Shown here: positions 1 to 60,814 of the stretch, piece by piece | Layout: the number at the start of each line of letters is the position of its first letter | Numbering within the stretch: the stretch's first letter is position 1 | From: a virus | Lineage: Duplodnaviria > Caudoviricetes | DNA length: 60,814 bases | Strand: one strand, 5' to 3' | Virus record (IMG/VR): IMGVR_UViG_3300033144_004933 | Span: 1 to 60,814 of that record | Notes under the pieces: generated by a model | What the model was told of the DNA's origin: nothing | The model's input: the letters and a program-made list of their open reading frames with translations, nothing else | Databases searched by the model: none | Translations under genes and position numbers: made by a program

Positions 1-1
1 T

Positions 2-622
2 ATGAACTCTCTGGCATTAGGATTTACCAATGCTGCTGCAGGAATTGCAATAGGAGCAGCAACTGCAGATGCAAGTGCCATTTTAGATCTTACCTCAACA
101 ACAGAAGGATTTGCTTTACCTAGAATGACCACAACGCAAATGAATGCAATAGGAAGTCCAATAGAGGGATTAATGGTTTGGGATAATACAACTAATGATT
201 TAAAAGCATATGATGGGGATAATTGGATTTATTTAGGAGGAAAGTTAGAGCAGGTATATGGTATTTATACTTTTGATTTAACAGGAGATACAGATAATTT
301 GGGAGATTCAGGATCAAACACAACTCCTACAATTACCAACGCAATTCACAATGTTACTAATGTTTATAGAGTAGATCCTGACGCTACTGGTCATGAAATA
401 TCAGGAATACTTGCTCCACCTACAGGTGTAAATAGAGTAATACATATAAGTAATGTACATGTTACCAACGATATAAAATTCATGGATGATAATTCTGGAA
501 CTGCTGCAAACGGTATTTTGTTAAGAGATTCAGCAGATAAATCAATAAAAGGAAATGAAACAGCATCATTTTGGTATGACCATGTTGTATCAAAATGGAA
601 AGTATTTAATAGAGTAGGTTAA
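2..622 (+). CDS. Tail fibre / virion structural protein, probably the C-terminal part of a gene starting before the window
   Basis: AILDLTSTTEGFALPRMTTTQMNAIGSPIEGLMVWD resembles a common Bacteroidota trimeric fibre module; lies directly upstream of the tail tubular gene. Confidence 0.55.
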   Translation: MNSLALGFTNAAAGIAIGAATADASAILDLTSTTEGFALPRMTTTQMNAIGSPIEGLMVWDNTTNDLKAYDGDNWIYLGGKLEQVYGIYTFDLTGDTDNLGDSGSNTTPTITNAIHNVTNVYRVDPDATGHEISGILAPPTGVNRVIHISNVHVTNDIKFMDDNSGTAANGILLRDSADKSIKGNETASFWYDHVVSKWKVFNRVG

Positions 623-638
623 TATTAAAAATTAAACA

Positions 639-1463
639 ATGGCACTAACAGGAAAATATGTAAGCATAGATAGGATTATGGAAGGTATATTCCGTGATTA
701 TGCATGGACTCATGAAATAGACTGGGTAGATGCTATGGAATGGGCAGGAGAAGCTATGGACTTAATAGCAGCTCCTAAGCAATATGTAGAAAAAGTAACT
801 GATGGTAATGAGGCTATTGGCCATCCTTGTCCTATAGAAATAAAGAAATATAGGGGTAAATTACCTTGTGGATTAGTTCAAATTACTCAAATAAGAGAAA
901 AATCTACAAAGATACCCCTTAGGTATTCCCAAGACAATTTCCATAGGGGACTTGAAAAATCAGAAGCTGATGCTCCAGAAACTACTTTATCCTGGTTTGG
1001 AAATATAAATTTTACTTCTCCCTTCATAGTTAATAGTACTCTAGTCAAGGATAATTTTAGTACTGAGCTAAGTTATAATCTATCTGATTGTTACATCTTT
1101 ACTAATTTTGAAGAAGGAGAATTGGAAATGAGCTACAAGTCTCTACCAGTAGATGAGAATGGATATCCTACTATACCAGATAATATAAAGTACATCCAAG
1201 CAGTTAAAGGATATATTGCAGAAAAAATAGGACAGAAATTATATCTATCCAATAAACTAACAACCGATAAGTTTAACTTTTTACAAAGAGAAAGGGATTG
1301 GTACATAGGTGCTGCAACTTCTGCAGGGCTAATGCCGGGCATAGATGAGATGGAGAGTTGGAAAAATCAATTTATACGGCTTATTCCTATCCTACGTTCT
1401 CATAAAACCTCTTTTAAGTATGTAGGGGACCCTGCTAAACAAAATACTCTTAATTCCTTTTAA
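639..1463 (+). CDS. Tail tubular / ring protein (P22 gp4-like, crAss-type)
   Basis: 274 aa; YVSIDRI, IFTNFEEGELEMSYKSLPVDENGYPTIPD and RDWYIGAA resemble crAss-like tail tubular proteins; abuts the stabilisation gene. Confidence 0.75.
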   Translation: MALTGKYVSIDRIMEGIFRDYAWTHEIDWVDAMEWAGEAMDLIAAPKQYVEKVTDGNEAIGHPCPIEIKKYRGKLPCGLVQITQIREKSTKIPLRYSQDNFHRGLEKSEADAPETTLSWFGNINFTSPFIVNSTLVKDNFSTELSYNLSDCYIFTNFEEGELEMSYKSLPVDENGYPTIPDNIKYIQAVKGYIAEKIGQKLYLSNKLTTDKFNFLQRERDWYIGAATSAGLMPGIDEMESWKNQFIRLIPILRSHKTSFKYVGDPAKQNTLNSF

Positions 1464-4400
1464 ATGAAGCCACAGGTACATACTAATACTTTTATAAAGG
1501 GTATGGATAAAGATACTTCTAAACAGAAGTATGAAAATACCAAATATGAGAATTTGCGTAATGGCAGGCCTATAACTGATAAAGGACTGTCTACTAGGGC
1601 TCTAGAAAATATTAAAGGAAATGCTGTTGCTTATGATTTTCCCCTTTTAAAATCTTTTATGTACATAAGTGCTACTCCTTTAACAAATGATTCTCCTTTA
1701 GTAGAAAAACAAGAAAATGTAATTATAGATTTTGATGCTAGTTATCCTACATCTGGAAATGCATATTTTTCAGGAGTTGTAACTTTTCACACCGGAGAAG
1801 AGTATCTTACCCAGATTGCAGGACTTGTAGATACTTTTAATACCACTGTAGGAACAGGAGAAGAAATAAAATACTACAAAGTTCCAGGTGGAAATAATTT
1901 AGTACTTTATACTGAATTCGTACATTTTAACGGTATTATACTTCAAAATTATTCTCCTTACGCATCTGTAGAAGTTGCAAATGATTTTTTAAACTTTAAA
2001 GTAATAGGATCTACAGTCTTAAGAGAAAGATTACTTCTATTCACAGTCAATAAGCAAGGTCCTTTAGAATATGGTCAGATTTGGGAAAATACTTATGATT
2101 CAGAAAATCCTCTGGGTACCCAAAAAATAGTATTAAAATATAATCAGAAACTTAATTTATCAGAAAAACATCCTATAGAAGCTCTTTCTTATAGGGAAAA
2201 TGAAGATACAGAGCTTTTATATTGGACTGATAATTTTCATCCTCCCCGTAAAATAAATTTAGCTGATCAAAATGCAATGGCCCTTATTCCGGATGAATTA
2301 CTATTAAGTAGTAAATCTCAATTGTATCCTGCAATGGTAAGTGGGGAAGAACAGTCTGGAGGATTACTTCCTTCCGGAATTTATTATCTAACCTATAAAC
2401 TAGAAAAATTTGGAGGAAATATTACAAATATAGCTCCCTTTAGTAATTATGTACCCCTAATCGCAGATGTAACCTCTACCCAAGGAACAGAAACTAATTA
2501 TGAAAATACTAACTATCCAGAAACTACTATAGGTACCGAAAAATCCTTACGGTATTTAATTCCTAATATACCAAAAGGGTTTGATAAAATATATGTATAT
2601 GTAGTATATCAAGATGCTCCTTCTAATCAACTTGCTTATTTAGTAGAAGAAAAATTAATAGGTAATACCTCTTCCTTAGAACTAACAATATCTTCTCTGG
2701 GAGATAAGCCTAAAGTTACAGTATCTAGCTTATTTTCCTATGATATAGACTTTGAGAAGGTTAAAACTATGGCTACTAAAGATTCCAGACTACTTTTTGG
2801 AAACGTAAAACATGCTGCTTTTGATTTAGATTTTGATGCAAGAGCCTATAGATTTAATGCTAACGGAGACTCTTATACCCCTATTAGTTCTGGAAAATTA
2901 AATTGGGGAATTGATTTAGAAGAAAATGTTATAAATCCAGAAAATGATGATAGGACTGCTAATCTTTCTCCGGATGACTATTCTTATCAGACGGATGGAG
3001 TTACAAGAGGAGGAGAAGGTCCTAATATAAAATATGAATTTACTACCAAAGAAGTTATCTTAGACTCTTGTACTAATGCTGCTCCTACTAATACAAGCCC
3101 CTGGACTGGTTATCAAAATCTGTATAAATTAACTCCTATAAAGACTCCCTTTATAAATCAGCCTATAAAAACTACTGATTTATATGATATAGAAAATAAT
3201 ATTGCCTCCCCTATAGAAATAGACTTAGGTCCTGGATTTAGAAATTTTAAGAATACCCGATGGGAACACTACTACAAAGGCTATATGAGAGATGAAATAT
3301 ATAGATTTGGAATTGTTTTCTATTCTTTAACTGGAAGTCCCTCTGAAGTAAAATGGATAGCAGATATCAGAATGCCTATAGATTCTGAATTATCTGCAAC
3401 AAATCCTGATTCTGTATTGTGTAGATGGTGGGGAAAAGATGGAACTATACCCGAGGGAGTAGGACTGCCCTATGGAATACATGATGTAGGAAGAGATGAA
3501 GGAAATACTCTTCAAGAATATAAACTTAATTATGCTTCAGTAGGAGGAAGTTTAGGAGTAAAATTTACCGTAGATGTATCTTCACTTTCAGGTAAGATAT
3601 CTGGATATTCTATTGTAAGGTCTCCGAGAGAAGAAAAAGATAGAACTATATTAGCAGAAGGGGCAATAGGAGAAGTAAGAAAAGGGGTCTTTGGAGGAGA
3701 TGCCGCAAGTACTAATACTTTAGAAGGAGAGTTATTATACAATCATACTGATGTAAATGAAGGAAATTTTTCAGCATATTCTAGTAGTTTTGATCCTCAA
3801 GAAGTAGAAGATGTAGTCACTTTTGATGCTCCGGATCTTAAATTTATGACAGGAGCTAGGATTAGAGATTATGAAGGAGGAGAAACAGAAGAGAAATCTT
3901 ATTACCTAAAACCTGTTGCAGGATATGTTCATATAGATGAATCAGATACTGGTCTTGATGTAGGGCCTCTACAAGTACCTTTTCAAATTGCTACTCCCAT
4001 AGTAGACGGGGCTCCAGTAATAGGAACTCCTACTGTAATAAAACCTGAGAGTATTCATGAAAGTTTAGGAGGTGCTGGTCCTTCCGCTTATTGTAAATCT
4101 TTATTAAGAATATTTGGAGTAGGTAGGAATTCAAGACTAAATGCAGTAAAAGAAGGACAATCTTTTCCACAAAATGCTTATGGTAAATTAGAAGATATAA
4201 AAAAGGTTGAAAGTAATACTTTAGAAAGTAAAATACAGGGACAGAGATTTTCCAACAGAGGTAATCCATTATTAATATCTGATACTACAGGAGGAGCTCC
4301 AGTCATAAAGGCTATTTTAGCAGGACCAGGAGTTTTTACAGTTCTAGGAGCAGGGAATCCTAGTAAAAAAATGGCATGGAGAATTTTAAATGAATCCTTT

Positions 4401-6767
4401 GGATATACCAACCTAACTACTAAACCCCATGAAGACAATAAAATAGGAAATTTTTCCTGGTCTTCAAATAACTCAGATATTTCCCGGAAAGGACATACAG
4501 CAATAGTAGATCTTTGCAGACTTCCAAATAACCAATATGGGGGCAATACTTATCTGGCACGTCAGAATAGTGAGTACATAACTACAGGAAACTATGTTCC
4601 CGTAAATACTACGGATACAGAACTAAGTACTGTTGTATTTGGCGGAGATATAGCAATAAGTGCTTTTGGAGAGAAAAAGATATATGAACAAGCTTACTTA
4701 GACTTACAAGGCAACCAAACTACACAAGATCCTGAATCCCTTACAATTTCTTATGTATCTCATTTAATGGGTAGAATCTTTCCAGTACAAACTATTGGTA
4801 ATATAGAATTAAGAACCGGGTTTGAGTTCAATAACTACATACAAGGAGGGGGAGGAGATATATCTCTAAGAAGAATAGCTCCTGATGAATACTTATTGCC
4901 AGTAATGTATCATAAAGAGAAGACTTTACAACACTATTTAGTAGAAGGTGCTGGAAATACTATTATAGGGGAGTTTGATACTAGGGTTTATATGTCAGAA
5001 TTAAAGATAAACGGAGAGTTATCTGATTCCTGGAGTTCTTTTAAACCTTTAAATTATATTGATGTAGATGGTCCTTATGGTCCTATAAATAAATTAGAAG
5101 TTTTAAATAGAAAAATTATCTTTTTTCAAGACCATGCTCATGGAACAGTAGACCTTAATCCTCGTTCTCTAATTACTGATTTAGAAGGAGGAGAAATTGA
5201 ACTGGGTACTGGAGCAGGATTAGTAGATTTTACTTATGCTTCTAATACAGTAGGAGCATTTCATCAATGGGGAGTTTTAAAAGGCAATGGAGCTATTTAC
5301 TTTTTTGATGCTTATCATAAGAAGATGTATAAAATAGATGGGCAAGGAGTAAGAGCACTCTCAGACCAAAAATCAATGAGTTCTTATTTCTTTAATAATA
5401 TAGTAGGTTCTGTATTAAATAAAGATAACTCCCTATTATTTGAAGGAATAGCAACTACTTTTGATTATAGATTTAATGAAGCCATATTTACTTTCCACAC
5501 AAAAGTGGGATTATATGTTAAACCTTCTGGAGAAATAAACACTGCATTAAAAGAAGTTGTTAAAACTGAATATTCAGATAGGGTATTAGGAATAGTATCT
5601 ATTCCCCTTGGGGGAGGAATATCTATTCCTTATTATTTAGCTAATTTACCAGTAGTATGTCAAATAGATACCACTGGGGAAATATATGATATTAATCATT
5701 CTTTAGATACTTATCAATTAAATTTTGATAGTACTGCAGATTACAATAAAGTAATCTCTGATCTAAATGCGGGATGTAGATTACAAATTTATGATGGTTC
5801 CTCTACGGACCCTATCCTACTTAATAAATGGGTAAATGCTCAGGTAGTACCTGGATTTCAAAGTGAACAAAATTTTCAGATAGAAGCTCCGGTAGGTTAC
5901 TTTAAATATGTATTTAGCAATAATTTAACAGATACTAATCTAAGATATAGAACTGTTACTGATGATATTAACTTTAACAACATAGTAGAAGAACTAAATT
6001 TAGGGTACAATCTTCAAATAAAAGATCAATATGGTATTTGGAGAGAAGCTACCATAAAATCTTATACTCCAGATTCAATTATTTTAAATCTAGGATTAGA
6101 GTTAGAAAATACTTTTCCTGCTGTTTCCATAACTTCAGAGTGGCCCATAGAGCTGAGAACAATAGCCTATGAGTATGTAAGTCCTGAAGGGGAAGTTATC
6201 ACTACCGGAGATGATGATACTAGGGTAGCACAGTCCATAACTTTGGTATTTAATGAAGCCATAGACGCTTTTAGCTCTTTTTATGACCATTATCCTCCTA
6301 TTTATATGAATGATACCAGGAGGATATTCAGTCAAGTTCCTAAAGGATACCGGATGTATATACATGATGAAGGAAGAAGACAAGAGTTTTATGGAGTACC
6401 TTTTCCTATGACCTTAGATTTAGTAGTAAGTCCTAAGGGAGATTGGACTAAGGTATTCAACAATGTAGAGTTCTTTACAATACTAGAAAATGAATTAGGA
6501 GAAGATATTTTTAATGAAACTTTTCAAGAACTACAGATATACAATGAATATCAGGATACAGGTACAACTACTTTAGTTCCAAATACTAATGTCAAAAGAA
6601 GAATGAGAACTTGGAGATTAGCAATCCCCAGAGATAGTTCTGGTAGCAATGCCCGGATAAGAAATCCTTATGTACAAATGTTTTTAAAATTTCTAAACAC
6701 AACTGGAGTAGATAGAAGATTTGTAGTACATGACATAAATACGCACTATATAGATGTTCCTATGTAA
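1464..6767 (+). CDS. Tail stabilisation / muzzle protein (P22 gp10-like)
   Basis: 1767 aa; NTFIKGMDKD start, LLYWTDNFHPPRKIN, GYMRDEIYRFGIVF, DVDGPYGPINKL and C-terminal RRMRTWRLAIPR...ARIRNPY typical of crAss-like stabilisation proteins. Confidence 0.8.
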   Translation: MKPQVHTNTFIKGMDKDTSKQKYENTKYENLRNGRPITDKGLSTRALENIKGNAVAYDFPLLKSFMYISATPLTNDSPLVEKQENVIIDFDASYPTSGNAYFSGVVTFHTGEEYLTQIAGLVDTFNTTVGTGEEIKYYKVPGGNNLVLYTEFVHFNGIILQNYSPYASVEVANDFLNFKVIGSTVLRERLLLFTVNKQGPLEYGQIWENTYDSENPLGTQKIVLKYNQKLNLSEKHPIEALSYRENEDTELLYWTDNFHPPRKINLADQNAMALIPDELLLSSKSQLYPAMVSGEEQSGGLLPSGIYYLTYKLEKFGGNITNIAPFSNYVPLIADVTSTQGTETNYENTNYPETTIGTEKSLRYLIPNIPKGFDKIYVYVVYQDAPSNQLAYLVEEKLIGNTSSLELTISSLGDKPKVTVSSLFSYDIDFEKVKTMATKDSRLLFGNVKHAAFDLDFDARAYRFNANGDSYTPISSGKLNWGIDLEENVINPENDDRTANLSPDDYSYQTDGVTRGGEGPNIKYEFTTKEVILDSCTNAAPTNTSPWTGYQNLYKLTPIKTPFINQPIKTTDLYDIENNIASPIEIDLGPGFRNFKNTRWEHYYKGYMRDEIYRFGIVFYSLTGSPSEVKWIADIRMPIDSELSATNPDSVLCRWWGKDGTIPEGVGLPYGIHDVGRDEGNTLQEYKLNYASVGGSLGVKFTVDVSSLSGKISGYSIVRSPREEKDRTILAEGAIGEVRKGVFGGDAASTNTLEGELLYNHTDVNEGNFSAYSSSFDPQEVEDVVTFDAPDLKFMTGARIRDYEGGETEEKSYYLKPVAGYVHIDESDTGLDVGPLQVPFQIATPIVDGAPVIGTPTVIKPESIHESLGGAGPSAYCKSLLRIFGVGRNSRLNAVKEGQSFPQNAYGKLEDIKKVESNTLESKIQGQRFSNRGNPLLISDTTGGAPVIKAILAGPGVFTVLGAGNPSKKMAWRILNESFGYTNLTTKPHEDNKIGNFSWSSNNSDISRKGHTAIVDLCRLPNNQYGGNTYLARQNSEYITTGNYVPVNTTDTELSTVVFGGDIAISAFGEKKIYEQAYLDLQGNQTTQDPESLTISYVSHLMGRIFPVQTIGNIELRTGFEFNNYIQGGGGDISLRRIAPDEYLLPVMYHKEKTLQHYLVEGAGNTIIGEFDTRVYMSELKINGELSDSWSSFKPLNYIDVDGPYGPINKLEVLNRKIIFFQDHAHGTVDLNPRSLITDLEGGEIELGTGAGLVDFTYASNTVGAFHQWGVLKGNGAIYFFDAYHKKMYKIDGQGVRALSDQKSMSSYFFNNIVGSVLNKDNSLLFEGIATTFDYRFNEAIFTFHTKVGLYVKPSGEINTALKEVVKTEYSDRVLGIVSIPLGGGISIPYYLANLPVVCQIDTTGEIYDINHSLDTYQLNFDSTADYNKVISDLNAGCRLQIYDGSSTDPILLNKWVNAQVVPGFQSEQNFQIEAPVGYFKYVFSNNLTDTNLRYRTVTDDINFNNIVEELNLGYNLQIKDQYGIWREATIKSYTPDSIILNLGLELENTFPAVSITSEWPIELRTIAYEYVSPEGEVITTGDDDTRVAQSITLVFNEAIDAFSSFYDHYPPIYMNDTRRIFSQVPKGYRMYIHDEGRRQEFYGVPFPMTLDLVVSPKGDWTKVFNNVEFFTILENELGEDIFNETFQELQIYNEYQDTGTTTLVPNTNVKRRMRTWRLAIPRDSSGSNARIRNPYVQMFLKFLNTTGVDRRFVVHDINTHYIDVPM

Positions 6768-6855
6768 CCTAATTTTTAATATTACATATGATAATTTATA
6801 ATATACTGAATTAGATAATAAATTAGAATAACCTTTTATTTTAGGAGTAAAACTT

Positions 6856-6863
6856 TATATTTG
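6856..6863 (+). promoter_or_regulatory. Bacteroidota-type -7 promoter element (TAnnTTTG)
   Basis: TATATTTG in a 101-nt AT-rich intergenic gap, 5 nt before the ATG at 6869; no clear -33 TTTG. Confidence 0.5.
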
Positions 6864-6868
6864 CGATA

Positions 6869-9800
6869 ATGCCACATAATCCAACCCATATAGACCCTAC
6901 TTCTAGTGATGATGAGCCTATTTTTGGAGGCACTATTCCCTCTGTTACTGTCTATTCAGAACCAGGAGATTTAGAAGCATATAAAAATAAGATAAGAAAT
7001 AAAAATCTTTCAAATTTATATGAAAGACCTGCAGAGCTGGGAAGGGAGCTTTTAGGATTAGGAAAAGAATTGTTTGTAGACCCTGGAGTAAGACTCTATG
7101 GTAAAGGGATAGGACCAGTGACAGAAGATATGAGATATAATCTCCAAGATCTTGCAGGATTACAATATGCTCCCTTTATGGATATAAATCCAATCACAGG
7201 ACAGCCCTATGGACGAGGACTTGAAACTGCTTTAGACCTTTCCACTTATATGGGGTTAGGTATAGCTGGAGGAGTGAGGGGAGTAGGGAAAAAAATGCTT
7301 CCAAAAATAGTTAATAAATTAAAAGATATTAAAAATACTCCTACTGTACAAGCTGTGATAGACCATGCTAAAGGAGTTGCTAAAACAGTTAAAACTGGAA
7401 AATATGATAGATATGCAAGGCATGGAACAGACAAAAGTAAAGCATTAAAGAAGGAACAAGAAAAAGCTTTTGAAGAGGGATTGCAGTTTGTAGATGATTA
7501 CTTTTATGGTACTGGGGGAAGCCGTACTTTACATCCAACAATTGTAAAGAGAATAGAAGATATGTATAAAAAAGCGGGTCTTAAACCTGAGCCTTATATG
7601 GTTAAGGGAAAATTACACCAGCCTGATACAAGGATGGGAATAGTAGGAAGTGGGTTGAAGAAACATCCAGATGATTTACAGTTTCTAGGCCATAGAAATA
7701 CAAGTACTGTTGATAACCGTTTGCTAGATTTGCGTGATTCTAAAATTCCTGCTAGATATGGTGATACAAAGAAATTAATGGAGATGAGGTCAGATATATT
7801 AGGATTAAATACAGGTAATTATGCTTATACTCTTGGTACTAAGGGAAATTATCATTTATCTCCTGAAGTTGTTAGAAGCACAGCAATACATGAAGCAGGT
7901 CATAGTGGAGAAGGTATAGGATTGCTTTTAAGTGGGAAAGGGGCCCCGATGACAAGAGGGTATGGAAGTGTTTTAGCAAAGGAAGGAGGAAAAGATTTTG
8001 GTTATAAAATAGCAAATACTGATAATCCTCTTGGAAAGCGTTTTTATGATGCAATGGTAGCTCCTAAAAAATTAAAAAAAGGACAAGATTGGAGAGTTAA
8101 TTGGAAAGCATCTCCAAATGAACTTGCACAAGAAACTTTAGCAGCTAAGGGTATGTTACATTCTAAAGAGGGTACCTCCCTTTCTGCTCTCAGGGAACCT
8201 TCTGATGAGATTGTAGATAAATTAATAAAGATAAATAATTTAAACAGATTTTTTAAAAAATCCACCCCCCTGAAAGAAAAAAGAGAACTTATCAAAATGT
8301 TACTTACAGGATCTGTTCCAGCAGCAACTGTATTAAATGAAAATTACAGATATGGAGGAAATCTTTCTAAATATGCACAAGGAGCAGATGTAACTCCTTG
8401 GGATGGTAAAAAAATGGAGTCTCTTATTCCACCACTTTATTCTCCGTTGCATTTACAACAACCGAATACTCTTGAGTTCTTTACCAGGAGTGCTCAAGAA
8501 GGAGAATCACATATAGAACGAGCTTTAGACGGAAGACCTCTCGGGGCTATTTCTCCCCACATGACTCCTGAACCTTGGCAACTAGGATTTCCTTTTACAG
8601 ATGCCACTCCTGAAGAAAAAAATAGCAAGTACAAAAGTCCTTCCGTAACAAATCCAAAACAAGAAGCATCTCTTATGCCTGGAGGAGGGAGTCTTTCTGG
8701 TTTAATAAGTAAATTAGCAGAGTTTGGATTATCTTATGACGAGTATGAAAAGATGGCAAAGGATATAGCAGATGAAGCTACTAAAGAAGCAGATAGTTGG
8801 ATGGACCAACAAATAGAGGCAGGGATGCCTATAGGAAAAGCAGAAAGAGATGCTGATAGTTATAGACATGCCTTGGCAACAAGTAGGTTAGCTGAAGGGA
8901 TAGGGAAAAAGAGAGGAAATGAAAGTCCTAGCTTTATTGATAAAGCAGCAGCTTTTACAGCAAGTTTAAGACCTGAAGTAGAATCTATCTTTAATATGCA
9001 TAAAAACTATCCGGATGAAGATCTTAAATGGTATGATATTCCTAAAGGACTTCCTTATGATGTTTATAATAATCTTATAGGAGCTACACTTACTCCTGAA
9101 GAAGCTAAAGAAAAAGCCATAGCAGGGGACTTACCAAATGAACCCCTTTATGATGATATAGACGTAGGTCCACCTCCTCATTATAGAGGTGCTCAGAAAG
9201 TAGTCTGGGACCCAACTGAAGAAAATAAAGAAGAAAAAGAACTAAAACCATTTAAACTAGGAGGAAACATTCCTAATAACAACAATGTCATGAATTTACA
9301 ACAAGCAAAAAACGCTGGAAGATTCGGAGACACCGAACTAGTACATGTAAACAAAGAAGAAAAAGAACTTCTTAAACAGTATAGTGGTAAGCATACTCCT
9401 ACCATAAATCCCCATACAGGATTAGAAGAATACTGGGCCCAAGCTCTTATCCCCCTCATTCCCTGGGCAGTTAAAGGAATAGGAAAACTTTTTGGAAAAA
9501 ATAAAAGGAGTAAAGAAACTCCTGAAGTTCAAGCAGGAGGTTCTGGAATGAATCCTTTAGCAGGAGCCCAAATGGCTGACTGGATGTCTGCTATGCAAAA
9601 TAAGACTCCAGATCTTAACAACATATATAGTAGTTATGGAATGACTCCTATGTTAAGTGCTTATGGAGGAGAATTACCACAACATGGATTTGGGTTTGGA
9701 AGAGATAAGTATGGGCTATTTAACTGGGCTAATACTATGGGCAATCAATGGTCAGGAAATCAAGCGTTAGCAAACCATTTTAGTGGTAAAAATATGAGTA

Positions 9801-10465
9801 AACCTGGAGCATCTTACTCAGGTCACTCTCAGGGTCCTTCTTATACCAGCTGGTTACCTTCAAGTATGCATCAAGGAACTACCGGAATGATAGGACATAT
9901 GTTAGGAGGAATGTTCGGAAATAATTCTGGTTCTGGTTCTTCAGGACCTTCTTATGGAGCAGATACTAATTGGGATAATTATTGGAATTCCTATTGGCAA
10001 AGTAATCCCCATGCTTATTCTTTTGCAGGTCCTCAATATAATCCAAAAGGCAGACCCCCTACAGCGGGGTGGAACAGGAGCTATTCAAACTATGGTCCCG
10101 CTCAAGTTTACAACATGCCTTACTCTAAATTCGGGGGAGACTTACTCCCCCGTTTTGGATATGGAACTCCTGATAAAGAATTTGAAAAGGATGAAATGTT
10201 TATGGGAAATTTAAATAAAATAGCAGCTACTCATCCTCCAAATGGAACTTTAGAAGAAATATCTCCCAATATGGCAAAAGTTAAAGGTACTGGTCCATAT
10301 GGAGACCATGATGTACAGAATCCTAAAACTGGACAGACAGGAGTACCTATAGTTGGAGGAGAAGAAGGAACAAGAGAGGGAGAATCAGGATTTGTATTTT
10401 CCCAGAAAACTCCGTTATCTAAATTAATAAAAGATAAGTTAAAAGCTAATAACATCAAGATTTAA
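6869..10465 (+). CDS. Modular capsid cargo / ejection protein with zincin (HEAGH), DxxRH toxin-like domain and GRFGDTELVHVN pilot-like module
   Basis: 1198 aa between tail genes and vRNAP; HEAGH at 7889-7903; DADSYRH...YDVYNNLIG; four GG motifs. Confidence 0.6.
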   Translation: MPHNPTHIDPTSSDDEPIFGGTIPSVTVYSEPGDLEAYKNKIRNKNLSNLYERPAELGRELLGLGKELFVDPGVRLYGKGIGPVTEDMRYNLQDLAGLQYAPFMDINPITGQPYGRGLETALDLSTYMGLGIAGGVRGVGKKMLPKIVNKLKDIKNTPTVQAVIDHAKGVAKTVKTGKYDRYARHGTDKSKALKKEQEKAFEEGLQFVDDYFYGTGGSRTLHPTIVKRIEDMYKKAGLKPEPYMVKGKLHQPDTRMGIVGSGLKKHPDDLQFLGHRNTSTVDNRLLDLRDSKIPARYGDTKKLMEMRSDILGLNTGNYAYTLGTKGNYHLSPEVVRSTAIHEAGHSGEGIGLLLSGKGAPMTRGYGSVLAKEGGKDFGYKIANTDNPLGKRFYDAMVAPKKLKKGQDWRVNWKASPNELAQETLAAKGMLHSKEGTSLSALREPSDEIVDKLIKINNLNRFFKKSTPLKEKRELIKMLLTGSVPAATVLNENYRYGGNLSKYAQGADVTPWDGKKMESLIPPLYSPLHLQQPNTLEFFTRSAQEGESHIERALDGRPLGAISPHMTPEPWQLGFPFTDATPEEKNSKYKSPSVTNPKQEASLMPGGGSLSGLISKLAEFGLSYDEYEKMAKDIADEATKEADSWMDQQIEAGMPIGKAERDADSYRHALATSRLAEGIGKKRGNESPSFIDKAAAFTASLRPEVESIFNMHKNYPDEDLKWYDIPKGLPYDVYNNLIGATLTPEEAKEKAIAGDLPNEPLYDDIDVGPPPHYRGAQKVVWDPTEENKEEKELKPFKLGGNIPNNNNVMNLQQAKNAGRFGDTELVHVNKEEKELLKQYSGKHTPTINPHTGLEEYWAQALIPLIPWAVKGIGKLFGKNKRSKETPEVQAGGSGMNPLAGAQMADWMSAMQNKTPDLNNIYSSYGMTPMLSAYGGELPQHGFGFGRDKYGLFNWANTMGNQWSGNQALANHFSGKNMSKPGASYSGHSQGPSYTSWLPSSMHQGTTGMIGHMLGGMFGNNSGSGSSGPSYGADTNWDNYWNSYWQSNPHAYSFAGPQYNPKGRPPTAGWNRSYSNYGPAQVYNMPYSKFGGDLLPRFGYGTPDKEFEKDEMFMGNLNKIAATHPPNGTLEEISPNMAKVKGTGPYGDHDVQNPKTGQTGVPIVGGEEGTREGESGFVFSQKTPLSKLIKDKLKANNIKI

Positions 10466-11949
10466 ATCCTAACAGAATGAAAACTCACGCAGACGCAGCA
10501 GAAGCCATAGCTAGAGAAGAAAAGCGACTATTTGAAGTAATAGAAAATAGTGCTGACTATGATGCAACAGCTGCCAAAACCCGTATAAAAGAATTAGAAG
10601 CTCTTAAAGAGGCTCTTAAACAGGACCAAAGGGAAGTTAGAGAAAATAAGCTAAAGCAGAGGATTAAGGATGTTCACGAAGGAAAAAATGATTCTCCTGA
10701 AGAAGTACATGAACTAGCTAAAGATTTTAACGTTAATCCTTCTCAGATTAATGGAGCACTATCTCATATGGCACAAGGAGGAGATTTAGAAAAATATGAG
10801 TGGGGTGATGGATTTAAGAAATTTATGAATAATGTTGGGGAAGGTATTGGAAATTTTGTAGCAGGAACTCCCGGAGGACAAGCAATGCAACACACAGGGG
10901 CATTAGATGGGTTACAAAATTCAAACATGGCTTCTAATATATTTGGAAATGTTCCAGGAGCTTCCGGACTTTACTCTGGATTAACTGGGGGCAGTTTGGG
11001 GGGAGGAAATGCTCAGGGTCCTGGAGGAACATATTCTAATATGTATGCTACAGCAGCAGCTCCTGGTGGGGGAATGCAAGGTCCTGGAGAATATCAACCT
11101 CCTCCCGGATACAAACTAGTACATGATGCTTATTATGAAGCTGGAGGAGATATTCCAAGATATGAACAAGGAACACAAGAAGAAGGAGAAGATATTTCTT
11201 TAGCTAATAATCCTAATTTTCAACAGGTATCAAAAGATCTTCCTGAAGGAATTTCTATGTATGATTGGATGAATATACAAAAGATTCAAGAACAGGCTGG
11301 GTATAGTGCTTTATGGGGACCAAGAAATCCTATAAAAAATAAAATGTTTAAAGGAGCATGGCAAAGTTTAGAAGGAGATAATACTATATATAAGAACTGG
11401 AAACCAGAATGGAAAAATGAAACAAAATTCTATGAAAATCCTGAAACTGGTGAAAAATTATATGAAACTACAAAATATGATAAACATGGTAATCCTAAAA
11501 GAATAAAACAATCTGAATGGAAAATGCATGATCATACTTATGGTGATGGAGCAGATGATGGATATACTGAAACTCACAGAGTGTTGAATCCAGAATTACA
11601 GCGTAAGTGGAAGAAAAACATTTTTGGCAAAGAAAAGGTAAGAGAATATGAAGAAGGAGGAGATATTCCAGAATATGGATTTGGAAACTTTTTAGGAAAT
11701 ATGTTTGACCCTTTAGGATTTATAAGAAAGGGAGGAATTATTGACCCAGGAGATAAATATAATTTCTGGGGTAAACCTAAAGGATCAAATCCTTTTAGAA
11801 GACCTACTCCTCCTCCTAATTGGGGACAAAACTACGGAGGAGATCCTTATGGAATTGGAGCAAATTTTGGACAAATTACTCCTCCCGCACCTCCTGGATA
11901 CAATACTTTTGAACAAGGGGGAGATTTACCTCAATATGTAGACTGGGGA
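8345..11949 (+). repeat. Dispersed protein-level repeat [YFMS]xxGG[DEN][LI]Px[YFH]xxG, 8 copies in two adjacent genes
   Basis: YRYGGNLSKYAQG, FKLGGNIP, SAYGGELPQHGFG, SKFGGDLLPRFGYG, MAQGGDLEKYEWG, YEAGGDIPRYEQG, YEEGGDIPEYGFG, FEQGGDLPQYVDWG. Confidence 0.85.
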
Positions 11950-12903
11950 AATGTCTTGGAGGGAATAAAAGGATTTGGAAACAAAGCAGGAGATTGGATA
12001 GAAGATAACCCAGAGATAATAGAAGGAGCTTTAGAAGCAGCCAGTGCTATGCCTATTTTAAATGCTGGTAATCAACTAACTAATACTCCTAGAACTGACT
12101 ATAACGCTCGGCATAATCCTCTAATAAATAACATGATGGGGGATTTAAGTGCAGTTCCAACTATAATCGGAGAACAAGATACAGAAGTTCCCACTGGATA
12201 TATGCAGAAATTAATAGATGAGGGAATAGATGATGCAATTAAAGGAACAAGGGGTATAAAAGGACCTGAACTTGCTACTCGTCTGAGAGGTATAGATGCA
12301 AAAACAGGTGTAGAAGAGAAAGCTACAGAGATGGAGAAAAAATTAGAAAACGCTAAGCTTCAGAATTTAGTAAATTCAATAACAGGAGGAGTTGCGACTA
12401 AGAAAGGTATAGGGGATTCAATAGCAGCACAGGAACAAGCAGCAGACATGATTAATTTTCAAACAGATGCTGCTTGGCAAGATGCATATAACACTAATCA
12501 AACAAATACAAGTGAGTATTTAAGAGATGTTTTAGATAGTATGAGGGGAAAAAGGACATTAAAAGATTTGTTTGGGACAACAGGAGGGGAAGCGGGAGCA
12601 GATGTTGAAGCAGATTCTGGAATAAATGCAGGAGCGAAGGCGGGGGCCAATCTAAGAACAGATGGTACCGGAGTCACTCCTGGAATAGGGGACAGATTTA
12701 ATCCTCCAGATCCATATGATATGGGACCGTGGGGTAGTAAAGAAAGAAGAATAAAGAAAAGAGGAAGATATTTTAGGAAGTGGATACAAGAAATAGGCCT
12801 ATTTGATAAATTCATAGAAGAAGAAGATTGGAATAATTTATCTCCTGACAAACAAGACGGACTTATAGAATCAATACTTAGAGGTTCTGCAACTTCGTTG
12901 TAA
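10477..12903 (+). CDS. Capsid cargo / ejection protein, Gly-rich, with repeated GG motifs
   Basis: 808 aa; position in cargo block; four [YF]xxGG[DE][LI]Px[YF]-type motifs. Confidence 0.55.
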   Translation: MKTHADAAEAIAREEKRLFEVIENSADYDATAAKTRIKELEALKEALKQDQREVRENKLKQRIKDVHEGKNDSPEEVHELAKDFNVNPSQINGALSHMAQGGDLEKYEWGDGFKKFMNNVGEGIGNFVAGTPGGQAMQHTGALDGLQNSNMASNIFGNVPGASGLYSGLTGGSLGGGNAQGPGGTYSNMYATAAAPGGGMQGPGEYQPPPGYKLVHDAYYEAGGDIPRYEQGTQEEGEDISLANNPNFQQVSKDLPEGISMYDWMNIQKIQEQAGYSALWGPRNPIKNKMFKGAWQSLEGDNTIYKNWKPEWKNETKFYENPETGEKLYETTKYDKHGNPKRIKQSEWKMHDHTYGDGADDGYTETHRVLNPELQRKWKKNIFGKEKVREYEEGGDIPEYGFGNFLGNMFDPLGFIRKGGIIDPGDKYNFWGKPKGSNPFRRPTPPPNWGQNYGGDPYGIGANFGQITPPAPPGYNTFEQGGDLPQYVDWGNVLEGIKGFGNKAGDWIEDNPEIIEGALEAASAMPILNAGNQLTNTPRTDYNARHNPLINNMMGDLSAVPTIIGEQDTEVPTGYMQKLIDEGIDDAIKGTRGIKGPELATRLRGIDAKTGVEEKATEMEKKLENAKLQNLVNSITGGVATKKGIGDSIAAQEQAADMINFQTDAAWQDAYNTNQTNTSEYLRDVLDSMRGKRTLKDLFGTTGGEAGADVEADSGINAGAKAGANLRTDGTGVTPGIGDRFNPPDPYDMGPWGSKERRIKKRGRYFRKWIQEIGLFDKFIEEEDWNNLSPDKQDGLIESILRGSATSL

Positions 12904-12938
12904 TAGACGGATTAAATATAACACATAAAAATACTAAA

Positions 12939-15900
12939 ATGCCTCAATTTCCTGCTATTAATCCTTACACTAAGGCTCCTAAATACACTAGGAACCCCTA
13001 CCCTCTTGATGATTTATGGAGAGCTCAGGCTTATAAAGCTATGAAGGATATAAATACAGCTACAGAAGAGTATAATAAATTTGATGAGGAAGTACAAGCC
13101 CTAGCACAAAATATAGCAAATGAGAAAGTAAATCCTGCCCAAGCTGCTTCTAAATTAGCTGCCCTTCAAAGCAAGTATAAAAAAGCTGCTCATTCAGGGA
13201 CTCTTAAACACTTTGCAGAAAACTTACTAAGAGAACAAAACTATGATGCAGCATTAAAAGGTTGGGTATCTTCTGGAAGTAAAGGTCGAATTCCTGATGA
13301 ATTTAAAGATTTTTATAGAAATCAACGAACTACAGATGCATTACAATTTGATGCTGAAGGACAACCAACTACAGGAATGTATTCAAAAGATGCTTCATTT
13401 AGTAGCTACTATAAAGAACCCTGGATTCAAGCGTATTTATCTAAAGGAGCTACAGATGTAAAATCAAGTATAATTCAAAAATACGAAGAAGAATTTAAAG
13501 TTAAATTAGATGAAAATGAAAGAGCTCATTTCTTTACAGAAAAAAAAGGAGTTGGAAGACAGAGATTAGCTAAAAGATTACTATCAATGATTACTCCAGA
13601 TTTTATTGAATCTGCTCAATTTAAAACAGATGTTAAGAATAGAGTATATTCAAACAATCATAATAAAACAGGAGCAATAAAAGAAGATGAATTCTATACT
13701 GAAGATGCAAATGGTAATATAACTTTTGATACAGAAACTGAGATGGGAAGAATATTAGAAGGAGTATTAGAAGGATATACTTATGAACAAGCTACTACAC
13801 AAATAAGGAAATCTAGTGATCCAAAAGAAGGCACCACAGGGCAAACCCCAGGAAATAAGGGAGGAGGAGGAGGAAAAAAAGAGAAGGAAAAAGTAAACAA
13901 AACACTTAAGGGAGGCACAAATACTCTTAATACTGGTTACCTAAATACTACTTATTATGATAAGAGTAAACCTAACCCTGTAGCTACTTTAGAGGGACTA
14001 GAGTCTCAATTAACTAATGTAAATACTAATATATCTAATTATGAAAATGATACTATTCCACCAGATCAAGCTCTTATAAGTGCAGAAGATCATGCAAATA
14101 ATCTAATGCAGAGAAACATATTGGGATCTAGAATAGCTAATATAAAAGCTGAAATAGAAACTTTAAAAGAAGGATCTAATTATTATCCACAGTTAAGTCT
14201 TCTTGTAGAAGATGAAGACAAGTACTTATCCGGAGAAATACAGCATAGCGGTATAGTGTATGAAGAAGGATCTGGATTAGAAGAGGGGGAATATATACCC
14301 TATGAGAAAGTAGATTTAAACAAAGTAAATTTAGAAACTATAGAAAAACATAGAAACTTTGTAGAAGCTCTATCTTTAGAAGCCCCTAACTGGATAGATT
14401 CTGATGGAGCACTTAGAAAGACTCCAAGTGGAGTACCAATAATGTGGTCAACACTAAAAGGAGTAGATGGTAAAATGATAACTGGGGATGAAAAAAAGTA
14501 TCTTGAGAATATTATGAAATTCGCAAAAGAAAAAGATCATTTAGATAAAGCGGTTACTAAGCATGTAGCAGACGAAGTAACATCTCTTCAAGACAAAGGA
14601 AACAGAACTACAGATAAAAGAACAGGCCAGACATATCCCGAAGCACAGGATGCTCTTTTTAATGTTAGAGGATTACCTCTGTATGTAAACACAAAACAAG
14701 GTATTGGGTATACAGTAGATAAACAAATAACAGGCAGTCCTAAAGCATTTGCTTGGTGGGAAATAAAAACAGTGGACGGAAAAAAAGTACTAGCTAAAAA
14801 TCCAGCCTTTGAAAAATTAATATATCATCCAGATGCAACTATAAGTGAGGAAGATTTTAAGAATCTGACTCCAGCAGAACAGCAAACGAAAAAGGACGCA
14901 GCAGAGAAAAAAGGAGGATTATATGTTATGAATACTATAGGAATTACTGAACATCAACTTTCTAGGGACCATAATAATCCTTTAATTGCAGTAAAAGTTA
15001 AAAACAAAAGTACAGGGAAAGATCATATGTACTATGTAGAACCTAATAATGATCAGAATGAGATTTTTCAAGATATATATGATAGCTATGCATTACATGC
15101 AAAAGAGCATGGGGATAAACCTTCTGAGCAGCAAGCAACTAGGATAGCTAATATGCATTATTATGATAAATTTGAAGAGGCACTAGGAATAAATATGGGG
15201 AAAGGAGAAGTATTACCTATCCCCGATGCAGAAGAGCTTTATCCAGACCACGCTTCCCATTTAACTCCTCAAGAACAACAACAACTACAGCAGTCATTAC
15301 CATTTAACATAGGAAGTCGGAGTAACGTTCTTATAGGGGGAGCAAAAGAATATAATATACCTTTAGGAGGGGGAACAAAGCCCTATATGGATGGAACAAA
15401 GCGTAAACTTTTTGGAAACAATATTGACTTTAAAATTATACAATATCCAAATGGAATAGTAAGTATAAGAAGTCCTTTCCTTATTACAGAAACAGAGAAA
15501 ACAGGAGAAAAAGAAATGGGAGGAGGGGCAGATCAGGGACAAAGACTGGCTGCTTTAAATATGGCAAAAGACGAGTATGTAAAGGCTGCCAAAACGTATG
15601 CAAAAGTACATAGATTCGCTAACAAGCATACAATGAATAGTAACAAATTTGGAGCAACAGTTGCTGATGAGAAATTAAAAGATGACCTCATAAAGTATTC
15701 TCTTATAGAAGCGGGTATTAATCTTAATAATCCAGCTACGGCAACTGAGGAGAGAAAAAAAGAAGCCACAAAGAACTATAGAGATATGGCAAAGCATCTA
15801 AATAGGGTACTCTATACTAGAGATGAATCTTTTCCAGAAGATGCAAAAGAAGATGGGGTGCTATCAGATTTATATAACATAAATTTTACTTCTAAAGGAA

Positions 15901-15959
15901 AAGAAGTAACAAACTACCTTGCTACAGAATCTCCTCCTGGGACTCCTGCGGGAAAGTAG
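12939..15959 (+). CDS. Capsid cargo / ejection protein (short form, 1006 aa)
   Basis: Long ORF in cargo block ending GCG GGA AAG TAG. Confidence 0.6.
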   Translation: MPQFPAINPYTKAPKYTRNPYPLDDLWRAQAYKAMKDINTATEEYNKFDEEVQALAQNIANEKVNPAQAASKLAALQSKYKKAAHSGTLKHFAENLLREQNYDAALKGWVSSGSKGRIPDEFKDFYRNQRTTDALQFDAEGQPTTGMYSKDASFSSYYKEPWIQAYLSKGATDVKSSIIQKYEEEFKVKLDENERAHFFTEKKGVGRQRLAKRLLSMITPDFIESAQFKTDVKNRVYSNNHNKTGAIKEDEFYTEDANGNITFDTETEMGRILEGVLEGYTYEQATTQIRKSSDPKEGTTGQTPGNKGGGGGKKEKEKVNKTLKGGTNTLNTGYLNTTYYDKSKPNPVATLEGLESQLTNVNTNISNYENDTIPPDQALISAEDHANNLMQRNILGSRIANIKAEIETLKEGSNYYPQLSLLVEDEDKYLSGEIQHSGIVYEEGSGLEEGEYIPYEKVDLNKVNLETIEKHRNFVEALSLEAPNWIDSDGALRKTPSGVPIMWSTLKGVDGKMITGDEKKYLENIMKFAKEKDHLDKAVTKHVADEVTSLQDKGNRTTDKRTGQTYPEAQDALFNVRGLPLYVNTKQGIGYTVDKQITGSPKAFAWWEIKTVDGKKVLAKNPAFEKLIYHPDATISEEDFKNLTPAEQQTKKDAAEKKGGLYVMNTIGITEHQLSRDHNNPLIAVKVKNKSTGKDHMYYVEPNNDQNEIFQDIYDSYALHAKEHGDKPSEQQATRIANMHYYDKFEEALGINMGKGEVLPIPDAEELYPDHASHLTPQEQQQLQQSLPFNIGSRSNVLIGGAKEYNIPLGGGTKPYMDGTKRKLFGNNIDFKIIQYPNGIVSIRSPFLITETEKTGEKEMGGGADQGQRLAALNMAKDEYVKAAKTYAKVHRFANKHTMNSNKFGATVADEKLKDDLIKYSLIEAGINLNNPATATEERKKEATKNYRDMAKHLNRVLYTRDESFPEDAKEDGVLSDLYNINFTSKGKEVTNYLATESPPGTPAGK

Positions 15960-16007
15960 ACCCCTCTACTAAACAACAATCCCCAGTAGTAGAGGAACCC
16001 CCGGGGA
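15950..16007 (+). promoter_or_regulatory. -1 programmed ribosomal frameshift signal (G GGA AAG, 6-nt spacer, stem-loop/pseudoknot)
   Basis: Slippery heptamer 15950-15956 directly before TAG; stem CCTCTACTA 15963-15971 / TAGTAGAGG 15987-15995; loop TCCCC 15980-15984 complementary to GGGGA 16003-16007; -1 frame open from 15896 to 17944. Confidence 0.85.
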
Positions 16008-17944
16008 AACAAAATACTCTAGTAACCGAACCAATAGAAGATAATCCTATTAATGCTTATATTGAGGAGGCAAAAGAAAAAATAGTAGAAAAAGGAAAAA
16101 AGATACTTCCTGGTATCAAACTTTCTGATTATAAAGATCAAGCTAAAGATGAGGCAGGAATCAAAGGCATTCCCACAGAGCCTATAAAAGATGAAGATTT
16201 TAAGAATATAAAGGTATCTAAAGGAGCCCATGCTCCGTATGCTCATAATGCTATGAGAACCTTCTTAACAGACCTGGACAATGAAGGTATAAAAGCAACA
16301 ATTACAGGACTATTTAGAACAGAAGGATATAACAAATCTTTAAAAGGATCTTCTCCTAATAGCTACCATTTAGATGGTCTTGGAGTAGATATAGGGGGTA
16401 CTAAGAACAATAAAAGCATTAAGCAGATAAAAGAATATGTTGATGCTGGAAATACAGTAACTGTTGATGGTATAACATATAAACCGGAATATGGATATCA
16501 TGGAGACCATTTTCATTTAGAATTAGAGCCTCAAAAAGCTCCTGCAAGTCCTATAGGCCCTACAGGACCAGAAGGAAGTATTCCTACAGGAATAGAAGGT
16601 CCAAAATATACTCCACAAGCCAAAGAAGATGAGGGTGATCCATGGTACTCTGGCCTTACAAAGGCATCTACTGATTTTATAACAGAAAATATTCCTGAAG
16701 ATGTTGTCAATGTTCTAGAAAATCCGAATGCTACACTAAAGGATAATGCAGAACTAGCTCTACACTGGGTTCAAAAGCAAACTGGAACAGGTCTATATTC
16801 AGAAGAAGCAGTTAAAGCAGAGAAACTTAAAGTATACAAAGCAAAACAGAAGAAATATCAAGAAAAACAAAAGAAACTAAAAGACGAAGCAGCAGAAAGA
16901 GAAAGAAAAGCAATAATAGATGAACAGAATAGGCAGGAGAACTTGATATTTTTAAAAGATATTCAAGTGGGGGAAACTACCAAAACACATCCCTCTGGAC
17001 ACCAAGTAAAATCTGCAGTTGTAGATTTAGGAACAAGTGCGGAAAGACCTGGTGTAAAATTTGGTATTGGTCATAATTATAAAGTAGATGGATATAAACC
17101 CAATTATTATAAGAATCAACCAAATATAGACGTTCAAAACTCACGAGGAATTATAGGAGCTTTCCATCACAAGTTTGTTCCTTATGAGCAAACAGCAAAT
17201 AATAAATTTGAAGTTCCTGTTCAGCTTGCATGGAACCAGGAAACTGGAGTCTTTACAGCTAAAAAAACTGAAGATTTGCTTCCAAATGATTTAGTAGTAC
17301 CTTACCGTGGAGGAAGCAATCCAACAGGTAATATAACAAGACTTAAAGATTTAGATATTAAAAAATTAAAAGATGGCTCCTTTGATATAACCACTGGTGG
17401 TAAACATGGTATGGATACCACTAATGGAACATCAACAATTAAAAAGAAATCAGGAAAACATTTCCATATTGGAATAGATTGGGGAGAAAAAAGGGATAAA
17501 TATGGAAAAGTAGATTATACTACAGCAAAGGGTAAAGAAAGAGTTATAAACTCAAAAGATTTAAATCAGTATAGGTCACTAAGGGGAGGTATGGTTGTAA
17601 TTTTTGATAATGAAGCTGAAGTAAGTGTTATGGTTACAGGTAGTGTAAATAAAATGTTTCAGGTTGTTAATGAGCTTCAAAAGAAATATCCAAACAAGGA
17701 GTGGAATATAGCAAAAGGAGATACAGGTACATATGCAGTATCTGCATTTAATCCAGAAGGAAAAGGCACAACAACTGTAAAGGATTTTGCTTCTTATTCA
17801 AATCAGAACACTTATGGAGAAAGTCAATATTTAGTTCTATTAGAACAAGCTCAAGAGGAAGCTAAAGAAAAGAAAAATGAAATACCTTTTATAATTCCTC
17901 CTGAAAAATTAGAAGAATTAGTAAGTAAAAGTAATAAACATTAA
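15956..17944 (+). CDS. Frameshift extension (662 aa; track ORF 16253..17944) containing an M15-family Zn peptidase plus an unknown C-terminal domain
   Basis: ITGLFRTEGYNKSLKGSSPNSYHLDGLGVDIG...HGDHFHLE fits the M15 pattern (R, SxH, D, HxH); 99 stop-free codons precede the first ATG. Confidence 0.75.
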   Translation, partial: VDPSTKQQSPVVEEPPGKQNTLVTEPIEDNPINAYIEEAKEKIVEKGKKILPGIKLSDYKDQAKDEAGIKGIPTEPIKDEDFKNIKVSKGAHAPYAHNAMRTFLTDLDNEGIKATITGLFRTEGYNKSLKGSSPNSYHLDGLGVDIGGTKNNKSIKQIKEYVDAGNTVTVDGITYKPEYGYHGDHFHLELEPQKAPASPIGPTGPEGSIPTGIEGPKYTPQAKEDEGDPWYSGLTKASTDFITENIPEDVVNVLENPNATLKDNAELALHWVQKQTGTGLYSEEAVKAEKLKVYKAKQKKYQEKQKKLKDEAAERERKAIIDEQNRQENLIFLKDIQVGETTKTHPSGHQVKSAVVDLGTSAERPGVKFGIGHNYKVDGYKPNYYKNQPNIDVQNSRGIIGAFHHKFVPYEQTANNKFEVPVQLAWNQETGVFTAKKTEDLLPNDLVVPYRGGSNPTGNITRLKDLDIKKLKDGSFDITTGGKHGMDTTNGTSTIKKKSGKHFHIGIDWGEKRDKYGKVDYTTAKGKERVINSKDLNQYRSLRGGMVVIFDNEAEVSVMVTGSVNKMFQVVNELQKKYPNKEWNIAKGDTGTYAVSAFNPEGKGTTTVKDFASYSNQNTYGESQYLVLLEQAQEEAKEKKNEIPFIIPPEKLEELVSKSNKH

Positions 17945-17950
17945 AATACT

Positions 17951-20900
17951 ATGGCTATTGATCCTATAACTGGTTTAGAAGAAAATGAAGACGAGATTTC
18001 TTCAAGAATTGATCTAATGACAGGACTTTCTGAAGAAAATGGAGAAGAATATGGAGCAGAAATTCAACCCACTGCTTCTGTAGCTGCTTCTCCCCAGTTA
18101 ATACAATCAAGCTCTACCCCTACAGAACTAGTAAATCTTGCAGGTGAAGACTATATCCCAGAAGAATCAGATAATTTTGCACAACTTATAGAAAGAGAAA
18201 AAGCAAAAGATCAAGGAATATTTGAACTATTGTATAACACTGTTGTGGGAGGAACTCTTACTGGAATACTTGGAACTGCTATAGAAACAGGAGGATGGAT
18301 ATTAGATTTTGACAATCACTTAAAAGGACTTCAAGGCTATGATACATGGGAAAAGGCATGGTATACAGAAATGGCTCATAAAATAAAAGAATCTGTAGGA
18401 AAAGAAGGAGACGAATGGTATTCTGGATGGCTTACTAATCTTCCTATTTATAGAGAAGATAGAGGTGATATGTTTGACTGGGATGATCCAGGATGGTATG
18501 CAGAATCTGCTAAAGGAATACTTGATTCTGTTATAGGATTTGGAATTCCTGGATTAGGAGCCGCTAAAGCAGTAACATTATTTAATAAAGCTACTAGATT
18601 ATCCCAATTAATGAGAGCAGCTTCAAAGTCAGGTAAACTAGAAGGTGTTGTAACATCTCTTGGAGCAGGACTCTTAACTAATTACGGAGAAGGAAAAGTA
18701 ATGGGAATGGAAATCCATGATGATATTATGGAATATGGAAAAGAAGCGGGATGGTCAGAAGAAAAATCTAGAGAATTGGCTGGAGAATCTGCAGACCAAT
18801 TCTTATTTAGTAATAGAATTTTCATGCTTACGGATGCTTTGGGGATTCATGGAATTATGAAAGGAGCTGGATATACCAGAAATGCATATAAAGCAGGGGG
18901 ATTTAAAGCAGGAGCTAAGAATTTCCTTCAAAGTTTTAAAAAATTCGGTATAGAAAATCCTTTACTACAAGGAATTAAGGAAGCCGGAGAAGAAATGGGA
19001 CAGTTTGGATTTCAGGAGGCAGGAAGAGTAGGAGCTAAAGAAAAACTTGGAATGGATGTTTCTGATGAACCTGAAAGCTATCTTGAAAGAGCACTACTTC
19101 ATGCTTTTGATGAACAAGCTAGATATGAAGGAATGCTAGGATTTTTTAGTGGGGGTCCCCAAAGGATTTTTATGTCCCAAATGCAAAAAGCTGGTACTGC
19201 AGCTCTTCCAAAAAAATGGGGAGGAGCAGGTTATAAAACCCAAAAACAAAGGCAAAAACAAAGATATCAACAACAAGAAGCTTTAGTAAAAGAAGCACAA
19301 AAAGTTGTAGGAGACTTTGTAACACGTAAGGGGGAGATGGCGGAAACTTTAGCCTATTTTAAAAGTGTAGGAGATGATGCAATGGTAGAGGCTATAGAAA
19401 ACCATGAATTTGCACAAACTGCAACTGGATTTTTTCAAAATGGAGTAGCTGAGCATCTAGAAAAACAACTGCAAGATATTATAGATTCTACTAATCTAAC
19501 TGAAGAACAAGTAAAGTTATATGGAGAAGAAGGTAAACAAAAAGCAAAAAAGTTTCTTGGTGATTTAAAGACTCTTGAAAAAGAATGGATAAGTTTAAAA
19601 GGGTATGAAAATCAAGGTCGTTTATTTTGGAATCTTCAAAGACAGAAAGCACAAAAAAGATATGAACAAATTCATTCTGAGTCTAATAGTAAGTATAAAA
19701 CATCATTATTAGATCAAGCAAATAGAATTGCAAATTCATATAAATACAAAGATAAAGAGGGAGAAGAAAAAACTCTAGAATTTGATATAGATGATATTGA
19801 TAATACTAAGGGACAGCCTGGTAAAATATATAAGAAATTTGCAGATGAGGTTAAAAAATTACCTGATTATAAAAACTATATCTTCACTAAAGGCCTGATA
19901 AAAAGTGCAAGTGATAATATTCTAGCTCTTACTAGGCAATATAGTGCAATGGAGTCTGATAAAGGACAGGAGAAGCATATAGAAACCCTAAAGGAACAAC
20001 AAGAATTTTGGAGTAACCAGGCTAAACTTTACAGTGAAACTACTCAATCAGAAGAAACCCCCCAAGAAGGGGATTTAGTAGAAATAGATAGAACAATAGG
20101 AGTTTTTAAAGGAAAAAAGGAGAATAAAGATAGGGATACTGTTCTAGAAGTAGAAATTGGAGGTAAAACAAAGTACTTTGTTGATGATGAGGAAAATCCC
20201 ATGATCAAAAGAATAGATACTAAGCAGCAAAAGGAAAATGATGAGGATGCTGAGAAAGGAGAAGCCCCAATAAATGCCCAAAGACCTAGTAATAGTAGGA
20301 CTATGTCTGCAAAAGAACTTCAAGAGCAGGCTTTACAGGAAGAGATAGAAAATTTTATGGCTAAAGTAGAAACAGGGGCTATAGAAATAGATGAAAATGG
20401 GTCTCCTGTAAATCTAACTGCAGAAGAAGCTGAGTTTTATAGGAATAACAAGAAAGCTATTGATGCAAAAATTAATCCTCAAAAAACAGTTGATACCGGA
20501 GGGATAAAACCAGAATTTAAGGGTAAATTTATTTACTCAACACCAGGTTCTGGGAAAAGTACAATAGCTAAAAACATAGATGGAGTTGTAGATATGGATG
20601 ACATTCTACATCATCTTTTAGTACAGGTAGAAGGCTTTGAAAATGTTCCTAATGATAAGTCCTTAAATGAAAATTTATACAACCTATTCAAGATAGATGA
20701 CGGAAAAACTGCTCGTAAACTATACGAGCAAGCAGTACAGGCTGCTAGAGCCCTTACTTCACAGGGACATGTTGTTCTTACTGGCAGTAGTAGATTATTA
20801 GAGGATGTTGATGTAATTGTAGTATCCAGTGATAATGAGGGACTAAAAACTGCAACCAAAGGAAACTGGAAAACTACTAGAGAAAGAGAATCAAAAGTTG

Positions 20901-23900
20901 ATCCTGACCATACTATAGAAGAAGACAAATTTCTGGACTCTGTTCTAATGGAACAAGTAGAAGACGAAGAGGGTGGAGAAGTAGAGAAAAAAATGAGTGA
21001 TGAGGAATGGTATGAGGGAGAAACTATAGCAGATCTCATAGCCAGAGTAGGAAAGAAACAAGCTCTTTCTAATCTTAAAAAGGTTCATAAAGCTTTTACA
21101 GCAGCACTAGAAGAATTAGGGAAGACACATAAGACCATAACAGAAGAGGAAGAAAAACATAAATATAATGCCCGTGCCCTATCTCTTCTCGAACAAATAG
21201 AAGAAATAAGTAAAGCAATAAAAGAACTAGAAAATGCTAGTAAGGCTCCTCAAGATAATAACAAACAAACAGATGAAACTATTAATAAAGGACCAAGAAC
21301 TTTTGGTCCTCAGCCTACAAAGAAATCTACAGATTTACCAACTTCTTTTGAATCTAAACAGGCTTTTCATTTAGCCTATGTGTCTAGCAATGACCCCCTA
21401 CATCCGGGATCTGCAAAGGATGGATTTTATAATGAAGTATTAACTAAGTTATTAGAAGATCCAGATTGGAAGGCTGCAGGAGTAAGGGTAGTATATGAGG
21501 TAGACTTGCCTAAAGAAGATACTCCAACAATGAAGGCCTTTATGGTAAAAAATAAAGAAAAAGTAAAAGGCCTAACAAATAAGGTAATAAATAAAGAAAA
21601 GATTACAGATGAAGAAGCAGGGAGACTAACTATCAGAGTAGTATTTTTAAATGAAGATGGGACAGAAATGAAGAAGGACGGAGAAATAGTCAGAGCTTGG
21701 CTACATGATTCCGAACATCCAATGATAACTAGAAATGAGAGCAAAGAAGAGATACAGGGGTTAAAACAATTTATCTACAATCACTATAGAGAAGGAAATA
21801 AGGTAGGAGGCAGTTTATTAGGATATAGCCATCCTGGGCACTTAAAGGGAGGACCTAATTATAAAACAGATGCGGGGACTAATACAGCATCTGGAAATGT
21901 AAAAATAATACCAAAATATGGGCCTGCGGGAATAGCATATGCTAAAGCAAATAATGCCATATACTCTTTAAGAAGAAAAAATACTCAAAATCATTTTGGA
22001 AATCCTTTTGTTTCACTTACAGATGACCAAGGTAAAAAAAGAAATCAGGAAAATTATGAAAAAACAGCACAAGAGGGAGAGCTAGTGTGGGTAGATTCTG
22101 GTGAAGAATCCGTAAAAAATTACAGGGAGTGGCTTACTACCGATAAATATGATGGGCAGTCTGAAGCATGGGATAAAAGAAAAAAATGGATTTTAGCACA
22201 AATAGCGTCCGGGAAGTTAAAAGGTAAGACTATAATGTATTACAAAGAATTAGGACGACTTTCCCATGCTAATGTCTTAGATGAGCTAATTAATGGAGAA
22301 ATAGATAGAAGACAGTCCCCAGAGTTTATTCCTGTGATAGAAGCCTTAGGAACTACAAACCTGGAACTCGCTATAAGAGATGAGACTGGGGCATTAGTAA
22401 GTGGGTATAAAAAAGATTCAAAGCAGAAAGTAATAATTGAAAAATTAAGACATGCTGCAGACCCTAATAAACTTATAGGAGGAGTATATACCCCTGTGCA
22501 AATGTCAGATGGTAGTTGGTTACCCCATAGGCTACAAGCTTCTACTCTTACAGCAGAGGAGGCAGAGCTAATATATATGCTATATGCTAATCTGTTTAGT
22601 GGAGCAAATTATGGAGATAATATTAGTCCTGGAGTAATTAAGTTCATAACAGAACATAAAAACCCAGTAATAAACGGATTAGCAAAAGTATTTGATTTAA
22701 ATGATACAAACTATGACCAATTGAGAGACTTCTTTTTGTTATCAGGAAGAAAGAGGTTTGATAAAACTAATCCTAAAACAAGTATATTCTTTTCCCCTCA
22801 CGGGAATCAAATTAATTATGCTGGATTTATAAAAGAAGGGAAAGTTGCTTATAACTATATGAATAAACAGAACTTCCAGCAAAAAGATGTAAAAAAGAGA
22901 TTCATAGACAACTTAATGCTTAGAACAAGAAATATAACTTTAAGCACAATAAATAAAAAGGGAACCAATGCCCATCTTTTGGGAAACGGACTCTTATTAA
23001 GTGATTTAAGAGCTCCTGAAGGTCCTTCAACTGTTTCTTATCAGCCTACTGTTGCTTTAAATAGTAATGTATCTGTAGAGGGCTCTAAGACATCTAAGCC
23101 TCCTGTTTCTACAGAAAAAGCTCCTATATTAACTGTATATCAAGGAATAAAAGGGAAAAAAGAAAATAGGGACTTTAATTACTATACTTTAAGTAAGGAG
23201 GAAGCAAAAACTTACGGGGAAGTATCAGAGTATCAAATTAATACTGCTGGATTTTTAACAGGAAATACAGATTTGTATTGGGAGTTAATGAATGAATTTG
23301 AAGAAGATTCAGGAAAAAGATTTGATATTCTTGATTCCACTCCTGGCGGATTAAAACACCAGGCTAAGTTTTTTACTTTTTTAAAAGAAAAAGGATATAA
23401 AGGGTTAAATCTAATACCAGAGGGGGCAAAACCAGGAGTAGGAGAGAATCAATATATAGTTACCTTCTTTCCCGCTTTATCTACTAAGCAAAGAGATAAC
23501 CTAGTTTATTTAACTATGAGCAGTAATTCTTATGAAGATGCTAAAAAAAGACATGAAGCTGGTCAAGACCCCACTAAAAAAGAAATTGATGAAGGGAAAC
23601 AATTATTTGATTTATTAACAGAGGAAGAAAAAAATATTATTGGAAGTGGTGAAGCTTCAATGGAGTTTTGGGAGAAATTAAATGCAGATATAGGTCCTCG
23701 TTTTGAACAACAACCAACAGCTCCGGGAACTCAAACTAAAATAGATTTTGATACTAATCTTCCAGATACACCATCAAATGATGAAAATCCTTTTCAAAAG
23801 CAAATTCCTTATGTTGAAAATATTGCCAATCCCGCCCAGAAAAGAGATTATGAATCTTACATGCCGGATGGAGAAACTGAATCAATAGCAGTAGAAAAAG

Positions 23901-26900
23901 TACTTAAGAAGATAAAAGAACAAAGTACTGACCCCTTCTTGTTAGAAATGATAAAATTTCTAGAGGACAAGCGTTTTGATGTTTTCTCAGAATTTCCTTT
24001 GTTAATGTATACTAGGAATTCTGAAGAAATAGCAGCTATTAATAATTTACTAAAAGCAAATCCAGAAGTTAATGCAAAAACAATTGAAAAGCTTAAAAAA
24101 CATGTTCCGGCTTACTATGATACTGATAGAAATCATATAGTTATTAATAAGGATACTTTGCCTTATATGACTTTGAATGAAATTCATAAAACAATAGTAC
24201 ATGAGGTTTGGCATGCAGTTACTGCAGTTCCATTTACAAAGAAAAGAGCAGATAGAAACGCTGCTGAAAGAGAATTCGTAGATGCCATAGCCGGACTTTA
24301 CAGGATATTTAAAGACAAGAAATTTGATTTTAAAAGAGCTCAGGAGACTTATGGCTTTAAAACTCCTCATGAGTTTATGGCAGAAGTTATGAGCAATCAA
24401 TACTTCAGAGATGAGATAGCTAAAGAGTATCCCCCAAATTTCCTACAAAGAATGTGGAATGCTATAATGAAGTTTTTAAAGCTTCCTAGTAGACAAATAG
24501 GAATGCTTTTTAAGATAGAAAATACAATTAAAAAATTTGTAGATAAATCTCAAAAGTTCCCTCCCCAAGTACAAAGCGAGCTAACAAAAAGAATAATTTT
24601 AAAAAAGATACTTAGTCCTGCAGATAGACCCCTTAATCATTATTCAGATGATGATTTAGAAGAAATTACAGGAGCAATGACTTACATACTTATAGATGCT
24701 GCTAAAATAACAGACCTGGATAGTATTAAAAACATAAAAACACAATTTAAAGAAGATGAAAATGGACATAATAAAATATTCAGGGTACTGAATAATATTA
24801 GAATAGGTCATAACAATTCTGGAAATCAGGACATGGCCCAAAAATTTGCAAATATTCTATCACAAGAAGAGTTTCCTTATTTCATGGAAAGAGTTAAAAA
24901 TAACTTAGCAGAATATGGATTAAGAGAGAGATTAAGCAAACAGGAGGAAGAAGATAAAGCCGCAGGACTAGGAATTACCCCCTCATGGGAAACTAATCTA
25001 AAAGATAACGCTACTTCAAACACCAAATTAAGAGTAGCTTTTAATCCTATAGTAGCTGAAGTAACAGAAGAAGAAGGCAAAAGAACTTACAAATATGAAA
25101 AAGGACAGTATCTAGGCCTCTTCAAATTTGGAGATTTTAATGAGACTTGGAAGATACTACAGAAAGAACTTTCTGGAATAGTATCTACTAATAAGGAAAG
25201 AGATGTAATGAAAAAAATGAGAAACCGCTTAAATTGGTTAGCATTTTATGATAAATCTCTTTATAAATTAGTAGACTTTTTTGATGATCAGTCAATCAGT
25301 AATTTTAAAAAGGTTCAATTCCATAATGCTTTTAGTAAAACAAGATTAGCATATACCTCTACTTTTTTCAGACGGGTAGAAGATGGGACATATTCTTTTA
25401 ATATTGGAAGCTCAGATTCAGCTTCTGCTGAGAATAGATTATTAGCTACTTGGGAAGATAACTTCTTGTTTAAGTACACAAAAGCAGATAATGACCAAAT
25501 ACTGCATTTAAATATACCCAAGCTTCAAAAAGTATATGATAAATACCTTCAAGTTAAAGAGGAGATAAGGCAGATTGGTAAGAAAATGGAAACTAATCCG
25601 GATGCATATACCTATGAAGATTTAACAAAAGAACTAGATAAACTTTCCGAAGTACTACAGGAAACGGGTATGCAGATTTCAACCAAAGCTCTGACTTTAT
25701 TTATACGAGAAAATTTTGATGAGAATTTTGGAACAGGTCTTTTACATCTTATAACAGAGCCTTTAGCTAGAGTGTATGATTCTAATACCGGTAATACAGT
25801 TAAAAGACTATTAAACGGAAGTGCCGTTTTTGCTTATCAGCAGGAAGATAGTGCTTATACTGATTATAATACTCCTATGGCTAAAGAGCCTAAATTTAAT
25901 ACTCTTTTGCCCTCAGTGTTATTCTTTTCTAAAGATAACTATGAGAATATGATTCTAGGACAAAAAGGAAGTAAATATTGGCTCTATTCCCATCATGACT
26001 TTATAACCAAATCTGTTGCAGAATGGTTAGAAGAATCTGATAATCCAGAAAAATTACAACAATTAGCTTCTCTTCCTTTTTACCAGAATTCAAGGCTAGT
26101 ACAAGAGCTTATCAGTAGTCCAGATAAACTAAAAAACTTTAAACTACATCACTATAATAATTTTAAAGATACCGAAGATCCTTCTAAGGATGATGGCTAT
26201 ACAGAAATGAAAAAGCCAGATGATAGGGCAGATAGATATAATCGGACTATGAGAGGAACAGCTCCTTTTATGAATACTGCAGATAAGTCCAGGCATTTAA
26301 ATTTTAGCGGGGTAGGATTTAAAAAGACTAAAATTCTCTTCCAAGAAGATGGTAGTTATGATTTTCAAAGTAACACAACTGCTAAACAATCTGTAGAACA
26401 AGTAATTGGGTATTTAATAGATGAGATAAATGCTACAAGAGTAGCATTTTCTCAGTTATTTTCTGAAGATCCTATTCCTAGATCAGAACATGTAGTATAC
26501 TACCATTACCAATTAGATTCAAATACTGGAGAAAGAATCTACAAGGATAAGAACGGATTTCCGGTAGGAAATGCTTTTAAATTTTATACTTTCCCTGAAC
26601 TTAACTACTATAATGAAAAAGGAGAAGTATCTAATAGTGCAGATATATTCATGGAGGCTACTCCCGGCAAACCATATGTTATAAATGAAGAATATATCAG
26701 GACCGAAATTAATGAAGAAACAAATAAGGAAACGCTTATAGTAGAACCTAGCTTTTTTGATAAAATAAGACCTATTGCAGAGAAAAGTTTATCAGAAAGG
26801 GTAACTAATGCTGTAGATAAAGGTATAGAAGATGGTATAATAACTACCCAAGTGATAGATGGGGGTATGGTAAAGATAGATACAGGTCGTCTTGAAGATA

Positions 26901-29900
26901 TAGTAATAGATTCTAATGAATATAGCAAATTAGAATATGCTAAACTATACCAAGCCAGTGAGCAAGAAGCTCTTAGGAATTTAATGATGGATATCACCTT
27001 CAATTCTATTGTAAATAATATTGAACTTACTAAATTGTTTATAGGAGACCCTAGATTCTATAAAAATTTAGCAGATGTTAAAAAAAGAATTCCTGCAACT
27101 ATAGCTAATGGACAAGATTTAGCCATTTATCGAGATATGAACAATGAATGGGTAGTACCTCCTCATTATACACAGGCCACAGTTGCTAATGTAATCAGGC
27201 CTTCAGAATATTATGGACAAGAGGGATACGCAGACCTTATAGCAGAAGTAACAGGCTCTACTGTAGCAGAAGCTGAACAGCTCATAGAAGCTTATAAAGA
27301 AGTAAATGTTACAGATGCACAAGCCTGGATAACTTTAGATAGGGCAATCCAGATATATAAAGGATTAGGAAAATGGACAGATGCCCATGACGCTGCTCTT
27401 CCTGCAATAATAGATGGCACTGCAGATTTTCAAGAGTTAAGTTTATTCCTACAACCTATTAAAGGAGTTCATTATGAATTAAGAATAGAGAATGGAATGG
27501 CTATCCCCTCTTATTCAAAATACTCTCAAGCTATACTTTTACCTTCTTTGATAAAGGGCACTCATCTGGAAAATCTACTTGAAGCAATGCAAAATGAAGA
27601 CCAGCTCACTGACGAGGTCATAGTATTAGATGGTGTAAAAGTAGGAGCTACTGACATAGCTAATTGGTTTAATAAAGATACTTATGATATCAATGCTGCA
27701 GAAGATATTGTTCTTCATCCTGTAACATTAGATAATAGGTATTGGAAATTACAACAAGATTTATCTCCTCATGGATTAGGTCCTTCTCTAGTAGGATCAC
27801 AGGTTAAGAAGACAATGACTGCTAACATCGCACTAGATGATGATTACGGAGATGGTTGGACAGGTAGGGATGTTATACGAGCAGCTTATGATGTAGATAT
27901 GACTCTTTCAAATAGAGGAAGAGACTTCTTATTAAAAGAACTTGTTTATGATGAGAATACAGGCAAAATAAGTAAAGATAAGATTTATGAATTAATACTA
28001 GAAGAATCAAAAACTGATCCTTTCTTTTATAGAGAGGCTTTAGAAGAAAGAATTGATTTTGATGCCTTACCCCAATATGTTAAGAAAATAGAAAGCAGAC
28101 TATCTGCTCTTGTTACCGCAAGAACAACTAAGCTTAAACAATTAGGAGGAGCTTACGTTCAAGTTTCAAATTTTGGATTTGATATTAAAGAAAGCACTAA
28201 GTTGCCTGATAATATCAAGCAAGGAATAAAATGGTTGAAAGGCAAGGAGCCTTTAAAACCAATGAGAATAGAAAAAGACGAAGTAAAGCCCGGACAGTTT
28301 CTTTTACCTCATAAAATGTTGAAGGAAATAGAGGGATGGGAGAATATGACCGGGGAAGAAATTGCTAAAAAAATAGATCCGGAAGTACTTATAGCAATAG
28401 GATATAGAATTCCTAACCAAGCTAACTCTTCCAATGATGTAGGAGAAATAGTAGGATTTTTACCAGAAGCTGTAGGGGATGCTGTAGTAGTTTATAACGA
28501 GATTACCACTAAAACAGGTTCTGACTTTGACATTGATAAAATGTTCATGATGTTACCTGAATATGAAAAAGATGAAAATGGTAACATTGTTAAAGTTCAA
28601 TACTTAGATGAAAGTAATTCTACTCTAAAGGAAAGAATCAAAGTATTTGCTCCTACTACCCCAGAAGCGGCAATGATTAGAAAATCCTATAGGAAAGAGT
28701 TTGAAGACTTATATGAAAGAAGGAAACAGCATAGGGACAAGCAAACACAAAAGATAAATGCACTAAAAGAAAAGAAGAAACTACAAGAACAAGATATTGA
28801 TGAGTTATGGAGTACTGAACAAGAAGAACGAGATTATATTAAAACCTTAAAAGCAGAACTAAAAGAATTAAGAAAAGAAAAAAAACACTTAGGAACAAGT
28901 GCTTCTGAGTCTAAAGAATACAAAACAGTATCTGGTAACATTACAAATATAGAAGAAGAAATAGCAGAAAGATATGCAATATTAAAAGGATATGAAGATT
29001 TAAGAGCTTCCATAGGAGAAACTAAGCTCAAAAAGACAGACGTTGATAAAGAATATGAAACTAAGTCAGAACAAATTCGCCTATTTAAAGAAGAAAAACA
29101 AGCATTAAAAGACAAGATGCAAGAAGAGATTGAAGCTATTATTGATGAAGAAAAATTTGCAAGATTGCCTATGTTGGAACAGAATACAGATTTAGCTCTT
29201 CATAACAGGAGAATAGATGTGTGGAGAAGAATACTGCTAAACAAAAACAAATACTTAGAAGTAACAGCTCCTTTAGATGGTCCCGGCACTATTACTGAAC
29301 AGGTTAAAAATCAGATAAAGGAACTATTCCCAGAGAAAGCTCTAGGAAACTTAGAATTCTTTTCTTTAGAAAATCAGCTGGAAGACAAACATTCCTTTTT
29401 AGGAGGAAAATTTGGAATAGGAGTAACTGCTAATCAATTAGTAGATCATTCTCTTACTCAATTCTCAAAACAATTTCTAAAATTAAAATTGGGAATAGGA
29501 CACGCAGATGAAGATGGGTACATGGATTTATCTCAGCTATATGACGTAGACCACAGTACCGGAGAAACGAAAAATTTAATAATAGGGGCTATAGCAGCCT
29601 ACCTAAATGCTTACGTAGACATTGCTAAAGACAACTATATTACTCGGGGAAATCATAATCTAATAACTGCTAATACAGTTTTTATGCTCCTAAGGGCTGG
29701 AGTACCTTTTAAATTTGTGAATGCTTTTATAGCCCAACCTATCCTACAAGCTTATGTCCAATTAACAGAAAAAGACCAGGCTACTGTAACAGAAAGAGAA
29801 TTTGATCAGGAGGGAAGAAATGTAAGTGTATTGAGACAGACTCTCAATCTCTTTGGAGGTCAAATGTATAACAGAGATGACTTGCCCACTCTTAATTTAG

Positions 29901-31876
29901 CAGAAACAACAACAGAACAATTAGAAAGGGCTATTAACACTACTGCTGCTTTACCAAAAACTGAAGGAGGATTTGATCCTAAAGGCAAAGGAACTCCTGA
30001 AGGAGATGGTAAGGATAAAGCAATGAGAGAAGTTGCAACTGGTTCCATTGTGGAGCTTTTAACTGATAAAAAGCCTAGCAGTAGCTTAACTACTTTAGAA
30101 ACAGTCGGAAAAGAGAGTTCTCTTTCTTACGAAAAGGATAGATATGTAGGAGAAACCTATGACAGAATGGAGGACATAGAGGGGGAAATAGGACACACAA
30201 TAATACATGGACCTGTTGTTATGTTAGCAAGAAATGGAGAATTAGGAGGACGAGATTTAAATGAAGAAACTAAATGGACGATAGAGAGGGCTCATAAAAG
30301 AGGGTCTTCTTTTGTAGTAGGAGATATGCCAGGGGTTGATACTGCATTTATAGAACACCTACAAAAGATTGGTGCTGATTTCACAGTATATCATACAGGA
30401 GAAACAATAAGACCTGGAGCAATTCCTATGACTACTGCAGGAATTAGCCAGCTCCAAGTACTAGGAACTTTCATAGAGCTTAGAGAAGCTGCTAAAAAAT
30501 TATCAGATTCTGTAATGGCTTCTAAAGCAGATACTAAAGGTGCAGGTAAAAACCTTATAGAGTCTTTTATTATGACCAATAAGCTAGAAAAGATATCTGC
30601 TGATCCTGATAAGTTTATAGGAAATTGGGAAGAAAAACTCAATAACACCCCATTAGGTACTTATGTTAAGAATGGACCAGTATTAGCTCAAGAATTATTT
30701 GAAGATTTCTTTTTAAGCCAAAGCCAAGGAGCTAAAGATATGATGAATGCTATTAATATACGGTTAGAAGGGGAAGTTATTACAGATGATATTTTTGCGG
30801 ATAAAATATCAGCAGAAATTTATGCGGGTATAATGTCAAAAGAATTTAGTCTTACAACTAAAGAAAAAGAAACTCTATTATATGGAGAAAATACAATAGC
30901 TGACCGATTAAGAATACTGCAAGATACAGACCATCCTTCTTCTAAACATGACTTAATTACTTTATTAAAATGGGGAAGGAAATATAAAAGAATACCTGCA
31001 TTTATAGGAATAAATAATTACAAAGATACCGATCTTGCAACTCAAGATAGGGTGAGTAAATCCTGGGAAAAAATGTACTTTCTAGGTACAGAAGAAGAAA
31101 AGAAATTTGCAGAGGATTTAGTATACTATAGTTACCTAACTTCTGGATTTAAAAGAACTCGAAGTTCATTTTATACTTTAATTCCTCCCACTGTACTGTC
31201 TGATATGGGCTTAGTAGATGCTATTATAGAAACAAAAATTGAACTTAAAAGAGGAATAGGGCATATAGGAGCTTTAGAAGATCAAATATTTAAACATAAT
31301 TGGGAGGATACTGATTATGTTCCTAGAGTACCTGACAGACTAGCTACTCAAATTACTTGGGAGGGTACTACCTTACCTACTAATGCTATGTTTGGAGTAA
31401 TGCCGGGGGTAGCAAACCACCTGGTAGTAGGAAGAGATGCAGAAAATAATCATATTATGAAGCCTTATCTACTGAAATCTTTTCATTTTCGTGACCAGCA
31501 ACAAAATGACCGGGTTGTAAGAAATTTATATGAATTTGTAGGAATGGCTCCTCAAACGGCAGAAAGAAAAGATGGATCTACCCACGAATATGATGTAGCA
31601 GTATACATTAGAACTAATAAGTTAGGGTATCAAGATGAAAGAGGAAGAAAAGTCATAGAATACAATCTAGATAAAGATGGTACAGTTTCAGAAATAGAGA
31701 GGAATAATCCTGATTTATCTGACGATCAAAATTTTATTGATAACTTTGTAAGAGATGCAGTAAAAGTACCAGGAGAATTAGTTTCTTTATCTAGTTACCT
31801 AGCCAACAGGGAGTCTGATGTTCATAGAGGACCCACAGATGATGAAATAGACGATAATTTAAATCGCTGTAACTAA
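17951..31876 (+). CDS. Virion-packaged RNA polymerase (double-psi beta-barrel, crAss/phi14:2 gp66-like) with accessory domains
   Basis: 4641 aa; GYRIPNQ 28400-28420 and catalytic GSDFDIDK 28517-28540; NVTDAQAW and LNAYVDIAKD; embedded P-loop, GNPF, ART-like, HEVWH and SLOG-like segments. Confidence 0.92.
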   Translation: MAIDPITGLEENEDEISSRIDLMTGLSEENGEEYGAEIQPTASVAASPQLIQSSSTPTELVNLAGEDYIPEESDNFAQLIEREKAKDQGIFELLYNTVVGGTLTGILGTAIETGGWILDFDNHLKGLQGYDTWEKAWYTEMAHKIKESVGKEGDEWYSGWLTNLPIYREDRGDMFDWDDPGWYAESAKGILDSVIGFGIPGLGAAKAVTLFNKATRLSQLMRAASKSGKLEGVVTSLGAGLLTNYGEGKVMGMEIHDDIMEYGKEAGWSEEKSRELAGESADQFLFSNRIFMLTDALGIHGIMKGAGYTRNAYKAGGFKAGAKNFLQSFKKFGIENPLLQGIKEAGEEMGQFGFQEAGRVGAKEKLGMDVSDEPESYLERALLHAFDEQARYEGMLGFFSGGPQRIFMSQMQKAGTAALPKKWGGAGYKTQKQRQKQRYQQQEALVKEAQKVVGDFVTRKGEMAETLAYFKSVGDDAMVEAIENHEFAQTATGFFQNGVAEHLEKQLQDIIDSTNLTEEQVKLYGEEGKQKAKKFLGDLKTLEKEWISLKGYENQGRLFWNLQRQKAQKRYEQIHSESNSKYKTSLLDQANRIANSYKYKDKEGEEKTLEFDIDDIDNTKGQPGKIYKKFADEVKKLPDYKNYIFTKGLIKSASDNILALTRQYSAMESDKGQEKHIETLKEQQEFWSNQAKLYSETTQSEETPQEGDLVEIDRTIGVFKGKKENKDRDTVLEVEIGGKTKYFVDDEENPMIKRIDTKQQKENDEDAEKGEAPINAQRPSNSRTMSAKELQEQALQEEIENFMAKVETGAIEIDENGSPVNLTAEEAEFYRNNKKAIDAKINPQKTVDTGGIKPEFKGKFIYSTPGSGKSTIAKNIDGVVDMDDILHHLLVQVEGFENVPNDKSLNENLYNLFKIDDGKTARKLYEQAVQAARALTSQGHVVLTGSSRLLEDVDVIVVSSDNEGLKTATKGNWKTTRERESKVDPDHTIEEDKFLDSVLMEQVEDEEGGEVEKKMSDEEWYEGETIADLIARVGKKQALSNLKKVHKAFTAALEELGKTHKTITEEEEKHKYNARALSLLEQIEEISKAIKELENASKAPQDNNKQTDETINKGPRTFGPQPTKKSTDLPTSFESKQAFHLAYVSSNDPLHPGSAKDGFYNEVLTKLLEDPDWKAAGVRVVYEVDLPKEDTPTMKAFMVKNKEKVKGLTNKVINKEKITDEEAGRLTIRVVFLNEDGTEMKKDGEIVRAWLHDSEHPMITRNESKEEIQGLKQFIYNHYREGNKVGGSLLGYSHPGHLKGGPNYKTDAGTNTASGNVKIIPKYGPAGIAYAKANNAIYSLRRKNTQNHFGNPFVSLTDDQGKKRNQENYEKTAQEGELVWVDSGEESVKNYREWLTTDKYDGQSEAWDKRKKWILAQIASGKLKGKTIMYYKELGRLSHANVLDELINGEIDRRQSPEFIPVIEALGTTNLELAIRDETGALVSGYKKDSKQKVIIEKLRHAADPNKLIGGVYTPVQMSDGSWLPHRLQASTLTAEEAELIYMLYANLFSGANYGDNISPGVIKFITEHKNPVINGLAKVFDLNDTNYDQLRDFFLLSGRKRFDKTNPKTSIFFSPHGNQINYAGFIKEGKVAYNYMNKQNFQQKDVKKRFIDNLMLRTRNITLSTINKKGTNAHLLGNGLLLSDLRAPEGPSTVSYQPTVALNSNVSVEGSKTSKPPVSTEKAPILTVYQGIKGKKENRDFNYYTLSKEEAKTYGEVSEYQINTAGFLTGNTDLYWELMNEFEEDSGKRFDILDSTPGGLKHQAKFFTFLKEKGYKGLNLIPEGAKPGVGENQYIVTFFPALSTKQRDNLVYLTMSSNSYEDAKKRHEAGQDPTKKEIDEGKQLFDLLTEEEKNIIGSGEASMEFWEKLNADIGPRFEQQPTAPGTQTKIDFDTNLPDTPSNDENPFQKQIPYVENIANPAQKRDYESYMPDGETESIAVEKVLKKIKEQSTDPFLLEMIKFLEDKRFDVFSEFPLLMYTRNSEEIAAINNLLKANPEVNAKTIEKLKKHVPAYYDTDRNHIVINKDTLPYMTLNEIHKTIVHEVWHAVTAVPFTKKRADRNAAEREFVDAIAGLYRIFKDKKFDFKRAQETYGFKTPHEFMAEVMSNQYFRDEIAKEYPPNFLQRMWNAIMKFLKLPSRQIGMLFKIENTIKKFVDKSQKFPPQVQSELTKRIILKKILSPADRPLNHYSDDDLEEITGAMTYILIDAAKITDLDSIKNIKTQFKEDENGHNKIFRVLNNIRIGHNNSGNQDMAQKFANILSQEEFPYFMERVKNNLAEYGLRERLSKQEEEDKAAGLGITPSWETNLKDNATSNTKLRVAFNPIVAEVTEEEGKRTYKYEKGQYLGLFKFGDFNETWKILQKELSGIVSTNKERDVMKKMRNRLNWLAFYDKSLYKLVDFFDDQSISNFKKVQFHNAFSKTRLAYTSTFFRRVEDGTYSFNIGSSDSASAENRLLATWEDNFLFKYTKADNDQILHLNIPKLQKVYDKYLQVKEEIRQIGKKMETNPDAYTYEDLTKELDKLSEVLQETGMQISTKALTLFIRENFDENFGTGLLHLITEPLARVYDSNTGNTVKRLLNGSAVFAYQQEDSAYTDYNTPMAKEPKFNTLLPSVLFFSKDNYENMILGQKGSKYWLYSHHDFITKSVAEWLEESDNPEKLQQLASLPFYQNSRLVQELISSPDKLKNFKLHHYNNFKDTEDPSKDDGYTEMKKPDDRADRYNRTMRGTAPFMNTADKSRHLNFSGVGFKKTKILFQEDGSYDFQSNTTAKQSVEQVIGYLIDEINATRVAFSQLFSEDPIPRSEHVVYYHYQLDSNTGERIYKDKNGFPVGNAFKFYTFPELNYYNEKGEVSNSADIFMEATPGKPYVINEEYIRTEINEETNKETLIVEPSFFDKIRPIAEKSLSERVTNAVDKGIEDGIITTQVIDGGMVKIDTGRLEDIVIDSNEYSKLEYAKLYQASEQEALRNLMMDITFNSIVNNIELTKLFIGDPRFYKNLADVKKRIPATIANGQDLAIYRDMNNEWVVPPHYTQATVANVIRPSEYYGQEGYADLIAEVTGSTVAEAEQLIEAYKEVNVTDAQAWITLDRAIQIYKGLGKWTDAHDAALPAIIDGTADFQELSLFLQPIKGVHYELRIENGMAIPSYSKYSQAILLPSLIKGTHLENLLEAMQNEDQLTDEVIVLDGVKVGATDIANWFNKDTYDINAAEDIVLHPVTLDNRYWKLQQDLSPHGLGPSLVGSQVKKTMTANIALDDDYGDGWTGRDVIRAAYDVDMTLSNRGRDFLLKELVYDENTGKISKDKIYELILEESKTDPFFYREALEERIDFDALPQYVKKIESRLSALVTARTTKLKQLGGAYVQVSNFGFDIKESTKLPDNIKQGIKWLKGKEPLKPMRIEKDEVKPGQFLLPHKMLKEIEGWENMTGEEIAKKIDPEVLIAIGYRIPNQANSSNDVGEIVGFLPEAVGDAVVVYNEITTKTGSDFDIDKMFMMLPEYEKDENGNIVKVQYLDESNSTLKERIKVFAPTTPEAAMIRKSYRKEFEDLYERRKQHRDKQTQKINALKEKKKLQEQDIDELWSTEQEERDYIKTLKAELKELRKEKKHLGTSASESKEYKTVSGNITNIEEEIAERYAILKGYEDLRASIGETKLKKTDVDKEYETKSEQIRLFKEEKQALKDKMQEEIEAIIDEEKFARLPMLEQNTDLALHNRRIDVWRRILLNKNKYLEVTAPLDGPGTITEQVKNQIKELFPEKALGNLEFFSLENQLEDKHSFLGGKFGIGVTANQLVDHSLTQFSKQFLKLKLGIGHADEDGYMDLSQLYDVDHSTGETKNLIIGAIAAYLNAYVDIAKDNYITRGNHNLITANTVFMLLRAGVPFKFVNAFIAQPILQAYVQLTEKDQATVTEREFDQEGRNVSVLRQTLNLFGGQMYNRDDLPTLNLAETTTEQLERAINTTAALPKTEGGFDPKGKGTPEGDGKDKAMREVATGSIVELLTDKKPSSSLTTLETVGKESSLSYEKDRYVGETYDRMEDIEGEIGHTIIHGPVVMLARNGELGGRDLNEETKWTIERAHKRGSSFVVGDMPGVDTAFIEHLQKIGADFTVYHTGETIRPGAIPMTTAGISQLQVLGTFIELREAAKKLSDSVMASKADTKGAGKNLIESFIMTNKLEKISADPDKFIGNWEEKLNNTPLGTYVKNGPVLAQELFEDFFLSQSQGAKDMMNAINIRLEGEVITDDIFADKISAEIYAGIMSKEFSLTTKEKETLLYGENTIADRLRILQDTDHPSSKHDLITLLKWGRKYKRIPAFIGINNYKDTDLATQDRVSKSWEKMYFLGTEEEKKFAEDLVYYSYLTSGFKRTRSSFYTLIPPTVLSDMGLVDAIIETKIELKRGIGHIGALEDQIFKHNWEDTDYVPRVPDRLATQITWEGTTLPTNAMFGVMPGVANHLVVGRDAENNHIMKPYLLKSFHFRDQQQNDRVVRNLYEFVGMAPQTAERKDGSTHEYDVAVYIRTNKLGYQDERGRKVIEYNLDKDGTVSEIERNNPDLSDDQNFIDNFVRDAVKVPGELVSLSSYLANRESDVHRGPTDDEIDDNLNRCN

Positions 31877-31890
31877 ATAAATTTTAAGCA

Positions 31891-34800
31891 ATGGCATGTC
31901 CTAATAAAAATCTAACGGAGTGGAAAAATTTAGCTAATACAGTAGGTGAATTTGAAGCTATGAGGGTGTTCATGATGAACAACAATGATGTTCCTCCTAT
32001 ATTTGCAGAAAAGTTAGAAAAGAGAACAATAGAACTACTAGCTAAAGAATTTACGAATAGAATAGGAGTTAATGACCAACAGGAATTGAAATCTCTACTA
32101 ACCGTAGAGTCTCTTAAATTATCTCAAAAAGAAAATGATTACTCTAAAGTAGATAGTCTAAACAATGCTTTAATAGAAGGATTTCTCAAAGATTTTAATG
32201 TTACTGTATCTGAATATGAATCTATCAAAGAAGTATTTGGAGTAGATGCTGTAGGAATGTCAGATTTCTTACAGAAATTTATTGCTCTGGAAAAAGGAGA
32301 AAGTATAACTCCTCATGCAGCTTACTTTGCTTATAAATTATTAGGTAGGGCTAATAACAAATTAAGAGGAGAAATTAATTTTAGGATTAGTGCCTGGGAA
32401 GGATACCAGGCTAGTTATCAAAAGCATGCCCAAGAAATACTAAAAGAAAGAGGATGGACGGAAGATACTAAAGAGTTTAAAGCCTTTGTAAAAGAAAAAA
32501 TAGCTGTTGATTTTTTAGAAAAAACTTTAGTTGAGTACTATAATAACCCAGAAGAGTTTGCCATAGAACATGCAGAGAGGCAATTTACAGGAGAAGACTG
32601 GAAAAAGTCTCAGAGATGGTTAAATAAACTCAAAAGATGGATAGAATCATTATTATACAAAATAAATGCAGTAAAGAATAGGGGACTTACAATCAGGTTA
32701 GGGAAAAATACTCTCATAGAAGTCAAGGGCAGGAAACAATCTCAAGAAGTTTTAGATAATATAAGCAAGCAGATAGTCAGTGAAATGCTATCTCAAGAAT
32801 ATGATATATTCGATTATACAAAAAGCGACAAAGAAATCCAGAAACATTATGAGGAAACTATTGAAACAGACCCCGAAGCTGAAGAAATAGTAAAACATGC
32901 TTGGAAGCTGGGATGGATATTAACAGGATCACTTGCTTTAAGAAGAGTGGGGTCTGTATTTAGAACAGTAAAAGAGTCCCTTCATGATTTAGATTTTGTG
33001 GTCCCTCACTCTATTTTAAAATCTCCAAAAATACTTCAGGAACTATTAGATAGTGCAGACATCTATGTTAATATGATGAAAGGAATCACTGATTTTAAAT
33101 CTAAAAAAGCAGCACTAGCACGGACTACCTTAATGGACGCTACTGAAGAGACATTAAAAAAATTGTCCTGGTATCAAGAATTTATAAAAGAATACCCTTC
33201 TTTTACTCCCATAGTTTCTTTCATATCCAAGGATAATTTTGAAACTAAAGACAGCATAACTTTTACAGGAGTAATAGATGGAAGATTTTATACTGAAGAC
33301 GGCTATCATACAGTAGTAGAGAATAAACAAAACATAAGAAAAAAGCACAAAAAAGGAGATTACATTAGAGGGACTGGATATATAATAGATTTATTTTTAA
33401 GACCAAATTCTTCCCTTAAAGACACTCAAACAGATGGATTTAAGTCTTGGATGGAAATCTTTGTGGCTAAATTGACATTCTCCAGAGATAAAGATTTGAA
33501 GGACCACAGGTACTTTATTCCTTTTGCTAAACAAGGACCCAAAGATATGTTCGTATACAAGGACTGGGTTTATAAAAAACACGAAGTTCCTGAAGTTTCT
33601 CCTATTCTGGAAGCATACCTTGAAACCAAAATACCAGCAGAACAAAGAGAAAGTCGTAAAGCATTTAAAAAGAAAAAGTCTATCCTCCAAAAATCTTTAC
33701 ATGCTGATGTAATAGAAGACCCTAATCTATCTGTAGCTGGAGTAGTATTACCTTATGAACCTGGAGAAACTCCTAGGGTAGCAATTAATCCTAACTATCA
33801 TACTGGAGAAACTTTAATCCATGAATTTGGGCATGTACTTATAGATTTTATGGGAGGAATGTCTAGTCCTTTAATACGTCAGGGTAGAAAATACCTAGAA
33901 GGAACTGACTTAGAAGCAGAGGTTCTTGAATTGCATAGTGAAGAGACTAATCAGGAAAAATTGAATAAGGAAGTACTAGCTACTGCTATAGGGAAAGAAG
34001 GAGAAGCTATTTATAATGCTGAGAATGGAAATCTAATATCCAGATTTAAAAGCTGGTTAAAAATATTTACCAACAGACTTAAGAAGTTATTAGGACTAGA
34101 TTATAATGTAGCTATGGAGCTAGCCAATATGCTATTAAACAATGATCTGTCTTCTGTATATATGGACAATACTGGAAATCCGTATGCACAAGAGCAACGA
34201 TTACCTAAAAAAACAACTGAAACTCAACAAGAAGCCAATACAAGATTGGATAGGATAGATGAAAGATTTAGTCTAACAGATGATGTTAAACACTATATTG
34301 ATTCTGTAGATAATACTTTATACAAAAGAAATAGCGATAGAATTGATGAAGTTTTTGGAGCAGATAAATATGATGCTAAGCTCCGGGCTAAATTTGAAAA
34401 TAACAGACAGTGGGGTAATAAGATTGATGATATTTTTACCGGAGTCATAAATGGACAAAGTTTAAGCCAGGTCAGAGAGAGTATAAAAAAGAAAGAAAGT
34501 ATGCCTATCCATGCTGCATACAAAACAGCCAATATATCAGAAGAAGCACTAAGAGACATTTATGCAGCAGCCCAAGAATTTGTAAGCGAAATAGTTGCAG
34601 GAGGTTCTATTGTAAGAACTCAATCTACTGTATATAGTAGAGATACAGGAGTGGCAGGAACTACTGACATTTTAATAATAGAACCCGACGGCAGTTTAAG
34701 AATAGTTGATATTAAATCTTCTTGGTATCCAACTTCTCGTCCCTATAAAGTAAAAAGCGGGAACTTTAAGATTAGTTATAACAATCGGGGAAAACATACC

Positions 34801-37800
34801 TCTACTAGAGAAAAACACACTCGTCAGCAATCTGCTTACCAGAAAATGTATGAAGATCTGGGATTCAATGTAAAGAGCATAAAAATATTCCCTATAAATC
34901 TGGCAAATGTGCAAAGAAATATAGTACAGGGAGTTACTATAGAACCTATAATAACCCTGAGATATAATACTTTAACTGCAAATAGGGTTATAGATAATAA
35001 GAACAAAAGAAAAAGAGAACAATTAGAATTTAATCCTGAAATAGAAGAAAAACTAAAAGAACTTGCTGCTGAGATTAGAAACAGGGTACATTTAGTTTTT
35101 AATGATTATAAAGAGACCAAAAATAAAAAATTTGCGGATGAGCTAGAAGTTCTAGTTATGCAGATGCAGGAAGGAGAAGATTTAACTAATCTTATTACTT
35201 ATATCCAGGAAGCCAATAAAAGATCCTTTAATATTTTAACCCGATTAGATAACATAAAACAAGGAGAAGAAAATCTAACTGGGGAAGTTTTAAAGAATAT
35301 AAAAACTTTTGCAGGAGCCTTTAATTTAATAAACGATGCTTATAGCCTTTTACTGGAAGCAGATAAACTAATTCGGGAAATTCCTAAGGCAAAACGTACT
35401 AAACAACAGAATTTAGTACTAAGATATTTATCAGGAAGCGAAGGAAGGACAGGAACGAAAAAAGACATAGAATCTGTTCTAACTAATTTAAATGAGATTA
35501 AGGAGACCACCCACATACTGTCTAAAGACTATATAGCTAATATGCTTGCTCCCCAGAGTAAAAGAACTGAATATTTTTATAGAAAGCATTTTGAGAAAAA
35601 ATATAGGAGAGAAAATCCTTTTTCTAAAGAGAAAGAGTCTCGGACGGAATATAAAGAGAAAATACAAGAATATGTCAATGAGCAAATAGCAGAAAATCAA
35701 CAACAAATAGAAGAAGCTCATCTACAATCTATAAAAGATTTATTATCTTTTTCTCCTAAAGATACTGGTATAATGGTTTCTCTTTTTGCAGATCCTAAAA
35801 ATATAAATGATCCTGTTTTACAATTAACTATAAAGTTGTTAGAAAGAGCGGATTATAAAGCTCGTCAGGAGTTTATTTTGGAAGTTCATAAAATAGAAAG
35901 AATATATGATAAATTCAAAGAAGCTAAGGGGAACCCTACAAACCAAACAGTTCTATATGAAGATTTATTAGAAAGGGACCCTTCTACAGGCGAACTTACA
36001 GGATTTATGGTGGGAAAATATTTTTCTAAAATGAAAGAAATAACAAATACCTGGTATTCAGAAAATCCTACTCCTAAAGCAAAAGAAATTAAAGATTTTC
36101 ATGCAGAAGCCAAAAAAACTTATGCAAATCCTCAATGGAAGAAGCTCTTAGAAATGAGAAATGGTACTGCAGAAGAAAAAGCTATCTATGAAATGTATGA
36201 GCATTTAGTAGAAAAAGCTGAAGAGAAAGATGAAATGGTCCCTGCAGGGTCCCGATTAGGAGTACGATTTTCTGATTTCTTTGATACAAATACTAGAATA
36301 CATGAGTATGTATATACCTATAGAATTCCTACTATAGAGAAAACTGCATTTGAAAGAGTAACAGAACAAGGAGTAAAAACAGCTATATTCCAAGGAGCTA
36401 AAGATTTAGTAGTAGAAGATGTTGAATTTCTAGAAAAAGGACAGAAAGAAGCAGATACCGAAGAAGATTCTCCCCATGACTTAGAGACTGTAAATGACGA
36501 TTATGTAAAAATAATTACAGATGCGTCTGGGAAAGAAAAACAATTTGTACCTGTGTTTTTTAGAGGAAAACATAGAGACCAAGAATCTATATTTGCTCCT
36601 AGTCCTCTGCAAACTTATGATTTAGTTTCTGCTTCATTAATGGATTTATACACTACTCTTAACTATCATGAAAAGAAACTAATAGAAGCAGATATAATAT
36701 TAATTAAAGACTTAGTACAAGAAAGGGACGTAGGAAGAGTAAGTGGTCTAAAGCAGGTTGTAACATATTTTCAAGGAAAAATGGGAGGTGCTTACAAACT
36801 GAGCGGAGAAAATTCTGAAGCATTTAAAGCTCTAAAATCATTAGTAGATACAAGAATGTATGGAATAACTACTGAAGGAATAATAGCCGGCTGGGAAGGC
36901 AATATAGGGCCTATAAGCGGAGTAAAAGTAGGTAACTTATTAATGGCATGGACAGGTCATGCAATGTTAATGCTCAATCGGATATCTGCCCTTACTAGTA
37001 CTTTACAAGGTAAGACTATGAATGCTCTAGAAGCTTTTGCCGGAATACATATGACTGGAAAATCTTTAAGACAAGCAGAAGTCACATATTGGAAAAATTT
37101 ACCAGGATTTTTAAATGACGCTTTAGGTAAAAAAGTCAATCATAATTTAGTAAATCTTTTAGCAGAAAAATATGATGCATTAAGTGAATATCATGGATTA
37201 TCTGGGTCTCAAAGATTTTCTAACTTAAATAGAGTTTTGCAAAAAGCCAATGCAGGAACAGGACATTTCCTACAAAACACCCAAGAACATTATACTCAAT
37301 TAACTTCAATGTTAGGTATCCTTCATGAAGGCACTATAACTAATAGTAAGGGAGAAGTTTCTACTCTTTTTGATGCTCACTATGAAAAAGATGGGGAGCT
37401 GTTTATAAAAGACGACTTTAAAGAGGCTGTTGACGAACAAGATTATCAGCTATCAATAAAAATCAAAGAGGTTTCTAAACAATCTCACGGAAATTATGAT
37501 TCCAAGAATCTATCCAGAATACAGAGATTTGTTCTTGGAAAAATGATGTTTATGCTTAGAAAGTGGTTAGTACCAGGAACTCAAAGACGTTGGAGAGGGG
37601 GAAGTAAATTACGATCCAATATTTTTAAAGAAAGCGATATATTAACTGATATGGAATCCAGTTTTTATTCAGAAATGACAGAAGAAGAACAAAATGGATT
37701 GTACATAACTGCATTAAGGGTTTTTGGAGCCATAGGATTTGAACTAGATTCCTGGAAAATGGAATTAAATAGGGAAGATATAAACAGTAAATGGAATACT

Positions 37801-38265
37801 CTAACTCATACAGAAAAAGCAGATGTAAGAAGGACTACTGTAGAATTTGCAGCAATAATATTAAGTCTTATGGGAAGTTGGATACTACAACATCTAGCAG
37901 AAGAGGAAGAAGATGAGAAGAAGAAAGAAAAACTATACTACACTCTCTTGTTGACTTATAGATTATATCTAGAACTTCACTTTTATAGTAATCCTATAGA
38001 GGGCTGGAAATTACTAAAATCTCCTGCTGCTACATTAAGTATGATAGAAAGAACTTCTGATTTATTCGAGCAATGGGGGAAAGATATACTTCCTGATGAA
38101 AGTAAGGATAAGGGCTGGTTTACTGCAGAGAGGTATGTCAAAAAATCACATCCTTTATATGGAGAAAGAAAATGGAGAAAGAAATTCAGAAAGATTGTAC
38201 CTATCTTCTCTCAAGTAGATAGAGATGCTGAAAACATATACAAATGGATATCGGGTAATCAGTAA
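31891..38265 (+). CDS. Large capsid cargo protein with nucleotidyltransferase, zincin and PD-(D/E)XK nuclease domains
   Basis: 2124 aa; MACPNKN start as seen in crAss-like cargo proteins; LTGSLAL..HDLDF; HEFGH 33820-33834; GVAGTTDILII..RIVDIKSS..QQSAY. Confidence 0.75.
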   Translation: MACPNKNLTEWKNLANTVGEFEAMRVFMMNNNDVPPIFAEKLEKRTIELLAKEFTNRIGVNDQQELKSLLTVESLKLSQKENDYSKVDSLNNALIEGFLKDFNVTVSEYESIKEVFGVDAVGMSDFLQKFIALEKGESITPHAAYFAYKLLGRANNKLRGEINFRISAWEGYQASYQKHAQEILKERGWTEDTKEFKAFVKEKIAVDFLEKTLVEYYNNPEEFAIEHAERQFTGEDWKKSQRWLNKLKRWIESLLYKINAVKNRGLTIRLGKNTLIEVKGRKQSQEVLDNISKQIVSEMLSQEYDIFDYTKSDKEIQKHYEETIETDPEAEEIVKHAWKLGWILTGSLALRRVGSVFRTVKESLHDLDFVVPHSILKSPKILQELLDSADIYVNMMKGITDFKSKKAALARTTLMDATEETLKKLSWYQEFIKEYPSFTPIVSFISKDNFETKDSITFTGVIDGRFYTEDGYHTVVENKQNIRKKHKKGDYIRGTGYIIDLFLRPNSSLKDTQTDGFKSWMEIFVAKLTFSRDKDLKDHRYFIPFAKQGPKDMFVYKDWVYKKHEVPEVSPILEAYLETKIPAEQRESRKAFKKKKSILQKSLHADVIEDPNLSVAGVVLPYEPGETPRVAINPNYHTGETLIHEFGHVLIDFMGGMSSPLIRQGRKYLEGTDLEAEVLELHSEETNQEKLNKEVLATAIGKEGEAIYNAENGNLISRFKSWLKIFTNRLKKLLGLDYNVAMELANMLLNNDLSSVYMDNTGNPYAQEQRLPKKTTETQQEANTRLDRIDERFSLTDDVKHYIDSVDNTLYKRNSDRIDEVFGADKYDAKLRAKFENNRQWGNKIDDIFTGVINGQSLSQVRESIKKKESMPIHAAYKTANISEEALRDIYAAAQEFVSEIVAGGSIVRTQSTVYSRDTGVAGTTDILIIEPDGSLRIVDIKSSWYPTSRPYKVKSGNFKISYNNRGKHTSTREKHTRQQSAYQKMYEDLGFNVKSIKIFPINLANVQRNIVQGVTIEPIITLRYNTLTANRVIDNKNKRKREQLEFNPEIEEKLKELAAEIRNRVHLVFNDYKETKNKKFADELEVLVMQMQEGEDLTNLITYIQEANKRSFNILTRLDNIKQGEENLTGEVLKNIKTFAGAFNLINDAYSLLLEADKLIREIPKAKRTKQQNLVLRYLSGSEGRTGTKKDIESVLTNLNEIKETTHILSKDYIANMLAPQSKRTEYFYRKHFEKKYRRENPFSKEKESRTEYKEKIQEYVNEQIAENQQQIEEAHLQSIKDLLSFSPKDTGIMVSLFADPKNINDPVLQLTIKLLERADYKARQEFILEVHKIERIYDKFKEAKGNPTNQTVLYEDLLERDPSTGELTGFMVGKYFSKMKEITNTWYSENPTPKAKEIKDFHAEAKKTYANPQWKKLLEMRNGTAEEKAIYEMYEHLVEKAEEKDEMVPAGSRLGVRFSDFFDTNTRIHEYVYTYRIPTIEKTAFERVTEQGVKTAIFQGAKDLVVEDVEFLEKGQKEADTEEDSPHDLETVNDDYVKIITDASGKEKQFVPVFFRGKHRDQESIFAPSPLQTYDLVSASLMDLYTTLNYHEKKLIEADIILIKDLVQERDVGRVSGLKQVVTYFQGKMGGAYKLSGENSEAFKALKSLVDTRMYGITTEGIIAGWEGNIGPISGVKVGNLLMAWTGHAMLMLNRISALTSTLQGKTMNALEAFAGIHMTGKSLRQAEVTYWKNLPGFLNDALGKKVNHNLVNLLAEKYDALSEYHGLSGSQRFSNLNRVLQKANAGTGHFLQNTQEHYTQLTSMLGILHEGTITNSKGEVSTLFDAHYEKDGELFIKDDFKEAVDEQDYQLSIKIKEVSKQSHGNYDSKNLSRIQRFVLGKMMFMLRKWLVPGTQRRWRGGSKLRSNIFKESDILTDMESSFYSEMTEEEQNGLYITALRVFGAIGFELDSWKMELNREDINSKWNTLTHTEKADVRRTTVEFAAIILSLMGSWILQHLAEEEEDEKKKEKLYYTLLLTYRLYLELHFYSNPIEGWKLLKSPAATLSMIERTSDLFEQWGKDILPDESKDKGWFTAERYVKKSHPLYGERKWRKKFRKIVPIFSQVDRDAENIYKWISGNQ

Positions 38266-38389
38266 GAGAAAGCAACCACGCTAAAAAAAACTCCTATATT
38301 AAAAAAGAGAGGTGTATGAAAGGGAGAAAAAGGCAGATACGCTCAAAACCCTGTCTATACTTCGCAATATAAACCACCTCTCCTTTAGT

Positions 38390-38419
38390 AAAAAGAAAGC
38401 CCCGTTACCAGGGCTTTCT
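38390..38419 (-). terminator. Intrinsic terminator at the convergence of the two gene blocks (possibly bidirectional)
   Basis: AGAAAGCCC 38394-38402 / GGGCTTTCT 38411-38419, T-tract on - strand. Confidence 0.7.
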
Positions 38420-38488
38420 CATCAATTATTAACCTATTCACTATTACACTAGGCTAATTTAAATAAAAATTAGGATTAAACAAAAATT

Positions 38489-39181
38489 TTACCACTTAAT
38501 TTCATAATTTTCTTTATCTAAAGACTTTCCCACCTCCTTTAAAATCTCATTAGTTTTAGAGAAATGTTTATTTCCACTAAACCCCTTATGAAAAGAAAAG
38601 GGAGAAGGATGAGCAGATGTTAAAATAAAATTACATCTCTTATCTATAAGAGGAACATAGCTTTTAGCATGAGCTCCCCATAATAAATATACTACTGCAG
38701 GTACTTTTTCTGATAAGGTTTTAATTACAAACTCCGTAAAAGGTTTCCATAGCTCACTATGAGAGCCTGGAGCACTTTTTTTCACTGTTAATGCGGTATT
38801 AAGCAATAACACTCCTTGTTCCGCCCATCGTGTTAAATCAGGGTCCTGGTCTATTTTAAGGCTGTCATACATGTCATTTTCTATTTCTTTAAGTATATTC
38901 CTCAAAGAAGGAGAGATATGAAGCAAATTAGTATTACTAAACGCTAATCCTGTTGCACTCCCATCATGATAAGGATCTTGCCCTAGAATTACTACTTTTA
39001 ACTTGTCCGGGGGACACATCCTAAAAGCCCTGAAAATATTTTCTGCTTCTGGATATATTATTCTAGTATCAAACTTATTTTTCTTTTTTAATTCTTTCCC
39101 CAGACTAACAAAATACTTACTTTTAATAATAGGTAATAGTGCTTCATACCATTCTTCTCCAAACTGTTCTTTTAAAATCAT
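38489..39181 (-). CDS. ung: Uracil-DNA glycosylase, family 1
   Basis: KVVILGQDPYH, GVLLLNTALTV, LLWGAHA, SAHPSPFS. Confidence 0.97.
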   Translation of the reverse strand: MILKEQFGEEWYEALLPIIKSKYFVSLGKELKKKNKFDTRIIYPEAENIFRAFRMCPPDKLKVVILGQDPYHDGSATGLAFSNTNLLHISPSLRNILKEIENDMYDSLKIDQDPDLTRWAEQGVLLLNTALTVKKSAPGSHSELWKPFTEFVIKTLSEKVPAVVYLLWGAHAKSYVPLIDKRCNFILTSAHPSPFSFHKGFSGNKHFSKTNEILKEVGKSLDKENYEIKW

Positions 39182-39187
39182 TTGTAT

Positions 39188-39439
39188 TTATTTTAGCATA
39201 TATCGAAAATGTCTCTTTATTTCTTTTTCAGAAGTAAACATATAACTTTTTCCAAGTGAAGGTTTCTTACTCATAAAATAGAGAAGAAAAGAATATCTAC
39301 TATAATCTTCTGTCTTACTCTTCCACCCCTCTATAAGGGACTTAAAACTGTCTTTTGCCCCCTCAATGGGCATATTAGTAAACACTCTAAAATTTTGATC
39401 AGTGTCTTTAAATTGAACCTCTACTTCTAAAAATGTCAT
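39188..39439 (-). CDS. Hypothetical protein (83 aa)
   Basis: Tightly packed ORF on the coding strand with an A-rich leader. Confidence 0.65.
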   Translation of the reverse strand: MTFLEVEVQFKDTDQNFRVFTNMPIEGAKDSFKSLIEGWKSKTEDYSRYSFLLYFMSKKPSLGKSYMFTSEKEIKRHFRYMLK

Positions 39440-39452
39440 AATGTGTGTTTTT

Positions 39453-39689
39453 TTAAGTTAATAATTTTAAAAATTTCTGATGAATTGTATACATTTCCCC
39501 ATAGCAGTAGTTTCTTCCCAAATACCATCCCCGAGATGTTTTAATTCCTGTGTATTCTTTGGTTCTTTCATTCCAACCTGGACCTTTATCTATATCCTTC
39601 ACTTCAAATCTAACTCTGCTGTTCTCAGCTTGGCAAATGATTTCATATTTGCCCTTACCATTTATAGTTACTATGTCATTTAGATTCAT
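39453..39689 (-). CDS. Hypothetical protein (78 aa)
   Basis: Tightly packed ORF on the coding strand. Confidence 0.65.
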   Translation of the reverse strand: MNLNDIVTINGKGKYEIICQAENSRVRFEVKDIDKGPGWNERTKEYTGIKTSRGWYLGRNYCYGEMYTIHQKFLKLLT

Positions 39690-39691
39690 AT

Positions 39692-39904
39692 TTATTTCTG
39701 TTTTGATGATTCAAATTCTTCACAACTATTGTTCTCTCTACTGTCAATAGTATTCCCATTTGGTCCCATAATACTATTCATTTTGTATTCATATATATGT
39801 GATTTAGAATTGTCACATTTATAATTAGTGATTATCATAACTCCAGCTGGAGATATATCTGTACTATCAAATTTACAATGTTTACAATCTATACAATTAC
39901 TCAT
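39692..39904 (-). CDS. Small Cys-rich protein (CxxCxxC...C...C), possible metal binder
   Basis: MSNCIDCKHCK...YKC...NSCEEFE. Confidence 0.65.
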   Translation of the reverse strand: MSNCIDCKHCKFDSTDISPAGVMIITNYKCDNSKSHIYEYKMNSIMGPNGNTIDSRENNSCEEFESSKQK

Positions 39905-40005
39905 CTTTGTTTTGATTTTATAATGATTAAACTTACACGATTCTCATATTCCATTGAGGGCTATCATTTTCTCCCACTTTATGTTGTTTAATCATCTTTG
40001 TTTTG
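39901..40005 (-). repeat. Gene-boundary direct repeat CAAAACAAAGATGA (2 copies) enclosing a 20-codon mini-ORF or decayed cassette
   Basis: Identical 14-mer at 39992-40005 and 39901-39914, each containing the next ATG. Confidence 0.7.
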
Positions 40006-40233
40006 GTTTATTAATGAATCCAATTCTTGTCTTTTAGTTAAAGTTTCTATCTCTGCATTCCTATCTAAAAGATGCCAATGACAATCTTCTAGTCTTTGGT
40101 TACAATCATTGATTTCTATTTGCTGTTCTATGGGTATAGCATACATAGCACACTCCCATACTGCAATAGTATATAATACTAATATACATGTTGTCATAAT
40201 TAATACTACAATAGGTGGTATATTAAATTTCAT
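39988..40233 (-). CDS. Small membrane-anchored coiled-coil protein
   Basis: Hydrophobic N-terminus IVVLIMTTCILVLYTIAVW; ends NQNKDD. Confidence 0.6.
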   Translation of the reverse strand: MKFNIPPIVVLIMTTCILVLYTIAVWECAMYAIPIEQQIEINDCNQRLEDCHWHLLDRNAEIETLTKRQELDSLINQNKDD

Positions 40234-40236
40234 AGT

Positions 40237-40572
40237 TTATTTTTTTTTATTAGCAATACTGCTAACATAGTTTAACATTTCTTTAATAGTCATATATTCA
40301 AACCTAGAATTCGTAGAAAAGTAGAGAAATATTCTGGTCCAAGCTCTTCCAACAATATAATCTTTCGTAGAATTGATTTTTTTTGAAATATCTACTAAAA
40401 AATCTTCTTCGTTATAATAATTAGGAGCAGTGGGGATTTGTTCTTTAAATATTTCTTCCGGATTTACATCCAGGTTTCTTTCTTTTATTAGTTCTTCTAG
40501 AGTAACTTGAGGAATATACAAATTGGGAAGTTCTTCTTTGGGACACAGTCCTTTTTCGTTTTTTTTTTCCAT
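40237..40572 (-). CDS. Hypothetical protein (111 aa)
   Basis: Packed ORF on the coding strand. Confidence 0.6.
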   Translation of the reverse strand: MEKKNEKGLCPKEELPNLYIPQVTLEELIKERNLDVNPEEIFKEQIPTAPNYYNEEDFLVDISKKINSTKDYIVGRAWTRIFLYFSTNSRFEYMTIKEMLNYVSSIANKKK

Positions 40573-40596
40573 TATTTTCCATTTTAGTTAGAATTA

Positions 40597-40626
40597 AATA
40601 AGGGGAATAATTAAATTCCCCTTATT
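40597..40626 (-). terminator. Hairpin / putative terminator
   Basis: Perfect 12-bp stem AATAAGGGGAAT / ATTCCCCTTATT after the 40648 ORF. Confidence 0.65.
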
Positions 40627-40647
40627 GATTAGGTCTGTTAAAGTCCA

Positions 40648-41247
40648 TTACTTATTAAGCTCACCTCTATATCTTAAAGCATCATTTACTTTGAAACCAG
40701 GATTATACATCTCTTTGTCCATATCAAGAACAGAAGATGCCTCTTGATTTCTATCAATAGTAACATGACTTCTATAAGATACTCCATCATTAATTTTATC
40801 TTCCATAGCTTTATAAACAAACTCTTTCTTATATAGAACTCCTGAAAGTTTATGATCTTCTTTTATTCTCCAATGCTTAATTATTACTTTTTTATAATTA
40901 TCAGATAATTTAGAATACATTGACTTTTTAAAAGCATCATAATTAGATTGCATATCTTTAGGAATATCAATCACTTTCATAACATGGTATTTATCAGGAT
41001 CATAGCTTTTTACAAAACTTGGAAAAGTTTCAAACTCATCTTCAAATTCTGTAAATGCTATACTCCCATTAAATCTATACAAGAGAAACAGGTGATTATT
41101 TAATTTTGGATATTCAACATCCCCCAAAAAAACATTTACTAAATGTTCTGTGGATTCTACAGGTATAAGTGTAGATGCCATAGGATACATATAAGAAAAT
41201 GTTTTAGTTTTTTTATAAACTGGGTTGTTTTTTAAATCCAAAATCAT
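40648..41247 (-). CDS. Hypothetical protein coupled to the exonuclease gene
   Basis: 199 aa, 2 nt from the exonuclease stop. Confidence 0.7.
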   Translation of the reverse strand: MILDLKNNPVYKKTKTFSYMYPMASTLIPVESTEHLVNVFLGDVEYPKLNNHLFLLYRFNGSIAFTEFEDEFETFPSFVKSYDPDKYHVMKVIDIPKDMQSNYDAFKKSMYSKLSDNYKKVIIKHWRIKEDHKLSGVLYKKEFVYKAMEDKINDGVSYRSHVTIDRNQEASSVLDMDKEMYNPGFKVNDALRYRGELNK

Positions 41248-41249
41248 AA

Positions 41250-42269
41250 TTAGTAAGTATTAGTATTTTCACGAGTTATAACAGAAGGAGCAATAAAAGC
41301 ATTCAATTCTACTTCTCCATTATTTTTAATTAATTGTTCCGGATAATTCCAATTAGACTTTTCTGAATGATAATGTAATTCATCTATTAATTGTTTCCAT
41401 CCTCTTATTTGATTTCCAAATCTATCTTCTCCCCCATAAGTACCTACATATAAATCATCTGTAGAAACTTTATAAACTATGGGAAGATTATAATTATCCA
41501 TCTCAGCTACTAAAAACTTAAAAGGCTGGACAGTATATTCTTTTAAAATAGGATCTGAATTTATCCAATAATTCACAGCAGCAGTATAAAAAGCAGCTTG
41601 TAGATAATATTTCCATTTTTTAAAAGAAGCAGGAAAAGAATAAACACTATTCCCAGTTGTTTTAATATCTATGGGAATAATAGATTTCTTATTATGATCT
41701 ATTATAATAAGATCCAAAAGAGACTTACAAGTAAGACCCTTAGTTTTCCAAAAAATAGCTTTTTGAAAAAGTAAATCACAATTATTTCTTTCCTTAAAAT
41801 ACTTCTGAGTATATTCAGAAGTTTGAAAAGAATTAACTACACTTTGAACCTTAGAATAAGTATCGAAAGACAAAATTCTCTTACCATTACTCGCTTTTAA
41901 AGCTTCATAATAAGGCTTTCCCTCTTCTTCCCATTTAGCAGTAGGAAGAGGTCTTTTATATCCAGAAGCTATATTAGCCAGGTCGTGATTCTCAGTTTCT
42001 AAATACTTTTCCACATAGGCCACCATCATTACAGACTCTGGTTTTTTAGCCGTCATAACATAAAATTCATTTTTAAATTCCTCAGGAGTAGTTAATAAAC
42101 AATCCACTGCTCCTCCTCTAATAAAAGCATCCGTATCTACAGGTTCCTTTAATAACATGTCTTGATAGTGCTTGGGACTAACTGCTAGAGCAGAAAGAGA
42201 AGTAAAATTTATACCCTCTGCCTTTCTATAGTCTGTTGGAGAAATTTCAATAATTTGTGTATTTTGCAT
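41250..42269 (-). CDS. PD-(D/E)XK exonuclease (RecE/ExoVIII, DUF3799-like)
   Basis: INFTSLS, GGAVDCLL, CKSLLDLIII..PIDIKTTG, YYLQAAFY. Confidence 0.85.
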   Translation of the reverse strand: MQNTQIIEISPTDYRKAEGINFTSLSALAVSPKHYQDMLLKEPVDTDAFIRGGAVDCLLTTPEEFKNEFYVMTAKKPESVMMVAYVEKYLETENHDLANIASGYKRPLPTAKWEEEGKPYYEALKASNGKRILSFDTYSKVQSVVNSFQTSEYTQKYFKERNNCDLLFQKAIFWKTKGLTCKSLLDLIIIDHNKKSIIPIDIKTTGNSVYSFPASFKKWKYYLQAAFYTAAVNYWINSDPILKEYTVQPFKFLVAEMDNYNLPIVYKVSTDDLYVGTYGGEDRFGNQIRGWKQLIDELHYHSEKSNWNYPEQLIKNNGEVELNAFIAPSVITRENTNTY

Positions 42270-42294
42270 TTTAAATATATTAAATAAGATTAAT

Positions 42295-42322
42295 AAGGGA
42301 AGAGACAGTAGTCCCTTCCCTT
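42295..42322 (-). terminator. Putative terminator closing the Ubl operon transcript
   Basis: AAGGGAAG-A-GAC AGTA GTC-C-CTTCCCTT hairpin with AT-rich tail. Confidence 0.6.
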
Positions 42323-42331
42323 TGAAAATGA

Positions 42332-42778
42332 TTATTCATCTTTTTCCAACCAACTGTCATCCAATGAATCCTCATTCTCTACAATGCCCTTAGATGTCTG
42401 TGAATTGTCTAGGGGAATCTCTGCTTCATCTTCTTTCTCTTCTACTACTTCCTCTGTTTTTATCTCTTCTGCTTTGGTATCTGAAACTAATTCTGTTTCC
42501 CTGATAGTTTTTGCTACTTTTTTCTTCGTTACTTTTGGAGAAATCTCTTCTTCCAAATCATCTTCTAAAATAAAAGCATTTACTTTTTCAAGAATAGTTT
42601 TCTTTCCTTTCAACTTTTCATGTTGAAATAACTTAGAAACATCTTTCTTTCTTAATCCATATTTTTCTTGAATGGATTTTTCATCTCCCTGGTACTGTTT
42701 ATCATCTTTTGTTCGAGTGTACCCATCTTTTAAATCTTGGAGAATTCCTGATACTGTAAGTTTTACTGGTTCTGACAT
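42332..42778 (-). CDS. Hypothetical protein with helical N-domain and acidic tail
   Basis: 148 aa; SIQEKYGLRKKDVSKLFQHEKLKG. Confidence 0.7.
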   Translation of the reverse strand: MSEPVKLTVSGILQDLKDGYTRTKDDKQYQGDEKSIQEKYGLRKKDVSKLFQHEKLKGKKTILEKVNAFILEDDLEEEISPKVTKKKVAKTIRETELVSDTKAEEIKTEEVVEEKEDEAEIPLDNSQTSKGIVENEDSLDDSWLEKDE

Positions 42779-42795
42779 TTGTTTTAGATTAAAAA

Positions 42796-43830
42796 TTAAT
42801 TATTTATTTCTGCTATAGGATATCCTTTCTCAGTTTTCAAATGAGACATAATCTCTTCTGAAGAACTTGAAAGAAACTCTTTATATTCATTTAAACTCTC
42901 ACATTTAACTCCGTGAAACTTTTTAAATAAAATAGAAAGAGAAGGTACCGTTACCGTCTTTATTCCCAATTCTTCCATAGGCTTTTTAATATGCTTCCTA
43001 TACTGAGGCCTGAGATTTCTGTACGCAGTCCTAGGAACATCAAAATCTTCCTTTACCCATAATTGTAGGTATTTAGAAGACACTGGTTTTTTATCCACCA
43101 TATATGTAGTTAAGAGATGTGCATATTTTGACTGAGTAACTAAACAGACTAAAGGAGTAACCACATTAGTTTGAGTGTTTATATGAGCTATATACCCCCT
43201 ACCTACAAAATACTGTGTATTAGGAAGCCTGGTCCTCATCCCTGCAAAAACCGTCATATCACTATCATGAAAATGAGATATTAAACTTGCCCATTTCCAA
43301 TATGAAAACCAACCCGTTTTATGTGCAGGAGCTATATATTCTGTATGATTAAAATTACCTATTAATTGATTATAAGACTCCTTACAATAATAAATAGCAT
43401 TAGCAAAACATCCTTTTAATTCCCTATCACTCATTGTATCTAGTTCAGTTCGCCCACTATAAGACCCTGATTTTGCTGATACTCTCTGTAGAAATGTTTC
43501 TACAGTTTTTATTATAAACCATTCCGGGAGAGTACTCTGCAAGAGATCATGAAAATAAGGAGACGCATTTACAAAATTTAATACCTTAGACATTCCATAT
43601 CTAAACCTCGTATGTTCTTCACATGTTAAAGAAACCACTTTTTCTCCTGTTATCTTTTCTTGTATCCCTAATTTATATGAACTACGTAAAACAGGAAATT
43701 TCAAAGCAAAAAGAGGAATTACTTTTCGTTTATAATCTCCTATCATACCTCTTTTAACTTCTCCCAAACTAGAATGATAGTTTATTTCTGTAGTATTAAA
43801 TACAAAAGAATTATCATCAAATTTTATCAT
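42796..43830 (-). CDS. Hypothetical protein translationally coupled to the E1/ThiF gene
   Basis: 344 aa; ATGA overlap at 43827-43830. Confidence 0.75.
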   Translation of the reverse strand: MIKFDDNSFVFNTTEINYHSSLGEVKRGMIGDYKRKVIPLFALKFPVLRSSYKLGIQEKITGEKVVSLTCEEHTRFRYGMSKVLNFVNASPYFHDLLQSTLPEWFIIKTVETFLQRVSAKSGSYSGRTELDTMSDRELKGCFANAIYYCKESYNQLIGNFNHTEYIAPAHKTGWFSYWKWASLISHFHDSDMTVFAGMRTRLPNTQYFVGRGYIAHINTQTNVVTPLVCLVTQSKYAHLLTTYMVDKKPVSSKYLQLWVKEDFDVPRTAYRNLRPQYRKHIKKPMEELGIKTVTVPSLSILFKKFHGVKCESLNEYKEFLSSSSEEIMSHLKTEKGYPIAEINN

Positions 43831-44516
43831 AATATTACTTGTTGAGTTATAGTAGGTAATTCAAAAAGTATTTTGAAAGGAACTTCTCTAAAATTACTTT
43901 TCTTAACTGTATTAGCTACCATATTATTAAACACTGCTACCATATAAGAAGCTGTCATTGCTCCACAATGAGAGGTAGCTTTAAGAGAACACTCCAAATC
44001 TTCTACTTCACTATCATCAAACAGCTCTTCTTCATATTGTCCTTCTTTTCCCTTGGTTACCGCCAAAACCTGGGCACTTTCACATAGCATTCTACCATCT
44101 ATGAAAATAGCCCTTCTTGACTGTTTCTTCCAACTGTTGAACATCATTTTTCTAGCTGCCATATTATCAAAACAAGAAAACATTACCGGAGTAGGAAAAG
44201 AATCTTCAGTCCACTTACCCATCTGATGAACTTCTAAATTTCCAGAAAAATTCTGTATTATAGAATTCATAGCATTTTCCTTGGACATACCTATGTAATT
44301 GCTTCCATATAATTGGCCTCCTAAATTAGTTTCATCTACTATATCCATATCCTGTAGATAAATGTCACACTCCTGTCTTGCTAAGAAAAATGCTAACCAA
44401 GACCCAATTCCCCCAATTCCCCCAATAGTTACTGGAATCCCTGGACGAAACCAAGGAGTATCAGAAAACCTGACACTCCCCGCCTTACCTTTAGTTTTTA
44501 ATTTAAGTTTTTTCAT
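43827..44516 (-). CDS. ThiF/E1-like ubiquitin-activating enzyme
   Basis: VTIGGIGGIGSW nucleotide-binding loop, DMDIVDETNLGGQ, SCFDNMAAR, FIDGRM, candidate catalytic Cys in LECSLKATSHCG; N-terminal SVRFS Arg finger. Confidence 0.9.
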   Translation of the reverse strand: MKKLKLKTKGKAGSVRFSDTPWFRPGIPVTIGGIGGIGSWLAFFLARQECDIYLQDMDIVDETNLGGQLYGSNYIGMSKENAMNSIIQNFSGNLEVHQMGKWTEDSFPTPVMFSCFDNMAARKMMFNSWKKQSRRAIFIDGRMLCESAQVLAVTKGKEGQYEEELFDDSEVEDLECSLKATSHCGAMTASYMVAVFNNMVANTVKKSNFREVPFKILFELPTITQQVIL

Positions 44517-44526
44517 CTTATTTATT

Positions 44527-45672
44527 TTAAAAATGTCCTTCTGCTTCAGCTATCTTATCTGCTTCCATCCCTATCATAATAGATAAATCATCTGCAAATT
44601 GATGACACAGAGCATTCTCTGCTAATTCTTCTAAACACTGAGCTAGAGCTGTTAAAAGGCCCGTCTGATAATGATCATTAGGAAATACTGTATTATAGAC
44701 TTGAAGAAGATTGTCGTGTATATTTTTTGTATACAACTCCTGTTCTACTTCAGTTGCATCCATCCATTTATGGTCTGACCTAATGATTAAAGATTGAAGA
44801 TGCCCTGATGCTTGGGTATCTAGACAGATTAACTTATATAGAAAATCTTTAATTAAATCTCCATACTCATCCTCTGAAGAATACTCTTGATTATTCAACG
44901 TCTGTACATCCCGCAACTCTATTGTTTCCTCAGGCATCTTTGGAAATATTGTAGTCTGATTACCATAAACAGGACTTATCTTCCTTTTCTCCTTTTCCTT
45001 TCTAGCCTCTAATTTCTCAATTTCCCCATAAAAAGAATCCTCTTCTTTTTCTATCTCCATATCAATACAATACACTACTTCTTTTTTAGAAGAAATTTCT
45101 GTTCGAGAATAAGTATCATCTCCAGACACATTTTTAAAGGAAACATGAGAATTTCCCTCAAGTTTTCTTTCTCCTACTACACACAATCTGGCTACATAGT
45201 TCTTCGCAAAGTTTACTATTAGAGATAAATAATAGGCATGGTTTGGGGTATTATCCGTCAATTCCTCTTCATCAGTCCCCGAGAAGTATGCTTTCATATT
45301 ATGATGAGTATGAATATGTCCTTCCCTCCATTTATCCTTCATTATTTGTGGATAATAATCATGCATATCCAAAATATTATCTTCATTGAAGTTATATTCT
45401 GTATATCCAGGAGTTCCTATATCCATAGGATACATACATAAAGCAGTTATTTCTAAAGAACTTATATCGTCCAGATCTCCTTTATCTATCTTATAAAGTA
45501 GAACTCCTGACCATTCTTTAGCTCCACAATGAGCATGCAAAAAATTTATTTGCTTTTCTAGCTCAGTAGATATTGTAAGCTTTCCTTTTTCACTACTTAA
45601 CAATATTGAGTACTCCGGTTTAACTTCTTTAACCGTTTCCTTCTCTTTTTTATTCTTCTTTTTATTTGCCAT
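44527..45672 (-). CDS. JAB/MPN+ (JAMM) metallo-isopeptidase
   Basis: EWSG catalytic Glu and GHIHTHHNMKAYFSGTD (HxH-x7-S-x2-D). Confidence 0.88.
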   Translation of the reverse strand: MANKKKNKKEKETVKEVKPEYSILLSSEKGKLTISTELEKQINFLHAHCGAKEWSGVLLYKIDKGDLDDISSLEITALCMYPMDIGTPGYTEYNFNEDNILDMHDYYPQIMKDKWREGHIHTHHNMKAYFSGTDEEELTDNTPNHAYYLSLIVNFAKNYVARLCVVGERKLEGNSHVSFKNVSGDDTYSRTEISSKKEVVYCIDMEIEKEEDSFYGEIEKLEARKEKEKRKISPVYGNQTTIFPKMPEETIELRDVQTLNNQEYSSEDEYGDLIKDFLYKLICLDTQASGHLQSLIIRSDHKWMDATEVEQELYTKNIHDNLLQVYNTVFPNDHYQTGLLTALAQCLEELAENALCHQFADDLSIMIGMEADKIAEAEGHF

Positions 45673-47041
45673 AATTTTTAGTAAAATAATAATTCATTTC
45701 TGTAGTTAATTCACGTTGTACATAGTTAGTTATGTTTGGATGAGGAACTAATTTTATAGCAGTATCCTCCTTTTGTTCTGATCCAAACTTTTCCACTCTC
45801 AAATCTATATTCTTACCTTTAAATTGGTAACCTAATTTAGTTTGAGAGAGGGTTTTATTCCATGTTTCTATAGACCATCTTATAGAAGCTGGAGTAGCTT
45901 GAGAATATAAATAGTCTCCAGAAGGAAGTTTACGAACTCTCAGTAAATCTGAACTATTAAGTAACTTTTCCAGTTCTTTAAAACTCACTGCAAATTTTCC
46001 ATCTTCTTTATTAAAGTGGCATTTAAAAGAGGATATATTTCTAATAAACCAATCAAATCCTCTCTCTAGTATATTATTGCCTAACCATATGGGAGTTCCT
46101 CCAGCATCTGTGATACTAGACATCCTAATATGAGGACCTCCTCCTAGAGATTCCCATTTTACATAAGCATCTAATTGATAAAGAAATAACTCAAAGGAAA
46201 TAGGAGAAAATTTTTCACGTCGCCATGTATTCATCATCCTAGAAAAGTCCGTATTTCCAGTACAAAAAGGTTCATACCCACTATCAACACAAGTTCTTCC
46301 TGTACTCTTACCAGTTACCAAGAGCTTCATCTTGGTGCTAGAAGGAAGATGAGAATGTCTATATCCAGATAAAGCTTCTCTATAAGAAATAGTCCCTCTC
46401 TTACCTGAGATTCTGTGTTTAAGTTTTCCTTCTACGTCTACAGTAAATTTTACATACAAATCTTTAATAGTATGAGATATTCTTCCATTAGTAATTTCAA
46501 ATTCAGGAAATCTTATGGTAATGTCATAAGTAACTACATATAGTTTTTGCTTAGGACAATTTCTTTGTATTTCCCAATTTCCTGGAAAGACAGCTTCAAG
46601 AGCTATTTCTAGTCTTTTCACAAGATTCATATCCTTCTCTGTCTTGAGAACTATTTGCTTATAATAGTCTAGAACTCTCTTTTCATTCTTTTTAGTTACT
46701 AACCTAATGTTATATCCACTTAATGAAATACACTCTCCTTCAAAATATACTGAATAATACTTTCCAAGTTCATCTTCTATCTGTATAGATGTAGTACAAG
46801 TTCCATAAGGAGCTGCTCTTGAAGTATTTTGCAATACTGGAGGCAACGATCTTATTAATCCTTCCGGAGATGTATAGTCAACAAATTTTAGAATAGATCC
46901 CGCAGGAATATGGAAGTTAGTTTGCATTCTATGAATTACTCTTCTTGAATCTACAGTACATATTCTTGTAGGGTTATAGTCTTTGTTATTTTCATAAGAA
47001 TCTTCTCCTATAGTACTAGATTTTAGCTTCATTGTTGTCAT
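45662..47041 (-). CDS. Prokaryotic E2-like conjugating enzyme (predicted)
   Basis: IRFPEFEITN..HTIKDLYVKF..GYRHSHL...PFCTG (His motif followed by Cys at 46262-46264); located between Ubl and JAB genes. Confidence 0.65.
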   Translation of the reverse strand: MTTMKLKSSTIGEDSYENNKDYNPTRICTVDSRRVIHRMQTNFHIPAGSILKFVDYTSPEGLIRSLPPVLQNTSRAAPYGTCTTSIQIEDELGKYYSVYFEGECISLSGYNIRLVTKKNEKRVLDYYKQIVLKTEKDMNLVKRLEIALEAVFPGNWEIQRNCPKQKLYVVTYDITIRFPEFEITNGRISHTIKDLYVKFTVDVEGKLKHRISGKRGTISYREALSGYRHSHLPSSTKMKLLVTGKSTGRTCVDSGYEPFCTGNTDFSRMMNTWRREKFSPISFELFLYQLDAYVKWESLGGGPHIRMSSITDAGGTPIWLGNNILERGFDWFIRNISSFKCHFNKEDGKFAVSFKELEKLLNSSDLLRVRKLPSGDYLYSQATPASIRWSIETWNKTLSQTKLGYQFKGKNIDLRVEKFGSEQKEDTAIKLVPHPNITNYVQRELTTEMNYYFTKNYGK

Positions 47042-47045
47042 AATT

Positions 47046-47083
47046 AAAAAAAAATAAAGGGAGAGACTAATTTCTCCCCCTTT
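47046..47083 (-). terminator. Intrinsic terminator between the Ubl and E2-like genes
   Basis: - strand AAAGGGGGAGA AATTAG TCTCTCCCTTT followed by A and T9. Confidence 0.7.
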
Positions 47084-47096
47084 GAATTAAAATTTA

Positions 47097-47756
47097 CTAT
47101 ATGGTACCATCTTCTACTTCTCTACGAACTGCTTCTGCTTCTTGGTCTAATACAGCCCTAGAAATTCCTCCCTTTTGAATCCTTCTGATAGTCACATTAA
47201 AAGCATTATTAAAATTGTCTTGAAGCTCTTTAATAGCAGTTATAATAGCATCATTTTGATTATTTTCTCTATACTGATCACTACTAGCAGTAGAAACAAC
47301 AGGCTCACTATTAGCTAAACTTTGAGTAGTGTCTGCTTTAAGATCTTCTTTGGACACTATTAACAAAGAATTGTCAACTCCGTGTTTCTTATCATAAGCT
47401 CGAATTTTATACCTTAGAACTGAAGGATCTCTGCTCTCAGTACGCATAGCTTTCCTTTTTCTAATTACTTTTCTAAGCTCTCCTAAAGTCATTCGAGTAT
47501 AGATATCTTCTATATTATTAGCTATTCCTGATTTGACTTGTTTATGATAAAGAAATAAAGTGAATTCTCCCTCCGGCAATAGGGCTTGGTTAGATTCCAG
47601 ACTGTTTCTGGTATCCCTTACCACTGCTCTAATGTTATTGGTTGAAAAATTAGTTATGAGAGGTTTTAGGTCTCCCCAAGTTTGAACATCTGTTTCAATG
47701 TATTGCTCATCTCCCGCACTTTGCGGAGAATGAACGGTAATAGTTCTTATAGACAT
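47097..47756 (-). CDS. Ubiquitin-like (beta-grasp) precursor: residues 1-77 ending KQVKSG, plus a 142-aa extension
   Basis: RTITVHS..YIETDVQTWGDLKPLI..RAVV..LESNQALLPEGEFTLFLY..VKSG follows the beta-grasp strand/helix order; context with E2, JAB and E1. Confidence 0.7.
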   Translation of the reverse strand: MSIRTITVHSPQSAGDEQYIETDVQTWGDLKPLITNFSTNNIRAVVRDTRNSLESNQALLPEGEFTLFLYHKQVKSGIANNIEDIYTRMTLGELRKVIRKRKAMRTESRDPSVLRYKIRAYDKKHGVDNSLLIVSKEDLKADTTQSLANSEPVVSTASSDQYRENNQNDAIITAIKELQDNFNNAFNVTIRRIQKGGISRAVLDQEAEAVRREVEDGTI

Positions 47757-47782
47757 GCGTTATAAGTGTTAATAATTAATAA

Positions 47783-48220
47783 TCAGGAGATTTTTACATA
47801 AACTCCCGGTTTGGTTTTATTATAGCTATACCATTGCTTTTTTCTCAGAAAAGGAACGGGTATAAAACAATCCATATCATCATCTGAAATAAAATCATGG
47901 GCTACCATGAGGTCTGCTATAATTTGAACAGCATTGTGAAAATCAAATTTATGTCTACTCCCTCTAACAAAATGAAATTGTACTACATAAGGAGGAGATT
48001 TATCTCCTACCATAGATAGCCATTTAGCTTTTAACTCTTCAAATTGATTGGGCTTGTTGACATACTCTTTGACCTCCTTACTCCTTACAGAGTATCCTTT
48101 AATTCCTAGTCCTCTAAGATATTTAACTACTGTCCTAGAAGGGAATATCCCCCTGCTGGTCTTTATCTTGCTGTTCTTCAGAGAGGGCACATTTCCTGGA
48201 ATAAAAATCATATCCGACAT
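47783..48220 (-). CDS. RusA-like Holliday junction resolvase
   Basis: FIPGNVPSLKN, KFDFHNAVQIIADLMV..ISDDD, PGVYVKI. Confidence 0.8.
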   Translation of the reverse strand: MSDMIFIPGNVPSLKNSKIKTSRGIFPSRTVVKYLRGLGIKGYSVRSKEVKEYVNKPNQFEELKAKWLSMVGDKSPPYVVQFHFVRGSRHKFDFHNAVQIIADLMVAHDFISDDDMDCFIPVPFLRKKQWYSYNKTKPGVYVKIS

Positions 48221-49208
48221 TCTCTAATAGTTTAGCAAGGATTTTAGTAAATACTTCCCTCCCTCTTTCTTTATATAGGTCTGAAGCATCCTTAGGTAAA
48301 TCCTTAGAATTATGAATATACTCCATACCATATAGTAAAGAATGAGATTGGGCAGCCTTAATTCCTGGAGAATCATTGTCATAATAAATAACAGGGAAAG
48401 TATATCTCTGTTTTATTAATTCAATAATTCTTTTAGGGAGCTGGGTATTTTCTGATTGGGGTGCAATAGCATCCACTCCTAAAGAACGGAGTGTCATTAC
48501 ATCCTTTAGGGCTTTTGTAATTACCAACAAATTACCTTTTAAAGGTATAGCTGGTAATCCTTGTACAATTTTAAAAGAAACATTTGATACCCATTTCCTG
48601 TTGATATCCATTATATTTGGCCTAACTATCTTATATCTATAGTTTCCAAAACAATAAGCAAAAGCATATTTTTCTGCTTTAGTTATTTGTACCGGATATC
48701 CTTTTACTCTAAAATGAGCTATCTCTTTTACATTATACAAATCTAATATATCAGAAGTTACTCCATACTGGGCCCAATATTGCTCTCCTTCCGCAGATAG
48801 AGGAACAGATACAATCCCTATTTGGGTTTGAACTTTCTCATTATTACTCTTCACAGACTCTTCCGGAAGTTTAGCCGGAAGATATTTACCATCTGAAAGC
48901 TTCAAAATATCATTAGCTATCTTTCTAAGACAGATATTAAAATCACATCCATACTTAGCCATCACATACTGAAAACAATTCAAAGAATCTCCAGTAGCAA
49001 AATCTTTGTAAATAGCTTTTCCTGAAGCTGTAGTGTAAATAGTGCATGAAGGGGCTTTATCCCGTCTTAATTCAGAACAGAATGCTGCCCCTACACGCTT
49101 GAATGTTGAAATATAATAATGAAAAATATCAAGTTCTGAAACCCTGGACAGAATAGTAGAAGGATTTAAATCTTCTTTAGGTAAACGTCCTTCAGTTTCA
49201 AACAACAT
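48135..49208 (-). CDS. DNA primase (Toprim)
   Basis: FCSELRRDKAPSC..YKDFATG N-domain, LVITKALKDVM, IAPQSE, YYDNDSPG, KDASDL. Confidence 0.88.
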   Translation of the reverse strand: MLFETEGRLPKEDLNPSTILSRVSELDIFHYYISTFKRVGAAFCSELRRDKAPSCTIYTTASGKAIYKDFATGDSLNCFQYVMAKYGCDFNICLRKIANDILKLSDGKYLPAKLPEESVKSNNEKVQTQIGIVSVPLSAEGEQYWAQYGVTSDILDLYNVKEIAHFRVKGYPVQITKAEKYAFAYCFGNYRYKIVRPNIMDINRKWVSNVSFKIVQGLPAIPLKGNLLVITKALKDVMTLRSLGVDAIAPQSENTQLPKRIIELIKQRYTFPVIYYDNDSPGIKAAQSHSLLYGMEYIHNSKDLPKDASDLYKERGREVFTKILAKLLENVGYDFYSRKCALSEEQQDKDQQGDIPF

Positions 49209-49221
49209 TGTAATTTATTTA

Positions 49222-49848
49222 TTAATCCCAAGCAGCATCTGCATCAGTAGCAGAGGCTGTAGCACTACCATTAGAGGAAGTTTCAGTATCCGTAGGTTGT
49301 AATCTTACCATATCTCTGACATTATTTTCGTCAAATTTTAAGGTAGAATCTTCTGAGGGTACTGCTAATTCTTCAACAAATTTATAAAAAGCTAGCTCTG
49401 ATTTAAACCAGTTATTTTTCTTTTCCCCAGTATCAGACATTTTACCTTCAATCTCTACTCCTTTAAATTTCCATCTAGCTGCAGATCCTGAAAAGATACC
49501 AGAAAGGGCTTTTGCAAGTGCTTCGTGGTCTCCATCTGGAAGGTCTTTAGTGCCCATATCTAGCTTATCTCTAAGTCCTAGTTTATCAGAGATAATGATA
49601 AACCTATCTAGAATTGCTTCTTCTGTTTTAGGAGTCATCCAATAAGTATGGTCTGCTGTTTGACCTTTACCATCTAATTCTTTCTGAGGTTTACCTTCAA
49701 AATAGAATTTTACACCTGGAGTCCCTTTAGAAGTTGATTTAACAGATTCCACTTGTGTAATTTTGGCAACATGAATACCTGGTTTAAGATATTGAGAAAC
49801 AAATTCTTTTTCTTCAACCACACGGCCTTTAGTACTAAATCCACTCAT
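49222..49848 (-). CDS. Putative single-stranded DNA-binding protein (DUF669-like OB fold)
   Basis: YLKPGIHVAKITQVE N-terminus, acidic/aromatic C-tail DADAAWD; adjacent to a Sak4-like ATPase. Confidence 0.6.
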   Translation of the reverse strand: MSGFSTKGRVVEEKEFVSQYLKPGIHVAKITQVESVKSTSKGTPGVKFYFEGKPQKELDGKGQTADHTYWMTPKTEEAILDRFIIISDKLGLRDKLDMGTKDLPDGDHEALAKALSGIFSGSAARWKFKGVEIEGKMSDTGEKKNNWFKSELAFYKFVEELAVPSEDSTLKFDENNVRDMVRLQPTDTETSSNGSATASATDADAAWD

Positions 49849-49880
49849 TTTTTTAATTTTTTGAGTTAAACATTAATTAA

Positions 49881-50591
49881 TTATTCCCCAAGTTCATACT
49901 TGTCAATAGCTTGGATGATTGGAAACATATCATTAGGAACCATTATTTCAAAACATCCCATAGGGGTCTTTGCAGGTCTGGAACCATCATCATTAGTGAT
50001 ATATTTATATCTATCCTCCATTAACAAATCCTTTTGAGGAGGTAAAACTTTGGTATACAGTAAATACGTAAAGTAAGAAGGTATATCAATATCTCTGTCC
50101 AGCAACTTTCCTGGAGTTTTAATTTGATATCTTATACCCTCCATAGTATCTACTTCTTCAGGATGAAAATGTAGAATCAAAGTAAAATCATCTCTAAGGT
50201 CATCAATTCTAAATACAGAATTATAAACATCTGCAGCTAAATCTGCCCATTTCTTAAAAGCAGCATTCCCTGATGCAAGACCTCTAAAGGCTTCACTCTG
50301 AGTACGGCTATTAAAGAAATGAGTAAAATCTTCTATGACCATATATTTCACATGGGATATAGATTCCACCTCTTTAATGATAGAAGGAATATGATTCAAA
50401 CTACTTGTTATAATCACATTGCCCTTTTTTGATTCTCTGTCATACTTAACAAAGTTTTTTTTACTACCCGGAAAAGGTAATTGAATTTTCTGGTTAGGCA
50501 GAACCAGCACTGTCTCCTTAGGAGGCATATTTCTCAGGCCTGTGGTTTTTCCACTCCCGGACTTACCTACTACTCCAATTAATCTACCCAT
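49881..50591 (-). CDS. Sak4-like / AAA_24 ATPase (recombination mediator)
   Basis: GKSGSGKT, MVIEDF, KTPGKLLD, AKTPMGCF. Confidence 0.85.
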   Translation of the reverse strand: MGRLIGVVGKSGSGKTTGLRNMPPKETVLVLPNQKIQLPFPGSKKNFVKYDRESKKGNVIITSSLNHIPSIIKEVESISHVKYMVIEDFTHFFNSRTQSEAFRGLASGNAAFKKWADLAADVYNSVFRIDDLRDDFTLILHFHPEEVDTMEGIRYQIKTPGKLLDRDIDIPSYFTYLLYTKVLPPQKDLLMEDRYKYITNDDGSRPAKTPMGCFEIMVPNDMFPIIQAIDKYELGE

Positions 50592-50601
50592 ATTATATGT
50601 T

Positions 50602-51675
50602 TTAAGGGTGATACTTTAAGTTAATTATTTGCTCATAAAGAGCGGGATTTTCTTTCAACTCAGATACTTTTGGTATCTCTTGAAAATGTCCTACTTCGCC
50701 AACAAACTGAAGTCCTATTCTGATATCTGAAGCTCCATCTCTATTTTTCAAGACTGATAGGCTTCTAAATCTATCCTTCAATTTTTGAACGTCATATCCT
50801 CTAAAATTTGGTATTTCGTATTTTCTAGGTGAAAACAAAGCCATTATAATATTAGCATCTTGTTGAGTATTTCCAGTGTCTTTGAAATCAGACAGCTGGG
50901 GCTCTACTCTATCAAGTTTAAATCTGTCAGTAGTACTAATACTTCTACTAAGTTGTTGTACTACTACTGGAATAAATTTAAAATTATTCCGGAGAGGTAT
51001 GAGATATTCACTCATTTTATCTATATTATCTTTAGTACCAAATCCCCTTTCTTTTTTCATTAGGGCTATATGGTCTATTATAATTAAAATATACTGGTCT
51101 GGATTGTGAGGAATATACTTATCAAAGATGTTCAGGATTTCTTTGCCTGACCTTTCTCTTTTGTAAATAATATCTCCATTGTCCTTTGCAAACTGAAACA
51201 TATACTTATTTATCCCTGTAGGATTTTGAGCCCCATCAAAGACTGTTAGTACATCTTCCATTTCACAAAAATATTGTTTGGTAGATTTGACAAGTTCATA
51301 TACCTCTTGGCTAATTCTATGTTTCCCTCTGGAAAGAACAAAATTAACATCTGTCAAAAATCCATACTCCATATATATCTTTCTACAAATTGCCTTGGTT
51401 ATTTTTATATTTTTATCTATTTCCAACGACCAATAAAAGATTCTCAAATCTATCCCTGAATTTGGATTGGATTTATACCAATCATAGGGATTAAATAAGA
51501 AAGCATCATCTGTAAAAGCTGTTTTTCCACTGCCTGTTTCACCTCCTATTAAATAGTAGGTTCCCTGTTGTATTCCTGGAATATAAGACACTAAACGGTC
51601 AAATCCCATGGGGAGTCCTTTATTAAGGCCCAACATCCCCCTATCTATATCGGCAATTACATCATTAAATATCAT
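50602..51675 (-). CDS. DnaB-like SF4 replicative helicase
   Basis: GGETGSGKT, IIIDHIAL, VVQQLSR, DTGNTQQDANII, LKNRDG. Confidence 0.9.
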   Translation of the reverse strand: MIFNDVIADIDRGMLGLNKGLPMGFDRLVSYIPGIQQGTYYLIGGETGSGKTAFTDDAFLFNPYDWYKSNPNSGIDLRIFYWSLEIDKNIKITKAICRKIYMEYGFLTDVNFVLSRGKHRISQEVYELVKSTKQYFCEMEDVLTVFDGAQNPTGINKYMFQFAKDNGDIIYKRERSGKEILNIFDKYIPHNPDQYILIIIDHIALMKKERGFGTKDNIDKMSEYLIPLRNNFKFIPVVVQQLSRSISTTDRFKLDRVEPQLSDFKDTGNTQQDANIIMALFSPRKYEIPNFRGYDVQKLKDRFRSLSVLKNRDGASDIRIGLQFVGEVGHFQEIPKVSELKENPALYEQIINLKYHP

Positions 51676-52342
51676 CTGTTAAATCTCCAGTATTAAGTTG
51701 TACATTAGGAAAAATTAAATCTTGTTGAGAAGGAGATTTCAATCCTTCTACATATTCCTCCAACAAAGAGCCTCCTTCTTTTTCTATGAAATAGTCTGCT
51801 ATTTTCATATATGCAAAATTGGCTATTTGTTTTTCTGAAATATATTTCCTTGTAGCTTCAAAGATTTGTTCTTTGGTAACTTTAGGATGTTTTCTAATAA
51901 AAGATTTCATTTTCTTAATACAACCTCCCCTAGTACCTCTTACAGAATATCCTCCTGTCTTTACTCCCAGTGGAAATAAAGTCCTCCAATCTGGTATCCA
52001 ATCACGAACAGAATCTATAAGATTATCATTTCTAACAGGCTGTTCTTTTGGGGTATCTGGTTTTTGGTCCTTACTTATCCTTTCCTCTACGGATACTAAA
52101 TTAATAGCAGCCTTACGAGAATAATATGTCTCATCTGGACCTATTTTAATGAGTGCTTTCTTTTCTAGCTTATCATAATCAACTACTAACATCCCTAAGA
52201 CTGAAGTAGTTGAAGGATAAACTAAAAAATGTAGGAAAACAAACTCATCCGGAGTGAGCTTATGCTCCTCCAATTTACGAATATCTAACTCCATTTTTCT
52301 GTGTTGCTGGCCCTTAGAGGGAAGGGAAAACGAATATAACAA
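51665..52342 (-). CDS. Hypothetical replication-associated protein; true start probably at MELDIRK
   Basis: Overlaps the helicase start; WRTLFP...QIFEATRKYI...MKIADYFI. Confidence 0.6.
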   Translation of the reverse strand: MLYSFSLPSKGQQHRKMELDIRKLEEHKLTPDEFVFLHFLVYPSTTSVLGMLVVDYDKLEKKALIKIGPDETYYSRKAAINLVSVEERISKDQKPDTPKEQPVRNDNLIDSVRDWIPDWRTLFPLGVKTGGYSVRGTRGGCIKKMKSFIRKHPKVTKEQIFEATRKYISEKQIANFAYMKIADYFIEKEGGSLLEEYVEGLKSPSQQDLIFPNVQLNTGDLTDDI

Positions 52343-52350
52343 ATTAAACC

Positions 52351-52551
52351 TTAAGAACCAAAAGAATTCTTCAACATCAAGCCTATTTCTCCATCCAGAG
52401 ATTGCTCTTCAAATTCTTTAATTTGTTGGTCTATTTGTTCTTCTTTTTCCCTCCCCTTTAATTGCCTATTTACATTAAATTTCTCACCAGAAATTAGCGT
52501 AACTTTCGCTACAGTCTTTTTCTGATTCTTCTTTGAGTTTTTTTTCTCCAT
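52351..52551 (-). CDS. Hypothetical protein (66 aa)
   Basis: ORF on the coding strand, overlaps the upstream gene. Confidence 0.5.
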   Translation of the reverse strand: MEKKNSKKNQKKTVAKVTLISGEKFNVNRQLKGREKEEQIDQQIKEFEEQSLDGEIGLMLKNSFGS

Positions 52552-52978
52552 CTCTTTTGAATTTAGTTATTTTCTTATCTAAACTTTTTACTTTAGAAAG
52601 CATTTCCTGCTTACCTTGCTGAAGATATTTTACAGCAGGAAAACTATCATCCGTTAATAAATTGCTAAGGATAATCCATTTTTCCTCTAGTTCAGGATAA
52701 TGATTTAAAAAGTAATTGAAATTGAAAAGAAAATGATTTATAGATACATAACTATCGTATCCCATATAAAAAGCAAGTTGGGGTCTATTAACTAATTTCT
52801 CCCTAGAAGATTTATCAATCCCATATTTAAGATCAATAAGATTAATAAATAATCTTTGGGCCATCATTAGTTTAGGATGTCTTTCCTTGCCTCTTACAGT
52901 ATATCCTAACTCAAATTCTACTAGCTCCCGTATAAAATCAAGGTCTTTAAGTACTTTCCTTGATAAGGGTTCTATCAT
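52484..52978 (-). CDS. Hypothetical protein (164 aa), possibly HTH-containing
   Basis: ATGA-coupled to the SF2 helicase; NRPQLAFYMGY..SINH. Confidence 0.6.
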   Translation of the reverse strand: MIEPLSRKVLKDLDFIRELVEFELGYTVRGKERHPKLMMAQRLFINLIDLKYGIDKSSREKLVNRPQLAFYMGYDSYVSINHFLFNFNYFLNHYPELEEKWIILSNLLTDDSFPAVKYLQQGKQEMLSKVKSLDKKITKFKRDGEKKLKEESEKDCSESYANFW

Positions 52979-54162
52979 TGAGAAAGTTTATCAAGACAAT
53001 CCGCAACCCCATTGCAATTGATGATATTTAAACTTTCTACGTTCTCAAACATAGAGTCAAACCACTTTACTTCCTGAGTACCAAAAGTCACCAGGATAAA
53101 GATTCTTCCCACTTCTCCATTATCTCTTAATCTCCCTATTCTCTGGATTAAATCTTTTTCCTTTGAATAATAGGACATTATGATACAATTATCCAGGTCT
53201 GTGAGATTAGCTCCTTGCTTTAATTTTTTAAAAGCAGCAATGATATTAGTCTCTTTAGCTTCAAACGAATCTCTAATAGCTTCATTTTGCTTAGCTGTAT
53301 TATGAGAACTGATAACATTAGGAGTAACTTGACTAAGAGCATCAAGACTATTGCCAAAAATAATAGTCCTTCCTTTAATTCCTTTTATTAACTCCTTAGT
53401 AGTTATTACTTTACTAGGTAAGTTGTATAAAAGTTTTGCTCTTGCTGCAGAGGTAACTCTAATTCTGAATGACCTTATAGCTTCTGGAGCAAAGAGAGCT
53501 TTCTTAAACTGACTGTCTTTATAATTATAAGCTCCCCACTCTGTTTGGTAAAATACTTTAGTCTTATTACCCGCCTGAATGTTTTTCTTATGCATATCCA
53601 ATTTATGAGATATGACATAAATATCTAATTTCCTAGAAGTACCATCTTTTTGGCCTTTATCTAGTCCATAAGTAAAACAAACAGGAGCTATATCCTTAAG
53701 AATTTCACCTTTAGTAAGGAAATCTAATTCATCTTCAGTTTCCACCTCTGCATTTTCATCAATAGTAGCAGATAATCCTATGATATGTTTAATAGTATTG
53801 TTTTTATAAAACTTACTATATTCTTTAGTTAAACTATCATGTATTTCATCTGCAATTACTAAGTCAAATGTTTTTCCAAACCATTTGTAAACGGTCTGGT
53901 AGCAAGCAAACTCAATCTCTACATTTAAGTCCTTTGCCCATTTTTCTTGCTCTATTCTAAGCTCTCGCTCTCTATCTGTAACTTCAGCCAGAAACAATAT
54001 CTTTGCACTTTTGCTTTCTAATTTTGCAGCCTCTAATGCAATTCTATTCTTACCTAATCCGGTAATAATTTCTATTGTTCCCCTCTTACCAGCATTTATC
54101 CATGCAGTAAGGGCTTTTTTCTGTACCTCAGTTTTTTTCTTATCTATCACTTGTGTTTTCAT
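52975..54162 (-). CDS. SF2 helicase (UvsW/ResIII-like)
   Basis: IITGLGKN, IADEIH, GLSAT, LKQGANL, LIQRIGR. Confidence 0.88.
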   Translation of the reverse strand: MKTQVIDKKKTEVQKKALTAWINAGKRGTIEIITGLGKNRIALEAAKLESKSAKILFLAEVTDRERELRIEQEKWAKDLNVEIEFACYQTVYKWFGKTFDLVIADEIHDSLTKEYSKFYKNNTIKHIIGLSATIDENAEVETEDELDFLTKGEILKDIAPVCFTYGLDKGQKDGTSRKLDIYVISHKLDMHKKNIQAGNKTKVFYQTEWGAYNYKDSQFKKALFAPEAIRSFRIRVTSAARAKLLYNLPSKVITTKELIKGIKGRTIIFGNSLDALSQVTPNVISSHNTAKQNEAIRDSFEAKETNIIAAFKKLKQGANLTDLDNCIIMSYYSKEKDLIQRIGRLRDNGEVGRIFILVTFGTQEVKWFDSMFENVESLNIINCNGVADCLDKLSQ

Positions 54163-54197
54163 AGTATAAGTTTTTAAGGGAATTGTTAATAATTTAT

Positions 54198-54494
54198 TTA
54201 ATTTCTCATCTGCGAATCTCCAAGTTCATCTTGTTCTATTGCAGATATTACTCCCTGTAAATCTTCTGCAGTTGAATTCTTTATAGTATTCAATATCCTG
54301 CTTATTTTACCTTGGTGAGTATGAGTGGTCATCAGGAACTTTTCCTGATACTGTCCTGTTGCTTTTTTAGCATTTAGCTCATTCATATCTTCTAAAGCAT
54401 CTGCAATTCTTTTCAGTGAGGATGCCATACTAGGAATATCGCCTTCTAAAAGCTTTTTCCCGTACATTGTTTCATGTAATTCCGCCATTTTCAA
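54198..54494 (-). CDS. Hypothetical protein; start probably at the ATG of MAELHET
   Basis: ORF on the coding strand. Confidence 0.6.
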   Translation of the reverse strand: MKMAELHETMYGKKLLEGDIPSMASSLKRIADALEDMNELNAKKATGQYQEKFLMTTHTHQGKISRILNTIKNSTAEDLQGVISAIEQDELGDSQMRN

Positions 54495-54603
54495 TTTGAT
54501 TTATAGACATGAAATACCTAACCTCATCAACCTTAAAACTATATCCTAATAGCTCTAGGGTGTCAGGATTACGTACTTCATTGTCTTCTATTAATACATA
54601 CAT
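54472..54603 (-). CDS. Small ORF missing from the track (43 aa, MYVLIEDNEVRNPDTLELLGYSFKVDEVRYFMSINQIENGGIT)
   Basis: Fills the gap between the Mom-like gene and the 98-aa ORF, overlapping both. Confidence 0.45.
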   Translation of the reverse strand: MYVLIEDNEVRNPDTLELLGYSFKVDEVRYFMSINQIENGGIT

Positions 54604-55240
54604 TATTAATTACTATTTTACCTTTCTCAGTAAAGTTTAATTCTAATTGCTGTGCTGCAGACTGGCTAAATAATCCTCTTCTCTTTAAAGGGTATATGAA
54701 TTTATGTTTAGCAAAATTGCCTTTAAACTCATATCCCTTCTCAATCATTTGGGTCTTGTTATAATTATTAGGTCCTTGTTTCTTAGAAACCATCTTATTA
54801 TTAACAGGGTCCCAATACCTGGGATTCTTTTTAGTTAATCCTTGATAGGTCCAATTTGAAGCTCTATACAGTCCTCCATTATGGTTCTCTGCTGTATCTG
54901 CATAAGTAAGTAATGTTTGCCATCTTCTCTTATCAAGAACCTTAATACTTCGTGCAATCAAAAAAGATCCTGCATTCTCTGGTCTACCTTCTACCAGACA
55001 AAACCTACTTAATCCTAAGACCGCTTGATGAACTTCATTAACTGACTTAGCAGCTCCTAATGCCGGAGCATTCCATACTGCTACTCCATGAAGAGTTTTT
55101 GGGTCTCCTTTATAAAATAACCCAAAGCATTTATGGGCAAGCTTACCTGCTCCATTAGCATAGTGCCATCTTTCTGTAAATTCAGCAGCAGTGGGTAAAG
55201 ATATTTCTCTTATCCCCCATTCATTTTTAAGAAGCTTCAT
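54578..55240 (-). CDS. Mom-like adenine modification enzyme (GNAT fold)
   Basis: ERWHYA, LSRFCL..PENAGSFLIARSIK, LLTYADTAENHNGGLYRASNWTYQG, KHKFIYPL. Confidence 0.8.
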   Translation of the reverse strand: MKLLKNEWGIREISLPTAAEFTERWHYANGAGKLAHKCFGLFYKGDPKTLHGVAVWNAPALGAAKSVNEVHQAVLGLSRFCLVEGRPENAGSFLIARSIKVLDKRRWQTLLTYADTAENHNGGLYRASNWTYQGLTKKNPRYWDPVNNKMVSKKQGPNNYNKTQMIEKGYEFKGNFAKHKFIYPLKRRGLFSQSAAQQLELNFTEKGKIVINNVCINRRQ

Positions 55241-55479
55241 ATTTTGATATCCTTATACGGAAATTCTGATGCCTTTTTTTCTTTTTTAAATAAGTCAGAA
55301 GTTTCACTCCTAATTAAAGAAATTATAGTTAAATATAATCCAAAGGACATTGCTCCTAGAGTTATTCTACCAAATGTATTCAAAGCAGGATCAGAATATG
55401 TAATTAAAAATCCTACCAAAGATATCATAGATACTGTCAGGGTAATATACCCTACTATTGTTAAAATTTTACTTATCAT
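55237..55479 (-). CDS. Small two-TM membrane protein
   Basis: Two hydrophobic segments; ATGA-coupled to the Mom-like gene. Confidence 0.65.
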   Translation of the reverse strand: MISKILTIVGYITLTVSMISLVGFLITYSDPALNTFGRITLGAMSFGLYLTIISLIRSETSDLFKKEKKASEFPYKDIKI

Positions 55480-55483
55480 TTTT

Positions 55484-55669
55484 TTAAGTTTTATTGATTT
55501 TTATTTCTGTTATGTTGAGGTGCACTATTTGTATGGCATTCCCATTATTCAAATTTATTTTAAAAGCTCCCTCTGTAGGCTCTACAGATTTTATTTCATC
55601 CATCTTAAGCCCTGTTAATTTATTTGTATGCCAAGCAGTTAATTGCCCTATTATTTCGTAAATATTCAT
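55484..55669 (-). CDS. Hypothetical protein (61 aa)
   Basis: Packed ORF on the coding strand. Confidence 0.55.
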   Translation of the reverse strand: MNIYEIIGQLTAWHTNKLTGLKMDEIKSVEPTEGAFKINLNNGNAIQIVHLNITEIKINKT

Positions 55670-55680
55670 CTTCTTTCATT

Positions 55681-57690
55681 TTAATGTTCCCAATGGTCTG
55701 TGATACAAGGTTCTGCTTTTAAAGGAACTATCTCACAAAAAGGTTTTCCAGCCTTTTCCATACACTCTTTTAATGTCTGTGCCAGATCCTCTGCAAGTGC
55801 CTTATGGCATTCAATAACAATTTCATCGTGAACGATATTACATATCTTTACATCTGGTATCAAATTTTCCTCTAATAAATAATCAAAGAATAAAGAAGCT
55901 CCGTACTTAGTTATCTCTGCTGAACTACCCTGGATAGGATAATTAAGAGATTTTCTTTCTATGTTACCTCTTAACTTAAAATAATCCCTTACAAGAGGTC
56001 CATAAACATATGTAAATTGAGAATCTCTGTTCTGCTTATGTTCCCTATATTTATCCCAAAATCCCTTTTCTTTCACTCTTTTTTCAACCTCTTTATATTT
56101 ATCAAAAAAAGATATGAATGATTTCCGATAGGATACTTTATTAAGCTCTATGTATCCTTTAGAAAGAGCATTGTTTTTACAAATAGCAAAGTATTTCTTT
56201 ACTCCTGGAAAAGCTTTGAAGTAACTTTCATATATCTGTTCTCCTTCCTTATCTGTTAGCCCCAAATTAGTAGCAATAGTTTTACCTACACCTCCATACT
56301 GAATTGCAAATCCAGCAGCTTTAGCATTCTGTCTTTTGTCTTTATGTCTTCCTTTTATTTGAACTAAATCCAAATCCTTTAACTCTGGGTATATCTTCTG
56401 AGCCACAAAGCTGTGCATATCTGCTAATCCTTTCTGATAAAAAGATATAATATCTGGGTCCTTACTGAAATTTGCAAATACAACTGATTCCTGACCACTA
56501 TAGTCAGCAACAATCATTTTATTCCCTTTTTCAGGTATAAAACAATCTCTATGACTTTTATCTGCAGGGATTTGTTGTAAATTAACAAAGTGAAGGTTAT
56601 TTATTTTATCTCTACCCCCACAGGACATTCTTCCTGTATCTAAAAGCTGTCTATACTGAGTATGTACTCTGTGTGTATTTGGACGTGCTTGTTTAAGAAC
56701 ACTCTCTCCAAAAGCAGTGACTACCTTAACCCATTTCTTGTAATTCATATACTCTTTTACAAGATAGTGTTTGCTTATTTGTCCTAATAGTACAGTAGCA
56801 TCTACACTTTCTTTAAGTTTACCAGTATGCTTATCTTTAATAGTGGTATTTACTCCCAGTTCTTTCATTAATGGAATAACTTGTTTTTCACTATTCCAAT
56901 TAATAGCACATTTCTGACCAGTATCAAATAAATCTAATTGAGATTCAATATATTTACTCATCTTCTCAGGATTATCCAATATAAAATTATCAAGAGCCTG
57001 TTTAGAATCTTCCAATGTATCCAAATCCCATTGCATTTTAGATTTCCACTTTTCAATATCTAATTTAAATCCACAAAATTCTACATAGGCTAATGCCCTC
57101 ACAAATTTATTATCTAAAGAGAGAGCAAGATGCAAATTATACTTATCTAACTTTTCCTTTTGTTTTTCTTTTATGATTTCTAGAAATTTGATATCATCTG
57201 CAGAATACTTTACTACCCTTTCAGATAATCTTTCCCTTTTAATGTCTTTTCTTATGTCTTTATTTAATACAACATTACAATATACAAAGGCAAGGGTATC
57301 TAACCCTTTCTTAATATTTACTTTACCCATATTTAATACACATTCTGCTAAATATGTATCATATATCTTGGTAGGAAATATCCCCTGCTTGTAAAAAAAC
57401 TTTAAATCAAATTTTGCATTCTGCATTATTAAAATCTTGGATTCCAAATCCTCCTGGAACAATTTAATTTTAACTTTTTGGCAGTCTACTATGTATTGGT
57501 TCTCATAATCCCCTATTTGTAAACAGATTAAACTATCTGTATGGCAATCTAACCCTGTAGTTTCAGTATCTACAGAGAGCTGTGCCTTATCTGATATGTA
57601 ATCTAACAAATCCTGGGGTTCTGCAAATTTGATATCGGAACTCTCATCAAACTGATAATGTTCCTTATCTGTAGTAACCAAATATATCAT
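55681..57690 (-). CDS. polA: DNA polymerase family A with 3'-5' exonuclease
   Basis: VDTETTG, QNAKFD, YSADD; motif A IVADYSGQE, motif B RQNAKAAGFAIQYG, NYPIQGSSA, motif C VHDEI; no intein. Confidence 0.96.
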   Translation of the reverse strand: MIYLVTTDKEHYQFDESSDIKFAEPQDLLDYISDKAQLSVDTETTGLDCHTDSLICLQIGDYENQYIVDCQKVKIKLFQEDLESKILIMQNAKFDLKFFYKQGIFPTKIYDTYLAECVLNMGKVNIKKGLDTLAFVYCNVVLNKDIRKDIKRERLSERVVKYSADDIKFLEIIKEKQKEKLDKYNLHLALSLDNKFVRALAYVEFCGFKLDIEKWKSKMQWDLDTLEDSKQALDNFILDNPEKMSKYIESQLDLFDTGQKCAINWNSEKQVIPLMKELGVNTTIKDKHTGKLKESVDATVLLGQISKHYLVKEYMNYKKWVKVVTAFGESVLKQARPNTHRVHTQYRQLLDTGRMSCGGRDKINNLHFVNLQQIPADKSHRDCFIPEKGNKMIVADYSGQESVVFANFSKDPDIISFYQKGLADMHSFVAQKIYPELKDLDLVQIKGRHKDKRQNAKAAGFAIQYGGVGKTIATNLGLTDKEGEQIYESYFKAFPGVKKYFAICKNNALSKGYIELNKVSYRKSFISFFDKYKEVEKRVKEKGFWDKYREHKQNRDSQFTYVYGPLVRDYFKLRGNIERKSLNYPIQGSSAEITKYGASLFFDYLLEENLIPDVKICNIVHDEIVIECHKALAEDLAQTLKECMEKAGKPFCEIVPLKAEPCITDHWEH

Positions 57691-57783
57691 CTAAAAGAAA
57701 TTATAGTTATCATCCACTATTGCCCTTTATAAATACGTAACCACTCTAAAAAAAATTTAAATACTCTATGTATAATAATAAAG

Positions 57784-57807
57784 GGGTAGGGAAATTAATC
57801 CCTACCC
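57784..57807 (-). terminator. Putative intrinsic terminator
   Basis: GGGTAGGGA 57784-57792 / TCCCTACCC 57799-57807, T/A-rich tail on the - strand. Confidence 0.7.
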
Positions 57808-57831
57808 ACTTTATAAAGTATCAAACTGTGA

Positions 57832-58425
57832 TTACGCAGGTAGTTCGTCTTCAACTACTTGTGCAGTTTCCACTGCAGGCTCACTAGGAACATCATCAGA
57901 GTCACTTTCAAGGAATGTATGTCTTACATCCTCTCCAACAATATCTATGTTAGTATAGATATGTTTTCCGCCACAAAAGATAAAATCCCCATCAGCACCA
58001 CGTCTTTTGGCAGCTTTATCCTTATTGTCCTTCTGCCACTCATCAGGCTTGATGGTTTCCGTGATTTCAATGTGACACCTTTCATTATTCTCTGTTGCAT
58101 CAGTAGGATTGAGAACGTTTAGTTCTACAATCTGGTCTTTTGCAAGAGGTTTTCCAGTTTCACTTGTGAAATCACACTTTTCCCCAAGATGACCGAACAT
58201 ATCCTTCAGGTCTTGAGGTTCTCCAGTTAACCATCCCCTTCGTGGAGATGCTCCGGCAAATCTTTTATCACTTTTATTTGCCTTCGAGGTTTTACTACGG
58301 CTTTGTTTAGCTGTAGGATTGTTGATGAATTCTGCAAATTCTAATTGCACTTTTCCATCTTTAACACCACGAGCCTGGACTAATAGTGTTTCCCCTTTAC
58401 TTAATGTCTTTACTGTCTTTTCCAT
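57832..58425 (-). CDS. Hypothetical protein, possibly ssDNA-binding (acidic tail)
   Basis: 197 aa, own terminator, acidic C-terminus. Confidence 0.65.
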   Translation of the reverse strand: MEKTVKTLSKGETLLVQARGVKDGKVQLEFAEFINNPTAKQSRSKTSKANKSDKRFAGASPRRGWLTGEPQDLKDMFGHLGEKCDFTSETGKPLAKDQIVELNVLNPTDATENNERCHIEITETIKPDEWQKDNKDKAAKRRGADGDFIFCGGKHIYTNIDIVGEDVRHTFLESDSDDVPSEPAVETAQVVEDELPA

Positions 58426-58656
58426 GACTGTAATAGTTTTAAGATTATTAATTAATTGATTTAGGTTGCTCTGTATTTACACGGGCTTGCAACACGTTTA
58501 CGATATTTACACTACCTGATGGTAATTATTTAATTACTTAATTAGTGCGTCATATGGTAAGCTACATTAACCAGGGAGAACTTGGCCAAAGTCCCCCCTT
58601 TGTTTCCCAACTGATAATTAAGAAACACCATATCTAATTTTCTATTAACAGAAACA

Positions 58657-59097
58657 TTAGATACAATTTGGAAATATATTAGATAGTCTCCTTTTTAGAA
58701 TTTGTTTACGAGACTCAAGAGCATTTACATAAGCATCTATCATAGCCATAAATTGTCTTAAAGGAAGCTTACTACCTAATTCAATAGTATGTTTTTCTGT
58801 AATTCTATCTATCAACATTGGAGGTATTCCTGGTGTTAATACGTGTCCATCTATATCATGGTCCTCTCCAAGCTCTTGTTTAATTTTATTTACAGTAAAA
58901 GTTTTTTCCTTTTCTAATGATTTAGAATCTACTATGTGAAAAAAACATTCAAGAGTATAGGATTTTATATCCTTTTTATTACAAAGTTCTTTGCCTATTC
59001 TATTTATTTCTTTTAGTTGTAAATCTATGTCATTAAGTTCTTTACTGATTTCCATCAAATTTCTGTAATTCACTCTTTTTTTAGTAGTCATAGTCAA
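58657..59097 (-). CDS. Hypothetical protein (146 aa)
   Basis: ORF on the coding strand. Confidence 0.55.
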   Translation of the reverse strand: MTMTTKKRVNYRNLMEISKELNDIDLQLKEINRIGKELCNKKDIKSYTLECFFHIVDSKSLEKEKTFTVNKIKQELGEDHDIDGHVLTPGIPPMLIDRITEKHTIELGSKLPLRQFMAMIDAYVNALESRKQILKRRLSNIFPNCI

Positions 59098-59166
59098 TGA
59101 TTATTATAGAGATTAGTTCTCTGATTTCTAATATAAGATTCTTTATCTGTATTTGCAAAGAATCCT

Positions 59167-59388
59167 TTATTTATCTATAACACAAAAAACTGAAAACATA
59201 ATAAATCCTAAGTATAATCTATAGATAAAGGTACGTCCTTTTCCTTTTTCCAGATTTATATTAAATTTTTCGTGTTTAAATCTAAACCCCATAAAGATTT
59301 TAGACCAGTACCCCTTAAAGAAAACAAGAGGAGATACAGAAGGATTAAAGAAAAACAACTTTCTAGCAACAGGATAATGTTTATTCAT
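59167..59388 (-). CDS. Small hypothetical protein (73 aa)
   Basis: ORF on the coding strand. Confidence 0.45.
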   Translation of the reverse strand: MNKHYPVARKLFFFNPSVSPLVFFKGYWSKIFMGFRFKHEKFNINLEKGKGRTFIYRLYLGFIMFSVFCVIDK

Positions 59389-59411
59389 ATTTAAATGTAT
59401 TAGTTAGTATT

Positions 59412-59642
59412 AAAAAAGGTAGTTTAATTTGCATAGCAGAGGGAAAACTACCAAACCTTCCCATAATCGCCTAAAGAATTAACTTTAGGACTTGGTAGTT
59501 ATAAGCATAGAATCTATACCCACCATCCCACGTGACGTATCAGGTGAATATAGATTGAACTATGCTTGTGCTTGTAAAAGGGAGTACTAAACCTGATCCT
59601 CGTAAGATAAGCTATGCGTCCATAGCAGCGTTCCTCCCTTTT
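59412..59642 (-). ncRNA. Structured RNA region 3' of the tRNA
   Basis: Multiple 7-9 bp stems (see findings). Confidence 0.45.
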
Positions 59643-59644
59643 AT

Positions 59645-59721
<77 letters not shown>

Positions 59722-59793
59722 ATAAGATAAGTAACTCCCTCCCCTTTGGAGCTCAGGAGTTACTTGTAGTGGAATGATGCATCAAATTCCACT

Positions 59794-60372
59794 TTATGCA
59801 TGTACATAATACTTATCTACTTTGTCCTCCCACGCACCTCTCTTTTTATGGTAAATATACTTATTAAAATCTTCCGGATTTTGAAATACCATATATATTG
59901 CATCCTCTGGAGCTCCCTCATAAGGACATAAACGACAATGCAATTGTACTTTCCTAGGAAACCTCTTATTAAATAGTATACGACCATTCCTTGACCATCT
60001 ATCATTACAAGTGATTTCTACTACCACACTTAAGTTTTCCTCTGTTTTAGGAAAATGAATAAATTTCTGGTCTCTGTCTTTATATAGACCAAAACGTTGG
60101 ATTACACCCTCAAATTTATTTTCAGTTTTCCTAAAATAGTCTAATAAAGCATCATAAGCTGCATTATAAGTTTTCCCCCTTGTAAAATCCTGGAGTCCCC
60201 ATATTTTGCTATATGCTTTAAATCTCTCAGTATCAGTGTTCCATTTTTTATTCTTAATACAGTACTCTTCAAACTCATCAAATTCCATGTGTTGAGAGCA
60301 CTCATCTTTTATAAATAGTTCATAGAGAATATCCTCTACTTGTATTCTTAAATCAACATTTTTTAGTATCAT
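59794..60372 (-). CDS. Hypothetical protein (192 aa, starting MILKNVDL)
   Basis: Track start (GTG at 60471) lies inside a structured RNA; ATG at 60372 has an A/T-rich leader. Confidence 0.6.
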   Translation of the reverse strand: MILKNVDLRIQVEDILYELFIKDECSQHMEFDEFEEYCIKNKKWNTDTERFKAYSKIWGLQDFTRGKTYNAAYDALLDYFRKTENKFEGVIQRFGLYKDRDQKFIHFPKTEENLSVVVEITCNDRWSRNGRILFNKRFPRKVQLHCRLCPYEGAPEDAIYMVFQNPEDFNKYIYHKKRGAWEDKVDKYYVHA

Positions 60373-60388
60373 AATTATCAGTTTAATA

Positions 60389-60512
60389 AAGGAGCGTAGT
60401 ACATCTTGCCAGATATTGCTCTTGGGTACAGTTGCCCGCCCTCTGGAGTTATTCCGGTTAGCTTTGGACACTAGGTGGAATAGATGTACTCAAACCGCAA
60501 ATTCTGCTCCTT
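60389..60512 (-). ncRNA. Multi-branched structured RNA or 5' leader
   Basis: Nested stems AAGGAGC/GCTCCTT, AGTACATCT/AGATGTACT, CCAGA/TCTGG, ATTCC/GGAAT. Confidence 0.5.
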
Positions 60513-60537
60513 ATAGTATTTAGATTAGAATTAAAAT

Positions 60538-60814
60538 AAAAGGTTGAGATTATACCTTTTGTAACAGACCTTTGAAGACATTATCCCTTTCGGGTTCTTC
60601 TCTTATCCACATCTTAGTGCTTGTCTCGCACCTTAATGTAATCTGTCAATGCCGATTAGTATAGCTAATCACTCTTTACGGTTATAACTACTCTGCAAGA
60701 ATAGGAATCTCGCTAATAGATGACTGCCTAGGTCATCGCTTTTAGCTGAATGGGTTGGCTCCCAAAAGAAACATACTTACAATAGAGAGAGATTTGAGGT
60801 CCCTCCCTAACTGG
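60538..60814 (-). ncRNA. 3' part of a large ornate ncRNA (GOLLD/ROOL-like), truncated by the window edge
   Basis: No long ORF; at least 7 stems; terminal hairpin AAAAGGT-ATAATCTCA-ACCTTTT whose loop can pair with upstream GAGATT; upstream of a tRNA. Confidence 0.55.

Follow-up and report, generated by a model that had tools for sequence, protein, structure and literature searches.

The window analysed here, a stretch of DNA of 60,814 nt taken as a whole, is a piece of a marine crAss-like phage. Its tail ring and muzzle genes, recognised by Pfam matches at positions 639–6767 (Ring 1, E 2e-52; muzzle, E 1e-136), are followed by a series of very large genes. P0002, third in order after the muzzle gene, encodes 1006 aa; a second open frame overlaps its end, and the giant 4641-aa ORF comes next (Table 1). 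By gene order, the P0002 site, after the muzzle gene and before the giant ORF, matches the cargo position of Crassvirales, defined as the interval from the muzzle gene to the giant RNA-polymerase-associated genes; here the giant ORF was itself placed by gene order. According to PMC10172136, gp44 of crAss001 is followed by gp45, gp46 and gp47.

An earlier note on this DNA had called the P0002 product an ejection protein. The cargo-block position between the muzzle and giant genes is consistent with that label and is its entire basis, and both the 1006-aa protein and a longer 1668-aa form would presumably be packaged and ejected. P0002 had no match in PHROG, Pfam or phage records, and a homologue search over proteins of 553–1761 aa recovered P0002 alone among 8000 scored candidates.

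Table 1. Features at the junction of the two reading frames and their surroundings
Feature	Position	Strand	Description
P0002, 0-frame ORF, 1006 aa	12939..15959	+	position equals that of the N-terminal body of relatives' ~1000-aa peptidase-bearing cargo-block proteins
Slippery heptamer G GGA AAG	15950..15956	+	final two sense codons of P0002
-1 frame extension, 662 codons and TAA stop	15956..17944	+	open frame, codon usage
Pro/Glu/Lys-rich linker	15956..16096	+	predicted disordered, pLDDT <50 for model residues 1–47
0-frame stop TAG	15957..15959	+	immediately 3' of the heptamer
Stem-loop, 9 perfect bp, 15-nt loop	15963..15995	+	15963–15971 with 15987–15995; candidate frameshift stimulator
Candidate second stem, H-type pseudoknot	15980..16007	+	15980–15984 with 16003–16007; duplex -10.0 kcal/mol
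Predicted LAS/M15-type zinc peptidase domain	16097..16543	+	model residues ~48–196; motif, homologues, fold
First -1 frame ATG, start of the called 563-aa gene	16253..16255	+	within helix 98–109 of the peptidase fold
Conserved ~400-aa module	16655..17860	+	P0001 residues 254–655; long helix, then beta-rich domain
Giant ORF, 4641 aa	17951..31876	+	6 nt past the extension end; homologous to relatives' giant ORFs

Slippery heptamer and downstream stem-loop

P0002 ends in G GGA AAG TAG, as the earlier note had reported, and a re-check of coordinates and register found both correct. Read in the 0 frame, the heptamer has the X XXY YYZ register, and the TAG that follows is unique to this gene among the nine + strand genes, the other eight ending in TAA. 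Across the 18,822 codons of the window, in-frame XXXYYYZ heptamers occur 174 times, in-frame heptamers ending in AAAG 20 times and in-frame GGGAAAG three times. A review describes G_GGA_AAG as highly shift-prone in E. coli and makes the general point that slippage on AAG is weaker where a separate tRNA-Lys reads AAG (PMC5009743); this would apply here if the host were a member of Bacteroidota with such a tRNA. The -1 frame runs without a stop from 15896 to 17944 (682 codons) and without ATG, GTG or TTG from 15896 up to 16253, leaving 99 codons (15956 to 16252) ahead of the first ATG. A shift at the heptamer would join 662 codons to the 1006 of P0002 in a trans-frame product of 1668 aa; the open frame, the 99 codons and this length had all been given correctly before.

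The perfect 9-bp stem described earlier was confirmed, and its 6-nt spacer from the heptamer lies within the 5–9 nt taken as a criterion for frameshift sites. RNAfold retained the stem in all contexts tried, from 54 to 201 nt, with pair probabilities of 0.72–0.92 in the 201-nt context. Its folding energy is -10.2 kcal/mol by itself and -14.0 kcal/mol for a 64-nt piece (z -1.84), a value that 7 of 200 shuffles equalled or bettered. Perfect stems of at least 9 bp starting 5–10 nt past a codon position were found at 14 of 18,054 positions, a minimum free energy (MFE) of -14 or lower at 0.93% of 6018 sampled positions, and the downstream MFE ranks second among the 174 in-frame heptamers. The combination of heptamer and stem is rare within the window. 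As for the H-type pseudoknot also proposed, the loop bases are indeed complementary to 16003–16007, but a perfect complement of at least 5 nt between 15-nt and 20-nt segments in the same placement occurs at 1055 of 5329 background positions (20%), and the MFE fold puts a local 3-bp hairpin in place of the second stem. The pseudoknot is therefore possible at a level expected by chance.

Coding signal and domains of the -1 frame

The stretch 15960–16252 is coding in the -1 frame. Codon-usage log-odds for 15962–16093 are +0.69 per codon in this frame, where in-frame reference windows score 0.62 ± 0.20 and off-frame windows -1.25 ± 0.46. The crossover from frame 0 to frame -1 falls between 15945 and 15954, at the heptamer, which supports the earlier proposal that the -1 frame is read from that point onward. 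Codon usage in the linker is likewise coding-like in the -1 frame. With an off-frame stop frequency of 10.8%, a run of 119 open codons would arise by chance with a probability of 1.3e-6. The 293-nt “gap” left before the called 563-aa gene is an outlier, the other gaps in the gene block measuring 0–101 nt.

Following the linker, motif and fold support a predicted LAS/M15-type zinc peptidase domain. Among 1.84 billion representatives of all lengths, 9 of the 32 proteins at E ≤ 0.001 are peptidase homologues, and all nine align from query residues 56–93, that is, from 27–64 residues ahead of Met120. Two alignments, one of 10 and one of 12 homologues, show S156, H158, D165, H205 and H207 of P0001 (S-x-H, D, H-x-H) as invariant, and R141 likewise. 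Y79 and P114, which lie upstream of the first ATG, are also invariant. By analogy with the family, we take R141, H158, D165, H205 and H207 to serve in zinc binding or catalysis. The earlier M15 assignment is thus borne out by motif residues and LAS fold, whereas the Pfam match to Peptidase_M15_3 (PF08291; E 6e-4, 20.4 bits) stays under its curated cut-off of 23.2 bits. The domain would presumably act on peptidoglycan.

The AF2 model, with a mean pLDDT of 73.6, becomes confident at model residue ~50 and places one helix and three strands ahead of Met100; the predicted LAS/M15 fold takes in some 50 residues that precede the first ATG. With VIA-align, the best LAS-fold chain matched model residues 63–193 (Z 8.7, rmsd 3.0, 107 aligned). 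Hedgehog N-domains, VanXY, the DD-peptidase 1lbu, MepA and LdcB gave Z scores of 8.7–7.5 (1lbu 8.0, model residues 59–193), and minimal M15 phage endolysin domains 6.0–7.2 (model residues 79/82–194). A Z near 8 calls for caution, and nearly all of the best 50 rows are LAS-fold chains; Foldseek returned E values of 0.024 or above. Codon log-odds, homology and predicted fold together confirm the protein-like codons seen earlier before the first ATG. That ATG is not a credible start because it falls inside helix 98–109 of the peptidase fold. Initiation at 16253, which the earlier note had named as evidence against its reading, is thus contradicted by the fold and by the coding-like codons upstream.

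The conserved ~400-aa module had no Pfam match. In relatives it is internal to proteins of 831–3330 aa, many of which have cell-wall hydrolase domains as well. Its three best Foldseek matches are NAGPA/DUF2233 (E 3.7e-3 to 2.6e-2), for which the atlas feature score of 0.84–0.85 lies under the 0.9 line, and VIA gave Z 3.0–3.9 over 176–189 residues. These weak resemblances hint at a NAGPA/DUF2233 fold, and the module may act on envelope glycopolymers.

We also considered whether peptidase and module form a separate downstream gene, translated from a start other than ATG, GTG or TTG or by re-initiation past the TAG. Five of the nine peptidase homologues are short proteins of 196–356 aa, which may be stand-alone genes or fragments, and in-frame ATA/ATT codons occur at 16034, 16049, 16061, 16082 and 16103, the ATA at 16082 having a GAGGAGG motif 11 nt upstream. 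However, no such Shine-Dalgarno motif was seen among the bases inspected at other + strand gene starts, and the frame lacks any ATG, GTG or TTG before the ATG inside the fold. In addition, the 24 codons at 15962–16033, ahead of any in-frame near-cognate start, score +0.54, which none of 1782 off-frame windows matched. We regard a separate gene as very improbable.

Relatives of the locus and the origin of the junction

Database searches found no close relative of the locus. In all three confirmed IMG/VR loci (L002, L003 and L004), the peptidase is the in-frame C-terminal domain of a 966–1034-aa ORF, and the giant ORF starts 5–9 nt past it. These loci share gene position and peptidase family with the window (23–38% identity over the domain), but their peptidase is in frame and terminal, without the 400-aa module after it. 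The 4641-aa ORF has homologues in the giant ORFs of L003 and L004 (E 1e-79) and, because these lie 3' of the relatives' peptidase-bearing gene, it anchors the synteny. The window muzzle protein matches an ORF upstream in L003, and the muzzle-to-giant gene count is equal in the two. Since the peptidase lies in frame at the same gene position in 3/3 loci, the two window ORFs appear to be parts of one protein. Comparison of P0002 with the N-terminal bodies of the relatives gave no BLASTP or phmmer match at E ≤ 1, and the hhalign E value was 0.28.

The window arrangement is derived, given the in-frame architecture of the relatives; because those found carry the peptidase in frame and lack a frameshift, frameshifting here would not be an old conserved trait. 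In the comparison with the relatives, LAS/M15, SLT, NlpC/P60 and VanY muralytic domains and the 400-aa module are seen to move between neighbouring giant genes. The junction probably arose when a domain shuffled between adjacent cargo genes landed out of frame, after which frameshifting would have preserved expression, a route already suggested for the Ig-like extensions of phage structural proteins (PMC5009743).

A derived arrangement would also suit a dead remnant, in which a real frameshift mutation silenced peptidase and module and left the 1006-aa protein as sole product. Against this, the frame holds 682 open codons (chance 1.5e-34 at the off-frame stop frequency), its codon usage is that of coding sequence throughout, and no catalytic residue has been lost. 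The linker contains a strain-variable patch (16014–16074), and a strain variant with a net 6-nt deletion there, seen in a single contig at 3.7x depth, keeps the frame. Silencing thus seems a highly implausible account.

The in-frame fusion of the relatives is also compatible with a one-base indel in the G/A run 15950–15955, introduced by faulty assembly or sequencing, which the earlier note had named as evidence against its reading, or by a recent mutation in the sampled population; the true or ancestral ORF would then have ~1668 codons and the stem-loop would be a coincidence. The break falls in two homopolymer triplets, where one-base indels arise, and a sharp frame switch exactly at the heptamer is also predicted by an indel. 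The intact 682-codon frame would suit a very recent change or artefact, and in contigs from four runs coverage is interrupted at 15906–15979, across the heptamer. Such a coincidence would, however, have to supply a stem and folding energy as rare in the window as those described above, together with a heptamer in exact register and a stop directly after it. No broken gene was seen elsewhere in the window, and the assembly does not appear indel-prone because ORFs of 4641, 2124 and 1767 codons (13.9, 6.4 and 5.3 kb) are intact. Furthermore, no in-frame 1668-aa version was present in the protein collections searched (lengths 553–1761, and also at all lengths), and the called 563-aa gene is on record, exact, on two contigs (records only). 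We therefore consider an indel unlikely, although better placed than the two preceding alternatives.

A putative programmed frameshift in a cargo gene

We favour a programmed -1 frameshift yielding 1006-aa and 1668-aa products, with a probability of roughly 0.7. Most ribosomes would end at the TAG and release the 1006-aa protein, while others would pause at the stem-loop and possibly also at the A-site stop codon. In a one-base backward slip on G GGA AAG, the tRNA-Gly in the P site would exchange GGA for GGG, the tRNA-Lys in the A site would exchange AAG for AAA, and translation would continue for 662 codons. The extension would add the disordered linker, the LAS/M15-type zinc peptidase and the conserved module, and during entry the peptidase would cleave the cross-links or stem peptides of peptidoglycan. 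That ribosomes shift here, and how often, we infer, the long form presumably being a minor fraction. Somewhat better than even, in our estimate, are the odds that this is a true Crassvirales cargo-gene frameshift that sets the number of ejected copies carrying the 662-aa toolkit of peptidase and module.

The same heptamer, GGGAAAG, is used in lambda G/GT, for which we know of no downstream stimulatory structure. There, ribosomes that shift by -1 late in the upstream ORF make a minor fusion product, and its proportion relative to the short form is important (PMC5009743). The window would resemble this case in a late -1 shift producing a minor fusion protein, whereas lambda G and GT are not virion components and belong to an unrelated gene family. 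In E. coli dnaX, a heptamer ending in AAAG is followed a few bases downstream by a stem-loop; the shift there yields a shorter product and is stimulated by a Shine-Dalgarno-like element upstream, whereas the window shift would lengthen the product and the phage genes show no Shine-Dalgarno use. The dnaX frameshift depends on the tRNA-Lys repertoire (PMC5009743).

The T3/T7 capsid proteins 10A/10B and the Ig-like extensions of capsid and tail proteins are C-terminal additions made by -1 frameshifting, and some phages encode the Ig-like domain in frame while others encode it out of frame, a difference that the same review ascribes to domain shuffling (PMC5009743). The likeness would lie in a slippery heptamer close to the 3' end of a gene for a virion protein, at which a share of ribosomes adds a C-terminal domain. 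The present case, known from sequence alone, differs in that the gene belongs to a crAss-like cargo block and not to a capsid or tail tube, and in that the 662-aa extension carries an enzyme domain and a second large module in place of an Ig-like decoration.

T7 gp16 is an ejected, internal virion protein with a muralytic domain. In crAss001, gp45 and gp46 are cargo proteins (PMC10172136). All are large and encoded downstream of the nozzle or muzzle gene, and they are packaged and then ejected before the DNA to cross the envelope; cell-wall hydrolase domains on ejected proteins are an established theme. Unlike those muralytic proteins, the window product would carry a LAS/M15 peptidase rather than a transglycosylase, attached only through recoding. 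Searches found no sequence similarity to gp45, gp46 or any phage-collection record. In the literature searched, the only recoding that came up for Crassvirales was stop-codon reassignment, and none of the present kind was found.

Because the called 563-aa gene begins within the peptidase fold, automated gene calls truncate the extension, and annotation pipelines will overlook the domain boundary as well as the fusion. If the frameshift is real, frameshift-made C-terminal extensions would reach a new gene class, ejected cargo proteins with an enzyme, and a new phage order, the crAss-like phages. The locus would offer a concrete, testable example of recoding that doses an injected cell-wall enzyme, in which shift efficiency would balance the amount of enzyme packaged against the restricted room that the virion has for cargo.

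The gap before the called 563-aa gene

The plus-strand genes 3' of the muzzle gene form a tightly packed block (1198, 808, 1006, (563), 4641 and 2124 aa) with intergenic gaps of 0-101 nt. The sole exception is the 293 nt from 15959 to 16253, between the 1006-aa ORF (P0002) and the called 563-aa gene (P0003). Four independent lines, namely codon usage, homology, structure and fold, indicate that ribosomes read this gap in the -1 frame, starting at the heptamer GGGAAAG. The -1 frame is open as the earlier note had described, with no ATG, GTG or TTG 5' of 16253.

Codon usage was scored as in-frame versus off-frame log-odds, with the other large plus-strand genes as the training set. The -1 frame scores +0.69 per codon for 15962-16093 and +0.78 for 16094-16252, compared with reference values of 0.62 +/- 0.20 for in-frame and -1.25 +/- 0.46 for off-frame windows. 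The gap's other two frames have scores of -1.0 to -1.8, with 2-8 stops in each segment. When a 12-codon window is slid along the sequence, frame 0 stays positive until about 15927-15936, and frame -1 turns positive at 15954. An intron was rejected, the gap being coding-like throughout.

Separate initiation within the gap would also place ribosomes in the -1 frame, but we consider it very improbable. The gap holds no canonical start, the window's other starts lack a Shine-Dalgarno motif, and the coding signal is already present 5' of the first near-cognate codon: the 24 codons at 15962-16033, upstream of all in-frame near-cognate starts, score +0.54, a value reached by none of 1782 off-frame windows. 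The linker does contain GAGGAGG, which probably represents mere Glu-Glu codons, because the bases upstream of the other plus-strand genes have no Shine-Dalgarno motif.

A phmmer search of 1.84 billion representatives with P0001, the translated -1 frame, returned 32 proteins at E <= 0.001. Nine of them are matches to the peptidase part, and in every one the alignment starts at query residue 56-93, upstream of the first Met (residue 120); the invariant residues Y79 and P114 fall 5' of that Met, inside the aligned block.

The AF2 model of 15956-16660 (12 sequences, mean pLDDT 73.6) is disordered over residues 1-47 and confident from about 50 to about 190 (block means 81-98). Met100 of the model, encoded by the ATG at 16253, lies inside helix 98-109 and is preceded by helix 56-69 and strands 74-76, 85-87 and 95-97. 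In the fold comparison, every LAS-fold match begins 5' of Met100. The matches include hedgehog N-domains (model residues 63-193; Z 8.7, rmsd 3.0, 107 aligned), VanXYg (70-192; Z 8.4), the DD-peptidase 1lbu (59-193; Z 8.0), MepA (48-199; Z 8.0) and the minimal endolysin domains LysECD7, Ply500 and LysB4 (79/82-194; Z 6.0-7.2); Foldseek alone gave weak matches to the peptidase model (E >= 0.024). The enzyme fold thus begins upstream of Met100, and the 563-aa gene is therefore a truncated call whose annotation as a separate gene is wrong.

Coordinates of the gene block, the proposed recoding region and other features of the window
Feature	Coordinates	Strand	Remark
ORF matching crAss tail ring protein 1	639-1463		E 2e-52
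ORF matching crassvirus muzzle protein	1464-6767		E 1e-136; C-terminal domain also matched
1006-aa ORF (P0002)	12939-15959	+	
Open -1 frame (P0001)	15896-17944	+	682 codons
GGGAAAG followed by TAG	15950-15959	+	closes the 1006-aa ORF
Proposed extension by frameshifting	15956-17944	+	662 codons; predicted 1668-aa product
Stem	15963-15971 / 15987-15995	+	perfect 9 bp; 15-nt loop; 6-nt spacer
Complement to stem loop	15980-15984 / 16003-16007	+	duplex -10.0 kcal/mol
GAGGAGG	16064-16070	+	11 nt 5' of in-frame ATA 16082
Start of called 563-aa gene (P0003)	16253	+	ATG
Conserved module	16655-17860	+	P0001 residues 254-655
Giant ORF, 4641 aa	17951-31876	+	no PHROG match; no Pfam match above threshold
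Small ORFs, 70-83 aa	39181-40237	-	apparent 1-kb gap at a 90-aa ORF cut-off
TTTTTTA heptamer	52229	-	downstream structure -13.8 kcal/mol; rank 3/174
CCCAAAA heptamer	55103	-	downstream structure -15.7 kcal/mol; rank 1/174
tRNA-Met (anticodon CAT)	59645-59721	-	only tRNA found in the window

Peptidase domain and conserved module

Residues ~70-215 of P0001 are a predicted LAS/M15-type zinc peptidase. R141, H158, D165, H205 and H207 are invariant in the peptidase alignments, and the Pfam M15_3 match is sub-threshold (20.4 versus 23.2 bits).

A conserved module follows the peptidase. It shares 63% identity with a segment of an 831-aa protein in which an SLT domain is present as well, 51-56% with parts of 1067-aa and 2389-aa proteins, and a more distant kinship with parts of 1900-3330-aa proteins. 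Among 21 aligned module-bearing sequences, NlpC/P60 occurs in two, VanY in one and SLT in one; the cell-wall hydrolases that accompany the module are therefore interchangeable. In the other proteins that carry it (P0004-P0013, P0015 and P0024), the module is internal to chains of 831-3330 aa. These occurrences suggest domain shuffling between neighbouring cargo genes. None of the 32 phmmer proteins (E <= 0.001) combines peptidase and module, and phmmer found no copy of the module in the window's 4641-aa ORF at E <= 0.01.

The module model (pLDDT 82.4) comprises a long helix and a beta-rich domain, and Pfam and PHROGs gave no match that would indicate a function. Weak hints toward NAGPA/DUF2233 came from Atlas features (0.84-0.85), from VIA (Z 3.0-3.9) and from Foldseek, where this family took the top three places (E 3.7e-3 to 2.6e-2); we treat a NAGPA/DUF2233 fold for the modelled module as a lead only.

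Cargo block and in-frame relatives

The window is a complete IMG/VR virus entry, linear and 60,814 bp long, with a GC content of 33.7% and an estimated completeness of 33% (CheckV). The 11 runs that share parts of it are labelled marine metagenomes, with every share at or below 0.35, and no RNA run is among them. The small ORFs at 39181-40237 showed no sign of broken genes. A passage in PMC10172136 states that the cargo proteins of crAss001 are encoded 3' of the muzzle gene gp44, and because the crAss001 genes after the muzzle gene encode cargo proteins, the 1006-aa gene belongs to the cargo block by position. Searches of Pfam, PHROGs and phage records found no sequence homology between P0002 and known cargo proteins.

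An alignment-based scan of IMG/VR, the only source of comparable loci, confirmed three of 11 pattern matches. At each of these loci, an ORF (966, 1034 and 1032 aa) has the peptidase fused in frame as its C-terminal domain, and the next ORF, a giant one no shorter than 3326 aa, begins 5-9 nt further 3'. The 4641-aa ORF of the window is homologous to the giant ORFs of loci L003 and L004 over ~1500 aa (E 1e-79, 25% identity); its piece 22001-26998 gave a sub-threshold SprT-like match (E 0.0016) covering residues 687-746. The window's muzzle protein matches the ORF with which L003 begins upstream, and the number of genes between muzzle and giant gene is the same in both. Among the nine peptidase homologues, four are 714-1011 aa long with the domain at the extreme C-terminus, and five are short (196-356 aa), being fragments or stand-alone genes.

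We conclude that the 1006-aa ORF and the -1 extension are parts of one protein, with P0002 corresponding by position and length to the N-terminal body of the relatives' peptidase-bearing proteins. BLASTP and phmmer found nothing between P0002 and these bodies at E <= 1, a weak point of this assignment. An 18-residue hhalign match between P0002 residues 17-34 (12987-13040) and residues 16-33 of the relatives' proteins P0014 and P0027 (E 0.28) is not significant and was rejected as evidence; the N-terminal resemblance may be a remnant of shared body ancestry. In the search for close relatives, megablast and tblastn gave no match in phage records. IMG/VR searches confirmed no locus, whether the query was P0001, P0014, P0027 or the N-terminal 1000 aa of the giant ORF, nor did searches of JGI metagenome contigs with P0001 and with alignment A3.

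Entry into the -1 frame

The -1 frame must be entered from the upstream ORF at about 15950-15960. The heptamer, the adjoining stop and the stem with its loop and spacer, all noticed earlier, are borne out in the sequence. The heptamer is in the correct register with the stop codon directly 3', and its class is described in PMC5009743 as highly shift-prone in E. coli. A perfect stem of at least 9 bp at matching spacing occurs at 14 of 18,054 positions, an MFE of -14 or lower at 0.93% of sampled positions, and the structure 3' of GGGAAAG ranks second among 174 in-frame heptamers. The heptamers ranking first and third lie on the minus strand (Table).

The pseudoknot proposed in the earlier note fared less well: the complement to the loop exists, but at least 5 nt of complement is found in 1055 of 5329 equally placed background segments (20%), so the second stem adds no weight. 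The pseudoknot and the output of the long form as a minor fraction are both inferences.

Programmed -1 ribosomal frameshifting is the best supported reading, as yet unproven, to which we assign a probability of about 70%. An unlikely but more serious competitor than separate initiation is a one-base indel, either an artefact or a recent mutation. Homopolymer triplets, two of them, make up the slip site, the relatives have the domain in frame, and contigs of the sequencing runs X1, X2, X3 and X5 placed on 15500-16500 leave 15906-15979 uncovered, with no reads there. Against an indel stand a stem rare at a 6-nt distance, a shift-prone heptamer in register and a stop directly 3'; elsewhere in the assembly, ORFs as long as 13.9 kb are intact, and the 1006-aa ORF with its extension in frame (1668 aa) is absent from the protein collections searched. 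Two contigs carry the exact 563-aa product, whereas only one is on record for the exact 1006-aa product. The repeated 563-aa call suggests, without proving it, that another assembly shares this frame structure, which also speaks against an indel. That the -1 frame is a silent remnant seems to us scarcely credible.

Other routes were rejected. Read-through or reassignment of TAG fails: the 0 frame has seven stops in the next 44 codons and would not stay open with TAG as sense, because stops including TAA 16023-16025 follow. There is no A or G run longer than 3 at the site for transcriptional slippage, and inspection of either strand revealed no T-run after the stem that would mark an intrinsic terminator.

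One X1 contig (3.7x) spans 15980-16338. It is identical to the window over 15980-16013, including the 3' arm of the stem, and differs only within 16014-16074, where 13 positions are substituted and 6 nt net are missing. The variant keeps the frame because the net deletion is 6 nt; as a single contig at 3.7x, it is weak evidence for frameshifting. The segment 16014-16074 has the look of a linker that varies among strains, or of a small mosaic patch.

Functionally, the proposed extension resembles the T3/T7 10B and Ig-like domain extensions, which are C-terminal additions to phage structural proteins made by frameshifting. According to PMC5009743, one and the same extension domain can be in frame in one phage and out of frame in another, which that review attributes to non-homologous recombination, after which expression through frameshifting was selected for. 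The present case differs in gene class (the cargo block of a crAss-like phage), in the length of the extension (662 aa) and in its content (a predicted enzyme and a second module). In the open-access literature searched, we found no case of frameshifting in ejection or muralytic proteins and no description of ribosomal frameshifting in crAss-like or Crassvirales genes, which does not prove its absence; where frameshifts are mentioned there, the subject is reassigned codons, errors of Nanopore sequencing or the frameshift in the K1F capsid. The finding bears on recoding and on the biology of crAss-like phages, within the limits of a case built on one sequence.
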